Shown here piece by piece: positions 1 to 61,374 of a stretch of 61,374 nucleotides of DNA. Location of the stretch: positions 1-61,374 of the IMG/VR virus record IMGVR_UViG_3300049893_001396. The stretch is one strand, 5' to 3'. The DNA is from a virus. Lineage: Duplodnaviria; Caudoviricetes. Numbering within the stretch: position 1 is the stretch's first letter; each line of letters begins with the position of its first letter. Made by a program: the position numbers and the translations under genes. The notes below the pieces were generated by a model. The model searched no databases, was not told the origin of the DNA, and saw only the letters and a list, made by a program, of their open reading frames with translations.

Positions 1-127
1 ATAGTTTAAGCAATTCCAGACCACGGACGGTCTGTTTGCCGGGTGGGGCGCCCTGCCCGAATCAAAGAACATGGAGGTTCTATATGAGTGGTTTTCAATC
101 AGCTACACCTGCGGGATATCAAATGGT
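1..127 (+). repeat. Exact 127-bp direct repeat of 51398-51524; imperfect homology continues through the CCC gene, its 3' spacer and the ferritin-like gene
   Basis: Base-by-base identity at offset 51,397; first mismatch T128 vs A51525. Confidence 0.95.
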
Positions 128-902
128 TTCGACTGGATATCCCGGCATGGGTGGATTCGGATTCGGGTCCGGTTTCGGACTTGACGCACTTCTGATCCTG
201 TTACTGCTTGGGCCGAATGGATTTGGACGCGGTGGGTACGGCTCACCAGCAGCCAATGCAGTTACGACTGACGTTGTTCTGCAACCGGCATTCCAGTCAC
301 TTCAGCAGCAGATCGCGCAACTCGCAGAAAATCAGGCTACCGCTGCGATCACGAATAAAATCGGCGATCAAATGCAGGCTCAGGCATCACAGGCCGGCTC
401 TATCGGCGCGGCTATCGGCGGGCTTCAGGCTTCTATTGAGAATAGCCGCTTCACGGCTCTTGATCAGAATAACAACCTGTATCGCGATATCACGGCCCAG
501 AATACTCAGGCTCTGCTGAATGCTAACCAGCAGACTCAAATCACCAATGGCCTGATCACCAACGGATTTAATCAGAACTATCTTGCTACGCTCACCGGGT
601 TCAATGGCGTAGAGAAATCCATTGACGGTTTGTCCCGCGAACAGGCTGAGTGTTGCTGTCAGATCAAGGAATCCATCCTGACAAACGCCCAGCGTGGTAT
701 CGATCTTCAGAACCAGATTCAGAAAGAGAATTTGATAAGCCAGCTGAACGACGCCAAGGCCCAGATCTCAAATCTGAGCCAGACCAACCAGCTGATCCAA
801 GCCATGCAGGCGCAGACAACCACGATTCTGCACCACATGTTTCCTTGGTATGGTAGCTCGAACGGAAACAACGGCAACAACGGAAACAACAGCGTCCGTT
901 AG
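84..902 (+). CDS. Gly-rich/hydrophobic N-terminus, Q/N-rich coiled-coil protein with ECCCQ motif (CCC protein, phage A copy)
   Basis: GGAGG RBS before ATG84; GMGGFGFGSGFGLDALLILLLLGPNGFGRGG segment, long Q/N heptads, ECCC; near-identical second copy at 51481 with mostly synonymous changes. Confidence 0.85.
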   Translation: MSGFQSATPAGYQMVSTGYPGMGGFGFGSGFGLDALLILLLLGPNGFGRGGYGSPAANAVTTDVVLQPAFQSLQQQIAQLAENQATAAITNKIGDQMQAQASQAGSIGAAIGGLQASIENSRFTALDQNNNLYRDITAQNTQALLNANQQTQITNGLITNGFNQNYLATLTGFNGVEKSIDGLSREQAECCCQIKESILTNAQRGIDLQNQIQKENLISQLNDAKAQISNLSQTNQLIQAMQAQTTTILHHMFPWYGSSNGNNGNNGNNSVR

Positions 903-1001
903 GCTGAACTGGATACAACGTATTGCAAAGCGGGTCTTCCGCATTTGAATCCCAACGCGCCCGGTATGTCCCTGCCGGGCGCTTCTTTAAGGAAGTGGGC
1001 T
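903..1001 (+). promoter_or_regulatory. Conserved structured intergenic element between CCC and ferritin-like genes
   Basis: Hairpins GCGG-gtctt-CCGC (930-942) and GCGCCCGG-N10-CCGGGCGC (957-982), stems unchanged in the phage B copy. Confidence 0.6.
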
Positions 1002-1526
1002 ATGACACCTGAACTTGTTAAGAAGTTAGACGACCTTATTTCAGAAGAACACCGGATCAGCCTAATCGAGGCCGACCACATGACGTTGCTCCAGTCGTAC
1101 GGGTACCCGGGCTTCAAACGGCAGCACCGGTACCTCCAGCGATGGCGGAACGAGACGGCACTCTGTCTCCGAAACTGGCTAACAGACAATTTTGACTACT
1201 ACCCTACTGTTTCAGTAAACTACACCACCCCTTCGCAGAAACCGACCTCATTTCTTGAGGCTGTCAGCGCAATTATTGAGGTGTACGAAGGTCTTTATAA
1301 GCATTACGTCGAAACATCGCGTGTAGCGGCAAATGAGGGTCTTGACGATCTTTTACAGGTTTTGCAGTGCAAAATAGGGTGGATTTCGAAGGTTTTGTGT
1401 AAATATAACCGGGATTTGCGGGAAGTGGGGAATGTCTCAGCTGATAAAGTGTACCTTCAGCTTAGGTCGGAGAAGTTGCATGAGAAGTATCGGAAGAAGG
1501 AAGAAAGTTTTAAAGTGGAGTATTGA
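1002..1526 (+). CDS. Ferritin-like four-helix-bundle protein
   Basis: RBS AAGGAAG; GYPGFKRQHRYL resembles the ferritin G-x-x-GF A/B loop; ~175 aa helical; homolog at 52402. Confidence 0.6.
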   Translation: MTPELVKKLDDLISEEHRISLIEADHMTLLQSYGYPGFKRQHRYLQRWRNETALCLRNWLTDNFDYYPTVSVNYTTPSQKPTSFLEAVSAIIEVYEGLYKHYVETSRVAANEGLDDLLQVLQCKIGWISKVLCKYNRDLREVGNVSADKVYLQLRSEKLHEKYRKKEESFKVEY

Positions 1527-1538
1527 AGAAGTTTCGAT

Positions 1539-1566
1539 GAGCCGGGGAGGAGAAGTTCCCCGGCTC
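1539..1566. terminator. GC-rich hairpin between convergent genes
   Basis: GAGCCGGGGA-N8-TCCCCGGCTC. Confidence 0.6.
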
Positions 1567-1574
1567 TAACGGAG

Positions 1575-1919
1575 TTATAACTTGAATTTAAGCGAAAACC
1601 CGTTATCGTTCATTTTAACAGAAAAATGGTCTTCGAAAAAGTACACGCAGGCGGCTCCGAGTAACGCGGCCTTCACATCGTCTTCGTCAGCGATCCCGCC
1701 GTTCTGGGTGTCGACCCATTCCTTGAACAGTGAGACCGAAGTTACCACACACATCCCACCAACAGAGTCGAGCTTGAGGTCGTCGTGGCAATACTTTGCT
1801 ACCAGTGCGCCGGTTGCAAAGTGGGCGAGCTTGTCATCCGCCACATCCAGTCCCGGAATCCCAGCAAAACAAGTCGAACCAAACAACAAAACAAACAATA
1901 CGATAAGAAATTTACGCAT
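1575..1919 (-). CDS. YfiM/DUF2279-like (VanZ-like) membrane or exported protein
   Basis: Signal peptide; DDKLAHF...KEWVD...DVKAALLGA pattern; GGAGG RBS. Confidence 0.65.
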   Translation of the reverse strand: MRKFLIVLFVLLFGSTCFAGIPGLDVADDKLAHFATGALVAKYCHDDLKLDSVGGMCVVTSVSLFKEWVDTQNGGIADEDDVKAALLGAACVYFFEDHFSVKMNDNGFSLKFKL

Positions 1920-1999
1920 AGTTGCACCTCCTGACTTAATTATACATCAATTCCTTTGTAAAAGCGACAAAATTTATGTTATAATCAGACTATATACAT

Positions 2000-2074
2000 G
2001 GGCTAGTGGCCAACTGGAAAGGCACTTGGTTTTCATCCAAGTGAGTGTGGGTTCAAATCCCACCTAGCCTACCA
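2000..2074 (+). tRNA. tRNA-Glu(UUC)
   Basis: Acceptor GGGCTAG/CTAGCCT, D-arm GCC/GGC, anticodon stem CTTGG/CCAAG with loop TT-TTC-AT, T-arm GTGGG-TTCAAAT-CCCAC, encoded CCA; extended -10 TGTTATAAT upstream. Confidence 0.88.
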
Positions 2075-2154
2075 TTTACCCGCAGACTCGGTGGGTGTAT
2101 CATGAACATCAGGGGACAATGATGCGAAAAACTTCGATGAGCGGGGAAGATAGC

Positions 2155-2454
2155 ATGTGGACAGACGACCAGAAAAAGTATTTGTCAGACCAGCTCCGGA
2201 TCCATACAACAACAATCATTTCAGAGTTAACCAAGATCATAAAAGAATGCGAAACGACCAGATGCTGCAAGGGCACCGACTTCAAATGCCTCGCTACCAA
2301 AGAGGACCTATCACTCCAGAACTTCAAATTTACTGCCAAACTTGTTGGACTCATCATTGTGACGATGTTCTTTGTCCAAGAGTTGGGCGGTCCTACGAAG
2401 GTGTTGATAGGGTGGGCGGCCAAGATGACCGCCACTGAGCAATTACAGCACTGA
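2155..2454 (+). CDS. Small coiled-coil protein with C-terminal TM segment (DUF1640/CCDC90-like LATKEDL; possible holin-like)
   Basis: LATKEDL motif then hydrophobic helix; homolog at 53178. Confidence 0.55.
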   Translation: MWTDDQKKYLSDQLRIHTTTIISELTKIIKECETTRCCKGTDFKCLATKEDLSLQNFKFTAKLVGLIIVTMFFVQELGGPTKVLIGWAAKMTATEQLQH

Positions 2455-2994
2455 AGCGAACGTACTATCCAGAAACGGAAGATCCCGGATCCACTCACAG
2501 TACTCCTGCCACGCAGGCATCTTGTGCCGTTTCCTCTGGTTGTAGATAGACTTCAGCTGGAGGTAGTTGGTGGTCACTACCGCAGACAGTCGCAGACCAA
2601 GGGGAAGCCCGAGTACATACTCCTCGAACTTGATTTCACCTTCCCTATACCGCTTTTGAAGTTTTATTGCCAGTATTCGGGCTTCAGAAGGGGTGCTGTC
2701 GGAGAAATCTAGGAACCACGGTTCGGCGGCTGAATGCATCTTCGAGGTGGACGACACGATGTCGTGGAAGTGGTAGCGCTGCCACTGGAGCCAGAATGAG
2801 TGGTCAGCGCGGAGCTTGTGCAGAACAGTGATACCCTTCAGAAAGCAGTCATGCCCGGATCCTACTGGAGACTTGGCAAGTGTCGAAGCTCTTTGGGCAG
2901 ACTCTTCTGGCTTAGCTGAATGGGGTAACCCACTGATCCACATACTCTCATTCAGTCCGGTGATAGATAGGGTTTCGACTACAATCTCACTCAT
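2443..2994 (-). CDS. ThyX-like (flavin-dependent thymidylate synthase-fold) phage protein
   Basis: GHDCFLKGI, QRYHF..SSTSKMH, NYLQLKSIYNQRKRHK..W..YCEWI motifs. Confidence 0.7.
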   Translation of the reverse strand: MSEIVVETLSITGLNESMWISGLPHSAKPEESAQRASTLAKSPVGSGHDCFLKGITVLHKLRADHSFWLQWQRYHFHDIVSSTSKMHSAAEPWFLDFSDSTPSEARILAIKLQKRYREGEIKFEEYVLGLPLGLRLSAVVTTNYLQLKSIYNQRKRHKMPAWQEYCEWIRDLPFLDSTFASVL

Positions 2995-3287
2995 AGGTAA
3001 CGCTCCTTTGATCGCTGGAGTTTCTTCTCAATTTCTGAACCTAGCATCTTGACAAGATCCACATCTTCAGTTTGCTCAATGTACTTAGCAAAATACTCCA
3101 GTGTAATGAGTACATCGGCAACCTCGCGCACAACTTCTAACACACTTCCAGAGTTTTGGAGCCTAATCATGGCTGCGGAACATTCGGACAGCTCTTCCGC
3201 GCACTTCAGAAGCTGTGCGGTGTGCCCGAACTTATCGTAGAGTTTATCAATTACTTGGCTGTTGTCTGAAAAATCATCAATGAACAT
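2991..3287 (-). CDS. MazG-like NTP pyrophosphohydrolase
   Basis: KCAEELSE...EVADV all-alpha NTP-PPase signature. Confidence 0.75.
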   Translation of the reverse strand: MFIDDFSDNSQVIDKLYDKFGHTAQLLKCAEELSECSAAMIRLQNSGSVLEVVREVADVLITLEYFAKYIEQTEDVDLVKMLGSEIEKKLQRSKERYL

Positions 3288-3296
3288 GTCTCCTCC

Positions 3297-3563
3297 TTAA
3301 TTCCCAATCGTCACGTTAACCGTCACCGGAATCTGTTTCAACGGTCCGTAAATACTAGCCAGACTGCGTTGGACGTGTGCGGCGGTCGCTGGTGACACTG
3401 TGAGTGTCTTCCCATCGATCCGCATCGTGACATTTGCGGTAGGGATAAACGCCCCGGATGTGGTCATAACCACGTTCCCAGTCGGTCCAGAGATCACCTG
3501 AATTCCGATAGGGTATGCTGATACTGATATCAAAAGAATTGCAATTGTGATTAATTTTCGCAT
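3297..3563 (-). CDS. Small exported hypothetical protein
   Basis: Signal peptide; nearly identical to 53497-53763. Confidence 0.75.
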   Translation of the reverse strand: MRKLITIAILLISVSAYPIGIQVISGPTGNVVMTTSGAFIPTANVTMRIDGKTLTVSPATAAHVQRSLASIYGPLKQIPVTVNVTIGN

Positions 3564-3907
3564 TTATGAAACTCCCATCTATCGCATTTATCGGCTATTG
3601 TCATTTTTGGGCAATGCTTCACAGAGTAAGCGCCACAATTTCCACAGCACTTCATCGATTCTATCTTCTCGAGAAGCACTTTATTCTCACGAAACAATTT
3701 ATCATTTTCTATGTTTAATTGTTCCATGTTTACGTTACCATTGCACATTTTAAGCCTCATTTCCATTATTTTAGAATCAAGCCATTCTTTTAGCTCAGCG
3801 GATACCTTTTCGCACGTTAGCTCCACCCCATCACGATCTGACATTGCGTAGAACGGGAATAAATATGCGGCCATTTCTTGTTCATTGTATTCGGAAGTTT
3901 CACTCAT
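3551..3907 (-). CDS. Hypothetical protein with C-terminal Cys cluster (KCCGNC)
   Basis: Coupled to upstream gene; KCCGNC domain shared with 53966-54193. Confidence 0.6.
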   Translation of the reverse strand: MSETSEYNEQEMAAYLFPFYAMSDRDGVELTCEKVSAELKEWLDSKIMEMRLKMCNGNVNMEQLNIENDKLFRENKVLLEKIESMKCCGNCGAYSVKHCPKMTIADKCDRWEFHKCEN

Positions 3908-4254
3908 TCCCCGTCCTCCAGCTCTGGAATTTCCCTCCAAAAATCAGCCCTACAGTTTTCAGGCAAATCCCCATTAATAAAATATCCATTTTCCAAATGC
4001 ATTGCGATATACACGTCATCATTTATTTTGACCTCATAATATTTGTCAGTTTCTGGCAACCGCTCCTTGACCGGAATCCACCGGAGTTTATCGCGGAGCT
4101 CGGAGAGTTGTTTAGCCAGTTTTTCGTATTCATCGAATGTAATCCAATCTCCTGATTTACATTCGACAAGCCCGCATTCCGTACATTCAACTTCATCACC
4201 GCACGTTGGACATTCTGTTGTTCCGTCACTGAATACAAACCGTTTAACCATCAC
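3904..4254 (-). CDS. DUF551-like protein with N-terminal Zn ribbon
   Basis: CPTC..CTEC; WIPVKERLPE...FWREIPE. Confidence 0.7.
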   Translation of the reverse strand: MMVKRFVFSDGTTECPTCGDEVECTECGLVECKSGDWITFDEYEKLAKQLSELRDKLRWIPVKERLPETDKYYEVKINDDVYIAMHLENGYFINGDLPENCRADFWREIPELEDGE

Positions 4255-4532
4255 GCACCGCCTTTCATATTAAAAAATTCTGATTCAACCAATGCATTAT
4301 ATTCTGTTTTTAATTCCTCTAGTTCGAGCTCCACCCGTTTTATGTTTTTATTCAATACCAATACTCGTTTTTTTGTTTGCCTCCGCGCCCACGCAAGTGG
4401 ATTTTTCCATGGTTTTTCTTTTCCTCCGTACCATGTGCCTACAATGTACCCGTTTACAGAAACAGACCAAACGCAGTAGTCGTCCTCAGCATTTACGCAT
4501 CTTGGCTCCCTATGTAATTTAAATGACATCAC
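4251..4532 (-). CDS. Hypothetical protein
   Basis: ORF bounded by junction motifs. Confidence 0.65.
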   Translation of the reverse strand: MMSFKLHREPRCVNAEDDYCVWSVSVNGYIVGTWYGGKEKPWKNPLAWARRQTKKRVLVLNKNIKRVELELEELKTEYNALVESEFFNMKGGA

Positions 4533-4586
4533 GCACCACCTTTTCTATACACACGACATAACATGTCGCTCAACAATCCATAATTC

Positions 4587-4874
4587 CTATACGCACCCCA
4601 AATCATAGCGACCTTCATTATCATCAATTTCGTCAGCATCATCCGAGGATTTCTGCATTTGATATGCGTTGAGTTCATCCCGTAATTTATCAATCCGATC
4701 CCGTAAGAAGATGATTTCGCGCCTCTGAAACTCCATTTGCATAACATGCGAATCCGGCACGTCAATCCGGCGCTCGATTAGATCAACGATCTTTTTGGCC
4801 TTTTCTGAGTTGTCGTCATCTAGGTCGCGTACTAAGTCAAATATGTCAGTCTGCAATTCATCCCAGTCCATCAC
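4587..4874 (-). CDS. Acidic hypothetical protein
   Basis: Starts in junction motif; coiled-coil-like. Confidence 0.6.
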   Translation of the reverse strand: MMDWDELQTDIFDLVRDLDDDNSEKAKKIVDLIERRIDVPDSHVMQMEFQRREIIFLRDRIDKLRDELNAYQMQKSSDDADEIDDNEGRYDLGCV

Positions 4875-5155
4875 GCACCGCCCTCTACTTTTTCAACGAA
4901 AAAACTTGTGTAATATTCAAGTTCGACATTAAATTTACCTATAAAATCACCATCTGCGCCGTATAACATCACAATGTAAGAGCCAGGCGCTACTAGGACA
5001 CCATCGAAATTTCTTTCTTTACATACAGCCTGTACAATATCATCGTGATCAGTTTCTGCTGATTCAAATTCATCTAGGTAATCTATGGCCTCTGTACGAA
5101 TCAAAATTTCAATTTCATCGCCGTCATTCAGAATTTCATAGTAGTATTTCATCAC
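4871..5155 (-). CDS. Acidic hypothetical protein
   Basis: Bounded by junction motifs. Confidence 0.65.
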   Translation of the reverse strand: MMKYYYEILNDGDEIEILIRTEAIDYLDEFESAETDHDDIVQAVCKERNFDGVLVAPGSYIVMLYGADGDFIGKFNVELEYYTSFFVEKVEGGA

Positions 5156-5379
5156 GCACCGCCTTTCATGTTTTTATTTAGAACCTCAGATATCAGATCA
5201 AACACAAGTTTTGTATTTAGTGTAATCGTGTAGTTTTGCGACTCATATGTGGATGTGTTTGAGTCAATTCTGATATTCTCAGGGTCGATTTTAATATCGA
5301 TTCCATCATGATTATTTTGCTGGATATAGATTTCTGGAGTTTCATAGTCCAAAAACTTTTCGATCTGAAATTCGCTCAT
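5152..5379 (-). CDS. Hypothetical protein
   Basis: Translationally coupled at both ends. Confidence 0.6.
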   Translation of the reverse strand: MSEFQIEKFLDYETPEIYIQQNNHDGIDIKIDPENIRIDSNTSTYESQNYTITLNTKLVFDLISEVLNKNMKGGA

Positions 5380-5738
5380 TCAACACCACACTCCTGTTTT
5401 ATCATCGTAATTGCTATATCAAATAACTTGCGATCAGTTCCACTATTGGCTATAATTTTTTGGAACCTCAATCCTCGGAGCCTATTTTCGTTGGAATTTC
5501 CTGAAATTAAATGTATTTCTGATTTACCTGAGAACCTAAAAATTTTACTCGACACATGAAAGCTGAATTTTATATTAGTTATATCTAGTATTTCAAATAT
5601 TTCCTTTTCCCAAAAATACGTGTCGTTTGCCAAAATTAAAATCTTACTACCACTAGGTTTATGAGCACACTCCCTGATCAGATCCATGAGAACGCCTTGG
5701 TCGTACCCCCAAAAAACACAGTTAGTATATTCGGTCAC
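5376..5738 (-). CDS. Hypothetical protein, weak likeness to a terminase ATPase fragment
   Basis: RBS AGGAG; SEIHLISGNSNENRLRGLRF segment. Confidence 0.5.
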   Translation of the reverse strand: MTEYTNCVFWGYDQGVLMDLIRECAHKPSGSKILILANDTYFWEKEIFEILDITNIKFSFHVSSKIFRFSGKSEIHLISGNSNENRLRGLRFQKIIANSGTDRKLFDIAITMIKQECGVE

Positions 5739-6134
5739 CTAGCACCACACTCCTATTCTAAAAATTGACAGCAAACGCCGCCACTTGAAATATCTACTCA
5801 CCTCATTTGCACACGGCTCAACCCTATGAATCCCACCACAAGCGAAGAATTTGAAACCGTGCTTCCTCGCCTCTTCCTTGTATTTCTGACCCTGTCTTCC
5901 TTCCAGCATTTTCCTTTCAGCCTCCAGCGCATCGGCAAGTGAACAATTCGCGTTTTTAACCTCGACCACCGCCCGAAGACGGTCTTTTATGTCAAAAACG
6001 CAGATATCAAACCGGTTCCGCTGGCCTTTCGGGTTGCACTCCACACGGGCGTCAAATCCGCGATCCAGCAGGGCCTGCTGTAGTTTGTGCTGGACGTTGG
6101 CCTCTGTGTATCGGATGTCATTTGAGTTGATCAT
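5739..6134 (-). CDS. PD-(D/E)XK restriction-endonuclease-fold protein
   Basis: E..RFDICVFD...VVEVKN...Q..Y; homolog at 54964-55359. Confidence 0.7.
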   Translation of the reverse strand: MINSNDIRYTEANVQHKLQQALLDRGFDARVECNPKGQRNRFDICVFDIKDRLRAVVEVKNANCSLADALEAERKMLEGRQGQKYKEEARKHGFKFFACGGIHRVEPCANEVSRYFKWRRLLSIFRIGVWC

Positions 6135-6634
6135 TGCGCTTCCATTCTCCCAGTGAATCGGCACCACCACACATTCACGGTCTTACCCGAAAACTTACGG
6201 GGACTCGCACCCTTGATCACGGCATTCATAGATCGCTTCCAATCCGAATTATCGCCGTTCGGACCTACCCATTTATGTAGAATTTTCGCTGTCTTGTGCT
6301 CGTCATACACTCGATTGGTGTTCCCTGTGTAAGTAGTCACGTTGTCGGTTTGCACTATTTCAGCCACATCTTCAGCCACGGTGTAGGTGACCTCGTATTC
6401 GAATAGGTGTGTTTCGATAAAGTCTTTCCGATATTCAACGAAAGTGTGGCCCGAGTTGAACGGGTACCACACTTTCACGCTTACCGTATTCATCACTGCG
6501 TCGCAGAACTCTACCCACTTCTTGCCCAGAATTCCCATCGGTATCACCGCCAGCATCAGAAGGATCGGATTCCTTTGCAGGATCCCGTTTATTACCAGAC
6601 AAAATACGAATAGCAGTCCTGCGAGGTACCACAT
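6131..6634 (-). CDS. Two-TM membrane protein
   Basis: Two N-terminal hydrophobic helices; distant homolog at 55454-55993. Confidence 0.65.
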   Translation of the reverse strand: MWYLAGLLFVFCLVINGILQRNPILLMLAVIPMGILGKKWVEFCDAVMNTVSVKVWYPFNSGHTFVEYRKDFIETHLFEYEVTYTVAEDVAEIVQTDNVTTYTGNTNRVYDEHKTAKILHKWVGPNGDNSDWKRSMNAVIKGASPRKFSGKTVNVWWCRFTGRMEAQ

Positions 6635-6855
6635 CAGACGTTCACCGCACCTTCGTCCGGGATTGGTGACTCTCGTTTCTCATAATACCTGAGTAACATG
6701 TAGATCGTATCTTCCACGGTTTGGCCGTGCTCTGTCATTATTACGAGCCGTTCTCTAACGTCTTCGTTTAAATTAAGTAACAGTGGCCTCTTTTTGACTC
6801 CTTTGTTCAAAGCACGTATCAGGATCCTTTTTATCGCTTTTTCTAAAAAACTCAC
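6634..6855 (-). CDS. Small putative DNA-binding (RHH-like) protein
   Basis: LNLNEDVRERL...GQTVEDTIYMLL pattern; coupled ORF. Confidence 0.45.
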   Translation of the reverse strand: MSFLEKAIKRILIRALNKGVKKRPLLLNLNEDVRERLVIMTEHGQTVEDTIYMLLRYYEKRESPIPDEGAVNV

Positions 6856-7193
6856 CGCGCACCCCTCACAATCTTAGATTTCAACCACCGCTCGAACCCG
6901 GAGTGAGATGCTAGGGGTTCGATCAGGGTTGTTATTTCTGTCGTGTAAATCCCGTACATTGGGCAGTGGGGTAGGAGTGGTCTACCCCACGACGCCCGGT
7001 GAAATTCAATGTGGTCATTCACAACCCGACGCTTACTGTGATCATAGACACTGATCAGGTTGTCCGCTTCAGAATACTGACCGCACGCGATCCGCTCTTG
7101 AAAAGCGCCGAGGTCGTTCTTGCCCATCGGCTGAATCGCATTCACTTGACTTGCTCCGAGTAAAAGCATAAGTACGATTAATGTGCGCATCAT
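6852..7193 (-). CDS. Exported hypothetical protein
   Basis: Signal peptide; coupled to primase-helicase stop. Confidence 0.55.
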   Translation of the reverse strand: MMRTLIVLMLLLGASQVNAIQPMGKNDLGAFQERIACGQYSEADNLISVYDHSKRRVVNDHIEFHRASWGRPLLPHCPMYGIYTTEITTLIEPLASHSGFERWLKSKIVRGAR

Positions 7194-10162
7194 AAACCTC
7201 CGAACATTGTTGTTGGTTTGTACACCGTTTCAGGTATAATACTACCCTTCTTACTGGATGCCAGCCACTTGATGAATGCCGGTTTCTTACGATACTCATC
7301 TCGTCGGCTCGTCAGATCCAAGCAGTTGGACGCCAGCAGAAGTCTCAGGAATGAGTGGGCCTGCTGTTTTGAGCAGTCCAGAACGTGCTCGATCATTGTC
7401 GATGTTACCTGATCTGTAGTCAGGAATAGCATACGCTCCTGCTCGGTAAGCACAAACTCTGAATCCAAGCGCTCCACATTCTGAAGGCTGTCACGCTTAG
7501 TCAGCACCCGGGACAATTGGCCATATCCCATCGAGGGGCTGTCGTAGATATCACGAAGGAACTGGTACGCCACATCCGCATGCGCTGGATGGACAAGTAC
7601 CTTCTCACCTGTTGCATCGGACGAGAAGCACATCACCGCTAACGACACTGCGATACGGGCGAGCTTGATCACCTGCTCCGCTGGAGGTACCAACGCCATT
7701 GACCCATGATAACGGCTCACCATGTCCTTCGAGTATTCGATTAGCCGGTCTTCAGTACCTTCAACAAACACAATCTCGTGCGCCTTCCGTGTCCAGCCCC
7801 ACATTATCAGATCGTGGCATACGCTTGCTTGGAAGACTCTGTTTTCGATCGGTTCAGGATGTCTATATATGATATCCTGCGGGAGGTCTCCCATATTTAC
7901 AGCCACCGCGAAGTCCAGTCGAGTGATATCCTCGGTCTTCCCGCCCATGATCGACGAAATCGCCTCGATGCCATACGGGAAGTTGTCCATTACCGTCGAG
8001 GTCTGGCGCGGGTTCGCGACAAAGATGATCCGGGTCTTGGCGTTCGTCCTGTTCCGCTGGATCTTGGTGATCTGCGCGACCCCGGTAGACACGGTCTGCG
8101 ACAGGTTAGCAAGTACTTCTTCTGGAAGGCCATGTGCTTCGTCGATCGCCACGAGCCCGCCATTGTTCAGTGGAAGTGTTCCCCAGATAACTCCAGAGAT
8201 CTCCCCTTTCAGGCTGCCAACGCCGCCAACCAGACCCGCAAACGACGCGGACTCTCCGCCAACAAGCTCGCCCAGCCGGTAGTACGACATGAGCTTGGTC
8301 ACGACGTCCGACTTCCCTGTTCTGGAGTCTCCAAAGATAAGGGAACACAGGTACCCCCGGCTCAAGGTCTTTCCGAACACTGAGAACGACTTCACCGAAT
8401 GGTACACTAGATCCACAGCAAGGTGCAGAGTATCGCGGCCATAGATCCGCGTCTCTTGTTGAAGCTCCTTGTACCGGTACTTCAGCATTTCCCATATCAC
8501 ATCTGCGTCTGGTCGTACTGCTACCGCCGATAGCTCCCGAACAAGTGCCGGAGTTACACGGAAGGTGTTGAATGCGTTCTTGCCATCTGCCACTTTGTAT
8601 GCCATCAAGATCGCTTCTTGATTGCTGGGCGCCGCCATTGGGATTCCCTCTAGTTCGTAGCATCTGTTTGCTTCGAGCGTGTCTTCCGTAATCGTGTAGA
8701 CCTTCCGAAGAATGTATGAGGAGTCTTGCTCTGATACGAATCCGATATCCGGGCTTACTACAATCTCGGACACGTTATACACGGTTCGCACTTCCAGCTT
8801 GAATTTCACGCATTTGGAGGGTACTCCGAACTTATGCTTCAGCAACTTGTGGAGTCGGTCGTTCGGGAGTCCGATAAACCCGATATTGTCCGGATCGTCG
8901 CATGCGATGCCATAACTTGTCCGAACAGCCCGACCGCCAACATCCATGATCGTGTCTTCATCGGTTGTCGACTGGCAGAGCTTGCATTCCGCACAATACT
9001 CCTCAGTGTTCCTGCCGTAGCAGAAGAAGTCACACCGGCGGGGCGTGGAGTAGGTCCGCATAATACCTGCAACGACCACCGACACCTGAACGCGCTTCCG
9101 GAAGAAGTTCGTATGATGGGACTCGGTCAGACTCACCGGATAGACTACTTCACCCGAAGCGGAGGTCCGGATATTGTCCCAGTCGGTCGGTTCCAGCGTC
9201 AGAAAGGCATCGATCCGCCACTCATTCAACCGAAGGAAATCGGTGAAATCCCCGTTCTTCGGCATCCCATCACAACTGAAGTCGTACAAGTAGATCTTAC
9301 GTGCAACCTGCTCCAACTCCTTCGCAACCAGCCGGGCACCGTCGCAACCCGCTTGATCGATGTCATAGCAGATGTACACGTCACGATCCCGGAAGTACTT
9401 GTTGAAGTTCGGGTGCCAAGCGTGCGCACCACCTGCGGGCCCAACTACCGACACGCCTCGTATTCCAATCGCATTGGCGAGCATCGCATCGAGCCAACCT
9501 TCGAATAGGTAGATCGGCTCGTTGTCTTGGGTGAGGTTAGACTCTGGCCAAAGCATAACACCTAAGCCTGTCGGCGTGAAATACGCCTTCGGGAGATCAG
9601 AGTCTGACCCGAACGTCTGGTTTGACGGGCGGTGATATGCGAACATACGGCACTGGTGGATCGCATCGAACACGGGAAGGCTGAGGTAGTTGTCACCATC
9701 GAACCCAACCCGAAACCGGGAGAGCGTGTCTTTCGGGATCCCGCGCTCATTTAACAGGAACTGCATAACCTTCGGAGAGTTCAGTAGCACTTCATGATAG
9801 TGGTCCACATCATCGGTAGGGGTGGGCAGGTATCCCTGAAGAGCCAGAAGGGCCCTCGACACATCGTCGATATCTGCGCCGGTCATCCAAGTTGCGAGGC
9901 TGATCGGATCCTCCCCACCCCTATGGCACACGAAACAGAACCACTTACCAGTCATCGCGTTGATGCTGAAGGATGCATTCGCATCGTCGTGGTTCGGGTG
10001 AGGACAACGGAACCGAACTTCCTCGTCTGATTCGGTCAACTTCGTCCGCACCTGTTCTTTCGGATTTTTTGCGTTTAGAGACAGTAGATGCGCAAATGCC
10101 TTTGTGTACGCATAGCGGTCTCTGTACAGGTCTTTTAAAGACGCGAGGGTGTTCTGATTCAT
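7190..10162 (-). CDS. DnaG-type primase (Zn finger + TOPRIM) fused to MCM-family helicase
   Basis: CPHPNHDD..SFSI..WFCFVC; LFEGWLDAM and CYDIDQAG TOPRIM; GDSRTGKS Walker A, SFAGLVGG, AIDEAH Walker B, IIFVANP, TRLDF Arg finger. Confidence 0.9.
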   Translation of the reverse strand: MNQNTLASLKDLYRDRYAYTKAFAHLLSLNAKNPKEQVRTKLTESDEEVRFRCPHPNHDDANASFSINAMTGKWFCFVCHRGGEDPISLATWMTGADIDDVSRALLALQGYLPTPTDDVDHYHEVLLNSPKVMQFLLNERGIPKDTLSRFRVGFDGDNYLSLPVFDAIHQCRMFAYHRPSNQTFGSDSDLPKAYFTPTGLGVMLWPESNLTQDNEPIYLFEGWLDAMLANAIGIRGVSVVGPAGGAHAWHPNFNKYFRDRDVYICYDIDQAGCDGARLVAKELEQVARKIYLYDFSCDGMPKNGDFTDFLRLNEWRIDAFLTLEPTDWDNIRTSASGEVVYPVSLTESHHTNFFRKRVQVSVVVAGIMRTYSTPRRCDFFCYGRNTEEYCAECKLCQSTTDEDTIMDVGGRAVRTSYGIACDDPDNIGFIGLPNDRLHKLLKHKFGVPSKCVKFKLEVRTVYNVSEIVVSPDIGFVSEQDSSYILRKVYTITEDTLEANRCYELEGIPMAAPSNQEAILMAYKVADGKNAFNTFRVTPALVRELSAVAVRPDADVIWEMLKYRYKELQQETRIYGRDTLHLAVDLVYHSVKSFSVFGKTLSRGYLCSLIFGDSRTGKSDVVTKLMSYYRLGELVGGESASFAGLVGGVGSLKGEISGVIWGTLPLNNGGLVAIDEAHGLPEEVLANLSQTVSTGVAQITKIQRNRTNAKTRIIFVANPRQTSTVMDNFPYGIEAISSIMGGKTEDITRLDFAVAVNMGDLPQDIIYRHPEPIENRVFQASVCHDLIMWGWTRKAHEIVFVEGTEDRLIEYSKDMVSRYHGSMALVPPAEQVIKLARIAVSLAVMCFSSDATGEKVLVHPAHADVAYQFLRDIYDSPSMGYGQLSRVLTKRDSLQNVERLDSEFVLTEQERMLFLTTDQVTSTMIEHVLDCSKQQAHSFLRLLLASNCLDLTSRRDEYRKKPAFIKWLASSKKGSIIPETVYKPTTMFGGL

Positions 10163-10220
10163 ATGTAAGTTGTCCCCTTATAAGATATGCCGGGTACAAC
10201 GCCCCCGGCTGGCTATCAGA

Positions 10221-11108
10221 TTAGTAGATGGAATTCGGATCGACAATCACGTCAGCGGCTTCGACCACAACGGGTTCCGGAGTGTCCATTGGTGAGGTGA
10301 CTTGGGCTTGCATGAACTTCGGTGCTTCGATCTGAACGGTCTGGCTTTGGTAGATCGGATCGAGTTTGAATTCGCGGAACACATCGGCTGATTCTTGGTA
10401 TGGCGCTTCGAGAGCGGCACTGAAGTTTGCGCCGACTTGGTTAGCTTCCATAATTTCCGTCGACTTAATGGAGTCCCACACAGGCCAGTAGCCTTCTTTC
10501 TCCACTCCGTTATCCTTATAAGTACCTCGATGGATGCGAGTGCAGGTTTCAAACTCAGCGAAGAATGGTCGAGCGGTAGTTCCGAAGCGTTCCAGCAATA
10601 CTTGCTCAACCCGCTGGATATTCCGGATTGACTCGTTCATCGTCTTTTTCATCGCTTCATTGCTGATTGACAAGCTGAGATTGTATTCTGTAACTTCCAT
10701 AACTTTTCCGGCCATCAGGTCTTCCATATCAGACCGGAGCACTACCACCATATCAAAGAACTCTGAAGCGGTAGGGCGTACCCACTTATCATCCGCACCT
10801 TTTGTGAAGAAGACTTCGTGCTCCATAACTGGGGTACCGTCAGACCAAGCATTCGGCCGTACTCCCGGGGTAGTGATATAGGTGTATTTCTCAAGCGTCA
10901 TATCTTGTCGAAACATCTTAAAGGAGTGAGCGCATCGGAGAATAAAGAACTTCAGAGGTTCTCCTACGTTTGCAATTACTTTACTTTCATCAGTACTTAG
11001 TACAACAGTACCGGCGGGTAGCCCAGTTCGAAGGGCCGCAGTCCCTGCAAGCATCTTCAAAAAAGCCACAGTCTTAACGGTTGGAGCGATATTTCCAAAA
11101 AGTGACAT
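10221..11108 (-). CDS. Hypothetical replication protein, possibly phage SSB
   Basis: Position in replication module; acidic tail ending in an aromatic residue; AAGGAG RBS. Confidence 0.5.
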   Translation of the reverse strand: MSLFGNIAPTVKTVAFLKMLAGTAALRTGLPAGTVVLSTDESKVIANVGEPLKFFILRCAHSFKMFRQDMTLEKYTYITTPGVRPNAWSDGTPVMEHEVFFTKGADDKWVRPTASEFFDMVVVLRSDMEDLMAGKVMEVTEYNLSLSISNEAMKKTMNESIRNIQRVEQVLLERFGTTARPFFAEFETCTRIHRGTYKDNGVEKEGYWPVWDSIKSTEIMEANQVGANFSAALEAPYQESADVFREFKLDPIYQSQTVQIEAPKFMQAQVTSPMDTPEPVVVEAADVIVDPNSIY

Positions 11109-11124
11109 ATTATTTTTCTCCTTA

Positions 11125-11550
11125 TTATTTGGTTACTGATAGTGCAGAATATTCAGTTACGCGGATGCCGCATTCCTCGACAAATTGTCCGAAGAAGTCG
11201 GGATCATTCCGAAAAGCGCTTGGGAAAGATTGTGCGGAAACTGTGACTAATCCTTCATAGGGTGTCCCGATAAGTTGTTCAACAAGCTGGAGCTTATTCT
11301 CAACTGTCACACTCTCCTTGCGGAGGATCTTCAACCCACCGTAGGTCGTGCGTACGCCATCAAGTCCGGGAGTGTTTACTAGGAAATCAAGGATTTCTTT
11401 TTCGAGAGCTTTCTTCGCATCCTCAACTTCTTTCAACTGGGACTTCAGCTCGAGAAGGAGGGCATGCTTCTCGTGAATATTCTCCAGTGTAATTTCGTTG
11501 GTTGTTTGGGGTTGTTGCGGCTTTAAATCGAAGATTGATTCGGTTGTCAT
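11125..11550 (-). CDS. Coiled-coil phage protein (Gam/gp157-like architecture)
   Basis: GGAGG RBS; N-terminal coiled coil then beta segment. Confidence 0.5.
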   Translation of the reverse strand: MTTESIFDLKPQQPQTTNEITLENIHEKHALLLELKSQLKEVEDAKKALEKEILDFLVNTPGLDGVRTTYGGLKILRKESVTVENKLQLVEQLIGTPYEGLVTVSAQSFPSAFRNDPDFFGQFVEECGIRVTEYSALSVTK

Positions 11551-11760
11551 AGTGACCTCCATCTAAAATAGGTTTATCGAGTAACGCCTCGATAGTGCGT
11601 AATTCTTCGCGGATAAGCTCCGCACGGGAATTTAACTTTCTGACTACATTCCGAGTTAGTGCTTCAAATGTCGCCAGTCTCTCATAGTTCAAGGTTCTCA
11701 CCTCCCCACTTAATCCAGTATACACCATCTTTTAATTATAACAAATCGATTTTATTTAAT

Positions 11761-13260
11761 CTAACTGTCAACCCAGAATCTTGTATCGGTGAGTCGGTTC
11801 TGTATATCCAGCTTTTCCTGAAGTGCCTTGGATATGATCGTATCGATCGAACTCTGAAACATAAGCTCAATGTACGTGATCTTCGCGTGTCGCTCGGATC
11901 CGACCCGATGGCACCGGTCATTTGCCTGCAACCAGTCCTCAAGGTTGTAGTTCTTCGAGAACCATATCGCATATGACGCCTCTACCAAGTTTATGCCGAT
12001 CCCGGCTGATGCCGGATTCGCGATGATCACCCGGCACGTTGGATCTGTTCTGAACTTGGTCGCCTCGGCCTGCTTGTCCTTCGTATCCCCGAAGATAATG
12101 GCGGGATTATACGGCTTCAGGGCTTCGATCAATTGGAAGATATTGTTTCGGTACACCGCCCACACAATTACCTTCGTAGTCGAGCATAAGTCTTCAAGCA
12201 GTTCCGTCAGGGCGTTCAGCTTCGGGTTCGTTTTGAACCGTTTCTCTTCACCCGTATCGGTCTTATAGAATCCAGACGACACTTGATTTAACCGAAGGAT
12301 CTTAGACGCTGCCTGATCGGCGACAACGGTATCTCCTTCCAGATATGCGATGAAATCCTGCTTCAGCTGCTTATACATCTTGGCTTGGTCTTCGGACATC
12401 TCGCAGTACTGGTGCATAAACACCTTCTCCGGAAGGTCGAGGCAGTCTTCCTTTTTAAGGGTCGTACTTACTGTCGCCACTCTCTCCCGGAACGCCGGTT
12501 CTAGTGCCTTGATCAGCACCCAATCCGGGAAGTACTTACCGCCACACATCCGCTTTGATGCGTTGATGTCGCACATCCACTGTCTTCGGAAGGTCATTTC
12601 GTTAGTTCCGAATGTTAGCCCACCATCCAGAAATAGGATCTGATTGAATATGTCCTCAGCTCCGTTAGGCATTGGAGTCCCGGTCAGTGCCAAGCGGTAC
12701 ATCGACATCGGGCCCAGCTGGAGCAGTGACTGCGTCCGACCCGCTTTCGACGACTTGATCTTATGAGATTCATCGAGGATGATAATCTCCGGCGGATTCT
12801 GCCTCAGATAATCGTGCATATATGACATCTCAATGATCCAGCGCTTCGTCCGATCCACGTAGATGTTCGGCCTACCTTCTACCGCGTCCATCGCCTTACC
12901 TCCAGCACCCTTTCGGATCTTATAACTGAGCTTGTCGTAATTAATAACGATGATCGACTCATTCGGTATTTTCTGCAAACCACGCTCAACCTGCTGCCGG
13001 GTGCCGTCGACTACGTGAACTCGACTCGCAAGGGATGAGTGCTTCTCGAACTCTTCGAGCCAGTTATACTGTACAACCTTCGGGCATACGATCAGAACCC
13101 GCATCGGCCTCCCGTGCTTGTACATCTTCATCCGGATCCAGTCGATCGCGAACTTCGTCTTACCCGTACCCATTTCCCAGAACTCCGCCCAATACGGCTT
13201 GTCGGAGTGTTCTTTCAGGAAATGGAGCTGGTGGGCGAGGGGTTTCGTTTTGAAAATCAT
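11761..13260 (-). CDS. SNF2-family DEAH helicase
   Basis: EMGTGKT, LDESH, LTGTP, GIGINL, QANDRCHRVG. Confidence 0.93.
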   Translation of the reverse strand: MIFKTKPLAHQLHFLKEHSDKPYWAEFWEMGTGKTKFAIDWIRMKMYKHGRPMRVLIVCPKVVQYNWLEEFEKHSSLASRVHVVDGTRQQVERGLQKIPNESIIVINYDKLSYKIRKGAGGKAMDAVEGRPNIYVDRTKRWIIEMSYMHDYLRQNPPEIIILDESHKIKSSKAGRTQSLLQLGPMSMYRLALTGTPMPNGAEDIFNQILFLDGGLTFGTNEMTFRRQWMCDINASKRMCGGKYFPDWVLIKALEPAFRERVATVSTTLKKEDCLDLPEKVFMHQYCEMSEDQAKMYKQLKQDFIAYLEGDTVVADQAASKILRLNQVSSGFYKTDTGEEKRFKTNPKLNALTELLEDLCSTTKVIVWAVYRNNIFQLIEALKPYNPAIIFGDTKDKQAEATKFRTDPTCRVIIANPASAGIGINLVEASYAIWFSKNYNLEDWLQANDRCHRVGSERHAKITYIELMFQSSIDTIISKALQEKLDIQNRLTDTRFWVDS

Positions 13261-13302
13261 TGCATGCTCACCTCGACCAACTGCCCCATAACCACATACC
13301 GC

Positions 13303-13641
13303 TCAAATGATCCCATACGTTTTTTCGTCGATAAGGGCACAACGAAGTAGTTCGTCTTTGAGTCCTCGCCAAGAGTCCGCAACAAAGGCAAAAGCGCCAC
13401 TTTGCCGCAGTTTCTGGATTCGATAATCTTGCAATGGTCGGGGAGACTCCCCAACTCGCTTGACCTCGATTCCGATGAAATGTCCGGAGACATGCCCGAC
13501 AATGTCGGTAACTCCACTTCGATTCGCTCCCTCAATTTTCGTCCAAGCTGAGCGTGGAATTCGCTCAAGTCCTCGGAGGATTTCAGTTTGGACCTTAGAC
13601 TCTTTTTTACGATACTGCTTGTAATCGAATTCTTCACCCAT
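13303..13641 (-). CDS. VRR-NUC domain endonuclease
   Basis: GVTDIVG..FIGIEVKR...PRPLQ...LRQSGAFAFVA. Confidence 0.85.
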   Translation of the reverse strand: MGEEFDYKQYRKKESKVQTEILRGLERIPRSAWTKIEGANRSGVTDIVGHVSGHFIGIEVKRVGESPRPLQDYRIQKLRQSGAFAFVADSWRGLKDELLRCALIDEKTYGII

Positions 13642-13698
13642 ACAAACCCCCTCGCCGCAGCGTAACCAATCATAAATAAAAACAACCCATCCATAAAA

Positions 13699-15690
13699 CT
13701 ACCCATTCCAAGGCTCCTTATCCGCCCAATTTGTCCGAATAATCTCCGGATCCACTGTCAACTTAATTCCGAAGATCCCCATACTATCTGACATGATATC
13801 ACAGACTTGTGGGATCAGTTCGGACACTCTATTCTCGTCTACCTGTACGATCAGTTCGTCGTGCACCATCATCAGAATCTCGACATCGGGCAGGGTGTCA
13901 TATATCCGAACCATCACCGCTTTGATGTAGTCTGCACACGACCCTTGGATGTATGCATTCACACCCTTGTACCCCTGATCTGTGGCCAGACGTCTTCGAC
14001 GTCCGAACGGGTTCACGATATAGCCGAACCTGCCGACCTCATTGGACATCCGAGTCATGAACTTCTTCGCATCAGGGAAGGTCCGGAAGTAGTCCTCCTT
14101 GATCACATTGCCTTCGGAAGTATCTACACCCATAACCGCCGCGATCTTCTTAATACCCGCCCCGTACAGTGTCATTAGGTTAAAGACCTTCGACTTCTTA
14201 CGCGCCTTTTTAGGATCCGGATCGTTCCGAAGCGTTGAGACCTTGTCCACAACTAGCTGATAGAAATCGGTGTCGTTCTCATTAATCTCACGCACTACCT
14301 CTGCCATACCAGCAGAAGCCGCAAACACCCGGAACTCCTGCTGCTTGAAGTCGATCGCAAACATCACCTTACCGGGATCTGGTACAATCGCACGGCGTAT
14401 CGTCTTATCGTCCTTCGGAAGGTTCTGTAGGTTCGGTTCAGAAGATGACGTGCGACCAGTGCGCGCCGAGCATTGGTTGATGTTTGCGTGAATTCTCCCG
14501 TCTTTACGAGCAAAACCCAGCATCGGCTGAATGTACGTTCCGAGCAACTTCGACACCTTACGATACTCTAGGATCGTCCGGATCAGTGCGATAGCTGGAT
14601 TCGCCTGTACCTCCGCCAAATAGCCTTCGGCAGCCGAAACCTCAATCCAGCTCAACTCCTCGTCCTTAGCCTCAACAAGCGCCTTCAGAGTCTTCTCGTC
14701 CACCTTGTATCCGGTCTTGGTCTCAGGTAGTGTGGCGCCGAGTTCGCGGAGTTTACGGGACAGCTGTTGGGGTGAGTTGATGTTCAAGCCCGGGGCGAGT
14801 TGCTGGATCTGCGAGAGTAGGGCGATCTGCTTGGTCTTGTACTCTTCCTCGACATTATAGAGGTATCCCATGTCCACCCGAAGTCCAGTGCGTTGCATCG
14901 CTCTATACACTCTCATAACCGACATCTCAAGCGAGAATACGGGGAGCAGGTTCTGATCCTTCAGAATAGGGTTCAAGTTCTCCGCCAAGCGGTATGTCAG
15001 AAACGCATCAGCCGCAGCATATTCGCGCATCAGGTCCCACGGTACATCTGCGTAATTCCGGTCAGCCGACTTGATTCGGCGCCGTGCAAACCACTGATCG
15101 ATTCGATCGTTCTTCTTGTGCACAGACAGTAGGGAAGTGATGAAACTCCGCTGTCCTGCTGAGTCGAATTGCATCATCGATATGAGAAATGAATGCTCGA
15201 CTAGCTTATCCTTACACTCCTCCTTAATATCTGAAGCACAAACCATGTCAATGAAGTCCTGAGGGCGTCCGAGAGTGGCGTCGGCAATAACTATCGCCTT
15301 GTAGATATCCTCTTGCGTTATGGGCGGCAGCCGAAACTCCACCTGAGTTGCCAGCTTCTTGGACCTATTCTCGTCCACCAAGTGCGCTGCCACCATCGTA
15401 CAGAAGATAGGCCCAAGCACAAACTGACCAAGCACTTCAAGCATCTGTAAATCGAACTTGGCGTTGTGGAAAATCTTGCAGATGTCTGGATCTTCTAGGA
15501 TGTTCGAGATGTGTGAAACATCCCGGGTGACGATTGTCTTCAAGCCATCAATCGACTCCACATATACGTCACCTTCCGGGATCGTATACTCGACTTTCGC
15601 CGGGTCCCAAGTCATGATGAAACAGAATGGATACGCTCCCAAGAAGGGATTCAACCCAGTTGTTTCTGTATCAATCGCAACGTACCGCAT
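13699..15690 (-). CDS. polA: Family A DNA polymerase with 3'-5' exonuclease (Leu at the 762-equivalent position)
   Basis: DTETTG, FHNAKFD, YAAADA exo motifs; DFKQQEFR, RKKSKVFNLMTLYG, VHDEL polymerase motifs. Confidence 0.96.
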   Translation of the reverse strand: MRYVAIDTETTGLNPFLGAYPFCFIMTWDPAKVEYTIPEGDVYVESIDGLKTIVTRDVSHISNILEDPDICKIFHNAKFDLQMLEVLGQFVLGPIFCTMVAAHLVDENRSKKLATQVEFRLPPITQEDIYKAIVIADATLGRPQDFIDMVCASDIKEECKDKLVEHSFLISMMQFDSAGQRSFITSLLSVHKKNDRIDQWFARRRIKSADRNYADVPWDLMREYAAADAFLTYRLAENLNPILKDQNLLPVFSLEMSVMRVYRAMQRTGLRVDMGYLYNVEEEYKTKQIALLSQIQQLAPGLNINSPQQLSRKLRELGATLPETKTGYKVDEKTLKALVEAKDEELSWIEVSAAEGYLAEVQANPAIALIRTILEYRKVSKLLGTYIQPMLGFARKDGRIHANINQCSARTGRTSSSEPNLQNLPKDDKTIRRAIVPDPGKVMFAIDFKQQEFRVFAASAGMAEVVREINENDTDFYQLVVDKVSTLRNDPDPKKARKKSKVFNLMTLYGAGIKKIAAVMGVDTSEGNVIKEDYFRTFPDAKKFMTRMSNEVGRFGYIVNPFGRRRRLATDQGYKGVNAYIQGSCADYIKAVMVRIYDTLPDVEILMMVHDELIVQVDENRVSELIPQVCDIMSDSMGIFGIKLTVDPEIIRTNWADKEPWNG

Positions 15691-15749
15691 TCGCTTCTCC
15701 TTGTATAATGATGCCCTACCCTATCGTTTAACATCCGATTTTATGCACA

Positions 15750-15765
15750 TGTTTCACGTGAAACC
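15750..15765. promoter_or_regulatory. parS: parS-type palindrome (15/16) inside a 20-bp inverted repeat (15714-15733/15768-15787)
   Basis: TGTTTCACGTGAAACC. Confidence 0.8.
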
Positions 15766-15794
15766 ATTGTTAAAAGACAGGGTAGGGGAGTGTT

Positions 15795-16160
15795 TTACAT
15801 ACCTGTTTTATACGTGTGCTCAGCTATGATTTTCGAACCATCATCCGACCACACAACGAATTTACGCTCGCCAGCCCTACCCTTGCAAATTTCGATTCCA
15901 TTCGACTGAAGGGCTAACTCCAATCCCTTTACAAATACTTTGCATTTCATAATAAGCGCATATTCATCCGGACATTCGAAGATCTGGAAGTGGTTGAACT
16001 GGACTTGCTCCGGCGTCAATGAGCGCTTCAATTCACGGATATTGACGACCAGTAAGTCATGTCGATAATTGCATACAAACCAATCCGCAGTCTTATCCAT
16101 CAGCTTATCTTTGAGCTTCCGCTCTTCACTACTCTTATTCCCCCAATTAAATAGTCCCAT
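15795..16160 (-). CDS. Hypothetical protein
   Basis: RBS GGAGAGGG before MGLFNW. Confidence 0.6.
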   Translation of the reverse strand: MGLFNWGNKSSEERKLKDKLMDKTADWFVCNYRHDLLVVNIRELKRSLTPEQVQFNHFQIFECPDEYALIMKCKVFVKGLELALQSNGIEICKGRAGERKFVVWSDDGSKIIAEHTYKTGM

Positions 16161-16449
16161 CCACCCTCTCCTTATGTATGATAGCCTTCTGAATGTCATC
16201 TGTGATGAACATCCGACGATTCCAAGCGTAGTAGTTCTTCAGATCTTTCATTAGCTCCTTGAACAAGCTATCATCACCCTCAAGGAACCAGTACCCGTAC
16301 TTACCAGCACTCCCAAGAATACGTGTCGAGTACAGCGAGTCGAACGTGTTCGGAATGATCGCGGATAGCGGGAACACATATCCCCGCCTCCCTGAGACCT
16401 TCGCCAACGCTACAGCCTTGTTAAATTCTGGAAACTCCACTACTCCCAT
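16147..16449 (-). CDS. Hypothetical protein
   Basis: Operon position. Confidence 0.6.
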   Translation of the reverse strand: MGVVEFPEFNKAVALAKVSGRRGYVFPLSAIIPNTFDSLYSTRILGSAGKYGYWFLEGDDSLFKELMKDLKNYYAWNRRMFITDDIQKAIIHKERVDGTI

Positions 16450-16565
16450 TTCGCATTATCCTCGTACTTACTCGTTGCCGGACAGTTATTACAGCGGTAT
16501 ACGATCTTTACGTTCTGCCATGTTTCACGTGAAACATCCGTACTCCCACATACCGGGCACTTCAT
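16440..16565 (-). CDS. 41-aa Zn-ribbon microprotein (MKCPVCGSTDVSRETWQNVKIVYRCNNCPATSKYEDNAKWE), absent from the ORF track
   Basis: CxxC...CxxC; fills gap between neighbours; contains parS read as DVSRET. Confidence 0.65.
   Translation of the reverse strand: MKCPVCGSTDVSRETWQNVKIVYRCNNCPATSKYEDNAKWE
16521..16536. promoter_or_regulatory. parS: Perfect parS palindrome
   Basis: TGTTTCACGTGAAACA. Confidence 0.88.
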
Positions 16566-16566
16566 C

Positions 16567-17043
16567 TCAGGCTTCCTCGCTGAACATATGCGCGAAGTGT
16601 GTGTACGCAGCCAGATCAGTGTAACTGTCTCTCTTCGTCGGGTTGTAAGACATTCGGGATAACTTCAACGCAACCATCATCAGAGCAACTTCGCGCTTAT
16701 TCATATCAATCCCGGACAGTAGTTTAAAGATATCTGCAATCTTCTGAAACATCTCCCCGGGGTCGCCATAATCCTTCCGACGATCGCCATTGATCAGCTT
16801 ATCAGCTTCGATCAAGATGTTATCTAATGCCCCTGTTTCACGTGAAACATCTCCCTGTTTTGCTGTTTCTGGATGCGCACAGTCCAAGTGCTTGTACCCA
16901 ATTTCTGGATCGTACGTACTTGCGCCAATTATCGCTTCTTTGCACACTACGCAATGCATATGCGTGTTATAAACCATATTCGCCTCCTGAATCTCTTTCG
17001 CCAAATCATCTACCTTACCATAACTACCAAACAAACTTCCCAT
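16567..17043 (-). CDS. DUF6378-like phage protein with N-terminal Cys/His cluster
   Basis: A..LINGDRRKDYGDP...IA...VALMMVALKLSR...DSYTDLAAY. Confidence 0.75.
   Translation of the reverse strand: MGSLFGSYGKVDDLAKEIQEANMVYNTHMHCVVCKEAIIGASTYDPEIGYKHLDCAHPETAKQGDVSRETGALDNILIEADKLINGDRRKDYGDPGEMFQKIADIFKLLSGIDMNKREVALMMVALKLSRMSYNPTKRDSYTDLAAYTHFAHMFSEEA
16834..16849. promoter_or_regulatory. parS: Perfect parS palindrome within the DUF6378 gene linker
   Basis: TGTTTCACGTGAAACA. Confidence 0.88.
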
Positions 17044-17052
17044 AACTCCTCC

Positions 17053-17937
17053 TTATCCTCCGCAATACTGCTTATCGCAGAAATCACCCCGATACTCGCA
17101 GAACCGGTCCGTGCAACGCTCTGGTTTCACGAACACTTCTTCCCAGCTCCCCGCGTCTGCCGTCTTCGTGATCATCTCCTGAGTGTCTCGGACATATCTG
17201 AAGAACAGGTCTTCCGCTTCCCGCACCATATCCCAGTCGTATTTGAACCAGATCGACTGGCGGAATGTAGGCTTAGTCTGGCCGGGTACGACCATCGCCT
17301 CTGGGAACCAGATGTCCCAGCCGCCGTAGGCAACCTGAATGCCGAACTTGCGCTCGATCATCCACGCCATAGTCAGAAGCTGGAAGCCCTTACCTCCGAA
17401 AGCGCAACCCGGAAGTAGGCTACGGCTACCATCCAGAATCTCCGCCTCGTTGTAGGGCGCTTTGGATGTCTTGTAGTCCCAACACACCCCGGTCCGAGAT
17501 TCTCCGGCGAACACCTTGTCAGATACGACGTCCATCCGCCCACACCATGTGTCTTTGAAGTTGCCAATACTTGGGCAAGGTCCTGAAACGAACTCCTCGA
17601 CAAGCAGTTTTCCGTTCGGCAGTGCCTGCGCCCGGATTGTCGGAAGCTCGTACGCGGCTCTCACCGTGTTCACGTAGGTGTCAATTGCCGACCGGTTCGC
17701 CAAGTCCTTCGACTCCGAAGTGGTCTTCCTGTAAACCTCCACATAATACTCAACAGGGCGGAGCTTCCCCGTCTTGGTGAAGTCCACTGTCTTCACCTCC
17801 TGCACCTTGTGGAACCCCTGACCCGTCGCAAACGAGTCGTTTTTTCCCTCGATGATTCGGCGTAGGATCCTCCTTATGTACCATTTTCTCCAACATTGGA
17901 GCCCGTCCATGTAGGAGGTAAAAGAGTGTACTGTCAT
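17053..17937 (-). CDS. Cas4/RecB-like PD-(D/E)XK exonuclease
   Basis: SFTSY..CWRKWY, GRMDVV, WDYKTS, QL, C-terminal CxxxxCxxxxxxC. Confidence 0.8.
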   Translation of the reverse strand: MTVHSFTSYMDGLQCWRKWYIRRILRRIIEGKNDSFATGQGFHKVQEVKTVDFTKTGKLRPVEYYVEVYRKTTSESKDLANRSAIDTYVNTVRAAYELPTIRAQALPNGKLLVEEFVSGPCPSIGNFKDTWCGRMDVVSDKVFAGESRTGVCWDYKTSKAPYNEAEILDGSRSLLPGCAFGGKGFQLLTMAWMIERKFGIQVAYGGWDIWFPEAMVVPGQTKPTFRQSIWFKYDWDMVREAEDLFFRYVRDTQEMITKTADAGSWEEVFVKPERCTDRFCEYRGDFCDKQYCGG

Positions 17938-18268
17938 TCAATCGCTCTCTTTCTGTCGCCACTTTGACGACGTCAAATAGTTTTTTGATAAGGTTACTTT
18001 CACTTACCTTACCAAATTGTAACCCATGAACTAATTCTACCATATCATTTACCACTTGTCCACACGTTATCTCGCTATCACCCGTCAACTGGATGATGGA
18101 ATCCCGAAGATTAAGTATCTTCACTCCGAGTTTTCCGGAGAAGGTGAGTAGAATAGTTTTCCCGCTGAAGGAATCTTCTTTGATTGAGCGTTTGACCTTC
18201 TCAAGTGCCTTCTTGTGCTGCTTGGATCCGCGCTGAAATCTGCGGAGCTTGTTATCTGTTTTGGGCAT
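17750..18268 (-). CDS. Basic hypothetical protein (3' part overlaps exonuclease gene)
   Basis: AAGGAG RBS. Confidence 0.5.
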   Translation of the reverse strand: MPKTDNKLRRFQRGSKQHKKALEKVKRSIKEDSFSGKTILLTFSGKLGVKILNLRDSIIQLTGDSEITCGQVVNDMVELVHGLQFGKVSESNLIKKLFDVVKVATERERLNDSTLFYLLHGRAPMLEKMVHKEDPTPNHRGKKRLVCDGSGVPQGAGGEDSGLHQDGEAPPC

Positions 18269-18349
18269 AGTGACTCCTTAAAATAGGTGTCCCGTATGCG
18301 GAGACATACGGGACTCGGGAAAGGAAAGGAAGTAAGGTATCCTATATTG

Positions 18350-19390
18350 TCAAATCTGCCATGGTGCTTGCGCTCGTTCTCGCACTGTCACGTACTCTTG
18401 CGGAGTAGGTTCTAGCTCGATCGGAGCCATGAACGGCTGTTCTGTAGCATACACCGGTGCTTCCGGTTCTGCAACCTCCACCCCGTCTGGAGTAGCTGCG
18501 CCACCAAGGAATCTTGCATTGTATGAATCAGCAACCTCCATCACGTCTGGAGTAGTTCCCACTTCGAGTGGGCCGGTGTACGGCTGTTCTGTAGTGTACA
18601 TAGGCTCAGCCACATACACCGGAGCTAGGTACTCTTCGGTTGGTTCGGAAATGGGCTCAGGCGTAACCTCATGGGTTACACTTGTAACCTCATCCGTTAC
18701 ACTCGACTCCGGTGTCCGGACAAGCCCGCTGATCTGCTCCCACGCTTGCGGGTGCTTCTTCTTCATCTGCTCGATCGCCGCAGTCGCACTCAGCCCGCTC
18801 CGCTTCATCAGCTCTTGGATGCCCTTCGCCCAGAACTTCTGGACCTTCCTAATACCCATTGCCGGATCCTGCTCCACCGCGTCACGCTTACGCCGAACAC
18901 TCCCGCCGGTCTTCGACATTGCCGAAATGAGGAAGTGGTGAGCTCGTTCTACGATGGTGCGCCGCCGAACCGTCTGAACATCGACATCAAGTCCAGCCTC
19001 CAACGACGGGATCCAAGAGGGAGGGCAGACCGCCTTTGTGTGGAGCTCCCGAGTGATGGGGAGTTCTACTTTTTTTCCATTCACGATCAGTGCCTTGCTG
19101 GAGTTCTGAAGGGTGATCGTGCCATCTACGTGCTGGTCCCACACATAGTCCGCGATCTTCCGGAAGGACACTGTGAGGTCCCACTCGAAGTAAACGCGGG
19201 TGTAGGGGTAATTCAGATACCCGTTACCCTTCAGTAACGCCCCCTTGGTCGTGCAGAAGCTACCCATCTCTGCTGCGACCACGAGGTGCTTGTCTTCGAA
19301 CTTCCCGCCAGTTAGGAGTTCGACCTTGTCTTTCAGGTAGTTCCAAGTGCTGTTTGTCTGGCGCACACAATGAGAATACGCAGCTTCCAT
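18350..19390 (-). CDS. Hypothetical protein with acidic Pro/Thr-rich internally duplicated C-terminus
   Basis: YTTEQPYTGPLE/YATEQPFMAPIE and TTPDVMEVA/ATPDGVEVA repeats. Confidence 0.7.
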   Translation of the reverse strand: MEAAYSHCVRQTNSTWNYLKDKVELLTGGKFEDKHLVVAAEMGSFCTTKGALLKGNGYLNYPYTRVYFEWDLTVSFRKIADYVWDQHVDGTITLQNSSKALIVNGKKVELPITRELHTKAVCPPSWIPSLEAGLDVDVQTVRRRTIVERAHHFLISAMSKTGGSVRRKRDAVEQDPAMGIRKVQKFWAKGIQELMKRSGLSATAAIEQMKKKHPQAWEQISGLVRTPESSVTDEVTSVTHEVTPEPISEPTEEYLAPVYVAEPMYTTEQPYTGPLEVGTTPDVMEVADSYNARFLGGAATPDGVEVAEPEAPVYATEQPFMAPIELEPTPQEYVTVRERAQAPWQI

Positions 19391-19394
19391 AATA

Positions 19395-22300
19395 TCACAA
19401 CTTTCCTATAGTCTCGTCCAGTGAGCTGTCTTTTAGCCCAATGAACCACTTATTAATATTATCATACAATTTTAACTTTGTCACTACCCCATTACCATCC
19501 AACAAGTGTATCTCACATAGTATGAATTTCCTTGTCTGGTACTCGACAACAGCGATAGGGTAGAACGTATACGCTTGCGGGATGGTGCCTTCGTTGTGTG
19601 CACGCATCAGGGCCAAGTCCATGGCCCGGCGTTGGTCGTCTGAAATGTACATTAGCTTTAGCTCCTATCGTGGATGCACTTATTGTCGATATCTGGAGAC
19701 GCTCCAGAATAGCGCTTGCACTCGTGCCGGGGGTTCCGGTTGTAACCACCTTCACAGTTACCATGACAGGTGATAATATCATTTTTCCAATCCGGGTTTG
19801 ACTGATGTGATGAGTCTTTTATCATGTTTGCCCCCTTATTTCAATTTATTGAAAGAGATTATTATAAGGTCCTCTTTTCGTACGCCTAACTCCTCACATA
19901 TACTATTGGAACATTCCTCAAGAGCCTTCCTTCCCTCTCGATTTATTCGGAAAGTACCGTAGCTTTTTTTAATGCAATTGTTAACTGTAAATTCACAACT
20001 GAAGAAGTATTCGATCATCAGTGTACAGCATCTCCTTATCGATGAAATTTCGCCAGTCCGGCGATCATTGCTACGAACACCAGAAGCTGGAATCCGTATA
20101 CCCCAATACATACCGCGATCACCCCGACCGCGATCAGCTTCAACCATTCTTTCAGCTCGCTCATTTAACGAACCAGAAGAACCCCACACCCCGGACACTG
20201 AAGCGGTGGAACTCGTCCGGGTCCGCGTCATAGTCCTGCGCCCGATCGATCCAGATATGTCCTTCCGGATCTTCTGTGCATCCGATGTAACGCCGATCGA
20301 AGTCGGCCATTCGGTCAATGTATGCCGCCCCTTGTACGAACTTCTGGAAATGTACGGTTTCAGCTGTTTTTCTTACGTTTGCCATTTTATTTGTCCCCCT
20401 TATTTTGAATCGCCCCACACATAGAAAATCTCGTCTCCCCAGCAGTACTCGTCCGCAGGAATAGCCTTCGCGATGGTGGCCTGCTGTTCTTTTGTCGGGG
20501 CTTCCAATACCTTCTGGCACCGTTCGTCCCATTCTTGCGTTAAGAACATACCCATTATGCTATTGATGATCCGGATATCCGTCTCCTTGGATTCTGCAAG
20601 TTCTGCGGGTGACATATTAGCCCCTTTCAATTACCCATACCCCGGGCTTCACTTCTTTGAATTTCCGATCTTGCTTCGGTTCATTTGACTTACTGATCAA
20701 CCGGAGCGCCTTACCAAGTACACTAACCTTCTTCTCTTCCTTCATAAAACCCCCTTTAATTTGGCCCTGACCCGTTCGTGTAGATGAACCACACTAACCA
20801 CATCAGAAGCATAAATACCGCTACTCTAACTATAACACAGAATGCGTCTTTTAATTTATCCATATTATACCCTCACCGAAACCACGCCTTGCGCGGTCTT
20901 TACGGTCTTAACGCCACCCGAGATCTTGCCAGATGCGATGATGAGCTTACGCCCGGACTGGTCTTTCGTTTCAGCGATTGTTTTTGATGTCATCAGATGC
21001 CTCCTATTCAGGTCCCATTGTGAAATTCTCACTGCTCATAAACACCTTGCCGAGCAGAAATCCGGATAGATAAAACACATTACCATACAAGTGATTCTCT
21101 TTTACATCGGTTACGTGCAAGAGATCCACATTGTCTCTGAAGAACTGCTCTGGCACATCGCTGAGCCATAAACTTGATTTAACCTCAGTCATCAAACCTC
21201 ACTCCTTCCGCTGGTTCTGCCACACCTTCCAGAATATTCCCCGGAAGGGTGAGCACGGTTACTACAAGGTCACCGACAATATTGTCAATAACTTCACGCG
21301 CACCCTCGATAAAGCCCATCACTTCACCTCGAACTTTCCTACCTTATTGCCGTTGATGTCATAGATATTCCCATTGAGTTCGTACACTCCGCCGGAGCCG
21401 ATACCGTCTTTAACCCGATCGGCAACTGTTCTCAAACATCTTGAAAGCTCGTGATACTGCTCATCACATAGATCATCCTCAAATGCTACATTCTCCATGT
21501 CAATCTCAAGTGTAAATTTCACGAATTCACCTCCCTCATCTTATAGCAGCCGTTCGGATAATAGTCCGAATGGTCGTGGTTATGTGTATTGAGTAAGATA
21601 TGCTCAATGTCCCCGCAGATGTCGTGTATCACATCTGCCCGGTCGTCGAGGTTGCTTGTGTAAACTTCGATTGTGACGTTGTATGTGGGCATTAGTTAGG
21701 CTCCTTAATCGTGGTATTTGTGATCAATGCACGGTTCCCAGAGTGCCCCGGCTTCTGAAAATTCCATTTCAGTAGTTAGTGTATCGTACTCCACCTGAAT
21801 AGCAGTCCCGGGGATACGTGCAGAAATGAACCGGTGCTCGATACGTCTGAAATCTGATTCACCTGATTCCAAGTAGATTGTGCAGAGCTCTGAAATGTCG
21901 GATCTCTTCTCAGCAAGCTGATAGGCCAACTCCTTGATGAATTCCTCTGGACTCATAAGCCCTCCTGATTCTTTATTGAATACGCCTCAACAAAAGTATT
22001 TGTTATGGCGGGATTAAGTTCACCCTCAATGTCGACTAGGCCCGGCTTTATGTTGGTCAGAAGATTGTCATATACTTTAACCCACACTGTCCTGACATCG
22101 AGTTTAACGGAGATCATCCATTCACTCTTCTTTGAGATGCTATGCCTAGAGCCATTCCACACCCCGCTTAAAAATACTTGGTTTTGATATGCCATCAATT
22201 ACCCTCCATCTCTTTAAACGCATTATAGGCCTCGAATCCTGCCTTCGATATATCACCTAGTGGGAAGCCTCCCCGAACACAGATCTCAATTCCTTGCGCT

Positions 22301-22994
22301 TCCCACGCCTTTTCGCGCTTCTCGGGTTTGATCTTGTCGAGCGCTTCGAACGCCCACCTGAGCTTAACTCCATCCGCCACGTCAAAAGTGATCCGGATTC
22401 TGAAGAAATTCGGATTGTATGGCGATTTTTCGTACTTTACACGATATTTTGGCATTGTCTCAGTCATGCTACACACCCCGCTTTCCGTAAGAGATTTGCC
22501 GAAACTTGCCGGATGATGTCTTGTGCCTTGTGTTCTCCATCCGGATCACCCTGAAGCCGGGCCTTCAACTCCTTTTCGAAAAACTCCATCGGACGTGCTG
22601 GAAGCATTCCGAATTTCATACACGCCGCTTCTGGGTGTGTAGACATTACCGCATAAAGACCTTCCGTTAGTTTGTCGATGTCAAGTGTTTGCATACCTAA
22701 TCCCTCCAATATTTTTGTATACCGCTCCAAGTCAGAAGCAGTCAGCCATGTTGGTTTTTCTGGTACGGCGTCATATAGTCGTCGCAAATCAGATAATAAG
22801 CCTTCTGCGCTTCTTGAAAATGTATGCTCAAATCCACTCCAGTAGGCCTGTTCGTCGTTGTAGTGATCGATGAAATGCTGAATGTCAAATTGTACCCTAC
22901 CTAGCACTATGAGCATGGATTGTGTATTTAACTTCCTAATACTGTTGTCATTAATTAGTGCCATGAATATTCTCCAAGACCTGAAAATTCTCAC
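19395..22994 (-). other. Cluster of short early hypothetical genes (e.g. 19395-19652, 20400-20630, 21004-21195, 21319-21522, 21519-21692, 21705-21956, 22195-22476, 22464-22994)
   Basis: Tightly coupled ORFs with strong RBSs on one strand. Confidence 0.7.
21953..22198 (-). CDS. Minimal SSB/PriB-like OB-fold protein
   Basis: NQVFLSG...VKVYD...PGLVDIEGEL mirrors the SSB N-x-V-x-L-x-G and V-x-V-E-G-x-L motifs. Confidence 0.45.
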   Translation of the reverse strand: MMAYQNQVFLSGVWNGSRHSISKKSEWMISVKLDVRTVWVKVYDNLLTNIKPGLVDIEGELNPAITNTFVEAYSIKNQEGL

Positions 22995-23289
22995 CCATCA
23001 CTTCACACACCCATTTCTGGGACATAGTCCCGTCATACTCGACCACTTGGAGCCTGCCCTCCACCAGACATGGCACCCCTTTTCTGAGGTACTTCTGTGC
23101 TACGTCTGACAACTTACCCCACATCACAACTGGGACGCAGTCTGCTTCCACAGACCCGTCCTCACGCTTATAGGGCCGGTCTACCCACAATCTGAAGGTA
23201 GTCTTCGGCACCTTGTCAACCATCGAAACTTCCGGATCGGCGGTCAGCCGACCTACTAGGGTAATATGGTTATAGTTGAATTCTGGCAT
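22951..23289 (-). CDS. ssb: Bacterial-type single-stranded DNA-binding protein lacking the acidic tail
   Basis: NHITLVGRLTADPE...WGKLSDVAQKYLRKG..CLVEGRLQ. Confidence 0.9.
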   Translation of the reverse strand: MPEFNYNHITLVGRLTADPEVSMVDKVPKTTFRLWVDRPYKREDGSVEADCVPVVMWGKLSDVAQKYLRKGVPCLVEGRLQVVEYDGTMSQKWVCEVMGENFQVLENIHGTN

Positions 23290-23388
23290 TGTTAGTCCCC
23301 CTTAGTCATTAGCCAAGCGATAGCTGTTAAAAGCCCGATTACTATTACTTCAATAATCGCAAACATAGCCAGTATTGCTGCTTCCATG

Positions 23389-23703
23389 TCATTTCCCCTT
23401 CCAATGGCGGGTAAGCTCCTCCTTGATTTCCTTCGCGTTAGGGTTCACCTTGACCGTGTCCTTGCGGTTTGCTGCCTGAGCCACCACCATTGAGGTGATG
23501 TAAATCACCCCATCCAGTGGATTGGGAAGGTTCTCAATCGCACCGTAAATTGTGCGACTAAACTTGAAGTCGTCCTTGATAACGGTTTCTTGGCTAGTTG
23601 CCAGTCGTGCCGGAGTTGCTCCCGGCTGGAAGGCGATGATTGCGCCGTGCTCATTTTCCACGTTGATTACGTGGGGTGTGAGATTTACGAAGTTTGGGTA
23701 CAT
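23389..23703 (-). CDS. NLTPH-motif protein (possible Crn4-like ring nuclease, C-terminus diverged)
   Basis: FVNLTPHVINV...PARL...GAIENLPNP..GVIYITSMVVA; AAGGAG RBS. Confidence 0.55.
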   Translation of the reverse strand: MYPNFVNLTPHVINVENEHGAIIAFQPGATPARLATSQETVIKDDFKFSRTIYGAIENLPNPLDGVIYITSMVVAQAANRKDTVKVNPNAKEIKEELTRHWKGK

Positions 23704-23915
23704 GATCTTCTCCTTTTATTTATTTCAGGTCCTCAGTCTGACCTGATATTTTCCCGCATCAAATAGCGGTTTAATCACGCTTGAACGAATACCGAAATGC
23801 CCGAGTGCGGACAGTGGGCGGACGGGGTATTCCGAAGATGTAGCGTGATTAAATCGCTACTTAACTAGGACGTAGCCGAGCTGCTAAACAGTGCCAGCTC
23901 GGCTACGGGCCCATA

Positions 23916-23993
23916 CTAATAATCGCAGTACGGGCAACCTCTCGGGTTGTTGTGGGTACACCCACAATCCCAACATGTTGTAGTGTCGTCCAT
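23916..23993 (-). CDS. 25-aa Zn-finger micropeptide MDDTTTCWDCGCTHNNPRGCPYCDY
   Basis: AAAGGAGGTG RBS; CxxCG...CPxC. Confidence 0.65.
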   Translation of the reverse strand: MDDTTTCWDCGCTHNNPRGCPYCDY

Positions 23994-24002
23994 GTGACAC
24001 CT

Positions 24003-24870
24003 CCTTTCATTTTTGGTATGCAGATACGTGGCTCTGAAATTGGTGCGGGCATCGGTTTATGTGTTCGCCGACTGCGCAGTCAATACAGCGTATCTACACT
24101 TTTTGTTCAACTTGGGAGCTAGTTAACCGTCCCGGGCGCTGATTCGCTAGTTCAGCGTTACCCCCAAGACACTCACACCTAGACCGGTTTGTCCGGCTTT
24201 GTGCTTTTCCACCGATATAAACGTGCACGACATATCAACCCCACCGGGGTCTATTTTTCGGATGGAATTCCACCATCTCTATCGCACCGCCCCCGAACCT
24301 ACCTATATCTATAAGCAGTTTTCGGGCACCGACTGAATGAATGAATTCAGTCGATGTATATCTTCCAAACATGCCCCGGCCCTTGGGTTCAACCTCTGTT
24401 TGACGTTACACAAGGTCACTTTTCAGCTTGCTTGTGTAACCGGGTTTACCGGGTTACATGTTGGGGGTCTTCAGAAGCTGAAATACTAGCTTCCGAAAAC
24501 TAGCACATACCCTTCATCGCGGCATGTGTGAGCCCCTATGACAGGCCATAACACCTGTTTTTAATAACACCCCCAGATACACGCGTGAAGCGTGTATAAC
24601 TAGGGTCGAACCCTGCCAGCGGGAAGCTGGCACGTTATGAGGTCATAACATAGCGTGCGGGGGTGTTACGTGTTGTGAGCTTGAAAAACCTGTTTCAAAT
24701 CGTTCACCGTTTCCACTCTGGAGTTATTCACCCACGGGTGCGGATTTCGATTTATTTTCAGTGGTCATTTATTCCCGCCTTGCCTATCCGCTTTTGGGAT
24801 ATGGTCAGGATGACCGCGCTTCAAGCTCACAATTTTTCAATTTACTTGGGGGCGATTTTCTTACCCCTGT
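24003..24870 (-). ncRNA. Candidate large structured non-coding RNA or leader
   Basis: Many nested stems, no minus-strand ORF of 60 aa or more, consensus promoter immediately upstream. Confidence 0.6.
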
Positions 24871-24876
24871 ACCTTA

Positions 24877-24904
24877 ATTATAACAGATTGATTTCTTTTG
24901 TCAA
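24877..24904 (-). promoter_or_regulatory. Sigma70 promoter, leftward (early)
   Basis: TTGACA-16bp-TATAAT with TG extension; a second TTGACA-17bp-TATTAT at ~24974-25002. Confidence 0.85.
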
Positions 24905-25500
24905 GCGGTAATTTTGTTACCGTCAATCCGTTATTTCAAGGTATGTAGTCAATTTAACCCCGACTACTCTACTATAATAGCAAGTGTACCTATGTTTGTC
25001 AACTATTATTTTTAATTATTTTACAGTTGTATACTATATATTAATAGGGTAATTGAGCGATAGACTAAATATCAATGTTTTTCGATATAATTTTGTCATA
25101 TCATAAACTTTCAATGATTGGGGGTATTGACACCGATATTCCTATATGTTTTTTGGGGATTTATGGTAGATTAGAATGGTTCTAATTTTAGTGTAATTTT
25201 TGTTAATTGCAATTTGGCTATTTTATTAATTAGATTAGTTGGATATAGTAGGCTATTTTTAATTATAGTAACGTAATGTTTTGTATTTTTATTTCTCCGA
25301 TACTTAACTAGAATCAGAGTTTTTCGATACATTTTGGCTTATATTATTTTAGTCATAATTATTTTTCTAGCGTATTCCGGGGTAGGGTGATTTTGCTGTT
25401 ATTGTAAGGAAAAACCGGGTTTACCGATTGTTTGTGATGTTTCGGAAATGTTGCTTGTTTTTTTTGTTCGCTGATTGTACGCGCGAAAGAAAAAGTATTT

Positions 25501-25575
<75 letters not shown>

Positions 25576-26014
25576 TTAGTAATAATATAATATGTAAGAT
25601 TTTAAATTAAAAAGAAAAAAGATAAACAAGATTTCAAGCCCTCTTCGGCTTGAAAATAGCGATACTTCCGATTAAAAACCGTAACACCCAGCAATTATAA
25701 TAGCACAATCACCTATTATATACTCATTCCTATTCCGTTTTTCTTGGGGATACCGATAATATACCAAATATCCTCAATAAACACAATCCACTCAATCCAG
25801 CAAAACCGACACTTGACAAATAACGATTGACAAGTAAAACAAAGTAGCACCCTGTTAAACACCCGTAAAATCAATTTCAAATCAATTTGATACCGTAACA
25901 CTGGTTATACTATATATGGCGTTTGTAGACCCGATAAACTGGCGATACTGTGAAACTTGGTGTTACTGGTTACACGATGTCATTGATTGTGTGACTTGGT
26001 GGTATAATTAACAC

Positions 26015-26043
26015 TTGACAATATACGCGCCTGACGTTATAAT
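26015..26043 (+). promoter_or_regulatory. Perfect sigma70 promoter, rightward
   Basis: TTGACA-17bp-TATAAT. Confidence 0.88.
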
Positions 26044-26070
26044 TAGATTATAAATTAATAGGGAGGTCAT

Positions 26071-26175
26071 ATGTTTGAGAAGTTTTTTGTAGTAGGATTT
26101 ACAATCATGGCAAGCGCCATGTTTGTAGGACTGATTGCCCTATACGTGCAGTCATTGCAGACGCTGGGACTATGA
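26071..26175 (+). CDS. 34-aa single-TM peptide MFEKFFVVGFTIMASAMFVGLIALYVQSLQTLGL
   Basis: GGGAGGT RBS directly downstream of the consensus promoter. Confidence 0.6.
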   Translation: MFEKFFVVGFTIMASAMFVGLIALYVQSLQTLGL

Positions 26176-26410
26176 CGCCCCAGCATTCTGAAGGTTTGTC
26201 GTAATGGGGTGATGAGGTCTAGGTGGAGGTGTCGACGGTGCACCCGGAAATACATGCAGACCCACGAAACACCGGAACACCCAGAAGTACTCCGAAGAAC
26301 ACAGTGGTACTAGCCTCAATAAGTAAATTTAAATCAAGCCATAAATTATACATTCCAGAAGTTAAATAATAGTATAGCTTAATACTTTACATTCATGGTA
26401 TAATGTGTAT

Positions 26411-26986
26411 ATGGAAGGTATAGAAGAGCGACAACTCATTATCGAGAAGTACATGGAGTACAAGCTCCAGAATGATCGTGAGCCGGTTCTGGCGACTGCT
26501 CGGGAAGTCGGGGTAGACGTTAGCGTCGTGGTGTCGGTAGTAACTTCAGCGTGGGGTCGGACGTATTTAAAGAATCTGGCCAAGTATCGGAGTACTCCGG
26601 ATGAAGTGACACAAGCGATACTAAGTAAAGAAGCTGGATCACTTCTGGGTATCACACCTTTGGATGTTATCGAGGTAGGAGATTACCCCGGCGGTTATCG
26701 GCTTCGGGAAGATGCGAGCCCGCAGGCTTGGAACATGGTGAAACGGATCGTACCTTCGGTAAAGGCGCACCTTCCTCCGGCGTTAGAGTTCCTATCAATG
26801 AACGAGCGGATCGCATTGAACAAGCAGTTGATGGGTGAACTTCAGAAAGACGAGGGGGCTGCCAAGGGTGGTATGTTCGATGGTAAGATCATAGAGGGCA
26901 GGGTTCGGGATAATATCCTGCCCGCGGTGTTTGATCAGCCTGTAGTTGTTCAACCTGACGACGTTTCAGCGGTAGCTGAGGGATAA
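26411..26986 (+). CDS. terS: Probable terminase small subunit
   Basis: N-terminal HTH-like segment; abuts terL. Confidence 0.6.
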   Translation: MEGIEERQLIIEKYMEYKLQNDREPVLATAREVGVDVSVVVSVVTSAWGRTYLKNLAKYRSTPDEVTQAILSKEAGSLLGITPLDVIEVGDYPGGYRLREDASPQAWNMVKRIVPSVKAHLPPALEFLSMNERIALNKQLMGELQKDEGAAKGGMFDGKIIEGRVRDNILPAVFDQPVVVQPDDVSAVAEG

Positions 26987-28420
26987 ATGGCACTCTCCAG
27001 AAAACAGGTCGAGTTCTATAACGAGTTCATCACGGGTCGACATACAGAGATGATGTATGGCGGTGCGGTGGGTGGCGGTAAGACGTACCTCATTCTGGGG
27101 ATCTTCAACGAGTTGTGTCGGAAGTACCCGGGAGTACGGCTTGGTGTCGTGCGCGGTACGTTCCCTAATCTTCGGGGTAATACGGTACCCAGTTATAAGA
27201 AGCTGATGAGCGACTATGGGATCACCGACGTACATCTGACGAAGAGTGAGCCATTCATCGCAACGTACCCTAACGGGTCCACAATCGAATTTATTGCGGT
27301 AAACGAACAGAAGGACAAGGATCACGACAAATTGAAGGGCCTTGAGCTTACAATGGTCGCCATAGACGAGGCGAATGAGATTTCACACGCGGCGTATGTG
27401 GTTCTGATCACTCGTACGGGTCGGTGGCGGAACGCGGAGTACGGGCTACCTCCTATTAAGATATGCACATGCAACCCGGCGAACAACTGGGTCAAACAGT
27501 ACTTCTACACACCTTGGAAAGAAGAGGGGCTACCAGAGGGTAGGTTTTATCTTCCAGCGTTACCGCATGATAATCCGTTCCTGAGTGAGGACTATCTGGC
27601 TCAGTTGGAGAGTTTGACGGGTGGGGCGTATCAGCGGTATGTACTGGGCAACTGGGACTTCGCAGAGGAGCTCAACCAGTTAGTCAGTATGGAGGATCTG
27701 GAGGGGTACTTCGGTGGATATGACGGTGTGTGGCGGGCACCCAGATTCATGGGGATCGACGTCAGTCGGCATGGGGCGGATAAGTCGATTATATATTACG
27801 CAGACGATAGGGGACTTCTGTTTTACGAGGAGTACAAGTTTGACGACCTCGTCAAGCTCAAAGATATTGTCAAGGAACGGATGGATGAGTATTCAGTTCG
27901 GGAGGACTGTGTGGGGGCGGATGCCATCGGAATTGGTTGGGGGCTCATAGACCTTCTGAAGCAGGATGGGATCCACATATACCCGTATCAGGGCTCTGAG
28001 CAGGCGACACCACGAGAACAGTGCCTACTTCCGGAAGTACTGTATGACGCGATGGAACAGAGGCGACGAACAGAGGCGAACTTCCTACTTCAGCAACACA
28101 TCCGGGAAACCACGGGTATGCAGTTCAGTAAGGGGTTGAAAGAGCAGGCGTTGCTGGTCAAGTACGCCATGGACAAGGCAGACAAGTTCGTCCGGATCGA
28201 GACTAAACTTGAGCAACGGGGGAGGCTCGGGTATTCACTGGATATTTGGGACGCGGCGGTGATCTGCAACTATATGCGAGTGTATAACGTGTCGGACGCG
28301 CTGGGTAATGCGTTCTCAGCCCTGACAGCGTGGGCTTCAGCAGAACGGGCGGAACTTCGGCGTGAATGCGGGACGAATCACAGAAAATATAGCACACTAG
28401 TTAAAAGTATGATATACTGA
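26987..28420 (+). CDS. terL: Terminase large subunit
   Basis: YGGAVGGGKT, IDEANE, TCNP, DNPFL, GIDVS nuclease motif. Confidence 0.95.
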   Translation: MALSRKQVEFYNEFITGRHTEMMYGGAVGGGKTYLILGIFNELCRKYPGVRLGVVRGTFPNLRGNTVPSYKKLMSDYGITDVHLTKSEPFIATYPNGSTIEFIAVNEQKDKDHDKLKGLELTMVAIDEANEISHAAYVVLITRTGRWRNAEYGLPPIKICTCNPANNWVKQYFYTPWKEEGLPEGRFYLPALPHDNPFLSEDYLAQLESLTGGAYQRYVLGNWDFAEELNQLVSMEDLEGYFGGYDGVWRAPRFMGIDVSRHGADKSIIYYADDRGLLFYEEYKFDDLVKLKDIVKERMDEYSVREDCVGADAIGIGWGLIDLLKQDGIHIYPYQGSEQATPREQCLLPEVLYDAMEQRRRTEANFLLQQHIRETTGMQFSKGLKEQALLVKYAMDKADKFVRIETKLEQRGRLGYSLDIWDAAVICNYMRVYNVSDALGNAFSALTAWASAERAELRRECGTNHRKYSTLVKSMIY

Positions 28421-28469
28421 TAAATGGAAAGGTCGGTTTATATTATACAACTGACCGACGAGGGTGACA

Positions 28470-29867
28470 ATGGCCAAGAAGACTCCTAAGAGTGAGAAAT
28501 TAGAATTCAACCCGAACATGAAGGTGGTTCAGTCTGGGACCAACTTCTCGTCCGGTTATTTGCGTGAAGACTACCTCGCCACTGCCAACGGTGCGACGTG
28601 GATGGCTGTGATCGACAAGATGCGGCGGCAGGACTCTGAGATTGCGCGGGTGTTGCGGACGATCTTCTTCCCCATTCTGGCAGCGAGTTATGAGTACCAT
28701 CCGAGTGATGACATGGACCAAGAACAGGTCCGGCAGTGCACGTACAAGAACAAGTTCTGGAAGAAGCGGATCGGGACACTCACATCCGGCGGGTTCTGTA
28801 GCCAGACATGGCGGACAATGCTTCGGCAATTCCTGAACTACCTGACGTTCGGGTATGCGATCTTCGAACCGGTATACTATGCGGTCGAGGATCCTGAGCT
28901 TGGAAACGTGATCACGATGCGGTCGTTGGGCATGATCCATCAGGCGACGGTAGAACGGTGGGAAATCAAGGACGGACAGGTGCTCAAGATCTACCAGAAG
29001 GTACCATCTGGGGCCGGTACGTCTGGATGGTTCGACACTAAGAACATGGTGATACTGACGAACGAGCAGGAAGGTGACAACGTCGAGGGAATCTCACTGA
29101 TCCGGCCTGTGTACGGAAACTATATACGGAAGGACCTACTCCATAAGCTCCTTATAATCGGGGCGGAGAAGACGGCGGTTGGGACTCCGATCGCATTTGT
29201 ACCGAACAACTGGATAACAAGCGCGAACAGTTCAGAATTAACGGCACTTCGGAGCATCATGCGGAACTACACATCCCACGAGGATGCGTATCTTATCCTT
29301 CCGAACTCCCTGAAAGACGAGGGATTCCGGATCGAGAGTACGTCATTTAACGCATCAGAGCTTCTGAACTGCATAAAGAACGAGAATATCGCGATTATGG
29401 ACAGTGTTCTGGCGTCATTTTTGAACATTGGGATCTCAAAAGCGGGGGGTAACTCGCAAAACACGGGTCAAATGACACTGTTCTTGTCGAGTTTGCAGAG
29501 TATTGCAGAGGAAGTTACTTGGGTACGGGACGAACTCGCGCATCAGGCGTATGTTCTGAACTTCGGAGAGCCGCAAATACGGATAGACACCACAATCAGC
29601 GGGATTACGCTTGACAGTGCCGAAAAAGCAGTAAATGAGCTGCGGGCATTGGCTACTGGGGCACTAATTGAGCCGGATGAAGTGCTGGAGAAGTGGATAC
29701 GGAACAAGTGGAAGCTGCCTCCCAAGGATCCGGAGACTTCCAGAAAGACATTCAGCGATCCGCAGAGTATGGCAGTGGACAAGAGCGTGTCGAATGACTT
29801 CCCTACTCCAGATAATGAGCGCGAAGAGCAGGCAAACCCGGAGGAGATGGGCGATGAAGACGTATGA
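28470..29867 (+). CDS. Portal protein (DUF935/Mu gp29-like)
   Basis: FGYAIFEPVY, GISLIRPVY, EKTAVGTP; follows terL. Confidence 0.85.
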   Translation: MAKKTPKSEKLEFNPNMKVVQSGTNFSSGYLREDYLATANGATWMAVIDKMRRQDSEIARVLRTIFFPILAASYEYHPSDDMDQEQVRQCTYKNKFWKKRIGTLTSGGFCSQTWRTMLRQFLNYLTFGYAIFEPVYYAVEDPELGNVITMRSLGMIHQATVERWEIKDGQVLKIYQKVPSGAGTSGWFDTKNMVILTNEQEGDNVEGISLIRPVYGNYIRKDLLHKLLIIGAEKTAVGTPIAFVPNNWITSANSSELTALRSIMRNYTSHEDAYLILPNSLKDEGFRIESTSFNASELLNCIKNENIAIMDSVLASFLNIGISKAGGNSQNTGQMTLFLSSLQSIAEEVTWVRDELAHQAYVLNFGEPQIRIDTTISGITLDSAEKAVNELRALATGALIEPDEVLEKWIRNKWKLPPKDPETSRKTFSDPQSMAVDKSVSNDFPTPDNEREEQANPEEMGDEDV

Positions 29868-30105
29868 CATTGGGGTAGCGACGTACTTGGTGATGCTGGG
29901 TAACACTGACTACACCGTCGAGAGACGGGAAGGTCGGGGGTGCTTCGTGTTTCAGGGTGAGACTGATAAGATGGTCGCACTTGCTAAAGAGTATCACCAA
30001 GGTAAGGGTCAATTTATGCTGTATCACACAATGCTTCGGGCATTGAAGGGGCAGGTTAACCACGCTCCTGAACTATCTGAAGGATACAAGGCGGTGAGCG
30101 AATGA
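29854..30105 (+). CDS. DUF5659-like small protein
   Basis: TYDIGVATYL...CFVF..Y...Y..LRALK pattern. Confidence 0.55.
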   Translation: MKTYDIGVATYLVMLGNTDYTVERREGRGCFVFQGETDKMVALAKEYHQGKGQFMLYHTMLRALKGQVNHAPELSEGYKAVSE

Positions 30106-31391
30106 TAGAAGGACAAGATAGAATTGGTAAGTACGTCGCACTTTCAGAGGACTCCAAGCGGTTCTACTACACCGACGACCCGGATGTCCGGAACGAGGCG
30201 GTGGGTAAGGCTTATAATAGTAAGAAGAAGCGGGCTGGCGCTACTAACACACTGACTGAGCTGAATAACGAGCGGAACATCTACGTGTTCGATAGGCCGG
30301 AGGAGTGGACGAGTGCGTTTGAACCATCTGAAGCTGCTGCATTCCTGAACGCCGTGCTTGAACTGGATGCGGAGTCGAACGAACCGATTAACGTGTTCAT
30401 CAACTCGAACGGAGGGTATGTTCAGGCGCTGTATACGATGGTGTCGGCCATTAAGGGTGTGAAGTCCAAGATCCGGACGATCTGCTTGGGAAACGCGATG
30501 TCTTGTGGGGCGGTGTTATTGGCTTCAGGGGACGAACGGTACGCAGGTAAGGCTTCGGCTGTTATGATCCACGACGTGAGCTCACTGACCTATGGGAGTT
30601 TGAGTGAGATTAAGGAGCAGGTCGAAGAGTTGGACCGCATGAACGGTGAACTTATTGCGATGATGGCGGAGAAATCCGAGCAGCATCCGAGTGTATTGAA
30701 GGAACTGATGACTTCTGACTTCTATATGAACGCTTCGGAGGCATTAGAATTAGGTCTTGTTGATGGCGTGCTCGCGGTCGAGGACGTGCTGGACAACATG
30801 ACTGACTGGCTGAAAAACCATCCCGGGATTATAAACGGCAGGATTCTGGGTGGCAAGATGATCGAGAGAATGAAAAACGCGCCTAAACCACAAAAGAAAG
30901 GGGAACCAGATATGGACAAAGATCAAATGGTCGCCGAATTCAAGGCGAAGCATGGCATCGATATTCTGGATCTACAAAATAAGCTGAAGATGACTGAAGA
31001 GCATCTTCAAGAAGCCGAGACTGCGCTTAAAGAAGCGGAAGAGAAGGCTGCTACAGCTGAAGAAGCTGTGAAAGAGTTAGAAGAGAAGAAAGAAGCGGAT
31101 GCGATTGAGAATATCCTCACCCAGTTGATCCGGGACTGCAAGTCCACTCAGGTGTACAACGACGAAGTACTCCGCCCTCTTTTCAAACAGATCGGCAGTA
31201 AAGCTGCTTCTGAGAAGGCTGGCAAACTTCCGAAGATGGTACACACTGAAACCGAGGCCAACACTAAGGAGACTGGTGAAGAGCCGAAGGTTGACGAGGT
31301 AGTCGCTAAGGTCGAAGATTATATGAAAAAGCACGAAGTTGCGTCCTATGAACTCGCCTACGTGCGGATGCAGAAAGAGGGGCTGATCTAA
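30102..31391 (+). CDS. ClpP-type prohead protease with C-terminal scaffold coiled coil
   Basis: INSNGGYV, AMSCGA, MIHD, YMNASEALELGLVD. Confidence 0.9.
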   Translation: MIEGQDRIGKYVALSEDSKRFYYTDDPDVRNEAVGKAYNSKKKRAGATNTLTELNNERNIYVFDRPEEWTSAFEPSEAAAFLNAVLELDAESNEPINVFINSNGGYVQALYTMVSAIKGVKSKIRTICLGNAMSCGAVLLASGDERYAGKASAVMIHDVSSLTYGSLSEIKEQVEELDRMNGELIAMMAEKSEQHPSVLKELMTSDFYMNASEALELGLVDGVLAVEDVLDNMTDWLKNHPGIINGRILGGKMIERMKNAPKPQKKGEPDMDKDQMVAEFKAKHGIDILDLQNKLKMTEEHLQEAETALKEAEEKAATAEEAVKELEEKKEADAIENILTQLIRDCKSTQVYNDEVLRPLFKQIGSKAASEKAGKLPKMVHTETEANTKETGEEPKVDEVVAKVEDYMKKHEVASYELAYVRMQKEGLI

Positions 31392-31392
31392 T

Positions 31393-31800
31393 ATGACAAC
31401 CATTCGTAATTTAAACTCAAACGGTAACCATACTGGTATTTGCGGCGCGGCTTCCTTAGTTGGTAAAGAAGGCTATGCGGTTAAGATCGTCAGTGATCTT
31501 GTTGTACTTGCAGATAACAACTCTAACGCGGTGGGAGCACCTCAAGTGGCTGTTCTGGTCCGTGGAGGCGGTGTTGGCGAAACAGTGGAATACGCAATCA
31601 CTCCCGGCACCGGTGTGGCGGTTGTAGTTGCAGACGCTTCTGCTGCTGTTGACGCCCATATGATGGTGGACTCTGCTGGTAAATTCACCGCACTTACTGG
31701 TGCAGGTAAGTATTCAAGCGTAATTCTTCGTGAAGCCGTAACAGCCGCTGGTCAAATTGTTGAAGCAATGATCGTCAACAAGCCCGGCGTTGGCGCGTAG
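31393..31800 (+). CDS. Capsid decoration/cement protein
   Basis: Small Ala/Gly/Val-rich beta protein between protease and MCP. Confidence 0.65.
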   Translation: MTTIRNLNSNGNHTGICGAASLVGKEGYAVKIVSDLVVLADNNSNAVGAPQVAVLVRGGGVGETVEYAITPGTGVAVVVADASAAVDAHMMVDSAGKFTALTGAGKYSSVILREAVTAAGQIVEAMIVNKPGVGA

Positions 31801-31818
31801 TAGAAAGGGGTCAATAAC

Positions 31819-32835
31819 ATGGGATACTCAAATTTAAGCGGTACTCAAGTTGTAACATACTATGAGCACTGGGATCGTATGCTCAAAGGGTATAACTACA
31901 ACTCTGACAGCCTTATCGGCAAAAAGTTGGTGCCTGAATTCGCCGTAAACGCAAAGCGCGGGTCTATGAAGACCGAAGCAACAGGCGCACAGGAATATCT
32001 GCGTGTAATCGGCAATAAAGACCTTTCAGTGGGTTATGGCGACTATCCTACCCTGTTCTTTCAAATGAGCTCCACCACACTGTGGACTCTGGAAGAGCAC
32101 GGCATCGCCACCCAGTTCAATAAGAACGATGGCGAAGACTGGAACCCGGCAAATCCGGCACAGGGCATGCGTGATTATGGTACGATGACTGCAAAGTGGT
32201 TGCGCCAAATCCGCGAACTGTCTCGTGAAGTTGAGGTTCAGACCATTTTCCAGACTGCTGGTAACTTCGGTGGGAGCAATAAGGTGACCTTGACTGGTGC
32301 AGATCAGTGGAGTGCCGCAACTGCGGACATCCCCACCCAGATGGCAACCGCCCGCGCACGGATCAAAACCGTGTCAGGCCGCCTTCCGAACGTGCTAGCC
32401 ACTTCTTGGCTGGTGTGGGAAAAGCTGAAGAACCATCCGAGCATTAAGAAGATGGCATACCAGATGGGCAACACTGACGCACTGAACATCCGTGCATTGA
32501 CGGTGGCTGAAGTTGCTGCTGCACTTGAACTGGATACTATTCTGGTTGGTAGCGAACAGTACGAAACCAAGAAATCTGGGGAAACTTCTTCACGCGACTG
32601 GATCTGGGGCAAGCATGCCACTCTGGCATACCAGAACTTCAGCCCGTCTCCGACCCTGTTCGATACTTCATTCTGCTACAAGTTTCGTCGTGGCGACGAG
32701 GTGTTCGATTCCTTCTATCCTTCTACGGATAAGGGCAACAAGCAGGAAGAGATTCGGCAGACATTGAGTGAAGAGTATGATATCATGATTGTAGATGCAA
32801 ATGCCGGTTATCTGTTCATTAACGCAATCGCGTAA
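31819..32835 (+). CDS. Major capsid protein (lambda gpE-like HK97 fold)
   Basis: 338 aa; QWSAATADI...SGRLPN...LKNHPSI...AGYLFINA. Confidence 0.88.
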   Translation: MGYSNLSGTQVVTYYEHWDRMLKGYNYNSDSLIGKKLVPEFAVNAKRGSMKTEATGAQEYLRVIGNKDLSVGYGDYPTLFFQMSSTTLWTLEEHGIATQFNKNDGEDWNPANPAQGMRDYGTMTAKWLRQIRELSREVEVQTIFQTAGNFGGSNKVTLTGADQWSAATADIPTQMATARARIKTVSGRLPNVLATSWLVWEKLKNHPSIKKMAYQMGNTDALNIRALTVAEVAAALELDTILVGSEQYETKKSGETSSRDWIWGKHATLAYQNFSPSPTLFDTSFCYKFRRGDEVFDSFYPSTDKGNKQEEIRQTLSEEYDIMIVDANAGYLFINAIA

Positions 32836-32853
32836 GAGATGGAGGGTTCGATA

Positions 32854-33171
32854 ATGGCTAAAGACAAAGTCAACCAGAGTCAACCCGAGGCGGAGGGGGC
32901 ATTAGCCCCCACTGCTACTGAAGATGCTGTTCAGGATATGATCGAGCAGGTGTCTGAAGTGGTGTCAGAAGCAGTTGAACAAGCCACACAAGAAGAACAA
33001 GCGGATGAGCCGGAAGTTGCGGGCACTGAAGTTGATGAGTATGTGTGCTTGAGTTCAATCTGGCATCTAGGGATTTTGTACCATGAGGGTGATGTAGTTC
33101 CGGGGTTGAATGACGACCAGATCCAGCAATTGACTCGGATCGGAGTGGTGGCGAAACGAGGTGGACAATGA
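32854..33171 (+). CDS. Acidic head-associated hypothetical protein
   Basis: GGAGGG RBS; post-MCP position. Confidence 0.55.
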   Translation: MAKDKVNQSQPEAEGALAPTATEDAVQDMIEQVSEVVSEAVEQATQEEQADEPEVAGTEVDEYVCLSSIWHLGILYHEGDVVPGLNDDQIQQLTRIGVVAKRGGQ

Positions 33172-33830
33172 TTAAACGTATTGTCCCAATCGCGACAGTG
33201 TCTGCGAAGTCAAATACAGGCGCTGGAACGAGTGTTTCAATGCTTCGGGCGCAGGATGCAACGGTGTTATATTCTTCCGTTGTTTCTGGCGGTAGCTCAA
33301 CCACTGTCGCAACACAGGTATGTGTTGGTGATATTTGGTATAGTTTTGATTCAGTTGCGAAGACCACAGCAGCCACACACACCTTCGCAGTAACTAAGCG
33401 TAATTTTGGGTACACTGCTATCCGTGCGAATGCGACTGCGGTAACCGGAACTGTATCCACAACCGGAACTGTTCGGTTGAATACCATCGAAGATGGCGAC
33501 AATGTGAGCCCTGTGACCACTCACACGATGTTGTCTGCTGTAGCTGAAGCTACTACTTCGGATTCACTTGTGATCACCAACGTCGCACGATGTGCAATCG
33601 CATATTCCTGTACGACTGGTTCTGGGGATGCGGTGACTATCACCACTTCTGTCAGTATTGGCGGGACTTGGTATGTGATCGATGCGACGACATATGATTC
33701 AGCAGCAACCAACGTCAAGGTAATCGAGTATGAGAATCAGGGTGCAACTGCGATTCGGGTTGTTACATCTGCATACACCCAGACTCCTGCGGTTACTGCG
33801 AAAATTGGTGTTGTAGCGAGGCGGGGGTAG
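33168..33830 (+). CDS. Thr/Ala-rich virion protein with two similar beta domains
   Basis: GDIWY..AIRAN and GGTWY..AIRVV duplicated pattern. Confidence 0.6.
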   Translation: MIKRIVPIATVSAKSNTGAGTSVSMLRAQDATVLYSSVVSGGSSTTVATQVCVGDIWYSFDSVAKTTAATHTFAVTKRNFGYTAIRANATAVTGTVSTTGTVRLNTIEDGDNVSPVTTHTMLSAVAEATTSDSLVITNVARCAIAYSCTTGSGDAVTITTSVSIGGTWYVIDATTYDSAATNVKVIEYENQGATAIRVVTSAYTQTPAVTAKIGVVARRG

Positions 33831-33835
33831 TAGTT

Positions 33836-34282
33836 ATGGCCTACATAGCGTTGACGACAGCAGAGGACGTTCAGGGTTATTTCAATAACATCCGATTTTC
33901 GGCGGCCACTACGGTGTCGCTACGTCAGGTGGAGATGTGGATTGATCAAGGAACCGCGATACTATACAGCTATGTAGGCCAACGCTACAATCTTCCCATT
34001 ACGGACGAGAATGACATCCTGATATTGAAGGGAATAGTAGAACGATATGTTGTTGAGCATGTCAATTACATCCTAGTCCGTAATGGCAAGATTGCAGTTG
34101 AAGATGGTAAAATGCCGGTTTCCGTTGAGCTTGGTGGATTTTATTCAGAGTGCAAAAGTATTGCAAATGGTACTTTGGTACTGTTCTCCACTCAGAAAGA
34201 TGCGAATTGGCTGGGATTCAATGACATGTCGGATTCGGAAACATTCACAAAGACCTTCAAAAAGGGTGAGACGCAGTGGTAG
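33836..34282 (+). CDS. Head-tail adaptor (Mu gp36-like)
   Basis: Y.T.EDV...YVGQRYNLP...IANG. Confidence 0.65.
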   Translation: MAYIALTTAEDVQGYFNNIRFSAATTVSLRQVEMWIDQGTAILYSYVGQRYNLPITDENDILILKGIVERYVVEHVNYILVRNGKIAVEDGKMPVSVELGGFYSECKSIANGTLVLFSTQKDANWLGFNDMSDSETFTKTFKKGETQW

Positions 34283-34785
34283 AACAAGACTATGCTCTGA
34301 ATATCTCTGGTGCGAATGTGTCGCTTGACGGGCTGTTAAAGAACCTCCGGTCAATGAGTAAGCGGTTCGATAATATGCAGCCGCTGTTCCGGAGAATTGC
34401 GAATAGCTTCTGGCAGCGGAATAGACAGACAATCTTCCCGGAGTCTGGTGGACTTAACACAGCATTCTTCCCAGATCTGGCTGAAGCAACGATTGCGGAC
34501 AAGCCGCGAAGACTTGGTGGTATTAACGTATACCCTATCCTATCTCGAAGTGGGCAGAGGTTCTCTGTGGATTCTTTGAGAGAGTCTTTGATCAAAGGGT
34601 CTAATCCTCATTCTATTTTCAGGATGACCGCAAAGACGATGCAAATCGGTACAAGTAACGAGAAGGCTTACGCAAGTGAGTACTTCTGCAAGGTACCGAG
34701 GCGAGCAGTTGATCTTAACAGATACCCGCTTGAACGATGGGCGCGTTGGGCAGGCGAGTATGCTGTATCAGGAGAGATGCGATGA
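34276..34785 (+). CDS. Virion morphogenesis/tail completion protein (Mu gpG-like)
   Basis: DLAEATI...IL.RSG..LRES...IGTSNEKA. Confidence 0.65.
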   Translation: MVEQDYALNISGANVSLDGLLKNLRSMSKRFDNMQPLFRRIANSFWQRNRQTIFPESGGLNTAFFPDLAEATIADKPRRLGGINVYPILSRSGQRFSVDSLRESLIKGSNPHSIFRMTAKTMQIGTSNEKAYASEYFCKVPRRAVDLNRYPLERWARWAGEYAVSGEMR

Positions 34786-35267
34786 GTAAGAGGACAATTG
34801 AGGTTTTGGTGGATGAGTTGGCAGATATTATCAACGCTAATTTTCAGACGTATATCACGGAAGTGAATGCTGAGAATTCTGATTTTGATCTGATCGACTA
34901 CGACGCTGAAGCGTTCTTTTGTTTTGAAATGCCTTATATGCCGAACTACCCTGTCGCGTATTTGTTAGATGTTGGGGACGCGATCAATCCGATCAACCCC
35001 GGTAACAACTCTCGGACTGCCGCCGATCGAGCTGTTATCAATCTGGTCGTAGTACTTCCAGACGACTCTGAGAATACGTTGAGAAGGCGGGCATTTAGGT
35101 ACTGTGAAGCGATGCGAAGGATGTTCGCACATTCTATCGCATCAACACCAGCGTTCAGTCAGATTGTGTATATGGGGATCTCAGTCAGTCCGCCTTTGAA
35201 GTTTGATATTGGTGGACAGGTTGTCATCACTGCTAATCTGAAATTTTCGCTGGACATTGCTTATTAA
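34782..35267 (+). CDS. Probable tail terminator
   Basis: Synteny before the tail tube gene. Confidence 0.5.
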   Translation: MSKRTIEVLVDELADIINANFQTYITEVNAENSDFDLIDYDAEAFFCFEMPYMPNYPVAYLLDVGDAINPINPGNNSRTAADRAVINLVVVLPDDSENTLRRRAFRYCEAMRRMFAHSIASTPAFSQIVYMGISVSPPLKFDIGGQVVITANLKFSLDIAY

Positions 35268-35279
35268 GGAGGCGTTGAT

Positions 35280-36146
35280 ATGGCATTATCCAATCCGCGC
35301 ACACAATTTGGTATTTACAGCGTATCATTCATTGATCGCACTAACCATATCCCCTACGGTATCGTAAAGGTGCTTGGCGACTTCACCCTTTCAGGTGACA
35401 CCGAGAAGAAAGACCTGTATGGTGGCGCTAACCGCATTCCTTGGGATAGCGAGTTTGGTAACATCACGGCTGATGCCTCGTTTACTGTGAAGGAAATGAG
35501 TCCTGTTTTGTTCCAGTTGGCCGGGTTTACTAAGACAGTTACCTCCTCAGATGCTGATGGATCTGTGGCAATTGAGAACGTAAAAGGCACTTCAGTTTCC
35601 AATGCTAATGGGATATCTGGAGTCGCACTTACTAATGCTGACTCAGGTGACTTGAAGGACGGCGTATACTATGTTCAGGCAGCATCATCTACTACTGTAG
35701 ATATTTTCATGAATACTGAGTTGTTCGCAACTCGTGGTAACGATCTTACGATCGCAGCTGATACACTAAAAATCACGTCATCGGCCATCGACAAAACCGC
35801 CACAACACCTTGGGATCACTTAGGTATCACACCAACTTGGGCGGGGTCACCGTCACTTGTATCTGGTGATGTTGCAAAAATCACTGTATATGCGCCACAT
35901 TCCGGGATCTATGACTACGCATACACCAGCACGGCAACCCCCGTTGAATGTGAAGCGTATGTGTATGGCCAGATGAAGTCGGATGGTTCATATGTTATGA
36001 TCCACCTCCCTCGTGTAACCATTTCAAACGTACCGGTTACGATCAAAGAGAAGGACTGGTTCTCTGCGGATATCAAGTTCGGTATCAAGTATGACTCTAC
36101 CGCTGGATATTCTTTCAAGATCCACGACGTATTACACATCGCATAG
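35280..36146 (+). CDS. Major tail tube protein
   Basis: Synteny, size, AAGGAGG RBS. Confidence 0.75.
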   Translation: MALSNPRTQFGIYSVSFIDRTNHIPYGIVKVLGDFTLSGDTEKKDLYGGANRIPWDSEFGNITADASFTVKEMSPVLFQLAGFTKTVTSSDADGSVAIENVKGTSVSNANGISGVALTNADSGDLKDGVYYVQAASSTTVDIFMNTELFATRGNDLTIAADTLKITSSAIDKTATTPWDHLGITPTWAGSPSLVSGDVAKITVYAPHSGIYDYAYTSTATPVECEAYVYGQMKSDGSYVMIHLPRVTISNVPVTIKEKDWFSADIKFGIKYDSTAGYSFKIHDVLHIA

Positions 36147-36176
36147 TCGATGAACCCTAACAGGAGATGAGATGCT

Positions 36177-36551
36177 ATGACAAAAATCTATGAAGTAATT
36201 ACCCCGGAAGTAGTGGCGGAATATAAGTTCACATTGACATTGGCAGACGGCTCACAGCTTGAGAAGGTCCTAAAGTTCCAGAAGCTGACGATGAAGGTTG
36301 AGGCGACATTGAAACAAGCTGGAATCGACGTATTTGAGATTTTTAGCGATTCCATCAGCACTTCTGACTCAATGCATGCACTGCTCCACACCGTTTTTGC
36401 CTGTATGATTCCGGAGTCCAAGGAAGAATTCAACAACGAGTTCGACCTCTTTGCAAACTTTATCGGGTTCGGTGAAGTGGCCAGTTTCAATGATATCTTT
36501 CAGAAGATTATGGCGATTTCCGTCCCAAAGTCCGAAAACGCTCCGGCGTAG
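36177..36551 (+). CDS. Tail assembly chaperone (gpG-like)
   Basis: Between tail tube and tape measure; slippery C CCA AAG at 36524-36530. Confidence 0.8.
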   Translation: MTKIYEVITPEVVAEYKFTLTLADGSQLEKVLKFQKLTMKVEATLKQAGIDVFEIFSDSISTSDSMHALLHTVFACMIPESKEEFNNEFDLFANFIGFGEVASFNDIFQKIMAISVPKSENAPA

Positions 36552-36922
36552 TATCGGAGTCGACCAAGTCGTCTGATTTTTATGGCGACTTGGTCTTTAC
36601 CTTGTGTTATGAGCTGAAGCAAACACCAGATCAGATCGGCCAGTTATCGCTCCGTGAAGCCGTTTTTCTATATGAGAGGATAATTGGTGAACGGATGCGA
36701 GCAGATCTTAATCTACGGGCCGCATCTGGGGCAATGACAGAATCCGCAATGAACGATGCTGTCAGATCTTATGAGCGGTACATGGATTCGATACGGGACG
36801 TTGATTCTGATGAAGTAAATGTAGAGGAAAAGATGATAGAGGACACATATCAATTTGCCGTGAAGATGACAGAGAAGATGTTTGGTAAACGTCCGAACGA
36901 AGGGTTGGGGATCGGTTCATGA
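36524..36922 (+). CDS. -1 frameshift extension of tail chaperone (gpGT-like)
   Basis: -1 frame is open from the slippery site (KVRKRSGVVSESTKSSDFYGDLVFTLCYEL...) to 36922. Confidence 0.8.
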   Translation, partial: PKVRKRSGVVSESTKSSDFYGDLVFTLCYELKQTPDQIGQLSLREAVFLYERIIGERMRADLNLRAASGAMTESAMNDAVRSYERYMDSIRDVDSDEVNVEEKMIEDTYQFAVKMTEKMFGKRPNEGLGIGS

Positions 36923-39900
36923 GCAATCAAGAGGTAAGGATAAGTGTTGATGTAGATTCCAGTAAGGCTGAGAAGACTTTAGTAGAGCTCATACAAGAGG
37001 TCGAGAAGGTTGATGGAGCCTTTGTAAAGAGCTTCAAAAAGACTACTGTGGGTGGTCAGACGTTCTACACCACTAAGATAGGGCTGGATAGTAAACAATT
37101 TGAGCAAAGTGTCAAAGATATAAAAACAGCCTTGGAGAAGTTTGCTGGAACTGTTTCAGCTACTGTAGTTGAATTTAAAAAACTAGGTACTGTTCGGGAC
37201 GCGGATAATAAGGAGCTCAGTAAGAAATTGAAACTCGCTGAGTCCAAATTAAAAGAGTTTCAGAAACAGGTGCGAGTATTAGAGCAGGAGAACGCAAGAG
37301 AACAGGCGCGAAAAAGTAAAGCTGAGTATGATGAGATGCTGCGCATACAAAAAGCCGAACAAGCCAAGTCCTTAAAAGTATCGAAGGACTACTGGGACGC
37401 AAGAATCCGCCTGATATCATCCGCGCAATACCTCACAAAATCCATTGAGACCCAGATGGCTGGTACAATAGCAGCCACATCAATCCGACAAGATGAACAG
37501 AAGCGGAAGTTCGCAGAACGCTTCGCAGCAGCGCCACAAGGGGCTACTGGCGATACTGTTGAAATGAGCTTCTCTGCGATGAAACGAAGGTGGGATGCGA
37601 CTAAAGCGTCTGTAGTGAGTTTGAAAGACAAACTCAGCGAGATGGCCAAGCCCCTGTACGCGATCCAAACGATCTGGCAGAGCATTCAAGGCAGCGTACT
37701 TACCGTATACAGAACGGTTGAGACAGTCGCGAAGGTTCAGGACACTTACAATAAGCAGATCGCACTCACGAAGGCGATTGTACTGGGTATGCAGAAAGAT
37801 ACCAGTAACTGGGGTGACGCATCTGAAAAAGCCGGGAAGTACGCGGAGTCTTCGGTACAGGGGTTCAGGAGACTTGCTGCTGAAGGAAGTTTGCTTGCTA
37901 CGTCTGAACAAGCCGCCATTCTGAACAGAGAACTCTTGAAGAACGGGATTGCAATCGACTTCAACAACAAGAAGAGTGTTGAATACTTGACTGCGATGGC
38001 AAATGCGGTTTCGACGTTCACAATGGGTGCCCAGAACCAGAACGAGCAGTTCCGACAGGAGATGAATGCGCTACTAAACCTCCAAGCAGGTCGAGGTCGA
38101 GAGCTCTCCAACTTCCTGAAAGCGAAACTGGGTCCAGAGTGGAAACGGATTATTGACGATTGGAAGAAAGCGGGGATATACGAAGAGCAGATGACAAAGC
38201 TGTTCCGGGGATTCACTGCTGAGAATTTGAAATTAAACTATCTGTATGAAGTACAGAAAAACAGGCTTGCAGGGATCCGGGATGAGATTATTCGGGTTTC
38301 TACGGGGGATGTTTTTAAAGGGTTTGTTACGGGTATTGACAGGATCAATAATTACCTATTCGAGAACAGTCAGCAGATGGCGGATTATGTAGCTAGTTTT
38401 GCTACAACAACTGTGGGTATATTTAAAGTTTTTGGTGGGGCTATTGGATATGTGTGGGCGGGTGTTAGTAGCTTTTTAACACTAATGACTACTACATACA
38501 CAACCTTTGTAAATAGTCTAAAGGGGACAGTTGGTGGGTTATTCTACTTTTTAGCCGACATGCTCTTGAGATCTAAGGAAAGGGCACTATCTTTTAAGAC
38601 AGAGTTGTATAAATTAACTGGTGGAATATCAGATGCCGAGCGTAGAGAAATCGACAAAGATTCTCGCGAACTCACTAGGCAGCGACTACTTTTCAATGCA
38701 GAACGCATAGAGTTTTTGGCAAAATTGGATGCCGATACTTATAAAAACGCTCAAAGAAGGGCGGACACGTTTAAGATCAATACAGATATATTGATGGCAT
38801 CATTTAAGGCACAGTTAAGTGGGTTGCAAGATTTAAATAAAGTAATACTTGGTGAGATTCAGGCTGGTAAGCCATTTCCACAGTCCTCAACACAAACACC
38901 AGCACTCCCCGGAGCACCCGGTGAAAAGCAGAAGGCTGCAAAATCACCGCAAGATAAGCTACAAGATTCGATCAAGCAGACAATTTCGCTACTGAAGTCC
39001 GAATATGGGCTGTCAGATGCAGTGATCAAGCGGCTCACTTTCGGAAAGAACTTGGACGTTCAGCAGAAGACTCTAGCAGACTACCGGGCAGGACTTCGTA
39101 AACTTGGTGTAGAGTTCGGATGGACTTCGGAACAAATTCGGAAGTTTGCGGAAGTTGGCGGGGTGCCGAAAGAACAGGTAAAGATCCTTCAGGACTACAA
39201 CAAAGAAGTTGAGCGGTTGAAAAAGTACCAAGAGCAATTAGATGAGTTGAAACTGTCTTTAATTGATGTTGGGGCTACGGAAGAACAGATTGCAGAAGCA
39301 ATGGCAAAAAGTAATTCTGATGAGGATCGAATAAAAGCATTAAAAGGGCTTCTATCCGAGCTAAAGAAGCTGAAGTCCTATAATGATATGCTAAAAGAAT
39401 CCTTTGTAAGCGCGATGTCGGCCATGGCTGGTGCGTATAATTCACTCATTGACGAGTGGATTGCAGGTGGACTCAGGTGGGAAGATTTCCAGCAATCAAT
39501 GTTACAGGCCAGCGCAGACGCAGTACGAGCCTATATAGCAAAAGTTACGAGTGAGATTCTGGCGTTCTATGCGGTTCTTGCTGGATTAAAGCTATTGTCA
39601 TTCATACCGGGTATGCAGCAAATTTCAGCAGTACTGTCTGAGGCGTTTGTACAGTCATTCTCTGGAGGGGCTTATAGGGAAATGCCGCGATTCGCGTCTG
39701 GAACAGATTATGTAAAATATGATCAAGTAGCCCAAATCCACAAAGGAGAGATGATCGTACCTGCGAAGGAAACAGCTTTCCTCCATTCAGGGAAGGTAGC
39801 ACTTGTTTCTGCTAACAGCAAGGGTAATAATGATGCTATAATGGTGTTAGGCAATCAGATCAATCGATTGGCTGATCGACCTATGAATGTGGTACTTGAC

Positions 39901-39978
39901 TTCGGTTCGAGCCAGATGCGAGTCTTGGCGAAGCAGATGGACAGTGCAAACTACACTAGGGGACTCTACAAAATATGA
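36919..39978 (+). CDS. Tape measure protein
   Basis: 1019 aa helical; C-terminal FASGTDYV..AQIHKGEMIVP. Confidence 0.9.
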   Translation: MSNQEVRISVDVDSSKAEKTLVELIQEVEKVDGAFVKSFKKTTVGGQTFYTTKIGLDSKQFEQSVKDIKTALEKFAGTVSATVVEFKKLGTVRDADNKELSKKLKLAESKLKEFQKQVRVLEQENAREQARKSKAEYDEMLRIQKAEQAKSLKVSKDYWDARIRLISSAQYLTKSIETQMAGTIAATSIRQDEQKRKFAERFAAAPQGATGDTVEMSFSAMKRRWDATKASVVSLKDKLSEMAKPLYAIQTIWQSIQGSVLTVYRTVETVAKVQDTYNKQIALTKAIVLGMQKDTSNWGDASEKAGKYAESSVQGFRRLAAEGSLLATSEQAAILNRELLKNGIAIDFNNKKSVEYLTAMANAVSTFTMGAQNQNEQFRQEMNALLNLQAGRGRELSNFLKAKLGPEWKRIIDDWKKAGIYEEQMTKLFRGFTAENLKLNYLYEVQKNRLAGIRDEIIRVSTGDVFKGFVTGIDRINNYLFENSQQMADYVASFATTTVGIFKVFGGAIGYVWAGVSSFLTLMTTTYTTFVNSLKGTVGGLFYFLADMLLRSKERALSFKTELYKLTGGISDAERREIDKDSRELTRQRLLFNAERIEFLAKLDADTYKNAQRRADTFKINTDILMASFKAQLSGLQDLNKVILGEIQAGKPFPQSSTQTPALPGAPGEKQKAAKSPQDKLQDSIKQTISLLKSEYGLSDAVIKRLTFGKNLDVQQKTLADYRAGLRKLGVEFGWTSEQIRKFAEVGGVPKEQVKILQDYNKEVERLKKYQEQLDELKLSLIDVGATEEQIAEAMAKSNSDEDRIKALKGLLSELKKLKSYNDMLKESFVSAMSAMAGAYNSLIDEWIAGGLRWEDFQQSMLQASADAVRAYIAKVTSEILAFYAVLAGLKLLSFIPGMQQISAVLSEAFVQSFSGGAYREMPRFASGTDYVKYDQVAQIHKGEMIVPAKETAFLHSGKVALVSANSKGNNDAIMVLGNQINRLADRPMNVVLDFGSSQMRVLAKQMDSANYTRGLYKI

Positions 39979-42900
39979 TCACAGCACCTACTCGATACGT
40001 TAAGATCGAACTAAAGAGACGAACCGGGACAAACACTTGGGAGACTAATTGGCAAGATATTACGAAATACTTCCTTGAGTTTGGATCTGATATCTCGTTC
40101 GAGCTGGATGCCCGGACATCTGAGGTAAGTCTTGAGCAGTTGAATGTGTCGTTGATTATGGACAATTCAAGGGGCAAGTTCAACACCGAGGACTCCAGCA
40201 ACTCCATGTTCACAACTGGAAATTACCGACTATTTGCCCGGGTGAAGGTGTCGGTTGGTTTGTCTCAATCAGAGACGAATGGAGTGCAAGACGCACCTTC
40301 AGATCTGTTCGTATTTGACGGGATTCTGGTGGATGTGACGATCGCGCTGGATAACACTATGACGCTACTTGTCGCATCGAAGCTGTCTGTTCTGAAGAAC
40401 CATATCTTGGACGTTGATCGTTCGGTATCCATCAATCCACAGTATTCAGGCCGGGCGTTGCTGGACAAGATAATCGCACTTTATAATTCCACCTATTCCG
40501 CACTCGGTGTGAGTTTGAAGCTTGGCGGGATTTATGCGGACTATGTGAAGTCTGAGTATGATATTGTTGGAAAGACCTATTATGAGCTTCTTGTTAGTAT
40601 CGCATCCGAGCTCCAGCTATTCCTGTCGCTGTATACTGACGATGTTATCCGGATTGGCCAGCGTGGAATGGTGGACTCTGCGGCGAGTATGCTGGATCCT
40701 TCGACATATCGGATTGATGGGGTGAATGGTGTAGCTTTATCGATAACAAAGCCAACATATACATATTCCTCAAATATAGCGACAACAACGTACCCATTCC
40801 AAGAATCGTTGATTTTATCACAAGCAACACTTGAAACTATAGGAGATACTAGCCCGAATTCAATTGATTCGAATATAACTTATAGCTCAGTTTTTGATTC
40901 ATCGTTTCAATCCTCACCATTCGGAAGTTGGAGGGGACGGGTGCATCACAGTTTTTCTTTTTTTAACACAGAGACGAGTTATTCGACATATAATATGTCT
41001 TCAGTGGGCAGTATAATCGTGGTGGACATGCTCATGTGTATTTCCAAGTATTTTGAAGCTAAAGGAGACTCAGGGACCTATTATACTGAAACACATTCTA
41101 AAAGCGACTACTACCCGACTGTAAATGGGGTAGGTAAGTACCCTGAGTATAGAAGTACAAATATGAATATAAGTAGTGCTAACTCGCCTGAGTGCTCCAT
41201 ATTTTCTATAATATCAAATTCAATAAATACAGATTCGTCCTACAATATAGACTATACTTATATCAGTAATTTCTTATCAGCATATATTGGGAAATCAATT
41301 GGATACTATAACCAAGCCATTAAATTCGCATATAAGTTAGGCATTGTAAAAACAATACCAAAGAAAAACTTTGATGGAACAAAAAGATTTTCTAATATGG
41401 GCTATGACTCTATATGCGTCAATAACGAGGGTAAATTATATTATAGAAGATATTCAAATAGCCTGCTACGAAGGGGTATGTATTATTCAATTGGAGATCG
41501 ATGCTTCGCCTATATGCACTATGCACGTAATAACGGATCAGGCCGCTTTTTAATGCGTACGAAATTAGTTGAATTAGAATGCACAACTGCGGGAACTACT
41601 GCAACAGGGTCGAATAGTATTACAGCATGGGGAGTTGGTTCGTATAATAAAGCCGATTGCGCAACTGGAACAAGTTATGCAGACGGCTCGGCAATGTTTA
41701 AAAAAATAAATGACTGTTTTCAAGTGGATTCAACGCACGTAGACGATGTTCAGATGACACATGTGGGTTTTAGTGAGTACTCTAGGATATTAAGTTACAC
41801 GAATGAACCGTATTATATTTTTTCAGGCGGGCAATTTCCAGACACTTATGACTTCATTCGGATGTTTGATGTGAGGTTACATGGTGGTATTTATTATATT
41901 GACTACTACAAAGTGTGGGGATTAAATAACGCTGACTTCAGTTTACAGGGGATAACCGCTGCCGATTTACTGGACTGTAGAATAAATGGTAGCGTGTATC
42001 AAAATGCTACAAATGCATGTGTAGAATTTGAGTTCTTACTGCCCTATGATACGGATTTATGGGAGTCTTTAGTTCATCCGAGAGGTTCTACGGTTATATG
42101 TGATGTTGAAATAGGAGAGGTCCCAGTGGATGCTTCGTTGAGTCACCTTAGATTGGTATTTGACGGAACAAATAACACTATACAAGCCTTTGTAAATGGC
42201 TCAGCGTTTGATACCAAGTACAATGAAAACATTGGAAAATCATTTACAGACGTCGATATTAGGGCTGTGACATTTTCAGGAGGTTCTTTTAGGAGTTTAT
42301 ATTCTAATTTATACGCTGATTATCTATATGAGGATGATTGGATTGGCGAGCATCTACTCACTGAAACCTTCAAAATAGCCTATAAAAACTTTACACCAAA
42401 ATATGGGCAGGTTTTAATCAATATATGTGACAGTGTTCCGGATTCGTCAGATTCTATTGATATATTTAATCAACTTTTTAAAAGTGAAATGTCCTCCGGA
42501 GCCCAGACAATTTATTATACGTCTAAAGAATCTGATATATTGGAGTATGTATCTGGAATAGATGATGTACGCAATTATGTGACTATTGCACAATCAAAGG
42601 AGCAGTATATATGTGAATTCCTGTATCCAATAATTATGGGTACGCCATATATAAACGATATTATAATATACGCTAATGAGAGGATTATATATCAGCTGAA
42701 AAGTATGCGGTATTATGTGGGGACGGCTAATGACGTGCTTGATATAAATGGTACTCTCACTAATTCATCCGTATACACTGGGTGGATAGTGGGTGATTCT
42801 GCTAACTCAGATAAAACCGCGCTCGAACTATTTAATGGGAGCTATACACTAAAGGAGGCGTATGGTACCGGAGATGTGGAGAACCAGCCGAAACTAACTA

Positions 42901-43508
42901 TCTACAATAAGGTAATTGCTGGCCTAACCTATAAAGTATACAAGTTTTATACATCGGATTCTGCATGGGATAAACTAAAGGTTAGTATTAGATTAGTTGA
43001 TTCGCAGAATCAGCTAGAAAAACGATTTTATACAGATATAGATGGACTAGATTATGTGGACATTCAGTCTATCAAGGGCGTACCTTTCTACAAATCCTCT
43101 GCATTCCTAGCATCACAGACAGACACAGCTTCTGTGCTTAAATACGGGGTAATACCGGAGACAATAGGCAAGGACAAGAAGTACACCACATCAATGGCGA
43201 ATGCGGTGGCCGCGAATTTCCTCAATAACCGGGCGGAGCCGAGTGCTCGGGTGACTATTCAGGTTCCGTTCAATTACCAGAACCCGAAGCCGTATGATCA
43301 GGTGACTTTGAAGGTATACGACAATAACAACGGTCAGCACTCTTGGGATCCTTACGCAGGGAACGGGGTATTCAACTCTTGGGACTCCGCCACAGATTCC
43401 GGTAACGGCTTGAAGTACTATTACAAGGTGTTCAGGATATTTGGCGTTACGCATAAGGCGGATATGTCGGGTACGGTATTGAAATTAGTAGAAGAACAGG
43501 GGGCATGA
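39975..43508 (+). CDS. Large tail tip/baseplate protein with AT-rich central region
   Basis: Follows tape measure; Tyr/Ser/Asn-rich middle. Confidence 0.7.
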   Translation: MITAPTRYVKIELKRRTGTNTWETNWQDITKYFLEFGSDISFELDARTSEVSLEQLNVSLIMDNSRGKFNTEDSSNSMFTTGNYRLFARVKVSVGLSQSETNGVQDAPSDLFVFDGILVDVTIALDNTMTLLVASKLSVLKNHILDVDRSVSINPQYSGRALLDKIIALYNSTYSALGVSLKLGGIYADYVKSEYDIVGKTYYELLVSIASELQLFLSLYTDDVIRIGQRGMVDSAASMLDPSTYRIDGVNGVALSITKPTYTYSSNIATTTYPFQESLILSQATLETIGDTSPNSIDSNITYSSVFDSSFQSSPFGSWRGRVHHSFSFFNTETSYSTYNMSSVGSIIVVDMLMCISKYFEAKGDSGTYYTETHSKSDYYPTVNGVGKYPEYRSTNMNISSANSPECSIFSIISNSINTDSSYNIDYTYISNFLSAYIGKSIGYYNQAIKFAYKLGIVKTIPKKNFDGTKRFSNMGYDSICVNNEGKLYYRRYSNSLLRRGMYYSIGDRCFAYMHYARNNGSGRFLMRTKLVELECTTAGTTATGSNSITAWGVGSYNKADCATGTSYADGSAMFKKINDCFQVDSTHVDDVQMTHVGFSEYSRILSYTNEPYYIFSGGQFPDTYDFIRMFDVRLHGGIYYIDYYKVWGLNNADFSLQGITAADLLDCRINGSVYQNATNACVEFEFLLPYDTDLWESLVHPRGSTVICDVEIGEVPVDASLSHLRLVFDGTNNTIQAFVNGSAFDTKYNENIGKSFTDVDIRAVTFSGGSFRSLYSNLYADYLYEDDWIGEHLLTETFKIAYKNFTPKYGQVLINICDSVPDSSDSIDIFNQLFKSEMSSGAQTIYYTSKESDILEYVSGIDDVRNYVTIAQSKEQYICEFLYPIIMGTPYINDIIIYANERIIYQLKSMRYYVGTANDVLDINGTLTNSSVYTGWIVGDSANSDKTALELFNGSYTLKEAYGTGDVENQPKLTIYNKVIAGLTYKVYKFYTSDSAWDKLKVSIRLVDSQNQLEKRFYTDIDGLDYVDIQSIKGVPFYKSSAFLASQTDTASVLKYGVIPETIGKDKKYTTSMANAVAANFLNNRAEPSARVTIQVPFNYQNPKPYDQVTLKVYDNNNGQHSWDPYAGNGVFNSWDSATDSGNGLKYYYKVFRIFGVTHKADMSGTVLKLVEEQGA

Positions 43509-43509
43509 G

Positions 43510-44409
43510 ATGAGCTTCACGACACTGCATCCCGAGTGGTGCGAGATCAATCTGGCGGACAAGAACGTGTATTCGAGCGTGGCATACACCTACTCGAACT
43601 TTGGATCGACCCCAGCCACTGAACGACTGTATGACTACAAATCGGATCTGGTACTGACTTCAAGCTCTGCAACTGGAACGACCGCCGCAGTTATTCAAGT
43701 CGATCTAGGGGGTACGAAGTCCGCGAACACAGTGAAGATCCTGAACTGTAACTGGCGAGACTATCTGGTCCAGTACTCCACCAACGGGTCGAACTGGACT
43801 ACCCTATTCTCAGACACCAATAATGTGAATTCGGGCATCCATAACTACGTCGATAATGATGGCGATACCGATGATATCTGGTCAGAACTTGGTGAGGTTC
43901 TTTTTGACGAAAATTCAACTGCGATAACAGAGGAAGCGAACCCGGGCGTGGTGAGTTTTAGATACCTGAAGTTCACTGCGAATAGGGCCTTTAACTATTC
44001 GGACGAGAAGTACGTCGGTGAGATTTACATTGGAATGCGTGCAATGAAGCTCGCTACGGGTAAGGTTCTGGACTACGCAGAAGAACACAGTGACGCCCGG
44101 GAAAGTGTGATAAACACTTGGGACGGTTATTCGATCAAGAACCGCTCGAAGCAGACGTACAAGGGTACGTTCAGCATCAGCAGACCATCCACAGCAGAGG
44201 CCCAGTTTATTCGAGATTTCATCAAGAAGGGGTACTGCTATGTGTTCTTCCCAACGGGCGGCGAGATTGGCGAAGAGCTGCACTTCTGCCTGAGTTTTGG
44301 GGATGTCTATCTGGTGACGGGTGTTGGGAGTTGGGGGATCAACCCATTCGGCGTTTCCGGAAATGGTATCATCACATTTGAGCAACTTGAGACCAAGATG
44401 TTAAATTAA
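43510..44409 (+). CDS. Tail protein with discoidin/F5-8-like domain
   Basis: IQVDLGG...YLVQYSTNGSNWT...FRYLKF. Confidence 0.65.
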   Translation: MSFTTLHPEWCEINLADKNVYSSVAYTYSNFGSTPATERLYDYKSDLVLTSSSATGTTAAVIQVDLGGTKSANTVKILNCNWRDYLVQYSTNGSNWTTLFSDTNNVNSGIHNYVDNDGDTDDIWSELGEVLFDENSTAITEEANPGVVSFRYLKFTANRAFNYSDEKYVGEIYIGMRAMKLATGKVLDYAEEHSDARESVINTWDGYSIKNRSKQTYKGTFSISRPSTAEAQFIRDFIKKGYCYVFFPTGGEIGEELHFCLSFGDVYLVTGVGSWGINPFGVSGNGIITFEQLETKMLN

Positions 44410-44463
44410 AGTTATGGTTATTTACATACAAATCGTGCTATAATATGAATTAAGGAGCGAGTT

Positions 44464-45723
44464 ATGGGGATCAAGATTTCCGCTTTTTCGAGTAAGACGC
44501 CAGCCGCCGACCACATCATTCCGATAGTGGACACGGACGACCCTTTGCTGGTCTACAACTACAAGACCACATTAGAGGATTTACAGGACTTCATACTCGG
44601 CTCCGGCGGATCAGTCACATATACGACAATAGCCGCGACAACTGCAACAATCACGAACCTTACTTGCTCTTCATCATTCACAGGATACCAAGGCTCTTTT
44701 ACCAACCTCACCACAACCACCTGTCTGGCCACAACTGCGACTGTGACTAATCTGGTATTCGCAGACGGCACTCGTATGACTTCAGCTGCTGCGACTGCAA
44801 CTGGAATGACCTCAACTACTGATCTTACTTTTGCAGCTGATACGGACAACAATGGTTCTGGGGTTATATCATTTGCGACTAGAGGTACTGAGCGACTTGG
44901 TATAGCCAATACAGGTGCGGTATCTATTTCAGGCGGCCTCAACGTCGGCACTGCAACTGGTGCGGGGGCTGGGGAAATTAAGGCTAGTGCTGGCGGATCT
45001 TTCATGGGCAACGTCGGCATCGGAACGACTGCGCCAGCTAATAAATTAGATGTTAGTTTAGGTGATAATCAATCGCTCAATCTAACATCATCTGGCGCTA
45101 ATTATACATCATATATTAATTTTGTTGATTCAGACGCCGCAAATTCTGGACGAATCAGCTACGATCATTCTTCAAATGCAATGCGATTCGCAACTGGAAC
45201 TGCGGCAGGAACGGAAAGAGTGAGGATTGATGTAAACGGCAACGTCGGCATCGGTACGACTGCGCCAGATGTTTTAGCACACCTATACAGAACCAGCTCT
45301 GACACAACAATAACTAATTACGACGGCGCGACAGCTGCTACGTTAAAGTTAAACAATCCAGACACAACCTCTGGAACGTACTGCGCATTAGCTCTTAGGG
45401 CTGGCACATCAGATAATGCAATTATTTGTATTAATAGAGGTACAAATCAGGGCGATATAGCGTTTTTAACAGACAATGCAGGTATAGGTGAAAGAGTCAG
45501 AATTTTAGCAAACGGCAACGTCGGCATCGGTACGACTGCGCCAGCCGCCGTACTCCACGGTACTGGTTCCACAATCATAGGTGCAGCAACTTCCGCAATT
45601 GCGGATGGGAGTATCGGCAATAGTCAAGTGAATGTGTGGTTGGACGAGTCTGGGAATAACCTGAAGTTCCGGATTAAGTATTCGAATGGTACGTTAAAAA
45701 CTGGGACACTGGCTTTGACATAA
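44464..45723 (+). CDS. Tail fibre with GNVGIGTTAP repeats
   Basis: Three GNVGIGTTAP repeats; own extended -10 (TGCTATAAT) upstream. Confidence 0.8.
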   Translation: MGIKISAFSSKTPAADHIIPIVDTDDPLLVYNYKTTLEDLQDFILGSGGSVTYTTIAATTATITNLTCSSSFTGYQGSFTNLTTTTCLATTATVTNLVFADGTRMTSAAATATGMTSTTDLTFAADTDNNGSGVISFATRGTERLGIANTGAVSISGGLNVGTATGAGAGEIKASAGGSFMGNVGIGTTAPANKLDVSLGDNQSLNLTSSGANYTSYINFVDSDAANSGRISYDHSSNAMRFATGTAAGTERVRIDVNGNVGIGTTAPDVLAHLYRTSSDTTITNYDGATAATLKLNNPDTTSGTYCALALRAGTSDNAIICINRGTNQGDIAFLTDNAGIGERVRILANGNVGIGTTAPAAVLHGTGSTIIGAATSAIADGSIGNSQVNVWLDESGNNLKFRIKYSNGTLKTGTLALT

Positions 45724-45733
45724 AGGAGAGCAT

Positions 45734-46219
45734 ATGACAATATCAAAATTAACAAGATATACCGCGACGCTTACTCGACCAACAGAGGCGCAACCTGTTC
45801 AGTATGCTGCCGGAGATGTAATCAGCTCCACGGCATCCCCTAAGTCGAATATTACAGTAGATTTTTCGGACTTCAGTTCCGCCTATATTGTAGGGATTAC
45901 TTTGAAAGTAGCTATGACATCCGTACCAGTGGATATGAATGCGGGATTTACGGTACATTTCTATTCGGCAGCCCCGGCTGAATTGTCTGATAATGCTGCG
46001 TATGCTATAACAACGGACACGGGATACTTATTCTCGATTGATTTGGCAACTCCAACTGATATTGGAGGATTTATCTTCACTCAAGAATTTACAAAGAAAC
46101 TCCCCATAACATTTGGATCTGCCTCTACTCTGTATGCTAATCTAGTAACGAAAAGCGCATTTACACCTGAGTCTGCGACGGTATTCACACTCGGGATTGT
46201 GACTGAAAAACTTCAATAA
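45734..46219 (+). CDS. Virion-associated hypothetical protein
   Basis: AAAGGAG RBS; YAAGDVI motif. Confidence 0.6.
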   Translation: MTISKLTRYTATLTRPTEAQPVQYAAGDVISSTASPKSNITVDFSDFSSAYIVGITLKVAMTSVPVDMNAGFTVHFYSAAPAELSDNAAYAITTDTGYLFSIDLATPTDIGGFIFTQEFTKKLPITFGSASTLYANLVTKSAFTPESATVFTLGIVTEKLQ

Positions 46220-46233
46220 ACGAGGTAACTACG

Positions 46234-46533
46234 ATGAGATGCAAATTTAACACAAAGATCACTGATATTAAGGGAACCGAGATCCAAGGCCCGGATGGCT
46301 CGGCCATCGATCTTGCTTGGCTTGCAGGCGAATGCTTATTGGCCATTGATCAGGGCGCTTCTGCGGATGAGAAGCTGAAGCGGTTCGCACTGGCGCGTAA
46401 GATCCACGAAACACCTGATTGCGAGTTTACTGTAGAAGAGCTGGCACTTTTGAAGAACCAGATCGGCAAACACCACTCCCCTCTTCTGGTTGGGATGGCG
46501 TATTCTATTATTGAACGTGGAGATGCTGTATGA
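46234..46533 (+). CDS. Hypothetical protein (possible fibre assembly)
   Basis: Coupled ORF in the fibre region. Confidence 0.6.
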   Translation: MRCKFNTKITDIKGTEIQGPDGSAIDLAWLAGECLLAIDQGASADEKLKRFALARKIHETPDCEFTVEELALLKNQIGKHHSPLLVGMAYSIIERGDAV

Positions 46534-46883
46534 GTTTCTCACTTGACCGTGGCCATGCGAATGTTCTGATATACAATTTTGACGACAACACATTGTTTGA
46601 TGATATCAGTACGTTCGAGTTCTGGTTCACGGTCAAGGAGTCCATTGGTGACGATGATTCTGCGGCTCTGATTGCGAAGACAGAGGCTGATATGACCGTT
46701 CTGAACAATACGGGCGGGGATCCTATGATACTCACCATCCCACTCACAGAGTCTGATATGGATATCACCCCGGGTCATTACTATTATGATCTGTGGTGTA
46801 AGCGTGGGAACACACTTCCAGCCAACAAGTTCGATTCCGGCCGTTTTGACGTGACCCAACCTGTGACGAGGAGTATAGCCTAA
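46530..46883 (+). CDS. BppU N-terminal-like Ig-fold protein
   Basis: FTVK...LTIPLTESD..ITPGHYYYDL...SGRFDV. Confidence 0.6.
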   Translation: MSFSLDRGHANVLIYNFDDNTLFDDISTFEFWFTVKESIGDDDSAALIAKTEADMTVLNNTGGDPMILTIPLTESDMDITPGHYYYDLWCKRGNTLPANKFDSGRFDVTQPVTRSIA

Positions 46884-49309
46884 TGTCCAACGTAAAGACG
46901 ATACATATCAATGAGAACACAGTCCGGGTATCCGTGTCGGTAATACAGGGTAGCGTCGGCGGCGGCGGTACTGGAGACGTCACAGGACCGGTCACATCAA
47001 CTGATAACGCGATCACACGCTGGAACGGTACGAGTGGTGACACTGTTCAGAACTCACTCGTTACGATCGACGATAATGGGTCGATCAATATCCCTTCAAG
47101 TCAAGCGTACAAGATCAATGGCACTGCGCTCGCGGCTTCAGATGTTGGTGCATCAGCTGTGGGACACAATCACTCCGGTACTTACGAGCCCGCGAACGCC
47201 AATATCCAGAACCACATCAGCAGTACATCGAATCCTCATTCAGTCACCGCAGCACAGGTCGGATTGGGAAGCGTCACCAACAATGCGCAAGTCAAGAAGG
47301 TATCTTCAAGCACCGACAACGCGGTTATGCGATGGGACGGGGCAACTGGCGATACTCCGCAGGACTCTTTAGTCACTATTGCCGACACGACAGGTGCAAT
47401 TAGTATCAACGCCCATACGGCTATAACGGATCCGGGTGCAACACCATTGGGTAAATTCCTCCGGGATGACGGAACTTGGCAGACGGTATCAGGTGGCGGA
47501 GGGACTGGCGATGTAGTTGGCCCGGCTTCTAGTACTGACAATGCGATAGCACGCTTTGATTCGACTACTGGGAAGTTGCTTCAGAATTCACTCGTTACGG
47601 TGGATGATAATGGGTCTGTCAACATTCCATCCAGTCAGGCATATAAAATCAATGGTACAGCGCTCGCGGCTTCAGATGTCGGTGCGGAACCGGCGAATGC
47701 CAATATCCAGAACCACATTAGCAGTACATCGAACCCGCATTCGGTAACTTACTCGCAAGTAGGGGCTGAGCCTGCTAATGCCAACATTCAGAACCATATC
47801 AGCAGCACATCGAATCCTCATTCGGTAACTGCTACTCAGGTGGGACTTGGAAATGTTACCGACAACGCTCAAGTAAAGAAGATTTCCTCCAGCACTGACA
47901 ACGCCATAATCAGATGGGATGGGACAACTGGCGATACCCCTCAGAACTCGCTCGCAACCGTTGATGACAGTGGCTCGATCAATGTCCCAGCAGGGCAGGG
48001 ATACCAGATAAACGGTACGGCACTGGCTGCTTCGAACGTGAATGCGCAAGCCTTGCATGGCTTCGTAAATCGTACGGATTCTGTTCTTGGAATGTCTTCA
48101 AATGACCTTCAGGTGACTACGTCTGGTAGTTATGTGTTTTATGTGAACGGCACTAAGTTCACGGTAAGCACCACAAAGGCTGTGACGATAACTGCCGATC
48201 TTGACGAGACTTTCGTATACTTCGACAACACTGGCACCCTTCAGAAGAGTACAACACCGTGGGATATCAAGGATCTCACAGTAATACCCGTAGCACTTGT
48301 GTATAAGGATGGTTCGAATTACCAAGTATATGATGAGCGGCACACCTATATACGATCATTGCCATGGCACAGCTGGGCGCACACTACTATCGGGGCACGG
48401 TACTATGGGACGGGATTGGCGGGCACGTTCACAAACACGACGCTATCAATCACTCAGGGAACTATTGCTGACGAGGATCTGATCCACGACACAGGCGGTA
48501 CCAAGACAACCGCCACACTCTGGTACAGGAGCACCGGTGCAACTGCGATGCGGTTTGAAGCGCTTCAGGCATATCCATATAAACAGGACACAGGAACTAT
48601 CCAATACGACAACGCTGGAACCCTTACCAACGTGTCTACCAGCCAGTATGTGAACTCGTGGGTATACGCGGTACCGGGAAAGTCCTCTACAACAGCAGAA
48701 ATCGCTGTCGTAGTTGGTCAAGCGCAGTATTCAAGTCTCACGGCGGCGCAATCTGGTAGTGCGCCAGCGTTTCCGGGTATGTCAACACTCGAATGGAAGC
48801 TACTCTATCGCGTGACTTATCGAAATGTTGCCGGAACCGCGACGTATGTGGAAGCAGTGGACTACCGCGCTATACAGTCCGGTCCAGCGGTCAGTTTGAA
48901 CGTGACAGATCATGCGTCACTGACTAACCGTGATGCTGTGAACTCACATCCAGTGACAGCGATTTCAGGTATGAATAGCACGCTGTTTTTCGTAATTAAT
49001 GGTGGCGGATCGGTCCCGGCCACTGGTGCATACTGCCTACTGCCGGCACCATACGCATGCACGATAGACAGTTGGTACATTGCAGCGGATGCGTCCGGGT
49101 CTGCGGTGGTTGATATCAAGGTGGGCGGTTCGTCCATTGTTGGCGGATCAGGCAACAAACCTACCCTCTCCAGCGCGCAGACAAACAGCGCCAACGTGTC
49201 CAGCTGGTCAGATACTAGCATTGCTCAGAATGATCTGTTCACGGTAAATCTGGACAGTGTGACGACGTGTAAAATAATCCATGTTCAGTTGAGGGTGACT
49301 AGAGTATGA
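46883..49309 (+). CDS. Long tail fibre with internal repeats
   Basis: Repeated STDNA..R[WF][DN] and EPANANIQNHISSTSNPHSVT blocks. Confidence 0.8.
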   Translation: MSNVKTIHINENTVRVSVSVIQGSVGGGGTGDVTGPVTSTDNAITRWNGTSGDTVQNSLVTIDDNGSINIPSSQAYKINGTALAASDVGASAVGHNHSGTYEPANANIQNHISSTSNPHSVTAAQVGLGSVTNNAQVKKVSSSTDNAVMRWDGATGDTPQDSLVTIADTTGAISINAHTAITDPGATPLGKFLRDDGTWQTVSGGGGTGDVVGPASSTDNAIARFDSTTGKLLQNSLVTVDDNGSVNIPSSQAYKINGTALAASDVGAEPANANIQNHISSTSNPHSVTYSQVGAEPANANIQNHISSTSNPHSVTATQVGLGNVTDNAQVKKISSSTDNAIIRWDGTTGDTPQNSLATVDDSGSINVPAGQGYQINGTALAASNVNAQALHGFVNRTDSVLGMSSNDLQVTTSGSYVFYVNGTKFTVSTTKAVTITADLDETFVYFDNTGTLQKSTTPWDIKDLTVIPVALVYKDGSNYQVYDERHTYIRSLPWHSWAHTTIGARYYGTGLAGTFTNTTLSITQGTIADEDLIHDTGGTKTTATLWYRSTGATAMRFEALQAYPYKQDTGTIQYDNAGTLTNVSTSQYVNSWVYAVPGKSSTTAEIAVVVGQAQYSSLTAAQSGSAPAFPGMSTLEWKLLYRVTYRNVAGTATYVEAVDYRAIQSGPAVSLNVTDHASLTNRDAVNSHPVTAISGMNSTLFFVINGGGSVPATGAYCLLPAPYACTIDSWYIAADASGSAVVDIKVGGSSIVGGSGNKPTLSSAQTNSANVSSWSDTSIAQNDLFTVNLDSVTTCKIIHVQLRVTRV

Positions 49310-49617
49310 CAACATTTACAGAGTGCGGTTTGAACGGTAGGACGTGGGACGTTAACGAAAAATATTCGCACGGCGATTTCACTGACGTTGATTTGTCTGA
49401 GATTGACCCTGCTGAATTTGATAACACCTGCGTAATCAATTCATGTTTTTACCAGTCTCCAAGACAGGGCGTTGTCCAGCCATACAATTCCATACCAGCA
49501 AACATGCAGAATGTTCGATTCATCCAGTGCAACATGGACAACGTATCGATTCCTGCTGGCGCTGACATATCGGATGATGGGTGGAATCGTAACAGCAATC
49601 AAATTATAACGGGGTGA
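49306..49617 (+). CDS. Hypothetical protein
   Basis: Coupled ORF. Confidence 0.55.
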   Translation: MTTFTECGLNGRTWDVNEKYSHGDFTDVDLSEIDPAEFDNTCVINSCFYQSPRQGVVQPYNSIPANMQNVRFIQCNMDNVSIPAGADISDDGWNRNSNQIITG

Positions 49618-49621
49618 ATAG

Positions 49622-50947
49622 ATGGCAATCGGAGCGGGAGCAGTATGGGAATATCGCACAACTGGAAATAACAACTATGGCGGCGGATTTGACTCAACAT
49701 TATCCGGTGCCGGAACTGATTATAGCCAGCAAGATACCGCGTTCGCATCTTACACTAATCTCGCCTGCACAAATGGTACCTCAACAGTAACGTCTTCCGA
49801 TGGGAATTTCACATCAGGATTAGTGGGTAATTGTCTAAACATCAATACGACAGCAAATAATTTTCAGGCAGGATTCTATTTTATCACTGGATACACTGAC
49901 GCAAATACAATAACAGTTGATCGATCACCTGTATCAGGTGGCAACGGAACGAGCGGTGTCGGTAGTATTGGCGGTTCAATACAAACACCTCTTGATGCCC
50001 ATGTAGAGGTGTTTGTTGGTGGAAATAAAATATGGATAAAAGGCGGAAGTTATACGTTGACTCAGATTGTGAGTCCATCATCAACATCCGCAACAAACAC
50101 GACTCCGATTATTGTTGAGGGATACAAAACTACTCGCGGCGATTATCCGAAATTAACAGATCGCCCGTTTATTAACGTCTCCACCTATCAATTTCTGATT
50201 GGTGGTTGGTGGGAGATGCGCCATATTGATATGGAAGGTTCGCCAACCAGCAACGTATCTGGAACGGTATCTTCAAATGGTGCGACGTTTATAAACTGCA
50301 AGGCTGTAAATACTTCGACAGGAACTAATCGGCACGCATTTGCAACGACTGGCGTGTGCCACTTTTATCTTTGTCAGGGAAAATCAGCAAGCTCAAGTGG
50401 TGCGGCATTTAACGCAACGTCCTCTCGATTAATTAACTGTTATGCATATGACAGCTACCAAGGGGTAATCAGCTCATCGGGTACTATCCCAATTCTGATC
50501 GGATGCGTGCTGGACTCGAATACAATCGGATACAAACCCACCACTGGACAAACAAATGCTATGGTCATCGGTTGCGTGTTCTACAATAACACTACGCAAA
50601 TCGACCTGAACACGTCAAAACGTATTCCGATAATCGGAAACATTTTCCACACATCGACCACCGCAATCACAGATAGCACGAACAATGATGTTACGCCCAT
50701 AAAATACAACCTGTTCTACAACAACACGACTAACGGGACAAACGTGACTATCGATTCCACAAACATCACAGGTCAGGACCCGCTATTAACTGATCCGGCG
50801 AATGGAGACTTCACACTAACGGCCGGATCACCGGCTTTACGTGCAATGCCATCACTGAGCTGGATTGGTCTTGTTGGCGACTACAAAATGAACATCGGCA
50901 TCGATCAAGATGATCTTGCAACACAGTGCTATGCCTTCGCTTGTTGA
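49622..50947 (+). CDS. Right-handed beta-helix (pectin-lyase-like) tailspike or depolymerase
   Basis: Repeating xxNCx/xGCV rungs; DPLLTDPANGDFTLTAGSPA terminus. Confidence 0.75.
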   Translation: MAIGAGAVWEYRTTGNNNYGGGFDSTLSGAGTDYSQQDTAFASYTNLACTNGTSTVTSSDGNFTSGLVGNCLNINTTANNFQAGFYFITGYTDANTITVDRSPVSGGNGTSGVGSIGGSIQTPLDAHVEVFVGGNKIWIKGGSYTLTQIVSPSSTSATNTTPIIVEGYKTTRGDYPKLTDRPFINVSTYQFLIGGWWEMRHIDMEGSPTSNVSGTVSSNGATFINCKAVNTSTGTNRHAFATTGVCHFYLCQGKSASSSGAAFNATSSRLINCYAYDSYQGVISSSGTIPILIGCVLDSNTIGYKPTTGQTNAMVIGCVFYNNTTQIDLNTSKRIPIIGNIFHTSTTAITDSTNNDVTPIKYNLFYNNTTNGTNVTIDSTNITGQDPLLTDPANGDFTLTAGSPALRAMPSLSWIGLVGDYKMNIGIDQDDLATQCYAFAC

Positions 50948-51016
50948 TGGCGTCAGGATAGTTTTTACAGGCATCAGGCCATTGTAATACCAGCGATTAG
51001 CGCTATACTGTTCTCA

Positions 51017-51100
51017 GAGCTTCACGGCTCGACGCGCGGCGGTCCGGTTTCCTCGTCACAGAGGATTACCCCACACGGGGTCCCGGGCCGCTTTTCTTTT
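51017..51100 (+). ncRNA. Structured leader (hairpin + three-way junction + U tract) upstream of the Q-rich gene
   Basis: P1 51039-47/51083-91, P2 51050-54/51061-65, P3 51068-72/51077-81; promoter TTGTAA-16-TATACT at 50982-51009. Confidence 0.55.
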
Positions 51101-51113
51101 ATCAGGGGGCAGT

Positions 51114-51368
51114 ATGTTCCAACAACTTGCACAAATTCAGCTTGCAATGTCAGACCCGACACAACGCGCTCAGATAATTAATCAGCTCCCTCAATCATTA
51201 CACTATTTATTCGATAACAACCAACGCTTCCAACAACTCGGACAGGACAAAATAGCCCAGCTTCTTGATGCGCTGAACTGCGTGCAGTCTGGTAGACCAG
51301 TTCCGCAATTGCCTTGGTTGGATGAGCTAAAAGCACAGATACCGCAAAAAGCAGAAGTGGTTGATTAG
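51114..51368 (+). CDS. Small Gln-rich helical protein, first gene of the CCC cassette
   Basis: AGGGGG RBS; strongly Gln-rich. Confidence 0.7.
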   Translation: MFQQLAQIQLAMSDPTQRAQIINQLPQSLHYLFDNNQRFQQLGQDKIAQLLDALNCVQSGRPVPQLPWLDELKAQIPQKAEVVD

Positions 51369-51480
51369 TTTTGATATGCGTTTGATATAGGTTTGCTATA
51401 GTTTAAGCAATTCCAGACCACGGACGGTCTGTTTGCCGGGTGGGGCGCCCTGCCCGAATCAAAGAACATGGAGGTTCTAT

Positions 51481-52302
51481 ATGAGTGGTTTTCAATCAGC
51501 TACACCTGCGGGATATCAAATGGTATCGACTGGATATCCCGGCATGGGTGGATTCGGATTCGGGTCCGGTTTCGGACTTGACGCACTTCTGATCCTGTTA
51601 TTGCTGGGCCCGAATGGATTTGGACGCGGTGGGTACGGCTCACCAGCAGCCAATGCAGTTACGACTGACGTTGTTCTGCAACCGGCATTCCAGTCACTTC
51701 AGCACCAGATCGCGACTCTCGCAGAAAATCAGGCTACCGCTGCGATCACCAATAAAATTGGCGATCAAATGCAGGCTCAGGCTTCACAGGCCGGTTCTAT
51801 CGGCGCGGCTATTGGCGGGCTTCAGGCTTCTATTGAGAATAGCCGCTTCACGGCGCTGGACCAAAATAACAACCTGTATCGCGATATCACGGCCCAGAAT
51901 ACTCAGGCGCTTCTGAACTCTAACCAGCAGACTCAGATCACCAACGGACTGATCACTAATGGGTTCAACCAGAATTATCTGGCCACGCTCACCGGGTTCA
52001 ATGGCGTAGAGAAATCCATTGACGGTTTGTCCCGCGAACAGGCTGAATGTTGCTGCCAAATCAAAGAATCCATCCTGACCAACGCCCAACGTGGTATCGA
52101 TCTTCAGAACCAGATCCAGAAAGAGAATCTGATCAGCCAGCTGAATGACGCCAAGGCACAGATTTCAAATCTGAGCCAGACCAACCAGCTGATCCAAGCC
52201 ATGCAGGCGCAGACTACTACCATCCTGCATCACATGTTTCCTTGGTATGGTAGCTCAAACGGAAACGGCAACGGAAACGGCAACAGCGCAGTCGTCCGTT
52301 AA
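51481..52302 (+). CDS. CCC protein, phage B copy
   Basis: 3 amino-acid changes versus the copy at 84, apart from the extreme C-terminus. Confidence 0.85.
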   Translation: MSGFQSATPAGYQMVSTGYPGMGGFGFGSGFGLDALLILLLLGPNGFGRGGYGSPAANAVTTDVVLQPAFQSLQHQIATLAENQATAAITNKIGDQMQAQASQAGSIGAAIGGLQASIENSRFTALDQNNNLYRDITAQNTQALLNSNQQTQITNGLITNGFNQNYLATLTGFNGVEKSIDGLSREQAECCCQIKESILTNAQRGIDLQNQIQKENLISQLNDAKAQISNLSQTNQLIQAMQAQTTTILHHMFPWYGSSNGNGNGNGNSAVVR

Positions 52303-52401
52303 GTTGAACTGGCTCCAACGATTAGCAAAGCGGGTCTTCCGCATTTGAACCCTACGCGCCCGGTATGTCCCTTCCGGGCGCTCACTTATGAAAGGACTGT
52401 C

Positions 52402-52926
52402 ATGGAAAAGGAATTATTCACACTGATTGAAAAACTGATATCCGACGAACACCGGATGTCTATTGTTGAGGCTGAGCACATGAGCGTATTCCAGTCACGT
52501 GGTCTGCCAGGATTCAAACGTCAGCATCGGTACCTTGCCCGGTGGCGAACTGAGGCGGCTTTAAAGCTCCGGTGTTGGGTCACAGATAAAACAGGCATGC
52601 GGCCATTCGTTTCTGTATCAATCACATCATCGGTGGTGTCAGAATCTGCTCTAGACTGCATCATATCATTAATCGGTGAATACGACACACTTATGAAAAA
52701 TTATGTCGTAGCGGCAAAGATGGCAGGCGATAAAGGCCACGACGACTTACTACAGATACTTGAGTATCAGATTTGTTGGCTGTCAAAGACGATTATGAAA
52801 TACCGGCGCGATTACCAGGAAATTTCAAATGTGAATTCAGATTCCGTTTATATCCAACTCAGAAGCGAATCGCATCATGAGAAGTTTAAAAAAAAGGAAG
52901 CCGATTTCCGCATATGCGCTGAATAA
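52402..52926 (+). CDS. Ferritin-like protein, phage B copy
   Basis: GLPGFKRQHRYL; roughly half of residues shared with 1002-1526. Confidence 0.6.
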   Translation: MEKELFTLIEKLISDEHRMSIVEAEHMSVFQSRGLPGFKRQHRYLARWRTEAALKLRCWVTDKTGMRPFVSVSITSSVVSESALDCIISLIGEYDTLMKNYVVAAKMAGDKGHDDLLQILEYQICWLSKTIMKYRRDYQEISNVNSDSVYIQLRSESHHEKFKKKEADFRICAE

Positions 52927-53050
52927 AAAAAAGGTGCCCGGCCTGGGGAGCCGGGACTTGGGGAGTGATGAAAATAAAAAAAAGGGACTGAGGTTTTTTA
53001 ATAATAGACCCTTTAGGTTGCTTTTGCAATAAAAAAAATGGTATCCTGAA

Positions 53051-53120
53051 TACGTCAGCTGACGGTAAAAAAGAGTACGTTACCGCTTGGGGCTTGGCCG
53101 GTTCAATACCGGCGGCGTGC
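53051..53120 (+). ncRNA. tRNA-like RNA (acceptor + T-arm, no canonical D-arm or CCA)
   Basis: TACGTC/GGCGTG, CGGTAA/TTACCG, GCCGG-TTCAATA-CCGGC; extended -10 TGGTATCCT upstream. Confidence 0.5.
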
Positions 53121-53177
53121 GCGGGGTGGGGTGGCTAAACGCCACCACCCCGATTGAATTCAGATCGGGGTGGATAC

Positions 53178-53519
53178 ATGGCAGGGTTCAATTCAGAACA
53201 GCGCAATAGTCTTCAAAAGGAACTGAAAATCATCACATTAGAGACAGAGAAAATGCTATCCGCAACGGAAACGCGGATAGTGGAAGCGGTAAAGGCTGAG
53301 ATAAAAAATTGTCACGATTCACGGCCCTGCATGGGCACTGAATTTAAAAGGTTAGCCACAAAGGAAGATATTTCCATAACATCATATCCATTTATAGCGA
53401 AGATTGCGGTAATCAGTCTGCTGGTCATGACAATGGCCACCATAGCTGGTGGCCCTGTTGATTTACTTTTAAAGCTGGTCCCAAAGGCATTCGCGGCTAC
53501 GGCGCAATCGTCACGTTAA
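53178..53519 (+). CDS. DUF1640-like TM protein, homolog of 2155-2454
   Basis: CMGTEFKRLATKEDIS vs CKGTDFKCLATKEDLS. Confidence 0.6.
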   Translation: MAGFNSEQRNSLQKELKIITLETEKMLSATETRIVEAVKAEIKNCHDSRPCMGTEFKRLATKEDISITSYPFIAKIAVISLLVMTMATIAGGPVDLLLKLVPKAFAATAQSSR

Positions 53520-53763
53520 CCGTCACTGGAATCTGTTTCAACGGTCCGTAAATACTTGCCAGACTGCGCTGAACGTGTGCGGCCGTCGCTGGTGACACTG
53601 TGAGTGTCTTCCCATCGATCCGCATCGTGACATTTGCGGTAGGGATAAACGCCCCGGATGTGGTCATAACCACGTTACCAGTTGGACCGGATATCACCTG
53701 AATGCCCATGGGGTACGCTGAAACTGATATCAAAAGAATTGCAATTGTGATTAATGTTCGCAT
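53497..53763 (-). CDS. Small exported protein, near-identical to 3297-3563
   Basis: Sequence identity. Confidence 0.75.
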   Translation of the reverse strand: MRTLITIAILLISVSAYPMGIQVISGPTGNVVMTTSGAFIPTANVTMRIDGKTLTVSPATAAHVQRSLASIYGPLKQIPVTVNVTIAP

Positions 53764-53966
53764 TTTAACCCCTCATCTGAATGCCTTATTGAAATAAACT
53801 CTAGCCCTGAAACATATTTTACACTACGGAATTCAGCGAAATTGCATTTCTTGCAACTCCGATATTGGAGTTTATACGCGCTTCCTACAGGGTCACCCCA
53901 CGCACACCATTCGTGATTGCAATCGCTTTTAAATACACGTCTTATCCAATCGATTAATTTTCGCAT
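53751..53966 (-). CDS. Small Cys/His Zn-binding protein
   Basis: CNHEW...CKKC. Confidence 0.6.
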   Translation of the reverse strand: MRKLIDWIRRVFKSDCNHEWCAWGDPVGSAYKLQYRSCKKCNFAEFRSVKYVSGLEFISIRHSDEGLKCEH

Positions 53967-54193
53967 TATTTAATCTCCCATTCATCACACATACCATTTC
54001 CGTAAGTTGGTTTCTCTTCCTTTTCGCACTGGTCCTGTGCTCCAATTAGAGGGTTGTAGAAGCAGCAATTCCCACAGCACTTCATCATTTCAATCTTGGC
54101 CTGTGCTTCTGCGAGTTGTTGCTCAGTTCTATTTATCTCTCTTCGTAATTTTGCTATACAAATTAAATCTTCTGTCATGCCATAATTGCTCAT
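53966..54193 (-). CDS. KCCGNC-domain protein
   Basis: Shares domain with 3551-3907. Confidence 0.6.
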   Translation of the reverse strand: MSNYGMTEDLICIAKLRREINRTEQQLAEAQAKIEMMKCCGNCCFYNPLIGAQDQCEKEEKPTYGNGMCDEWEIK

Positions 54194-54606
54194 TCCCCGT
54201 CCCCCAGTTCAGGAATTTCCATCCAGTATTTAAATTCATCCAAATTGACCTTAATCACATGGCCTTCTTTATCATGTAAAAACCATCCGTCATTTTTGAA
54301 ACTCTTACTTGCAACTGTTTTTCCGCCAAAATGCCCTAAACACAAAACATCTTTTATGTGATCCGGCAACCGCTCCTCGACCGGAATCCACCGGAGTTTA
54401 TCACGGAGTTTTGCTAGTTTCCGTTCGAGTTCAGCAATTTTTTTCGTTGCATATTCTTCGCAATGTGCCATTTCTATTGCTGACTGTAGTGCAGCTTTAT
54501 ACATGTCGTGGATTTTTCCGTTTAATTTAATATTCAAATATTGATCCATAGCTAGATACGCTTCAGAATCTGTCATAATTTCACCGCGTTTTTTTATATC
54601 CATCAC
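54190..54606 (-). CDS. DUF551-like protein
   Basis: LRDKLRWIPVEERLP...YWMEIPELGDGE. Confidence 0.7.
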   Translation of the reverse strand: MMDIKKRGEIMTDSEAYLAMDQYLNIKLNGKIHDMYKAALQSAIEMAHCEEYATKKIAELERKLAKLRDKLRWIPVEERLPDHIKDVLCLGHFGGKTVASKSFKNDGWFLHDKEGHVIKVNLDEFKYWMEIPELGDGE

Positions 54607-54963
54607 ACATCTCCTTATACTCGCATTAAATTCCCAGTTTCCAGATACGCATTTAAATGTCGAATTAAAATAACAATATCATTATGATTAAGATTGAATT
54701 CTGTTCTCTCAAAGCTCTCTTCAATTGTGATATTGATAAGTGATTCTTTTTGTTCAAATACGATCGAATCGTCATATTCATGAAATCGTAATGCCATCAC
54801 GCACATCCTTTCATCTTTTCATTGCTATATTTCAGGTTCACACCTTTCAGGTTTGCGTTCTTTAAATTCAAACACGACAGGTCGAATATGCCGTATTTGT
54901 TACGCTCTACCTCGCATATAATTTCGCCAGTTATTTTATGCGGTATTACCAGTTTATTGCCCA

Positions 54964-55359
54964 TTAACACCACACTCCAATCCTAAATATAGACAGCAAC
55001 CGCCGCCACTTAAAATAACCGTGCACCTCTTTTACGCACGGGCCGACACGGTGAATCCCTCCGCACGCGAAGAATTTGAACCCGTGCTTTCTAGCCTCCT
55101 CCTGATACTTCTTCCCCTGCCTCCCTTCCAGCATCTTCTTTTCAGCCGCCAGCGCACCGGACAGTGACTGATTGGCGTTTTTGACCTCGACCACTGCCCT
55201 GAGACGGCCCTTTATATCGAAAACGCAGATATCAAACCGGTTCCGCTGGCCTTTCGGGTTGCACTCCACACGGGCGTCAAAGCCGCGATCCAGCAGTGCC
55301 TGTTGTAGTTTATGCTGGACATTGGCCTCTGTGTAGCGGATATCCCGTGACTTAATCAT
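54964..55359 (-). CDS. PD-(D/E)XK nuclease, homolog of 5739-6134
   Basis: High identity to the phage A copy. Confidence 0.7.
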   Translation of the reverse strand: MIKSRDIRYTEANVQHKLQQALLDRGFDARVECNPKGQRNRFDICVFDIKGRLRAVVEVKNANQSLSGALAAEKKMLEGRQGKKYQEEARKHGFKFFACGGIHRVGPCVKEVHGYFKWRRLLSIFRIGVWC

Positions 55360-55453
55360 ATGGCAGGGTAGGTTATGATTATCTGTGCCGGCCACAGTAG
55401 CCAGCACAGAACCAATACGACTATAGCGGCAATTATCCGGCCCCAGCGCGGTT

Positions 55454-55993
55454 TCATTTCCGCACCTGCCCACCATAATAGCCGGCATGTTTTATGGAAA
55501 TTGACTTGTTTCCGAAAAACGGATTTCGGATATTATCTAGCCTATCCAGAGTTTTAATGCTCTGAGCGACCTGATTTTTCCAGATATTTGAATCCCGTAA
55601 CTCTCCATTTTTTCCAATCCATCCGTCAACCCAAACTACTCGCCTAAAAACTGAAGTGACTTCTTCTTTTTCTGGTGATAGTGTACAGCTTCCTGGCGCC
55701 ACTTGCTTGTACACTTCTCTTGATATGGTGGCAGTAAACGTGATCTCATAGCTATAAAAATACCCATCAGGATCACTTTTACGGCGTGAAACAATCCTGA
55801 CTGGATCATCAGGGTTGAATCCGCGAATTTGAAGTGTTTCAACGTCATGGTATTGCATTGAAGCAATACCTAGAATAGCCGCGATAAATATGCTGAGCAT
55901 ACCAAGTGCGGGTGGGATAGGGCCAATCAGAAATAACCACCCTACCGGCATCATTGCCGATAAAAAGGTGGATAAGAACAAAATTCCCTGCAT
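55454..55993 (-). CDS. Two-TM membrane protein
   Basis: YSYEITFT and WIGKNGE echo FEYEVTYT and WVGPNGD of 6131-6634. Confidence 0.6.
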   Translation of the reverse strand: MQGILFLSTFLSAMMPVGWLFLIGPIPPALGMLSIFIAAILGIASMQYHDVETLQIRGFNPDDPVRIVSRRKSDPDGYFYSYEITFTATISREVYKQVAPGSCTLSPEKEEVTSVFRRVVWVDGWIGKNGELRDSNIWKNQVAQSIKTLDRLDNIRNPFFGNKSISIKHAGYYGGQVRK

Positions 55994-56102
55994 GGACACC
56001 TCAGAAACACCTTGATCACACCCCTGCCCTACCTCATTTCCCACGTCTATTTTTCTCCTTTCGTGCTCAAATTTTTAGTTTTCCCCGAGTAGGGGAGTGG
56101 TT

Positions 56103-56636
56103 TTATACATCGTTTAAATTATAAAATCCAAATTTTTTAGCTTTTTTGTTATAAGCTTTTGCAGCCTCAACAGGATCATCGAAAACACCTAAGTAGATAG
56201 CTTTCCCATTGTAAGTTATTTGAGCTTTATATCTTATTTTTTTTATTTTATATCTATTGCTATTAAAAATAGAAACACCATAAAACCCAGTTTTATTTCT
56301 ATAATTCATTATTTTATTCCTAGTGTTTTGAGCTTTTGTGCACACCCTCAAATTAACAACTCTATTATCAAATTTATCTCTATTTATATGATCAACTACT
56401 AATCCATTAATATTATGCCCTGATAATATCATTGCTAATCGATGCATTTTTACAGTGTATTCATTGTATTTATAATTACCTATATTGCATGCGCCAACAT
56501 ATCCACCTTGTAAATTCCAACGGTACTTGGAAAATTCATCTAAAAAATCTAAGTCAAATATTGTTGTTAATCCACAATTTATTATCATGTGAACTTCGTT
56601 TTTTATTATTGTATATTCGTTTCTTTTTGTTTCCAT
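56103..56636 (-). CDS. HNH-AP2 homing endonuclease
   Basis: MHRL..VVDHINRDKFDNRVVNLR; TGFYGV...YKAQI..KAIYLGVF...AAKAYN; very AT-rich. Confidence 0.92.
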   Translation of the reverse strand: METKRNEYTIIKNEVHMIINCGLTTIFDLDFLDEFSKYRWNLQGGYVGACNIGNYKYNEYTVKMHRLAMILSGHNINGLVVDHINRDKFDNRVVNLRVCTKAQNTRNKIMNYRNKTGFYGVSIFNSNRYKIKKIRYKAQITYNGKAIYLGVFDDPVEAAKAYNKKAKKFGFYNLNDV

Positions 56637-56921
56637 TATATTCTAACTCCCACCCTTTAATTTTTAATTTTATTCCTTCCTTATATAAATCTGTTCGCAA
56701 CATATTATCTGGACGCTTACCTTTATACCCCATTTCTCTTGCTATATCTGATACAGAAATCAGATGCAGAAGCGTAGTTAATTTTTTTAAGTTTTCGATG
56801 TTTGAAAAATCTAACATTGCCATATGATAATAATATACCACTTGCAAATGAATGTAAATAGGAATATTATTATATTTAAATATGTTATTTGCGTATTTCA
56901 TTTGAAACTAATTTTATTTCT

Positions 56922-56937
56922 AGTTTCACGTGAAACC
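56922..56937. promoter_or_regulatory. parS: parS-type palindrome (14-bp core) with adjacent half sites in the divergent intergenic region
   Basis: AGTTTCACGTGAAACC followed by GTGAAACA twice. Confidence 0.75.
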
Positions 56938-56981
56938 AAAAACGTGTGAAACATAATCTGTGAAACAAGAAAGGGGAATGA

Positions 56982-57230
56982 ATGACAAATGCTTTGGGAC
57001 TGGCAGTAGTCGTAATGTTCGCTAAGGGCCAATTCGCCATTGCGGACAACACGCTTTCTATGTACCGTGCTGATAAATCAGCGGCACGGTATCATTATCA
57101 GTTACACACTGAGCTCGGCTGGCCACTCAGCCACTGCCCGGCTCGGGAGATTTTTGAGCTTCAGGAAAAACCGGCATTTATGCTCAATGATGCCGGACTT
57201 TTAGAATGGATAAAGGGAGGAAGTTTATAA
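56982..57230 (+). CDS. Hypothetical protein
   Basis: AAGGGG RBS. Confidence 0.55.
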   Translation: MTNALGLAVVVMFAKGQFAIADNTLSMYRADKSAARYHYQLHTELGWPLSHCPAREIFELQEKPAFMLNDAGLLEWIKGGSL

Positions 57231-57781
57231 TGAAAGAGCTTGAAATTTTAACAGCACTAGGTATAACCCGTGAGGATGTTCTTGATAAAGCTATAAATTA
57301 CTTAGTTGAATTGCCATCTGATTATAGAAGAGTGTCTGAAGAAGACTGGATTTCATCACCACTCTACAAGTCTTTGGATATCCGAATTGATAATGAAGTC
57401 AATTCGATGTTGAAAAAAATGAGTGTATCAATAAATGAAAGACTTGAAAAAATGATGCAAGAAAAAATAGACGAAACTTTCAATTTACCATTTCAAAGAA
57501 CTGATTGTTGGGGTGATCCAATAGGAAAAAAAACATCTATACGGGAAATAATTAAAGAAAGAGCCGATTCATATTTAAGTGAAAAGGTTGATAATGATGG
57601 CAAAAATTCTGACTATGGAAAATTTACAAGAGCAGAATTACTAGCTAGAAACATTATTGAAAATGAATTTAATGCACAAATTAAATGTGAAATAGAAAAT
57701 ATTGCACTACAACTAAAAAACAGAATTCCAAAAACTATTTCTGAAGAAATTTCTAAAGTTGTTCTTAATTATATCAAATAA
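57230..57781 (+). CDS. Hypothetical AT-rich helical protein
   Basis: GGAGG RBS; coupled. Confidence 0.7.
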   Translation: MKELEILTALGITREDVLDKAINYLVELPSDYRRVSEEDWISSPLYKSLDIRIDNEVNSMLKKMSVSINERLEKMMQEKIDETFNLPFQRTDCWGDPIGKKTSIREIIKERADSYLSEKVDNDGKNSDYGKFTRAELLARNIIENEFNAQIKCEIENIALQLKNRIPKTISEEISKVVLNYIK

Positions 57782-57793
57782 GGATGGGATGTT

Positions 57794-58534
57794 ATGACAG
57801 ATTTAATGATTCAAGGGCAAGATTTCACGGCACAGGAAATTGTTGCCGTGATGGAAAAAATGAGTGAGGTTGTGGAAAAGGCGCGGATTATCGCGCTGAA
57901 AGGCACTACCCCAGCGGATTGGACAGATCAGGGCGGTAAGCCCTATTTGACAATTTCGGGAAGTAACAAGGTGAAAAATATCTTCAAGGTAAGTGTCAGT
58001 GATTCAGGCTGGAACAAAACTGACCTTGAGGATGAAACCGGAAAGTATTATGTCGTTTCATTCCACGCGACTTTCACGTGGTCGCTTGGTTCTACGACAA
58101 TGACTGGGACTTGCTCAAGTCGTGACAAGTTCTTTGGAAAAGACAAAGAAATGTCCCAAGTGGACTTTACCAACGTCCTAAAAAAAGCAGAAACAAATTG
58201 CTATGGGCGTGGGATTAAGGCCCTTCTCGGGATTGGCAACATTGAGTGGGATGAACTCGAAAAGATTACTGGGTGGGGACGCGGGCAGGCCACAAAGGTG
58301 GAGTACCGTGATAAGACAGTGGTGTCCGACAAAATGAAGGAAATGCAGGGTGAGCTTAGCGGTCTTGTACTTGCGAAGGCTGGCAATGACGTCGAAGCGG
58401 CAAAGGGATTGCTTGAGCTTATGACTGAGTTCATTGGCAAGGACGGGAACAAGGTAAATGGTAAGCGCGAAATCGACAAACTGACCGAAAAACAGCTTGA
58501 AATGTGTCTGCGTAAACTAAAGGAAGGGAAATAA
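57794..58534 (+). CDS. Probable single-strand annealing recombinase (Rad52/Sak-like fold)
   Basis: KPYLTISG...GTCSSRDKFF...NVLKKAETN..GRGIKALLG; paired with an exonuclease. Confidence 0.6.
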   Translation: MTDLMIQGQDFTAQEIVAVMEKMSEVVEKARIIALKGTTPADWTDQGGKPYLTISGSNKVKNIFKVSVSDSGWNKTDLEDETGKYYVVSFHATFTWSLGSTTMTGTCSSRDKFFGKDKEMSQVDFTNVLKKAETNCYGRGIKALLGIGNIEWDELEKITGWGRGQATKVEYRDKTVVSDKMKEMQGELSGLVLAKAGNDVEAAKGLLELMTEFIGKDGNKVNGKREIDKLTEKQLEMCLRKLKEGK

Positions 58535-58535
58535 T

Positions 58536-59453
58536 ATGGAATTTCCTGATATCGTAGCTGGTATTGACCAGCTGAAGCGGTCCAAAATAAAAAAAGTACC
58601 TGCCATGGCCAATCGTGCATCCTATTTGGGTGACGATTGTGAGCGCAAGCTGTACTATCTCCGGGCAGAATGGGATAAGGCGGAAGAAACACCGCTTGAA
58701 CTGCAATACATATTTGAGGAAGGTCACCAGCAGGAAAAGGTCATAATTGCTGATATGATTGAGGCTGGATTTAAAATCATTCGGCAGCAGGAGCCGTTCA
58801 CCTGGGCAGATCACCAGATTACAGGCTCAATTGACGGCATGATCGTGATGCCTGATCAGTCGCTTGTCCCTTTCGATGCCAAGTCTATGTCACCGCACGT
58901 ATGGGACAAAGTTTCGGATGTGGAAAGTCTGAAGCGTTTCACGTGGACGAAAAAATACGTGGCGCAGATAATTCTGTACATGCTTATGTCGAATCAAGAG
59001 CGTGGAGTGCTCGTTTTCAAAAACAAATCAAATGGTCGGTTTAAACAGCTGAATTTCTTGCTGTCTGACTTCCTTGACCTGGCCGAGGAGCAACTACAAA
59101 AGGCTGACCGTGTGAATGTGGCTGTGGCCACCAAAACACCACCTGACAGGCTGGAAGAACCAGACCATTGCCGTATGTGCCAATTCCGGCTACATTGCCT
59201 ACCAGATCAAAATTTTGACCATCTGGAATTTATCGACAATGAAGAGCTGGTGGCGCTTTTGGAGAAAAAAGAACAGCTTAAGCCATACCGGGATCAATAC
59301 GACGATATTGATGATCAGATCAAAGAACAGATAAAGGGCCGTGAATTTGTCTGTGGCAATTATCATATTTCTGGAAAGTGGATAGAAAAAAAAGAATCGG
59401 TAGTTAGGGCTTCTAAGTATTGGAAGTCAGCAATTAAAAAGATCGGAGAATAA
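58536..59453 (+). CDS. Cas4-like PD-(D/E)XK exonuclease
   Basis: RASYLG..CERKLYY, GSIDG, FDAKS, QIILYM, CRMCQFRLHC. Confidence 0.85.
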   Translation: MEFPDIVAGIDQLKRSKIKKVPAMANRASYLGDDCERKLYYLRAEWDKAEETPLELQYIFEEGHQQEKVIIADMIEAGFKIIRQQEPFTWADHQITGSIDGMIVMPDQSLVPFDAKSMSPHVWDKVSDVESLKRFTWTKKYVAQIILYMLMSNQERGVLVFKNKSNGRFKQLNFLLSDFLDLAEEQLQKADRVNVAVATKTPPDRLEEPDHCRMCQFRLHCLPDQNFDHLEFIDNEELVALLEKKEQLKPYRDQYDDIDDQIKEQIKGREFVCGNYHISGKWIEKKESVVRASKYWKSAIKKIGE

Positions 59454-59455
59454 AC

Positions 59456-60052
59456 ATGATAATGAACGATAAAGCACAGGAAGCATTTCAGAGATACGTT
59501 GAGACAGAAAAAAACATTTCATTGATGCAAAATACTGAAAAGACCTCCGAAATGATGAGAGAATTGATCGACTGGATAAATTATCATAACCGTGCGGAAA
59601 TGATCGACGTAACGCAGGTGAAGATTAATTTCGGTCAGCTTTTATCAGGGTTCCCAACTGAGGCGATTGCAGAGGCGCTAATGTCCCGCATGCCGGAGAA
59701 ACAGGATCAGGACCAGGATCAAGTTTCTGAACTGGAATGGTCAGAAGTGACTGATGAACCTGTTGCGCTTTGCAAGTGCCGACACATGCCAGTGATTCAT
59801 TGTGAAGTGGATGATTTCAATCATCCAGAGGATTCAAAAATATTTTACGCAGAATGTAAAACCTGTGGTATTCTGGTAAATGGGAATAGCGAGACTGACG
59901 CGGCCCAAAAATGGAATTTAAAACTGAAGGGAGAAATGAAAGATGATCAAACAAGTGGGTACGGGGATTTACAAGGCGTTTGCGGGAAAATCGAATCCGA
60001 AGCCAGTTTTACAGAATCCGGGGATCAAGGTGACGGTACAGCAAAAGGTTGA
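59456..60052 (+). CDS. Protein with Lar-like (restriction alleviation) Zn domain
   Basis: CKC...ECKTCG...AAQKWN. Confidence 0.55.
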   Translation: MIMNDKAQEAFQRYVETEKNISLMQNTEKTSEMMRELIDWINYHNRAEMIDVTQVKINFGQLLSGFPTEAIAEALMSRMPEKQDQDQDQVSELEWSEVTDEPVALCKCRHMPVIHCEVDDFNHPEDSKIFYAECKTCGILVNGNSETDAAQKWNLKLKGEMKDDQTSGYGDLQGVCGKIESEASFTESGDQGDGTAKG

Positions 60053-60126
60053 CCCTGGAATTCTCAATCACTTGAGAAGTAAGGTACTATAGCACAGAAG
60101 CGCCCGGAAACGGGCGCTATTACTTT

Positions 60127-60408
60127 ATGGGGGTCAGTATGGGAGAAAAAGAAGATATCGAAAAAATCATTTCATGCGTGCGGAAGATTATGGGAATGAA
60201 TGAAGATATCAGCAAAGGGGTTAAAATTTCGATTTCAGGCAATCCACCAGAAAAGCGCAACCCGAATGTTCGGTGGGCCGGGAAAGTTGATTGGGTGATG
60301 AATTATGACCGACTAGTGACAACGGTGTGCGGTGTGACGCGGCCAAGGTGCGTGATGCCGGCCACAAGTGATGAGCGCAATTGTCCGTATTGCTTCAAAG
60401 CGTATTAG
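60127..60408 (+). CDS. Hypothetical Cys-containing protein
   Basis: ORF with C-terminal CPYC. Confidence 0.45.
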   Translation: MGVSMGEKEDIEKIISCVRKIMGMNEDISKGVKISISGNPPEKRNPNVRWAGKVDWVMNYDRLVTTVCGVTRPRCVMPATSDERNCPYCFKAY

Positions 60409-60422
60409 TGGTATACTGAATA

Positions 60423-60623
60423 TTGTTATAACCGGGGCGGCAGTCAGATTGCCCCGTGGTCACTGAAAAGACTGCCATCAGTGATAACGACCCGGAACAC
60501 CTCTCGCAGAAGTGCACCAGTCCGGGTATTAATGCCGGGCCTATGCACTCCGCACTTGGCCCGGCTCCAATCTCCAATTACCCGCCACGCCTCTGATTCA
60601 AGCGCATTTTGGGCGGGTTTTTT
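60423..60623 (+). ncRNA. Stand-alone sRNA with two kissing-loop pairs and an intrinsic terminator
   Basis: Promoter TTGCTT-16-TATACT (60390-60417), four hairpins with complementary loops, terminator ACCCGCC/GGCGGGT-TTTTT. Confidence 0.65.
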
Positions 60624-60630
60624 ATTTTAT

Positions 60631-60999
60631 TTATACTTTAGATTTACCTTCTACGCCACGCTTTTCACGATCAATTTTTCGCTTCATCAACCACAATAAT
60701 GCTTCATCAAGTTTTGTTATTACTACTGCGTTTTCACGTGAAGGAAATTCAGCATTAAATTTCTCAATTATTATTTTTGCAGTCTCTATCAGTGTATCGA
60801 CCTGACATCCATTAATACCGACTTCTTTGATCGGGCCGTTTTGCAATTTAAAACTAATACAATTCATTTTTTCATTAATATTTATCGGAAGTTCATCTCT
60901 CATTTTGTCAAAATCATCCCTCGACATATCTGTTGGTTTATCTCGAACAACTTTATAACCACCAATTTCTTCAATGCCTTCTAATGTTCTTAATGCCAT
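60631..60999 (-). CDS. tad1: Tad1-family anti-defence nucleotide sponge
   Basis: LQNGPIKEVGINGC...FPSRENAVVITKLDEALLWLMKR...REKRGVEG matches the recalled Tad1 C-terminal core. Confidence 0.75.
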   Translation of the reverse strand: MALRTLEGIEEIGGYKVVRDKPTDMSRDDFDKMRDELPININEKMNCISFKLQNGPIKEVGINGCQVDTLIETAKIIIEKFNAEFPSRENAVVITKLDEALLWLMKRKIDREKRGVEGKSKV

Positions 61000-61374
61000 T
61001 ATATATTCCTTTTTTTATTTTTATTGTCTGCCAGCCTTGTTATGCCAGGGATCGATCACACTGGACAGACTGACAGGGCTTACACTCAAATCATACCATA
61101 TCGTCCACATGGACGAAATGGTTTTATTATGAAAGTTCTAATAATTTTAATAAAAAATATAGCGTAACTACAGCAAAAATTATCTTAAATTCTAATAAAT
61201 CCTAATAATTCTTATTTTACTTTTGAGCCTAAAAGTAAAATAAGAAAATCCATATTTTACTTTCAACACGATAAATTCCTTATTTGACTGGATCAATCTT
61301 TTTGTGATGGGCAAAAGTGTTTGACACTTATATATTGTAAGAATATACTAATATATATCTAAACTATATATAAA

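What the first reader, a model, noticed from the sequence alone, without database searches (positions are those of the whole stretch)
84..1526. Uncharacterised cassette (Q-rich protein, Gly-rich/TM coiled-coil CCC protein, degenerate ferritin) in the lysis-cassette slot, shared by two different phages
Seen: after the last tail gene comes 51114 (Q-rich), then CCC (51481/84), then ferritin-like (52402/1002), with its own promoter and RNA structures at each junction. CCC is under strong purifying selection between A and B (many synonymous changes, 3 amino-acid changes in the body), whereas the ferritin partner has drifted. CCC layout is a Gly-rich hydrophobic segment, long Q/N heptads, ECCC, then a second helix. 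The ferritin keeps the GxPGF loop, but the helix-B ExxH ferroxidase motif is replaced by RWRxExA. Inference: a co-assembling system, such as a membrane-inserting trimeric coiled coil or filament (the layout recalls class I fusion proteins: fusion peptide-HR1-Cys-HR2) with a ferritin-fold chaperone or metal partner. Possible roles are egress, dormancy or host remodelling. I recall similar gene trios in other phages, but no known function.
Basis: partly seen in the sequence, partly recalled or inferred. Interest (0 to 1): 0.85.

Follow-up and report, generated by a model that had tools for sequence, protein, structure and literature searches.

The report
Widespread phage CCC protein with dead-ferritin partner
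Two related freshwater phages share a small gene cassette whose core is a glycine-rich, membrane-anchor-like helical protein with an invariant triple cysteine, followed by a ferritin-shaped protein that has lost its iron site; the core protein belongs to a large, unstudied family found in many tailed phages, including laboratory coliphages, so its function can now be tested.

Summary
The genes are real and lie where stated: Q-rich ORF 51114-51368, CCC 84-902 / 51481-52302, ferritin-like FER 1002-1526 / 52402-52926. CCC is 97% identical between the two copies (dN/dS 0.08); FER is 49% identical.

FER is a true ferritin-fold protein (AF2 pLDDT 90; Foldseek TM 0.8-0.88 to FtnA-type ferritins). Its di-iron ligands are replaced, and none is conserved anywhere in its family.

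CCC has no Pfam, NCBIfam or PDB match. It links by profile to three PHROGs of unknown function and to 1,623 protein clusters. Members occur in crAss-like phages, Drexlerviridae, Queuovirinae, Eiauvirus and Clostridium perfringens phages, including BASEL coliphages Bas08 and Bas22.

FER almost always follows CCC (35 of 39 FER loci). CCC usually has other partners (FER in 2 of 45 CCC loci). The cassette is accessory: crAss001 lacks it, its relative cr116_1 has it.

Best reading (0.4): a late-expressed accessory module built on a membrane-anchored, Cys-clamped helical rod, with FER as a non-enzymatic partner. The main rival is an accessory virion fibre.

Homology to class I fusion proteins, a dedicated promoter, unusual RNA structures and a lysis role are not supported. 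Independent contigs show the window wraps a circular ~51.4-kb phage A into a rarer relative B.

The parts
51114..51368 (+). Q-rich 84-aa ORF directly upstream of CCC. It belongs to phage A, whose genome closes from here onto position 1.
   Evidence: ORF. It has no family hit. Homologues lie upstream of CCC in L001/L063 (31.7% identity over 63 aa to L001). The junction to the A-type CCC is bridged by an independent contig.
1..83 (+). Conserved 5' leader of CCC, 99% identical to 51398-51480, with two hairpins and a GGAGG ribosome-binding site
   Evidence: The fold has z -1.73, which is not exceptional.
84..902 (+). CCC_A, 272 aa. It has a Gly-rich N-terminus with a hydrophobic segment (aa 24-42), predicted helices at aa 70-161 and 169-252 with a break at the invariant G-F-N, and CCC at aa 190-192.
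957..982 (+). 10-bp GC hairpin in the CCC-FER spacer, also present in copy B
   Evidence: The region's energy is not above shuffles (z -0.76).
1002..1526 (+). FER_A, 174 aa, a ferritin-fold protein without a di-iron site
51481..52302 (+). CCC_B, 273 aa, 97% identical to CCC_A
52402..52926 (+). FER_B, 174 aa, 49% identical to FER_A

Best explanation
The cassette is an accessory, horizontally mobile late-gene module of tailed phages.

Its core, CCC, is a rod-like protein. It has a short acidic or uncharged N-tail, one glycine-zipper-like hydrophobic segment that anchors it in, or inserts it into, a membrane, and a Gly-rich linker. Two long Q/N-rich helices follow, joined at an invariant G-F-N turn, and an invariant Cys-Cys-Cys in the second helix clamps an oligomer by disulfides or a bound metal.

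In the window's lineage the next gene, FER, is a ferritin-fold protein that has lost iron oxidation. It keeps two conserved basic motifs, G-F-K-R-x-H-R-Y and L-H-x-K-Y-K-x-K-E. I infer that FER is a non-enzymatic structural partner or chaperone of CCC, and that the complex acts at the host envelope late in infection, in exclusion of other phages, timing of release or another membrane step.

Shown: the genes, purifying selection on CCC, the size and spread of the family, the ferritin fold and lost ligands, the one-sided FER-to-CCC linkage, and the accessory distribution.

Inferred: membrane anchoring and topology, oligomerisation through CCC, physical CCC-FER contact, and the envelope-directed role.
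For: CCC is a real, constrained gene: dN/dS 0.077, 18 close relatives including itself, and 1,623 clusters at E<=1e-3 with 415 at E<=1e-10.

The architecture is constant. In 43 of the 45 viral loci an ORF covers the match, and all 43 carry CCC behind an N-terminal Gly-rich hydrophobic stretch. F162 and C190-192 are invariant in 36 diverse sequences. The best 19-aa Kyte-Doolittle window averages at least 1.5 in 31 of 36 sequences. The N flank holds no K/R in 29 of 36, and the 25 residues after the window hold at least one K/R in 27 of 36. Longer forms simply have longer rods behind the same N-terminal anchor.

None of the partner proteins I read begins with an evident signal peptide (by eye).

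The cassette is accessory and mobile. It is present in cr116_1 between the endolysin gene and the capsid genes, and absent from that position in crAss001, which belongs to the same subfamily. It follows tail-fibre genes in the window, eiAU, JenP1, haarsle, Bas08 and Bas22. It follows the major capsid gene in environmental crAss-like loci. It sits among early or recombination genes in C. perfringens phage HMD-PC1 and Bacteroides phage C3_41T2LP. A small gene that one record annotates as terminase small subunit/excisionase recurs upstream.

FER has a ferritin fold. Its ligands are lost, and no E/H column is conserved in 32 family members. CCC lies upstream of FER on the same strand in 33 of 39 loci by HMM, plus 2 rescued; the other 4 have under 700 nt of upstream sequence. 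Many of these loci are duplicates of one contig.

Four-helix or metal-type partners recur in other CCC clades. One is a Rubrerythrin-family protein next to CCC in L040 (25.8 bits against a cut-off of 22.8). Another is a His-rich protein annotated 'putative pyrophosphatase' in Bas22.
Against: No experiment or proteome places CCC in a membrane. The hydrophobic core is short (about 12-15 residues) and glycine-rich, so it could instead be a buried anchor peptide of a fibre.

The composition is that of extracellular fibrous proteins: Q+N+G about 35%, K+R 4%.

Pro/Thr-rich linkers and terminal C-G-C / C-C-G-C tails in enteric and gut crAss members suit an oxidising, extracytoplasmic or virion location better than the cytoplasm.

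The AF2 model of CCC is poor (pLDDT 52, pTM 0.22), so helices, hairpin and oligomer are weakly founded.

Most CCC genes lack FER, so FER cannot be essential to CCC's core activity.

Single small proteins suffice for known exclusion or lysis-timing functions (recalled), so a 3-6 gene module is unexplained.
Confidence: 0.4

Rival explanations
1. CCC is an accessory virion fibre (head fibre or tail whisker). The Gly-rich hydrophobic N-terminus plugs into a capsid or tail pocket, the helices form the shaft, the Cys triplet and the Cys-rich tails cross-link chains, the small beta-sandwich neighbours form the distal knob, and FER and the other helical neighbours are assembly helpers.
For: The position fits: directly after tail-fibre genes or after the crAss capsid gene.

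The composition is fibre-like, low in charge and rich in Q/N/G.

The +1 neighbours are small proteins that look all-beta by eye, of about 95-150 aa. One cluster resembles the BclA C-terminal knob (E 1.2e-5, below the cut-off) and a 'collagen like minor tail' PHROG (E 2.6e-4).

GenBank records call members 'outer capsid protein/viral fiber'.

In Bas22 the whole CCC module is fused behind a fibre protein whose C-terminal part matches, by eye, the intramolecular chaperone seen in the JenP1 'endosialidase-like' protein.

crAss001 head fibres gp21 and gp29 bind hexon pockets by their N-termini, are not universal, and the authors expect uncharacterised analogues (passages of PMC10172136).

C-terminal Cys-rich tails and a P/T linker also fit.
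Against: The strongly hydrophobic L/I/W/F stretch is unusual for a soluble fibre.

In HMD-PC1 and C3_41T2LP the gene lies among early or recombination genes.

In Bas22 the CCC part lies behind the chaperone domain. From recalled knowledge of K1F and T5 fibres, that domain is cut off the mature fibre.

The window's cassette has no beta-sandwich neighbour.

The 'fiber'/'spike' names in the records are unverified annotations.
Confidence: 0.25
2. CCC and its neighbours are non-structural assembly chaperones for the adjacent tail fibres or spikes, nucleating trimerisation, possibly at the membrane.
For: The BASEL record annotates the Bas22 fusion protein as 'putative lateral tail fiber chaperone', and PJ16 carries a similar name. 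The gene is adjacent to fibre genes in siphoviruses. In Bas22 it is fused to an intramolecular-chaperone-type domain.
Against: The annotation is positional, and no paper using that phrase was found. The cassette also occurs away from fibre genes. The fusion looks like a deletion joining neighbouring genes, because JenP1 has them separate. Nothing explains why a chaperone would need an invariant CCC and a hydrophobic anchor.
Confidence: 0.1
3. The cassette is part of the lysis or egress machinery: a spanin-like or holin-regulating membrane rod, as the 'lysis-cassette slot' suggests.
For: The N-terminal hydrophobic segment, two helical domains with a hinge, and conserved Cys resemble the i-spanin Rz layout (recalled). 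In cr116_1 and cr4_1 the cassette stands within a few genes of the annotated holin and endolysin. I recognised no endolysin or holin in the window, though only 28 window ORFs were scanned and the rest were read by eye. A 119/121-aa protein with a hydrophobic stretch near its C-terminus follows FER.
Against: The N flank lacks the positive charges of an N-in anchor. No lipoprotein partner gene is embedded or adjacent. The family also occurs in phages of Gram-positive C. perfringens, which have no outer membrane. crAss001 lyses its host without the cassette. From recall, Drexlerviridae and Queuovirinae carry their own lysis cassettes elsewhere.
Confidence: 0.1
4. The module handles a metal or redox species: the Cys triplet and Cys/His-rich tails bind a metal or cluster, and ferritin- or rubrerythrin-type partners store or deliver it.
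For: Cys- or His-rich features recur: the CCC triplet, terminal C-G-C tails, a Cys-rich N-terminus in the c5 partner, and a His-rich N-terminus in the enteric +1 protein. Ferritin-superfamily neighbours occur in two separate clades.
Against: The FER family has no conserved metal ligands at all. Most cassettes have no ferritin-type gene. No known metal-binding family matched.
Confidence: 0.1

Closest known systems
Bacterial/archaeal non-heme ferritin (FtnA type; e.g. PDB 1eum, 3qz3, 2x17)
   Same: FER shares the four-helix bundle, the long B-C loop and the short fifth helix. TM is 0.8-0.88 over about 160 residues. Profile similarity is weak but consistent (E 4e-4 to 1e-2, aligned 2-125). Phage-encoded ferritin/Dps-like proteins are the best matches in BFVD.
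   Different: In the alignment the glutamate of FtnA's N-L-E-L-Y is kept. The tyrosine seven residues on is alanine, and the E-E-x-x-H stretch reads W-R-x-x-S/T. FtnA residue numbers and ligand roles are recalled. No E/H column is conserved in 32 family members. There is no Pfam Ferritin hit. The family has its own conserved basic motifs, and its median pI is 7.7. Cage assembly is untested.
PHROGs phrog_16490, phrog_9288, phrog_8119 (CCC) and phrog_17879 (FER), all 'unknown function'
   Same: All 10 diverse CCC homologues tested hit one or more of the three CCC PHROGs, with E down to 1e-97. FER relatives hit phrog_17879 (E 4e-9 to 5e-6).
   Different: The window's own CCC reaches phrog_16490 only at E 0.014, and its FER copies reach phrog_17879 at 0.0055 or not at all. 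Membership rests on intermediate sequences and shared invariant motifs. These families carry no functional knowledge.
i-spanin Rz of phage lambda (recalled)
   Same: Both have an N-terminal hydrophobic segment, two helical domains separated by a hinge, and conserved cysteines that could link chains.
   Different: CCC shows no sequence match, no positively charged N-terminus and no o-spanin partner. It also occurs in phages of Gram-positive hosts and is missing from related phages.
Class I viral fusion subunits (influenza HA2, HEF2)
   Same: Both have a glycine-rich hydrophobic peptide followed by long helices. Some GenBank records name family members 'spike protein/glycoprotein'.
   Different: Profile hits are not significant (E 0.1-0.22 with A1, 2.6-2.7 with A4). 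No C-terminal transmembrane anchor is visible, and no cleavage-activated precursor is evident.
crAss001 head fibres gp21 and gp29 (PMC10172136, passages read)
   Same: They are small accessory capsid-bound fibres encoded near the capsid or lysis genes, and not universal among crassviruses.
   Different: No sequence comparison was made here. crAss001 itself has no CCC gene between gp28 and gp32. gp21 and gp29 are only 97 and 122 aa by the record; from the passages read they are a trimer and a dimer with small C-terminal domains, the gp29 one a beta-sandwich, and nothing there describes a hydrophobic anchor or a Cys triplet.

Membership tests
Ferritin (Ftn-type) | Four-helix bundle with a long B-C loop and a C-terminal E helix | tested here: met
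   The AF2 model has pLDDT 90.1 and pTM 0.83, with five helices. The top Foldseek PDB hits are all ferritins, with TM 0.8-0.88 and 336 hits at E<=1e-3.
Ferritin (Ftn-type) | Di-iron ferroxidase ligands (E17, E50, H53, E94, Q127, E130 in FtnA; numbering recalled) | tested here: not met
   In the HMM alignment to 1eum, the E-E-x-x-H stretch reads W-R-x-x-S/T and Y24 is alanine. Only the E17 and E94 equivalents are kept in the window's clade. No conserved E/H column exists in helices B or D across 32 family members.
Ferritin (Ftn-type) | Match to the curated Pfam Ferritin model | tested here: not met
   Neither FER copy has a Pfam hit at E<=1 apart from an unrelated weak one. NCBIfam gives none.
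Ferritin (Ftn-type) | 24-mer (or 12-mer) cage | not testable with these tools
This needs SEC-MALS or EM.
CCC superfamily (phrog_16490 / 9288 / 8119) | N-terminal Gly-rich hydrophobic segment, invariant G-F-N turn motif and invariant C-C-C in the second helix | tested here: met
   A3 has 36 sequences with F162 and C190-192 invariant. CCC is present in all 43 ORFs recovered from the 45 loci. The A3 profile finds Bas08, cr116_1, cr4_1 and C3_41T2LP proteins at E 1e-16 to 7e-11.
CCC superfamily (phrog_16490 / 9288 / 8119) | Direct significant match of the window protein to the PHROG models | tested here: inconclusive
   phrog_16490 scores E 0.014 only. The link runs through intermediates.
i-spanin (Rz-like) | N-in/C-out anchor with a basic N-terminus and a cognate outer-membrane lipoprotein gene embedded or adjacent | tested here: not met
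   The N flank has no K/R in 29 of 36 sequences. No lipoprotein ORF overlaps or follows CCC on the same strand. The family occurs in C. perfringens phages.
Class I viral fusion protein | Detectable homology to HA2/HEF2/gp41-type subunits and a C-terminal membrane anchor | tested here: not met
   PDB profile searches give E 0.1-2.7. The C-terminus is a polar N/G tail.
Virion structural protein | Detected in purified particles | not testable with these tools
   No proteome was found: the eiAU paper's text mentions no mass spectrometry, and crAss001 lacks the gene.

The most novel reading that the evidence does not exclude
CCC proteins are a new class of phage membrane-inserting machines. They would be Cys-clamped helical-hairpin oligomers whose glycine-zipper peptide enters a host membrane, working like a fusion or pore-forming protein though unrelated to class I fusion proteins or spanins. 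They would be held inactive or assembled by lineage-specific helpers, such as a ferritin-fold protein that has given up iron chemistry. This would define an unrecognised envelope step shared by crAss-like phages, T1-like and Queuovirinae coliphages and clostridial phages.
Probability: 0.15. Interest if true: 0.9.

Novelty: categorically new. Interest (0 to 1): 0.62.

Why it matters
A single unstudied protein architecture recurs in 1,623 protein clusters, across phages of Bacteroidota, Proteobacteria and Firmicutes, including abundant gut crAss-like phages. It keeps an invariant triple cysteine under strong purifying selection, yet no database or searchable paper assigns it a function.

The family is present in BASEL coliphages that grow on E. 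coli K-12 (Bas08, Bas22), so deletion, proteomics and topology mapping are immediately possible.

The obligate pairing of a catalytically dead ferritin fold with CCC is also a clear case of a metabolic fold recruited to a structural or regulatory role in viruses.

Tried and rejected
- **Complex prediction.** CCC(60-272) with FER gave no answer (ipSAE 0.00 and 0.00). This is no evidence either way.
- **CCC structure.** The AF2 model was too poor (pLDDT 52) to justify a fold search, so none was run.
- **Family and structure libraries.** Pfam, PHROGs and NCBIfam on the window's own proteins gave nothing significant. PDB profile searches with A1 and A4 gave only weak coiled-coil, HA2 and HEF2 hits.
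- **Cultured phages.** tblastn with the window's CCC and with L018's CCC found no match. Matches came only with more distant family members.
- **Genomes.** No whole genome is held for the window. One FER relative is labelled as coming from a Bacteroidota MAG.
- **Promoters, terminators, RNA.** The scan was at chance level, Rfam found only the tRNA, and leader and spacer folds were unexceptional. A T-A-n-n-T-T-T-G motif lies at 51388-51395; it would fit a Bacteroidota -7 box (recalled consensus) but is untested.
- **RNA evidence.** No RNA holder was listed.
- **Literature.** The five PHROG ids, 'DUF7841' and 'lateral tail fiber chaperone' each returned 0 papers. The eiAU paper (passages) has no proteomics. 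The E. coli HS phage preprint (passages) says nothing on the cassette. The phage Tn-seq preprint (outline only) names JS26 and PCH45, which I did not compare with the CCC hit lists. Supplements are closed and may hold proteomic tables.
- **Rejected readings.** The cr4_1 'sigma factor/ubiquitin-like' gene upstream of CCC clusters with DUF7841 proteins, so I do not count it as a regulator. FER's net charge is near neutral, which gives no support for Dps-like DNA binding.
Full report
**What is in the window.** The window is a tailed-phage genome. It encodes a large terminase (26987-28420), portal (28464-29867), major head protein (31819-32835), tail fibres (44464-45723, 46883-49309) and, on the minus strand, DNA polymerase, helicase and primase.

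After the last tail genes come three further ORFs on the plus strand: an 84-aa Q-rich ORF (51114-51368), CCC (51481-52302) and the ferritin-like FER (52402-52926). A second CCC-FER pair opens the window (84-902, 1002-1526). The start codons are set by a GGAGG before ATG 84 / 51481 and by the homologues' N-termini.

**Two phages, one wrap-around contig.** The two ends of the window are alike only in patches. The segment 1-1159 matches 51398-52559 at 88.5%, and four shorter matches follow.

In the one run that holds the stretch (X1, labelled freshwater sediment metagenome, 0.88 of the sampled words), a 735-nt contig of depth 72 bridges 51015-51749. All 8 of its differences are the letters of copy A. 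Pieces identical to copy B have depth 12-26 (letters compared by eye).

So the Q-rich gene joins CCC_A in an abundant, circularly closing phage of about 51.4 kb, and the window then continues into a rarer relative. X1 may be the sample the window came from, so this is not independent of the assembly's data, only of its assembler.

**Selection.** CCC_A and CCC_B are 97% identical in protein, with dS 0.30, dN 0.024 and dN/dS 0.077. FER is 49% identical with saturated dS. The amino-acid changes in CCC are three in the body plus the N/G tail.

**FER is a ferritin that no longer makes the iron site.** FER has 6 relatives (itself included) among 5.8 billion proteins. Loci brought more.

- A 9-sequence alignment folds with pLDDT 90.1 and pTM 0.83 into five helices.
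- Foldseek returns only ferritins at the top, from P. furiosus, V. cholerae and E. coli FtnA, with TM 0.8-0.88 and 336 hits at E<=1e-3.
- The sequence profile reaches FtnA-type ferritins at E 4e-4 to 1e-2, aligned over positions 2-125.
- In that alignment the first glutamate (FtnA E17; numbering recalled) is kept. The E-E-x-x-H of helix B reads W-R-x-x-S/T, and Y24 is alanine.
- In the wider family of 32 distinct sequences, no acidic or histidine column of helices B or D is conserved. The conserved motifs are instead G-x-x-G-F-K-R-x-H-R-Y and L-H-x-K-Y-K-x-K-E.
- No Pfam or NCBIfam model matches.
- In BFVD the nearest structures are phage proteins named Dps or ferritin.

**CCC belongs to a large, unnamed family.** The close clade has 18 proteins. 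It shows an invariant CCC, a hydrophobic D-A-L-L-I-L-L-L-L-G-G stretch and a P-A-F-Q-S-L-Q motif.

- A pattern scan of viral contigs gave 45 loci. In 43 an ORF covers the match, and all 43 have CCC behind a Gly-rich hydrophobic N-terminus.
- Ten diverse members all hit phrog_16490, phrog_9288 or phrog_8119, all of unknown function. None hits Pfam.
- A 36-sequence profile finds 1,623 cluster representatives at E<=1e-3, 415 at E<=1e-10 and 44 at E<=1e-30 among 1.84 billion.
- Longer members just have longer helical parts behind the same N-terminal anchor.
- ESM Atlas neighbours are viral hypothetical proteins.
- The AF2 monomer is of low confidence (pLDDT 52). It shows helices 70-161 and 169-252, broken at the invariant G-F-N.
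- The best 19-residue hydrophobic window averages at least 1.5 (Kyte-Doolittle) in 31 of 36 sequences. The N flank has no K/R in 29 of 36, and the 25 residues after the window hold at least one K/R in 27 of 36. Q+N+G make up about 35% and K+R about 4% of the window's protein.

**Where the family occurs.** tblastn with distant members finds 132, 46 and 37 phage records. They include:

- Edwardsiella phage eiAU;
- Queuovirinae: JenP1, CAjan and BASEL Bas22;
- Drexlerviridae: haarsle and BASEL Bas08;
- Sashavirus and Yersinia phages;
- six C. perfringens phages and Butyrivibrio phage Ceridwen;
- many gut crAss-like genomes and Bacteroides phage C3_41T2LP.

Record names for the gene are 'hypothetical', 'spike protein/glycoprotein', 'outer capsid protein/viral fiber', 'putative sugar-binding protein' and 'putative lateral tail fiber chaperone'. 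I found no paper on any of these.

**Gene neighbourhoods.** Seen from FER, CCC lies upstream on the same strand in 33 of 39 loci. Two more were rescued: L078 holds a fragment, and L060 holds a divergent member seen by eye. The last four have under 700 nt of upstream sequence. Several loci are the same contig fetched twice.

Seen from CCC, only 2 of 45 loci carry FER. The exact trio Q-rich-CCC-FER recurs in L001/L063. Other arrangements are:

- c45-c46-CCC-c2-FER;
- c12-c7-CCC-c5-FER-c27, whose elements also appear in the cultured C. perfringens phage HMD-PC1 (c7-c211-CCC-c5-x-x-FER);
- c9-CCC-c2-c4-c3-DUF7841 in crAss-like loci, in some directly after the Crass_capsid gene;
- CCC-phrog_9157-phrog_8329-phrog_7239 in enteric phages, after the fibre gene;
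- CCC next to a Rubrerythrin-family protein in L040.

The +1 proteins c2, c5 and c55 are small and look all-beta by eye. c55 resembles the BclA C-terminal domain but falls below the cut-off. c7 is phrog_21718.

**Accessory status.** In cr116_1 (Steigviridae) the cassette stands between the L,D-carboxypeptidase gene and the capsid genes. It is preceded by a small gene annotated as terminase small subunit/excisionase, which is homologous to c9. crAss001, of the same subfamily, goes holin gp28, gp29, endolysin gp30, gp31, capsid gp32 with no such cassette. The passages of its structural atlas that I read (PMC10172136) name the capsid, portal-vertex and tail components without any such protein. 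The module is therefore dispensable for a complete crassvirus particle and is gained or lost between relatives.

**The Bas22 fusion.** In Bas22, one 510-aa ORF carries three parts. These are a fibre-like N-terminus, a stretch that by eye matches the C-terminal chaperone part of JenP1's 'endosialidase-like' protein, and then the whole CCC module from its Gly-rich segment onward. JenP1 has two separate genes. This looks like a deletion that joined neighbours. It shows that a free N-terminus is not indispensable, or that CCC is not essential there. It is weak evidence for a functional link to fibres.

**Interpretation.** The constant feature is an anchor-plus-rod protein with a Cys triplet. The partners vary by lineage.

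I favour (0.4) a membrane-anchored, Cys-clamped helical oligomer acting at the host envelope late in infection, with FER as a non-enzymatic partner in this lineage. The conserved hydrophobic segment with its charge asymmetry, the partners that show no evident signal peptide, the accessory distribution and the variable insertion sites all fit that reading.

The fibre rival (0.25) is serious. It is favoured by the fibre-like composition, the Cys-rich and P/T-rich C-termini in other clades, the beta-sandwich neighbours and the positions next to fibre and capsid genes.

Chaperone, lysis and metal readings are each possible at about 0.1.

Nothing supports homology to class I fusion proteins. The promoter and RNA-structure claims do not exceed chance. 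The CCC-FER complex prediction gave no verdict.

**Limits.**
- No virion proteome, expression data or experiment bears on the family.
- Homology between the window's CCC and the enteric and clostridial members rests on profiles and shared invariant motifs, not on a direct significant pairwise match.
- FtnA residue numbers, spanin and fibre-chaperone biology, and the Bacteroidota promoter consensus are recalled, not taken from a call.

Noticed in passing
window 1-61374 (junction 51397/51398): The window appears to be a wrap-around assembly. A circular phage A of about 51.4 kb (contig depth 72-94 in run X1) continues at a shared segment into a rarer relative, B (depth 12-26). The window starts exactly where the similarity begins.
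   Followed up: yes
window 2095-2454 (+) and 53154-53519 (+): A 119/121-aa protein follows FER (and the tRNA in copy A). It has a Cys-rich middle and a hydrophobic stretch near the C-terminus, and is 32% identical between A and B. It could be a holin-like or tail-anchored membrane protein. No family hit was found.
   Followed up: partly
window 3297-3563 (-) and 53497-53763 (-): An 88-aa protein with a signal-peptide-like N-terminus is 95% identical between the two phages (dN/dS 0.12). It is one of the few segments they share besides CCC.
   Followed up: partly
window 2000-2074 (+): A tRNA-Glu (anticodon TTC) lies just downstream of FER_A. Copy B has no tRNA called at the matching place.
   Followed up: no
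window 46883-49309 (+): The 808-aa tail fibre carries internal direct repeats (62-202 nt, 69-87% identical) that encode a repeated E-P-A-N-A-N-I-Q-N-H-I-S-S-T-S-N-P-H-S-V-T unit.
   Followed up: no
window 2991-3287 (-): A 98-aa protein has, by eye, paired acidic helix motifs of the MazG type. A MazG-like 'putative pyrophosphatase' is also the +1 partner of CCC in enteric phages. No family search was run on it.
   Followed up: no
L090 3981-5513 (Bas22 bas22_0024) versus L047 3844-5759 (JenP1): In Bas22 a fibre protein with an intramolecular-chaperone-type domain is fused in frame to the complete CCC module. JenP1 has the same two parts as separate genes.
   Followed up: partly
L049 5033-5659 (cr4_1 gp15): The gene annotated 'RNA polymerase sigma factor/ubiquitin-like protein' clusters with DUF7841 proteins, which are recurrent members of the CCC neighbourhood. 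The record's name is probably wrong.
   Followed up: partly
BFVD hits: Several phage proteins named 'Prohead protease' (333-763 aa) contain a ferritin/Dps-like domain, which hints at ferritin-fold cargo inside capsids, as in encapsulins.
   Followed up: no

Follow-up and report, generated by a model that had tools for sequence, protein, structure and literature searches.

The freshwater phage sequence analyzed here carries four perfect copies of the core of the chromosomal parS site, three of them clustered at a replication module, and on balance we favor reading the sites as orphan copies of host-type parS, which would load host ParB, likely for positioning and inheritance of phage DNA. The window is the whole stretch of DNA analyzed, a metagenome contig of 61,374 bases from an uncultured freshwater phage. 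It covers the circle of one phage (phage A; 51,397 bp) once and then enters a mosaic relative (phage B): contig bases 1 to 985 reappear at 51398 (93% identical), and module swaps distinguish B from A. The core GTTTCACGTGAAAC lies at 15751 to 15764, 16522 to 16535, and 16835 to 16848 in A and at 56923 to 56936 in B. The initial annotation had reported three cores within 1.1 kb of A, two of them perfect 16-mers read as DVSRET within open reading frames (ORFs), and a fourth in B at a nonhomologous position. Positions and frames were confirmed, no homology to the A cluster exists at the B site, and the three A cores and one B core were borne out, whereas the treatment of A and B as two records was not, the window being a single contig.

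Scored against the published chromosomal parS consensus TGTTTCACGTGAAACA, the 16-mers at 16521 and 16834 are perfect, that at 15750 has one mismatch (the last base), and that at 56922 has two (both outer bases). The chromosomal-type parS consensus tGTTNCACGTGAAACa is accordingly matched at 16/16 positions twice, 15/16 once, and 14/16 once, the last with a perfect core. The proposal that the core is the conserved ParB/Spo0J site also stands, as it is identical to the published consensus in Table 1 of PMC7022226 and the methods section of PMC10197239, where the 16-mer is the chromosomal parS consensus across several phyla. Four cores are beyond chance, as had been argued: the core was matched in 0 of 100 dinucleotide-preserving shuffles, and no exact copy occurs in ∼2.2 Mb of control loci. 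These loci were gathered by a terminase alignment search, which yielded 80 IMG/VR loci and 79 genome loci around terminase relatives, all at ≤42% identity. The 80 IMG/VR loci (949 kb) contain no core with ≤2 mismatches, and the 79 bacterial loci (1.27 Mb) contain no exact core and one with a single mismatch. The terminase-relative loci of both sets all lack parS. Two degenerate parS-like 16-mers, CGTTTCACGTGGACGA (58935 to 58950) and GTTTTCACGTGAAGGA (60730 to 60745), each match at 12/16 positions and, like all of the 16-mers described here, are assigned to no strand. Alignment of the four sites with their flanks gave no extended motif common to them.

The genes around the A cluster all lie on the minus strand. 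The first site, parS1 (TGTTTCACGTGAAACC; 15750 to 15765; 15/16 with a perfect 14-bp core), is intergenic, between the stop of a 134-amino-acid (aa) ORF (15795 to 16199) and the start of the gene for a family A DNA polymerase with a 3′-5′ exonuclease domain (13699 to 15690), which lies immediately downstream of parS1 as transcribed. Neither the 134-aa ORF nor the adjoining 100-aa ORF (16147 to 16449) has a family match. The perfect 16-mer parS2 (16521 to 16536) lies within a 41-aa four-cysteine zinc-ribbon ORF (16440 to 16565) with a weak Lar-family likeness, under the curated cutoff. The perfect 16-mer parS3 (16834 to 16849) lies within the gene for a 158-aa DUF6378 protein (16567 to 17043), where DVSRET occupies residues 65 to 70, in the linker just before the Pfam domain (residues 75 to 151). 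In both ORFs, DVSRET is the minus-strand reading. Upstream of the cluster is the gene for a PD-(D/E)XK (Cas4-like) exonuclease (17053 to 17937). Isolated half-sites flank the cluster: GTGAAACATCC (15513 to 15523, plus strand) is an 11-mer that recurs across the right half of parS2 and the adjoining flank, and GTTTCAC (17124 to 17130, minus strand) lies 275 bases past parS3. Chromosomal parS is commonly placed within genes, away from promoters, as are two of the three sites in A.

The two intragenic sites lie in unrelated ORFs and have 18 bases only in common, with different flanking codons, and the arginine codon in the shared DVSRET reading is CGT, one of the joint-rarest (94 of 715). The recurrence of DVSRET in unrelated ORFs over only 18 shared bases therefore points to selection at the level of the DNA rather than the protein. 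The palindrome CACGTG, which lies within the parS sites, is also depleted in phage A, with 3 occurrences versus about 12.7 expected, and a count of ≤3 was reached in 0 of 300 first-order Markov simulations. Among palindromic hexamers expected ≥7 times, 5 of 63 are absent, compared to 15 of 4,015 nonpalindromic ones. Because the sole surviving CACGTG copies in A (3 of 3) are all within parS, the A sites appear to have been retained despite restriction-type counterselection. This argument is limited to A, as B shows no depletion of CACGTG (5 observed versus 1.3 expected).

The initial annotation described a phage with no ParAB and no integrase, and the family scans agree. Scans with Pfam (E ≤ 0.01; 100 ORFs), NCBIfam (52 ORFs), and PHROGs (60 ORFs) gave no match to a ParA, ParB, integrase, or repressor family, nor to ParBc, ParA/CbiA, or kindred families. 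A self-contained ParABS cassette of the plasmid or plasmid-prophage type was consequently rejected, since no parA or parB was found on the element. A six-frame search for GxRR, a ParB box II-like motif, gave 7 matches, none in a ParB-like context and one of them in a called ORF (DUF6378). A 295-aa ORF was considered as a ParB candidate and set aside, its likeness in the ESM Atlas being to Pam3 gp34-like phage proteins. PDB sequence search and the ESM Atlas gave no identity for a 346-aa ORF, and four neighboring or large ORFs of unknown function, including the 134-aa and 100-aa ORFs, had no significant PDB sequence match. Regulator families, helix-turn-helix ones included, were not matched by the ORFs scanned with Pfam and NCBIfam, and the proteins well conserved between A and B have no DNA-binding family match. 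A very divergent DNA-binding protein may be hidden among the many small ORFs that match no family. The identifiable gene content of A comprises the family A polymerase, a primase-helicase, and a terminase/portal/ClpP head module (in Pfam, DNA_pol_A, Terminase_3, Portal_Mu, and CLP_protease in the window).

As host-type parS sites are present and no partition or integration genes were found, both A and B probably load host ParB. We infer both the binding and its purpose, be it partition and persistence, titration, or gene control, and recognition of the exact site by host ParB is assumed because the consensus is so widely conserved. During infection, host ParB would bind the three A sites (in B, the one strong site and additional half-sites), close into CTP-dependent clamps, and spread across adjacent phage DNA. 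The resulting centromere-like complex would couple the phage genome to the host ParA and SMC machinery. The likeliest benefit would be that unintegrated phage DNA is kept in position and inherited, whether cells divide or rest, with a carrier state or delayed lysis by analogy with phi29 and Spo0J.

The region of the B site invites a different view of at least this copy. The site (AGTTTCACGTGAAACC; 56922 to 56937; perfect 14-bp core) lies in an AT-rich stretch between divergent gene blocks and precedes an operon within a promoter-like intergenic region. Two direct half-sites, GTGAAAC at 56946 and 56960 (56946 to 56966, plus strand), stand just 5′ of the ribosome binding site of an ORF starting at 56982, and a degenerate palindrome, TATTTCATTTGAAACT (56894 to 56909; 12/16), lies over the start codon of a minus-strand 115-aa ORF. 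A promoter-like match, GTGAAA-16-CATAAT (56930 to 56957, plus strand; 9/12), overlaps the site's right half and is weak, as the AT-rich region has 6 such matches versus 2.7 in shuffles. On these features, the arrangement in B is as compatible with an operator as with a centromere. A role in gene control, through ParB or another binder, may be envisaged because the site is promoter-like and has extra half-sites. Signal peptide-like N termini (judged by eye) are present in the ORF that directly follows the B site and in its weak A homologue, and for this reason the two are probably not regulators.

Host ParB could bind these sites without their serving as a centromere, either as a sink or as a switch, which we judge rather unlikely. 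As a sink, replicating phage copies would draw ParB from the host origin and disturb segregation, SMC loading, or replication control; three strong sites on every phage copy would outnumber those of the host, since chromosomes carry one to about 20 sites (PMC10197239), but titration requires neither clustering nor perfect sites. As a switch, ParB sitting on or beside promoters would lower early phage gene expression and so defer lysis. ParB represses parS-adjacent promoters in Pseudomonas aeruginosa (PMC5521831 and PMC7022226), parS1 is directly upstream of the polymerase gene, and the B site overlaps its promoter-like match and precedes an operon. Speaking against a sink or switch, none of the A sites is overlapped by a promoter-like match, and two of the three lie within genes rather than at promoters. 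Alternatively, the palindrome could be an operator bound by a regulator, either phage encoded or a host protein other than ParB, and could resemble parS by coincidence or mimicry. Much of what would favor this lies in B, where the palindrome, the degenerate palindrome at the start codon, and two half-sites fall within 75 bases where the divergent blocks meet, with only about 0.005 extra half-sites expected within 40 bases of the site; the intergenic position of parS1 and the many ORFs of no assigned function would also fit. Two 16/16 matches to a consensus fixed beforehand would nevertheless be improbable for an unrelated operator, parS2 and parS3 are intragenic, and the scans described above yielded neither a regulator family nor a DNA-binding family among the proteins shared by A and B, while the ORF after the B site and its A homologue have signal peptide-like N termini, unlike regulators. 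We therefore consider an operator unlikely.

It is very improbable that the sites act as nucleic acid structures, whether transcript hairpins for processing or stability or cruciforms at a replication origin. In favor of such a role, parS1 is near the center of an imperfect palindrome of 98 nucleotides (nt) (15702 to 15799, minus strand; 32-nt arms 78% complementary), which as RNA has a folding energy of −38.2 kcal/mol (z = −5.2; 0 of 200 shuffles equally stable), and all of the A sites are on the transcribed strand of a single gene block. Arms such as those around parS1 are, however, absent at the other three sites, the 16-mer alone would form a short AU-rich stem only, and a structural role does not require the exact parS sequence four times. 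Scarcely credible is the notion that the sites are neutral passengers, i.e., scraps of a host origin region acquired by recombination, or chance occurrences. Phage genomes are mosaic, as the module swaps between A and B illustrate, but the identity extends over 16 to 18 bases only with unshared flanks, two sites are in frame inside phage genes, the sites hold the sole CACGTG remaining in A, and four copies stand against none in the 100 shuffles.

Orphan parS sites loading host ParB, the reading preferred here, have a precedent. To our knowledge, phi29, a protein-primed podovirus with a genome near 20 kb, is the sole worked-out case of a phage using host ParB. The initial annotation had cited this precedent correctly: PMC2731898 describes five parS sites in phi29 and use of host Spo0J, and in the virulent Bacillus phages phi29 and Nf host-type parS is bound by Spo0J and serves spore entrapment. 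The window phage resembles both in being lytic looking, in having several host-type parS sites and no partition or integration genes that could be found, and in its presumed use of host ParB. It differs from phi29 in genome size (51 kb), in its family A polymerase, and in having parS also written into coding sequence. It is not itself a phi29-like phage, as the marker genes DNA_pol_B_2, Podovirus_Gp16, and Phi29_MCP are absent from the window (Pfam). In phi29, Spo0A boxes at early and late promoters work with parS, whereas the window phage is not enriched in them: TGTCGAA occurs 14 times versus 10.4 expected, 12 of 100 shuffles reach 14, and no box lies in the promoter region at 23.7 to 26.4 kb. 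An analogy with phi29 that extends to spore entrapment is thus unsupported.

The likeness to chromosomal parS and its CTP-dependent ParB comprises an identical 16-bp palindrome, clustering, sites within genes, and GTTTCAC half-sites, which are also bound by some ParBs (PMC7022226 and PMC10197239); the difference is that the replicon here is a phage with no cognate parAB found on it. Comparison may also be made, by analogy, with centromere-like repeats that allow plasmid-prophages to inherit unintegrated phage DNA. Plasmid-prophages such as P1 and the extrachromosomal mycobacteriophages themselves encode both ParA and ParB and carry an element-specific parS beside these genes, whereas no par gene was found in the window phage and its site is of the host chromosomal type.

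A scan of IMG/VR for the perfect 16-mer returned 19 multisite loci with clusters of 2 to 5 sites. Marker genes of the phi29 type are present in 10 of the 19 (7 contigs), and ParB was not found among 113 ORFs scanned from the 19 loci. Others are of different character: two loci (L025 and L065) are beside an Sf6-type small terminase, one (L052) has a P22-type portal, and one (L036) has 68% G+C. The parS-bearing IMG/VR loci have at most a distant helicase or SSB match to the window phage. A literature search found no published orphan-parS phages besides phi29 and Nf. We tentatively propose, while leaning toward doubt, that orphan host-type parS evolved several times over in virulent phages of unrelated lineages, also outside spore formers, as a general means of boarding the host ParB/ParA/SMC machinery. 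On this view, the A sites would be of enough value to be encoded within genes and retained as the sole CACGTG copies. Widespread nonlysogenic persistence (carrier state or deferred lysis) would then depend on loading of ParB onto phage DNA, and the parS variant carried by a phage could mark its host. The way in which lytic phages survive in slow-growing or dormant hosts is poorly understood, and a second clear lineage would demonstrate that reliance on host ParB is not peculiar to one small Bacillus podovirus. The 1.1-kb fragment is compact and directly testable, and the combination of orphan parS with a surviving, otherwise purged restriction-type palindrome is a candidate marker for metagenomes.

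No close relative of the window phage was found. Positions 13000 to 19000 have no nucleotide match among GenBank phages, and neither the primase nor the terminase, as single queries, found a close relative. The polymerase matches one IMG/VR locus (30% identity), which lacks a parS site, and has no relative of >33% identity among the best 120 matches of a 5.8-billion-protein collection; the DUF6378 protein has one match of 40%, in the domain only. The nearest cultured terminase relatives are Bacteroidota phages (26 to 32% identity) and those of the polymerase and portal are actinobacteriophages (about 26% identity), such that the host signals from the nearest cultured relatives, at 26 to 32% identity, conflict. 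One sequencing run contains the stretch and may be its source, and no RNA run is among those listed as containing it. Two other freshwater runs contain about 7% of its sampled words, and Logan contigs in X2 and X3 include relatives at 88 to 99% identity. A Logan piece over 16471 to 16621 (151 bases) has one difference and another over 16815 to 16965 has 18, both counted over the piece as a whole. Many short Logan pieces match the parS words alone and come from other organisms.

The 14-base core GTTTCACGTGAAAC occurs at four positions in the window (15751, 16522, 16835, and 56923) and in none of 100 dinucleotide-preserving shuffles of it, which bears out the view of the initial annotation that three copies clustered in phage A (1 to 51397) and one in the related mosaic phage B (51398 to 61374) are beyond chance. 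The core is the sole 14-base palindrome present more than once in the window. Compared with the 16-mer TGTTTCACGTGAAACA, the A sites at 16521 (parS2) and 16834 (parS3) are perfect, that at 15750 (parS1) is mismatched at the last base, and the B site (56922) is mismatched at both outer bases. The half-sites GTGAAAC and GTTTCAC number 17 in the window versus 7.9 expected; eight are parts of the four palindromes, and the other nine are separate. Half-sites flank the A cluster at 15513 and 17124, and two more (56946 and 56960) lie <40 bases from the B site, where ∼0.005 would be expected.

Pfam searches of 100 ORFs (E ≤ 0.01) detected no ParB, ParA, integrase, recombinase core, or repressor families, the only recombinase-related line being a zinc-ribbon likeness of a 42-aa ORF below the cutoff. 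NCBIfam (52 ORFs) and PHROGs (60 ORFs) likewise gave no partition or lysogeny family, and PDB sequence searches with four ORFs, including a 346-aa ORF, gave no significant match. Atlas comparison did not place the 346-aa ORF either. The reported lack of ParAB and integrase holds within reach of the Pfam, NCBIfam, and PHROGs profiles, many small ORFs having no family. Judged from sequence, the sites are genuine, nonrandom, host-type parS sequences on a phage without partition genes.

parS1 is intergenic, between a 134-aa ORF and the polymerase gene, and lies near the center of a 98-nt imperfect palindrome (arms at 15702 to 15733 and 15768 to 15799), whose predicted RNA folding energy (−38.2 kcal/mol; z = −5.2) was equaled by none of 200 shuffles. 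The two perfect 16-mers lie, as first described, inside ORFs and are each read as DVSRET: parS2 within a 41-aa four-cysteine zinc-ribbon ORF and parS3 at residues 65 to 70 of a 158-aa DUF6378 ORF, ahead of the domain (75 to 151). Around the motif, the two ORFs show no relationship, and their DNA is identical over just 18 bases. Arg in DVSRET is encoded by CGT, which ties for rarest among the six Arg codons (94/715), and the single DUF6378 homologue (40% identical) aligns within the domain only. parS2 and parS3 therefore fit a DNA motif imposed on tolerant protein stretches, rather than a conserved peptide.

Genomes that escape restriction enzymes typically show a selective lack of palindromes. 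Among hexamers expected at least seven times in phage A, 5 of 63 palindromes are absent, versus only 15 of 4,015 nonpalindromic hexamers, a pattern suggestive of unmodified DNA that has faced several restriction systems. The palindromes absent from positions 1 to 51397 are AACGTT, TCTAGA, CTGCAG, CTTAAG, and CCTAGG, with 7 to 15 copies of each expected. CACGTG occurs three times in A (∼12.7 expected), each time within a parS site, and none of 300 first-order Markov simulations gave three or fewer (minimum, 5); this hexamer has thus been purged elsewhere in A, and the parS copies remain. In B, CACGTG is not depleted (5 versus 1.3 expected in 10 kb), and the purging argument is therefore valid for A alone. 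The A sites show internal signs of maintenance by selection.

The phage 16-mer is the chromosomal parS consensus of several phyla. In Table 1 of PMC7022226, Hyphomonas parS is the exact 16-mer, B. subtilis parS is TGTTNCACGTGAAACA, and other phyla have close variants; the same source reports binding of GTTTCAC half-sites by some ParBs, and PMC10197239 describes use of the 16-mer to locate parS in 12 gut bacteria of several phyla. Both sources agree with the initial identification of the core as the conserved ParB/Spo0J site. phi29 and Nf are described as having no par genes, five host parS sites, Spo0J-dependent forespore capture, and silencing of the phage through Spo0A boxes (PMC2731898; a 2024 preprint repeats the phi29/Nf account). 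Searches of full-text literature found no published host-parS phage without par genes beyond these two.

Given the sequence identity and the phi29 precedent, ParB loading is the best-supported reading, and we lean slightly toward host ParB loading at the sites with a role in partition or persistence. This would place a phi29-type trick, itself already published for phi29 and Nf, in an unrelated phage lineage with a family A polymerase. The spore-entrapment analogy of the initial annotation was not supported: the host was not identified, Shine-Dalgarno-like motifs (lenient pattern) precede 48 of 63 genes, and Spo0A boxes are at background level only. That host ParB binds but serves titration or gene control is an unlikely alternative overall. 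The B site occupies an AT-rich stretch flanked on one side by a minus-strand block whose final gene encodes an HNH endonuclease and on the other by a plus-strand operon. Here, an array of <75 bases combines a degenerate palindrome overlapping the start codon of a minus-strand 115-aa ORF, the perfect core, and two direct half-sites immediately before the ribosome-binding site that serves the first plus-strand ORF. The core is also overlapped by a weak promoter-like match (GTGAAA-16-CATAAT), one of six in the region versus 2.7 in shuffles. Because of the array and this match, the B site may have a gene-control role. Further 12/16 parS look-alikes occur in B at 58935 and 60730. The AT-rich B insert at 56103 to 56901 (∼33% G+C), containing the HNH endonuclease ORF and the upstream 115-aa ORF, adjoins the array and resembles an insertion of the homing-endonuclease type.

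Scanning IMG/VR with the perfect 16-mer gave at least 137 stretches, at least 25 of which have two or more cores. From 19 of those 25 multicore loci, 113 of 144 ORFs of ≥90 aa were examined (the other 31 were for the most part overlapping frames of L036, at 68% G+C, with overlapping frames of other loci making up the rest), and no ParB was present among the 113. phi29-type markers were found in 10 of the 19 loci (seven contigs), and the remainder represent other phage types. The phi29-like contigs (L007/L008, L015/L016, L032, L050, L069/L070, L075, and L077) encode type B polymerase, Gp16 ATPase, and phi29-type capsid. They carry the perfect 16-mer in pairs or triplets, often 24 to 34 bases apart, and the trait therefore appears widespread in uncultured phi29 relatives. 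Two other IMG/VR loci of ∼51% G+C, L025 (2002 to 2787) and L065 (2002 to 2927), each have five perfect 16-mers in <1 kb beside an Sf6-type small terminase gene, and ParB was not found in the ORFs scanned.

No close relatives of the phage were present in the sequence collections searched, and DNA around terminase relatives (all ≤42% identical) served as background. No core was found at ≤2 mismatches in 80 IMG/VR loci (949 kb), and 79 bacterial loci (1.27 Mb) had no exact core and one at a single mismatch. The window stretch is present in one public freshwater sediment metagenome run. Two further freshwater runs from other studies (X2 and X3) contain short contigs 88 to 99% identical to A (13000 to 20000 examined), and the phage group is therefore not restricted to one sample. 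A 151-base piece from a relative spans parS2 with one difference, which may or may not touch parS.

The window is a single contig, its proteins being recorded on one of 61,374 bases, in which bases 1 to 985 repeat from 51398 (51398 to 52380; 93% identity), followed by patchy homology. We infer that the assembly passed once round the 51,397-bp phage A and then into B, where 8 of 22 ORFs have an A homologue (30 to 97% identity). Phage A has a minus-strand replication/recombination block (2443 to 23703), encoding a primase/MCM-type helicase, SNF2 helicase, family A polymerase, PD-(D/E)XK exonuclease, and SSB, and a plus-strand structural block, encoding terminase, Mu-type portal, ClpP-type protease, capsid, and tape measure. 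A 2.7-kb noncoding stretch (23704 to 26404) separates these divergent early and structural blocks. It comprises a G+C-rich part (23720 to 24700) and an AT-rich part with a 70-base T run (25503 to 25572), and perfect TTGACA-17/16-TATAAT promoters face both directions (plus, 26015 to 26043; minus, 24904 to 24877). The mechanical ORF at 1582 to 2067 is overlapped by a plus-strand tRNA-Glu (anticodon TTC; 2000 to 2074) and for that reason is unlikely to be a gene. Four small minus-strand ORFs at 3904 to 5155 (93 to 116 aa) share a near-identical ribosome-site context, GAAAGGCGGTGC followed by GTG, and may be a small paralogous family. The neighboring ORFs at 10221 to 11562 resemble Pam3 gp34 (295 aa; Atlas) and Pam3 gp33/Gam-like proteins (145 aa; weak Pfam match); the 295-aa ORF clusters with Pam3 gp34-like phage proteins, and the two are a conserved phage gene pair, flanked by the primase and SNF2 helicase genes.

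What the first reader, a model, noticed from the sequence alone, without database searches (positions are those of the whole stretch)
60390..60623. Stand-alone ~200-nt sRNA with two tandem kissing-loop modules next to an anti-defence gene
Seen: promoter, then H1 (CGGGGC/GCCCCG) whose loop GGCAGTC (60439-45) is the exact complement of GACTGCC (60470-76) in the loop of H2 (TCACTGA/TCAGTGA). TTGTTA/TAACGA can close both into a three-way junction with purine-riboswitch-like topology but without its core. H3 (ACCCGGA/TCCGGGT) loop AAGTGCA (60510-16) complements both TGCACT and GCACTT in the loop of H4 (GCCGGGCC/GGCCCGGC). A terminator follows with no downstream sense gene. Inference: a compact folded trans-acting RNA such as an antitoxin mimic, protein decoy, ligand sponge, ribozyme or multimerising RNA. 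I do not recognise the class.
Basis: partly seen in the sequence, partly recalled or inferred. Interest (0 to 1): 0.75.

Follow-up and report, generated by a model that had tools for sequence, protein, structure and literature searches.

The report
Phage decoy RNA against AbiF toxin
A phage small RNA carries two copies of the hairpin that bacteria use to keep their AbiF suicide nuclease switched off, so it most likely disarms that defence during infection.

Summary
Two of the five hairpins match Rfam abiF RNA (RF03085) over all 37 model positions: H3 at 60491-60527 (27.3 bits) and the terminator hairpin at 60581-60618 (27.2 bits). Both are below the 37-bit cut-off. Both keep all 9 base pairs and the invariant A20 and A26 of 40 AbiF-adjacent bacterial motifs.

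abiF RNA is the RNA antitoxin of the AbiF HEPN toxin (papers). The window has no AbiF gene, and the neighbouring gene is a Tad1 anti-Thoeris homologue.

Among capped pattern hits, AbiF lies in the stored locus for 81 of 121 genomic copies but only 9 of 119 viral copies. Two complete cultured phage genomes carry the motif without AbiF.

Best reading (0.55): an orphan antitoxin decoy against host AbiF.

The H3/H4 "kissing" is largely explained by abiF inner structure. The H1/H2 7-nt complement is real (shuffle p 0.0016) but untested, because no homologue of the 5' domain was found. No transcript data exist.

The parts
60390..60417 (+). Promoter-like site: weak -35 (TTGCTT, 60390-95), 16-nt spacer, extended -10 (TGgTATACT, 60409-17). 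The expected start is near 60423-25. It overlaps the 3' end of the upstream 93-aa ORF.
   Evidence: Read by eye. The consensus scan did not list it because the -35 matches only 3 of 6. The two-motif phage RNA in L103 has the same TGg + -10 layout.
60423..60490 (+). 5' domain: P1 (60423-28/60485-90) closing H1 (60433-38/60451-56, or slipped H1' 60439-44/60448-53) and H2 (60460-66/60478-84). Loop heptamers 60439-45 and 60470-76 are exact complements. Function unknown.
Evidence: (shuffle p 0.0016). No Rfam match. No homologue.
   Evidence: Rfam RF03085, 27.3 bits (cut-off 37), E 0.0027, model positions 1-37 without indel. All 9 pairs kept, three of them by changes on both sides; A20 and A26 kept. 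The same stem subtype occurs in 4 viral contigs.
60534..60565 (+). Spacer hairpin H4: 8-bp GC stem with an inner 3-bp helix 60544-46/60552-54.
   Evidence: outer pairs p 0.99-1.0; inner pairs 0.89-1.0. No family match. The two-motif RNA in L103 also has a structured spacer.
60581..60623 (+). abiF-type hairpin 2, doubling as the intrinsic terminator: outer stem 60581-86/60612-17, bulged A 60587, inner stem 60588-90/60602-04, 11-nt loop 60591-601, 7-nt internal loop 60605-11 (one base longer than the model), T-run 60618-23.
   Evidence: Rfam RF03085, 27.2 bits, E 0.025 in a 1.3-kb search and 1.2 in the whole-window search. Its first 25 nt are identical to a hairpin in the otherwise unrelated-looking viral contig L001 (higher G+C, different genes by eye), which scores 39.1 bits, above the cut-off.
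60631..60999 (-). Convergent neighbour gene (122 aa), a Tad1 / Acb2-Tad1 family homologue, i.e. a cyclic-nucleotide sponge type anti-defence protein.
   Evidence: PDB phmmer: Thoeris anti-defense 1, 8kbb, E 2e-14. Pfam Acb2_Tad1_hairpin 18.6 bits, below the cut-off of 27. phrog_2428 E 3e-19. 18 relatives in viral contigs lack the RNA.
60127..60408 (+). Upstream 93-aa Cys-rich ORF of no known family. Its stop codon lies inside the promoter-like site.
   Evidence: No relatives found.

Best explanation
The region encodes a phage RNA of about 195 nt. It carries two hairpins of the abiF type (Rfam RF03085), the fold that serves as the RNA antitoxin of the AbiF (Abi_2, HEPN RNase) type III toxin-antitoxin and abortive-infection system. 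The phage has no AbiF gene, so this is an orphan antitoxin.

Proposed mechanism:
1. In an AbiF-bearing host, infection would normally free AbiF from its own ncRNA. How that happens is not known from what I read.
2. The phage transcribes its own two-motif RNA from an extended -10 promoter.
3. Each motif occupies one AbiF protomer of the dimer and blocks the HEPN site, as the cognate ncRNA does.
4. Abortive infection is suppressed.
5. The second motif also terminates the transcript.

Shown here: the motif match, structure and conserved bases; absence of AbiF in the window; an anti-defence neighbour; and that phage copies of this motif usually lack AbiF. Inferred: transcription, AbiF binding, and the anti-defence effect. 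The 5' three-way-junction domain is not explained by this reading.
For: (1) Two full-length RF03085 matches lie 54 nt apart on one strand: 27.3 bits, E 0.0027, and 27.2 bits, E 0.025. By my own arithmetic on those E-values (divide by 4227 families, scale to 61 kb and both strands), each is about 3e-4 for this one family.

(2) In an alignment with 40 distinct AbiF-adjacent bacterial motifs and 7 other viral ones, all 49 sequences keep all 9 pairs. H3 keeps three pairs through changes on both sides. Both window motifs carry A20 and A26, which are invariant in 40 of 40 AbiF-adjacent motifs and were not fixed by my pattern.

(3) A structural descriptor for the motif hits the window 3 times, including these two, against a mean of 0.34 in 50 shuffles.

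(4) The 25-nt 5' half of the terminator hairpin is identical in the otherwise unrelated-looking viral contig L001. There it scores 39.1 bits (above the cut-off), sits behind its own promoter-like site, and is antisense to all flanking genes. L001's motif differs by 1 nt from an AbiF-adjacent motif in a Sulfuricellaceae MAG (L126).

(5) abiF RNA is an antitoxin that binds AbiF and acts in trans, and RCd22 has two motifs (10.1101/2025.04.15.648962: abstract, sections 6 and 12 part 1). A PbAbiF dimer binds one ncRNA per monomer (PMC12737573 passages).

(6) The window has no AbiF: an HMM built from 48 AbiF candidates gives a best six-frame hit of E 0.2. Two of those candidates were checked against Pfam and are Abi_2 at about E 1e-53.

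(7) Pattern hits. Of 121 genomic copies, 66 have AbiF directly downstream and 15 more have it elsewhere in the locus. Of 119 viral copies, the figures are 3 and 6, and 100 have none. For unique contexts the directly-downstream counts are 62 of 116 genomic against 3 of 91 viral. Five large ORFs just downstream of viral orphans are integrases, a terminase, a methylase or of no family.

(8) The complete genomes of Aeromonas phage PZL-Ah8 and Salicola phage CGphi29 each hold one abiF RNA at 50.1 bits and no Abi_2.

(9) Another viral contig (L103) has the same design: own extended -10, two motifs (52.9 and 35.6 bits), a terminator, and no Abi_2 in the record.

(10) The neighbour gene is a Tad1 homologue.
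Against: - Both window motifs score about 10 bits below Rfam's gathering cut-off. In the whole-window E-value search only the terminator hairpin was listed (E 1.2) and H3 was not.
- No transcript evidence: the only run holding the sequence is DNA.
- The promoter is called by eye only, and the consensus scan does not list it. The hairpins could simply end the upstream operon.
- The host is unknown, so it is not shown that it has AbiF. The H3 stem subtype was not found in 401 genomes of the order of the L126 genome and has so far been seen only in viral contigs.
- The viral-versus-genome contrast rests on the first 118-120 rows of capped scans with a pattern that fixes 21 bases. Viral loci are fragments of uneven length. 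My strict adjacency rule missed some true neighbours, which is why I also give the looser counts.
- In crude ORF maps, 29 of 78 viral orphans follow a co-directional gene and could act as plain terminators. 30 of 78 fell inside ORFs that are probably spurious.
- About a third of the RNA, the 5' domain, has no role in this model.
- No AbiF binding was tested.
Confidence: 0.55

Rival explanations
1. The hairpins are only transcription terminators, attenuators or RNA-stability elements for the upstream operon. They would have been picked up from AbiF loci by recombination and have no interaction with AbiF.
For: In bacterial loci the motif is itself followed by a T-run (57 of 62 AbiF-adjacent unique contexts). 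It terminates most transcription in C. difficile (10.1101/2025.04.15.648962, section 6). The window's second motif has a run of six T. The upstream genes 57206-60408 are co-directional. 29 of 78 viral orphans follow a co-directional ORF.
Against: - A terminator needs no conserved loop, yet CCTCT, A20 and A26 are kept in both window copies.
- H3 has no T-run after it.
- L001 and L103 copies are antisense to, or separate from, all flanking genes and have their own promoter-like sites.
- 27 of 78 viral orphans have no run of four or more T within 12 nt.
Confidence: 0.15
2. The RNA is the antitoxin or cofactor of a phage-borne toxin that I did not recognise. Alternatively it is the remnant of a phage-carried AbiF system whose toxin gene was lost. 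Its role would then be phage-phage exclusion or none at all.
For: AbiF systems do occur on prophages (10.1101/2025.04.15.648962, abstract and section 12). 9 of 119 viral motif copies have AbiF in the locus. Several neighbouring ORFs have no family.
Against: - No Abi_2-like ORF in six frames of the 61-kb window.
- In real systems the toxin gene starts 7-40 nt downstream on the same strand. Here a T-run and a convergent Tad1-like gene follow.
- Both motifs and the promoter-like site are intact, which argues against decay.
Confidence: 0.12
3. One reading: a compact RNA of a new class built from two kissing-loop modules. It would act through its tertiary fold as a ligand sponge, ribozyme or multimeriser, and the abiF resemblance would be incidental.
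For: The exact 7-nt H1/H2 loop complement has shuffle p 0.0016. The MFE contains the three-way junction P1/H1-variant/H2. The fold z-score is -2.57.
Against: - Two independent full-length abiF matches with kept invariants.
- The H3/H4 complement is only 6 nt (p 0.028) and overlaps abiF inner structure.
- The H1 loop is predicted to be self-paired.
- No riboswitch or ribozyme family match.
- No homologues to show covariation.
Confidence: 0.08
4. Not a functional RNA: chance hairpins in an intergenic spacer, never made as a discrete transcript.
For: No expression data. No homologue of the whole element. Both scores are below the family cut-off.
Against: My rescaled single-family E-values are about 3e-4 for each of two adjacent hits. 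One half-hairpin is identical over 25 nt to a motif that passes the cut-off in another phage contig.
Confidence: 0.05

Closest known systems
abiF RNA / AbiFr (Rfam RF03085), the ncRNA antitoxin of AbiF. The PbAbiF-ncRNA structure 8VZ6 is cited in PMC12737573.
   Same: 37-nt architecture: 6-bp outer stem, bulged A, 3-bp inner stem, 11-nt loop starting CUCU, 3' internal loop starting CA, trailing U. Often followed by a U-run.
   Different: Both window copies score 27 bits against a cut-off of 37. No abiF gene follows. One copy has a 7-nt internal loop. The other has an outer-stem subtype seen so far only in viral contigs.
RCd22 of the C. difficile phi027 prophage (10.1101/2025.04.15.648962)
   Same: One small transcript with its own promoter, two abiF motifs and a terminator. 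It acts in trans on AbiF by direct binding.
   Different: RCd22 sits directly upstream of, and is co-transcribed with, its abiF gene. Its terminator is a separate hairpin. It has no 5' three-way-junction domain.
pseudo-ToxI of phage PhiTE, which escapes ToxIN (PMC3475682; I saw the search listing and abstract start only, and recall the rest)
   Same: A phage-encoded copy of a type III RNA antitoxin that neutralises the host toxin and suppresses abortive infection. This is the same logic as proposed here.
   Different: A different toxin family (ToxN, not a HEPN AbiF) and a different RNA fold (36-nt pseudoknot repeats). It was shown by experiment, whereas this case is inferred.
sk1 cos-site hairpin that inhibits AbiF (reported in PMC13064643, citing Rince 2000 and Zilberzwige-Tal 2025)
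   Same: A phage-borne hairpin that counteracts AbiF.
   Different: It is said not to resemble the AbiF ncRNA, whereas the window's hairpins do.
abiF sRNA annotated in cyanophage S-CREM1 (PMC9964418)
   Same: A bona fide RF03085 hit in a lytic phage genome (51.6 bits).
   Different: Single motif. The passages I read propose no function.
Purine-riboswitch-type three-way junction with loop-loop contact
   Same: Only the topology of the 5' domain: P1 plus two similar-length hairpins with complementary loops.
   Different: No Rfam match. Junctions of 4, 3 and 0 nt with no conserved core. H1 is predicted to fold differently.

Membership tests
abiF RNA (Rfam RF03085) | Covariance-model score at or above the gathering cut-off (37 bits) | tested here: not met
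   H3 27.3 bits. Terminator hairpin 27.2 bits. The related L001 hairpin, identical over the first 25 nt, scores 39.1.
abiF RNA (Rfam RF03085) | Secondary structure: 6-bp stem, 1-nt bulge, 3-bp stem, 11-nt loop, 6-nt 3' internal loop | tested here: met
   H3 matches exactly without indel. The terminator hairpin has one extra base in the internal loop. All 9 pairs are standard in both. ViennaRNA alone gives the inner 3-bp stems only p 0.16-0.19.
abiF RNA (Rfam RF03085) | Conserved nucleotides (CCUCU at inner stem and loop, A at loop position 10, A at second position of the internal loop, trailing U) | tested here: met
   Both copies carry them. A20 and A26 are invariant in 40 of 40 AbiF-adjacent motifs and were free in the search pattern.
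abiF RNA (Rfam RF03085) | Lies directly upstream of an abiF (Pfam Abi_2) gene | tested here: not met
   No Abi_2-like ORF in six frames of the window (best E 0.2). A convergent Tad1-like gene follows. This failure is what makes it an orphan.
Type III antitoxin RNA / antitoxin mimic | Binds and neutralises the cognate toxin in trans | not testable with these tools
   No RNA-protein modelling or assay is available here. Shown for RCd22 and PbAbiFr in the literature.
Stand-alone sRNA gene | Own promoter, discrete transcript, intrinsic terminator | tested here: inconclusive
   Extended -10 and a hairpin with a run of six T are seen by eye. Neither is listed by the consensus scan. No RNA run is available.
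Kissing-loop three-way-junction RNA (purine-riboswitch-like) | Loop-loop pairs maintained by covariation in homologues; conserved junction core | tested here: inconclusive
   No homologue of the 5' domain was found. No Rfam match. H1's loop is predicted to be self-paired.
Tad1 / Acb2-Tad1 sponge (neighbour gene) | Sequence homology to solved Tad1 proteins | tested here: met
   phmmer against PDB: 8kbb E 2e-14, residues 51-121. The Pfam hairpin domain scores 18.6 bits, below its cut-off of 27.

The most novel reading that the evidence does not exclude
The transcript is a polyvalent anti-defence RNA. Two AbiF-antitoxin mimics would be fused to a 5' three-way-junction and kissing-loop domain that is itself a second, so far unknown decoy or aptamer. 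That domain could target another RNA-binding defence nuclease or an immune signalling nucleotide, which would complement the Tad1 sponge encoded next door. More broadly, orphan abiF hairpins would be a widespread RNA-based counter-defence of phages across phyla that has not been described as such.
Probability: 0.12. Interest if true: 0.85.

Novelty: new variant of a known kind. Interest (0 to 1): 0.6.

Why it matters
AbiF is a widespread HEPN abortive-infection toxin and the proposed ancestor of Cas13. Its RNA antitoxin was characterised only in 2025.

If phages commonly carry orphan copies of that antitoxin, it would be a natural, RNA-only inhibitor class for AbiF. In this sample, only 9 of 119 viral copies had AbiF in the locus, against 81 of 121 genomic copies. 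The class would be analogous to pseudo-ToxI.

It would also give a simple sequence signature for mapping which phages face AbiF hosts and for finding anti-defence islands; here the RNA lies next to Tad1. The hypothesis is directly testable by co-expression in E. coli.

I found no paper in the searchable library that proposes this role for phage abiF motifs. The key paper, Zilberzwige-Tal 2025, was not readable and supplements were closed, so priority cannot be excluded.

Tried and rejected
- **Near relatives of the region.** None in phages, plasmids or E. coli genomes. The one search hits are a 100-nt AT-rich match to Bacillus phages inside the Tad1-like gene and are not relevant.
- **Whole genome.** None is held for the window.
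- **Relatives of the 93-aa ORF.** None in viral contigs. One metagenome hit (L262) shares only 41 nt at the ORF start and has no motif.
- **Cas4-like exonuclease relatives.** None in viral contigs.
- **Tad1-like relatives.** 18 loci, none with the RNA or a convincing abiF-like hairpin next to the gene.
- **Stem-anchored pattern for the 5' domain.** 0 hits in viral contigs and in metagenome contigs.
- **blastn and nhmmer of the 5' domain and the H4 linker against 261 fetched loci.** Nothing.
- **Antisense targets of the sRNA within the window.** Only chance-level matches of 9-12 nt.
- **Sequencing runs.** No RNA holder is listed; one DNA run holds the stretch and may be its source.
- **H3 stem subtype in bacteria.** 0 of 401 genomes of one order.
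- **Orientation census of viral orphans by crude ORF maps.** Inconclusive, because 30 of 78 fell inside ORFs that are probably spurious.
- **Zilberzwige-Tal 2025.** Not held.
- **Weak Rfam hits.** isrK, the miRNA families (mir-2387, MIR8675), twister-P5 and the other weak hits were rejected as far below their cut-offs.
- **Short ORFs inside the region.** Lengths 46, 72 and 60 aa. Not pursued: no family evidence, and they overlap the structured hairpins.

Full report
**What is in the sequence**

The window is a phage-like contig of 61 kb with 46.5% G+C. It has no close relative in the phage, plasmid or E. coli collections, and no whole genome is held for it. Only one run, a DNA run labelled freshwater sediment metagenome, holds it.

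Between the 93-aa ORF 60127-60408 (+) and the convergent gene 60631-60999 (-) lie about 220 nt with no convincing ORF.
- H1 at 60433-38/60451-56.
- H2 at 60460-66/60478-84.
- Exact 7-nt complementary loop segments at 60439-45 and 60470-76.
- H3 at 60490-96/60521-27.
- H4 at 60534-41/60558-65.
- A GC-rich hairpin followed by six T at 60618-23.

The closing helix P1 is at 60423-28/60485-90. The promoter-like site is an extended -10 (60409-17) with a poor -35. The consensus scan lists neither it nor the terminator, because both fall outside its rules. The 211-nt stretch folds better than shuffles (z = -2.57).

**Identity of the 3' half**

An E-value Rfam scan of 1.3 kb gave one notable match. The terminator hairpin 60581-60618 matches abiF RNA (RF03085) over all 37 model positions, at 27.2 bits and E 0.025. 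A scan of 60420-60575 alone gave the same family for H3, 60491-60527, at 27.3 bits and E 0.0027, full length with no indel.

Both scores are under the 37-bit gathering cut-off. In the whole-window E-value scan only the terminator hairpin is listed (E 1.2), and H3 is lost. Those E-values count 4227 families. Rescaled to this one family over the whole window (my arithmetic), each is about 3e-4, and the two lie 54 nt apart on the same strand.

A simple structural descriptor of the motif hits the window three times: these two and 26176-26211. The mean is 0.34 hits in 50 shuffles.

The first 25 nt of the terminator hairpin occur identically in one viral contig, L001, which by eye has higher G+C and different genes. 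There the hairpin scores 39.1 bits, above the cut-off. It stands behind a promoter-like TTGATT-17-TATACT site and is antisense to every flanking gene.

**Motif anatomy**

I aligned the following sequences and counted pairs in register from both ends, because MAFFT misplaced the one-base insertion of the terminator hairpin:
- the two window hairpins;
- L001;
- the two L103 hairpins;
- four viral hairpins with the same outer-stem subtype as H3 (L258-L261);
- 40 distinct motifs that sit directly upstream of AbiF genes in bacterial genomes.

All 49 sequences keep all 9 pairs. H3 keeps outer pairs 5 and 6 and inner pair 8 through changes on both sides. Positions 20 and 26 are A in 40 of 40 AbiF-adjacent motifs, were not fixed by my search pattern, and are A in both window hairpins.

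This changes the reading of H3. Its '24-nt loop' is really an inner 3-bp helix, an 11-nt loop and a 6-nt internal loop. The longest perfect H3/H4 complement is 6 nt, reached in 2.8% of shuffles.

**What abiF RNA is**

From the papers I could read:
- The motif marks a ncRNA that neutralises the AbiF (Abi_2, HEPN RNase) toxin by direct binding, in cis and in trans, like a type III antitoxin. The C. difficile RNA RCd22 has two motifs on one transcript of about 100-130 nt, with its own promoter and terminator (10.1101/2025.04.15.648962: abstract, sections 6 and 12 part 1).
- The Prevotellaceae AbiF dimer binds one ncRNA per monomer, and AbiF is also said to process its ncRNA (PMC12737573 passages).
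- An abiF sRNA has been annotated in cyanophage S-CREM1 without a proposed function (PMC9964418 and PMC12197685 passages).
- The primary paper, Zilberzwige-Tal 2025, is not held, and supplements are closed.

In five searches I found no paper that proposes phage orphan abiF RNAs as counter-defence.

**Orphan status and the wider pattern**

A pattern fixing 21 bases of the motif found at least 118 viral contigs and at least 120 genome contigs from many phyla.

In genomes the motif is typically followed, 7-40 nt downstream, by an ORF of about 300 aa. Of 48 such ORFs, 47 form one BLAST cluster. The two I checked are Pfam Abi_2 at about E 1e-53.

With an HMM built from the 48 ORFs I counted AbiF around each motif copy:

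| Set | Copies | AbiF directly downstream | AbiF elsewhere in locus | No AbiF in locus | Too little sequence downstream |
|---|---|---|---|---|---|
| Genomic | 121 | 66 | 15 | 35 | 5 |
| Viral | 119 | 3 | 6 | 100 | 10 |

Some of the 'elsewhere' cases are really adjacent and were missed by my start-coordinate rule. After removing duplicate contexts, the directly-downstream counts are 62 of 116 genomic and 3 of 91 viral.

Further points:
- The window has no AbiF-like frame; the best hit is E 0.2.
- Of 78 unique viral orphan motifs, 11 are identical and 43 are within 2 mismatches of an AbiF-adjacent bacterial motif.
- The ORFs that follow five viral orphans are integrases, a terminase, a methylase or of unknown family.
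- Two complete cultured phage genomes, Aeromonas phage PZL-Ah8 (T7-like) and Salicola phage CGphi29, each contain one abiF RNA at 50.1 bits in an unannotated gap and no Abi_2. In PZL-Ah8 the motif follows what looks by eye like a phage-polymerase promoter.
- A viral contig, L103, shows the same design as the window: an extended -10, two motifs 91 nt apart (52.9 and 35.6 bits), a T-run, flanking genes on the other strand, and no Abi_2 in the 35-kb record.

**Neighbourhood**

The convergent gene is a Tad1 homologue (PDB 8kbb, E 2e-14; Pfam below cut-off; phrog_2428). The RNA therefore lies beside a recognised anti-defence gene. However, 18 relatives of that gene elsewhere lack the RNA, so the two are not a conserved pair.

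**The 5' domain**

P1/H1/H2 forms a three-way junction in the MFE. The 7-nt loop-loop complement is unlikely for a given pair of loops (0.16% of shuffles), but it was picked post hoc.

I found no Rfam match and no homologue. The covariation test could therefore not be done, and the function of this third of the RNA is open.

**Verdict**

The element is best read as a phage-encoded, probably stand-alone RNA with two abiF-type antitoxin hairpins and no toxin gene. That makes it a likely decoy against host AbiF abortive infection (0.55).

Rival readings:
- plain terminator or stability hairpins (0.15);
- antitoxin of an unseen phage toxin, or a remnant of a lost AbiF system (0.12);
- a new kissing-loop RNA class (0.08);
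- not a functional RNA (0.05).

It does not pass Rfam's cut-off and fails the 'upstream of abiF' criterion, so I file it as abiF-like and orphan rather than as a regular family member. It is a new variant of a known kind: RNA-antitoxin mimicry is known for ToxIN, and the motif family is known. The composite architecture and the apparent frequency of orphan copies in phages may be new.

Noticed in passing
window 23750-26400: About 2.6 kb between the minus-strand and plus-strand gene blocks has no ORF longer than 82 aa. It holds several short direct and inverted repeat families. A hairpin at 26176-26211 fits my loose abiF descriptor (with G-U pairs and a TTCT loop start) but is not listed by Rfam.
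   Followed up: partly
window 61000-61374: AT-rich non-coding end of the window. It has a perfect 14-nt-arm palindrome (61211-24 / 61231-44) and a near-consensus promoter-like site, TTGACA-17-TATACT, at 61321-49 on the + strand, matching 11 of 12.
   Followed up: no
window 60127-60408 (+): A 93-aa Cys-rich ORF with no Pfam or PHROG family and no relatives found. A metagenome contig (L262) shares only 41 nt at 83% identity around its start.
   Followed up: partly
window 57206-60052 (+): Upstream genes include a Cas4-domain/PD-(D/E)XK exonuclease (58536-59453, phrog_1990 E 5e-27) and a 198-aa protein with a weak Lar-like restriction-alleviation match (phrog_599, E 0.0016). This may extend an anti-defence or recombination module.
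   Followed up: no
L268 2471-2560 (Aeromonas phage PZL-Ah8) and L269 2441-2570 (Salicola phage CGphi29): Two different cultured phages carry an identical 36-nt abiF motif and no Abi_2 gene. In the T7-like phage it lies between the portal and scaffold genes, just downstream of a sequence that looks by eye like a phage-RNA-polymerase promoter.
   Followed up: partly
L103 9200-9460: A viral contig with a stand-alone two-motif abiF RNA (own extended -10, 91-nt structured spacer, terminator) between genes on the opposite strand. It is the closest architectural parallel to the window's RNA.
   Followed up: yes
window 2000-2074 (+): A tRNA-Glu (anticodon TTC) gene, the only Rfam match above its cut-off in the window.
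   Followed up: no
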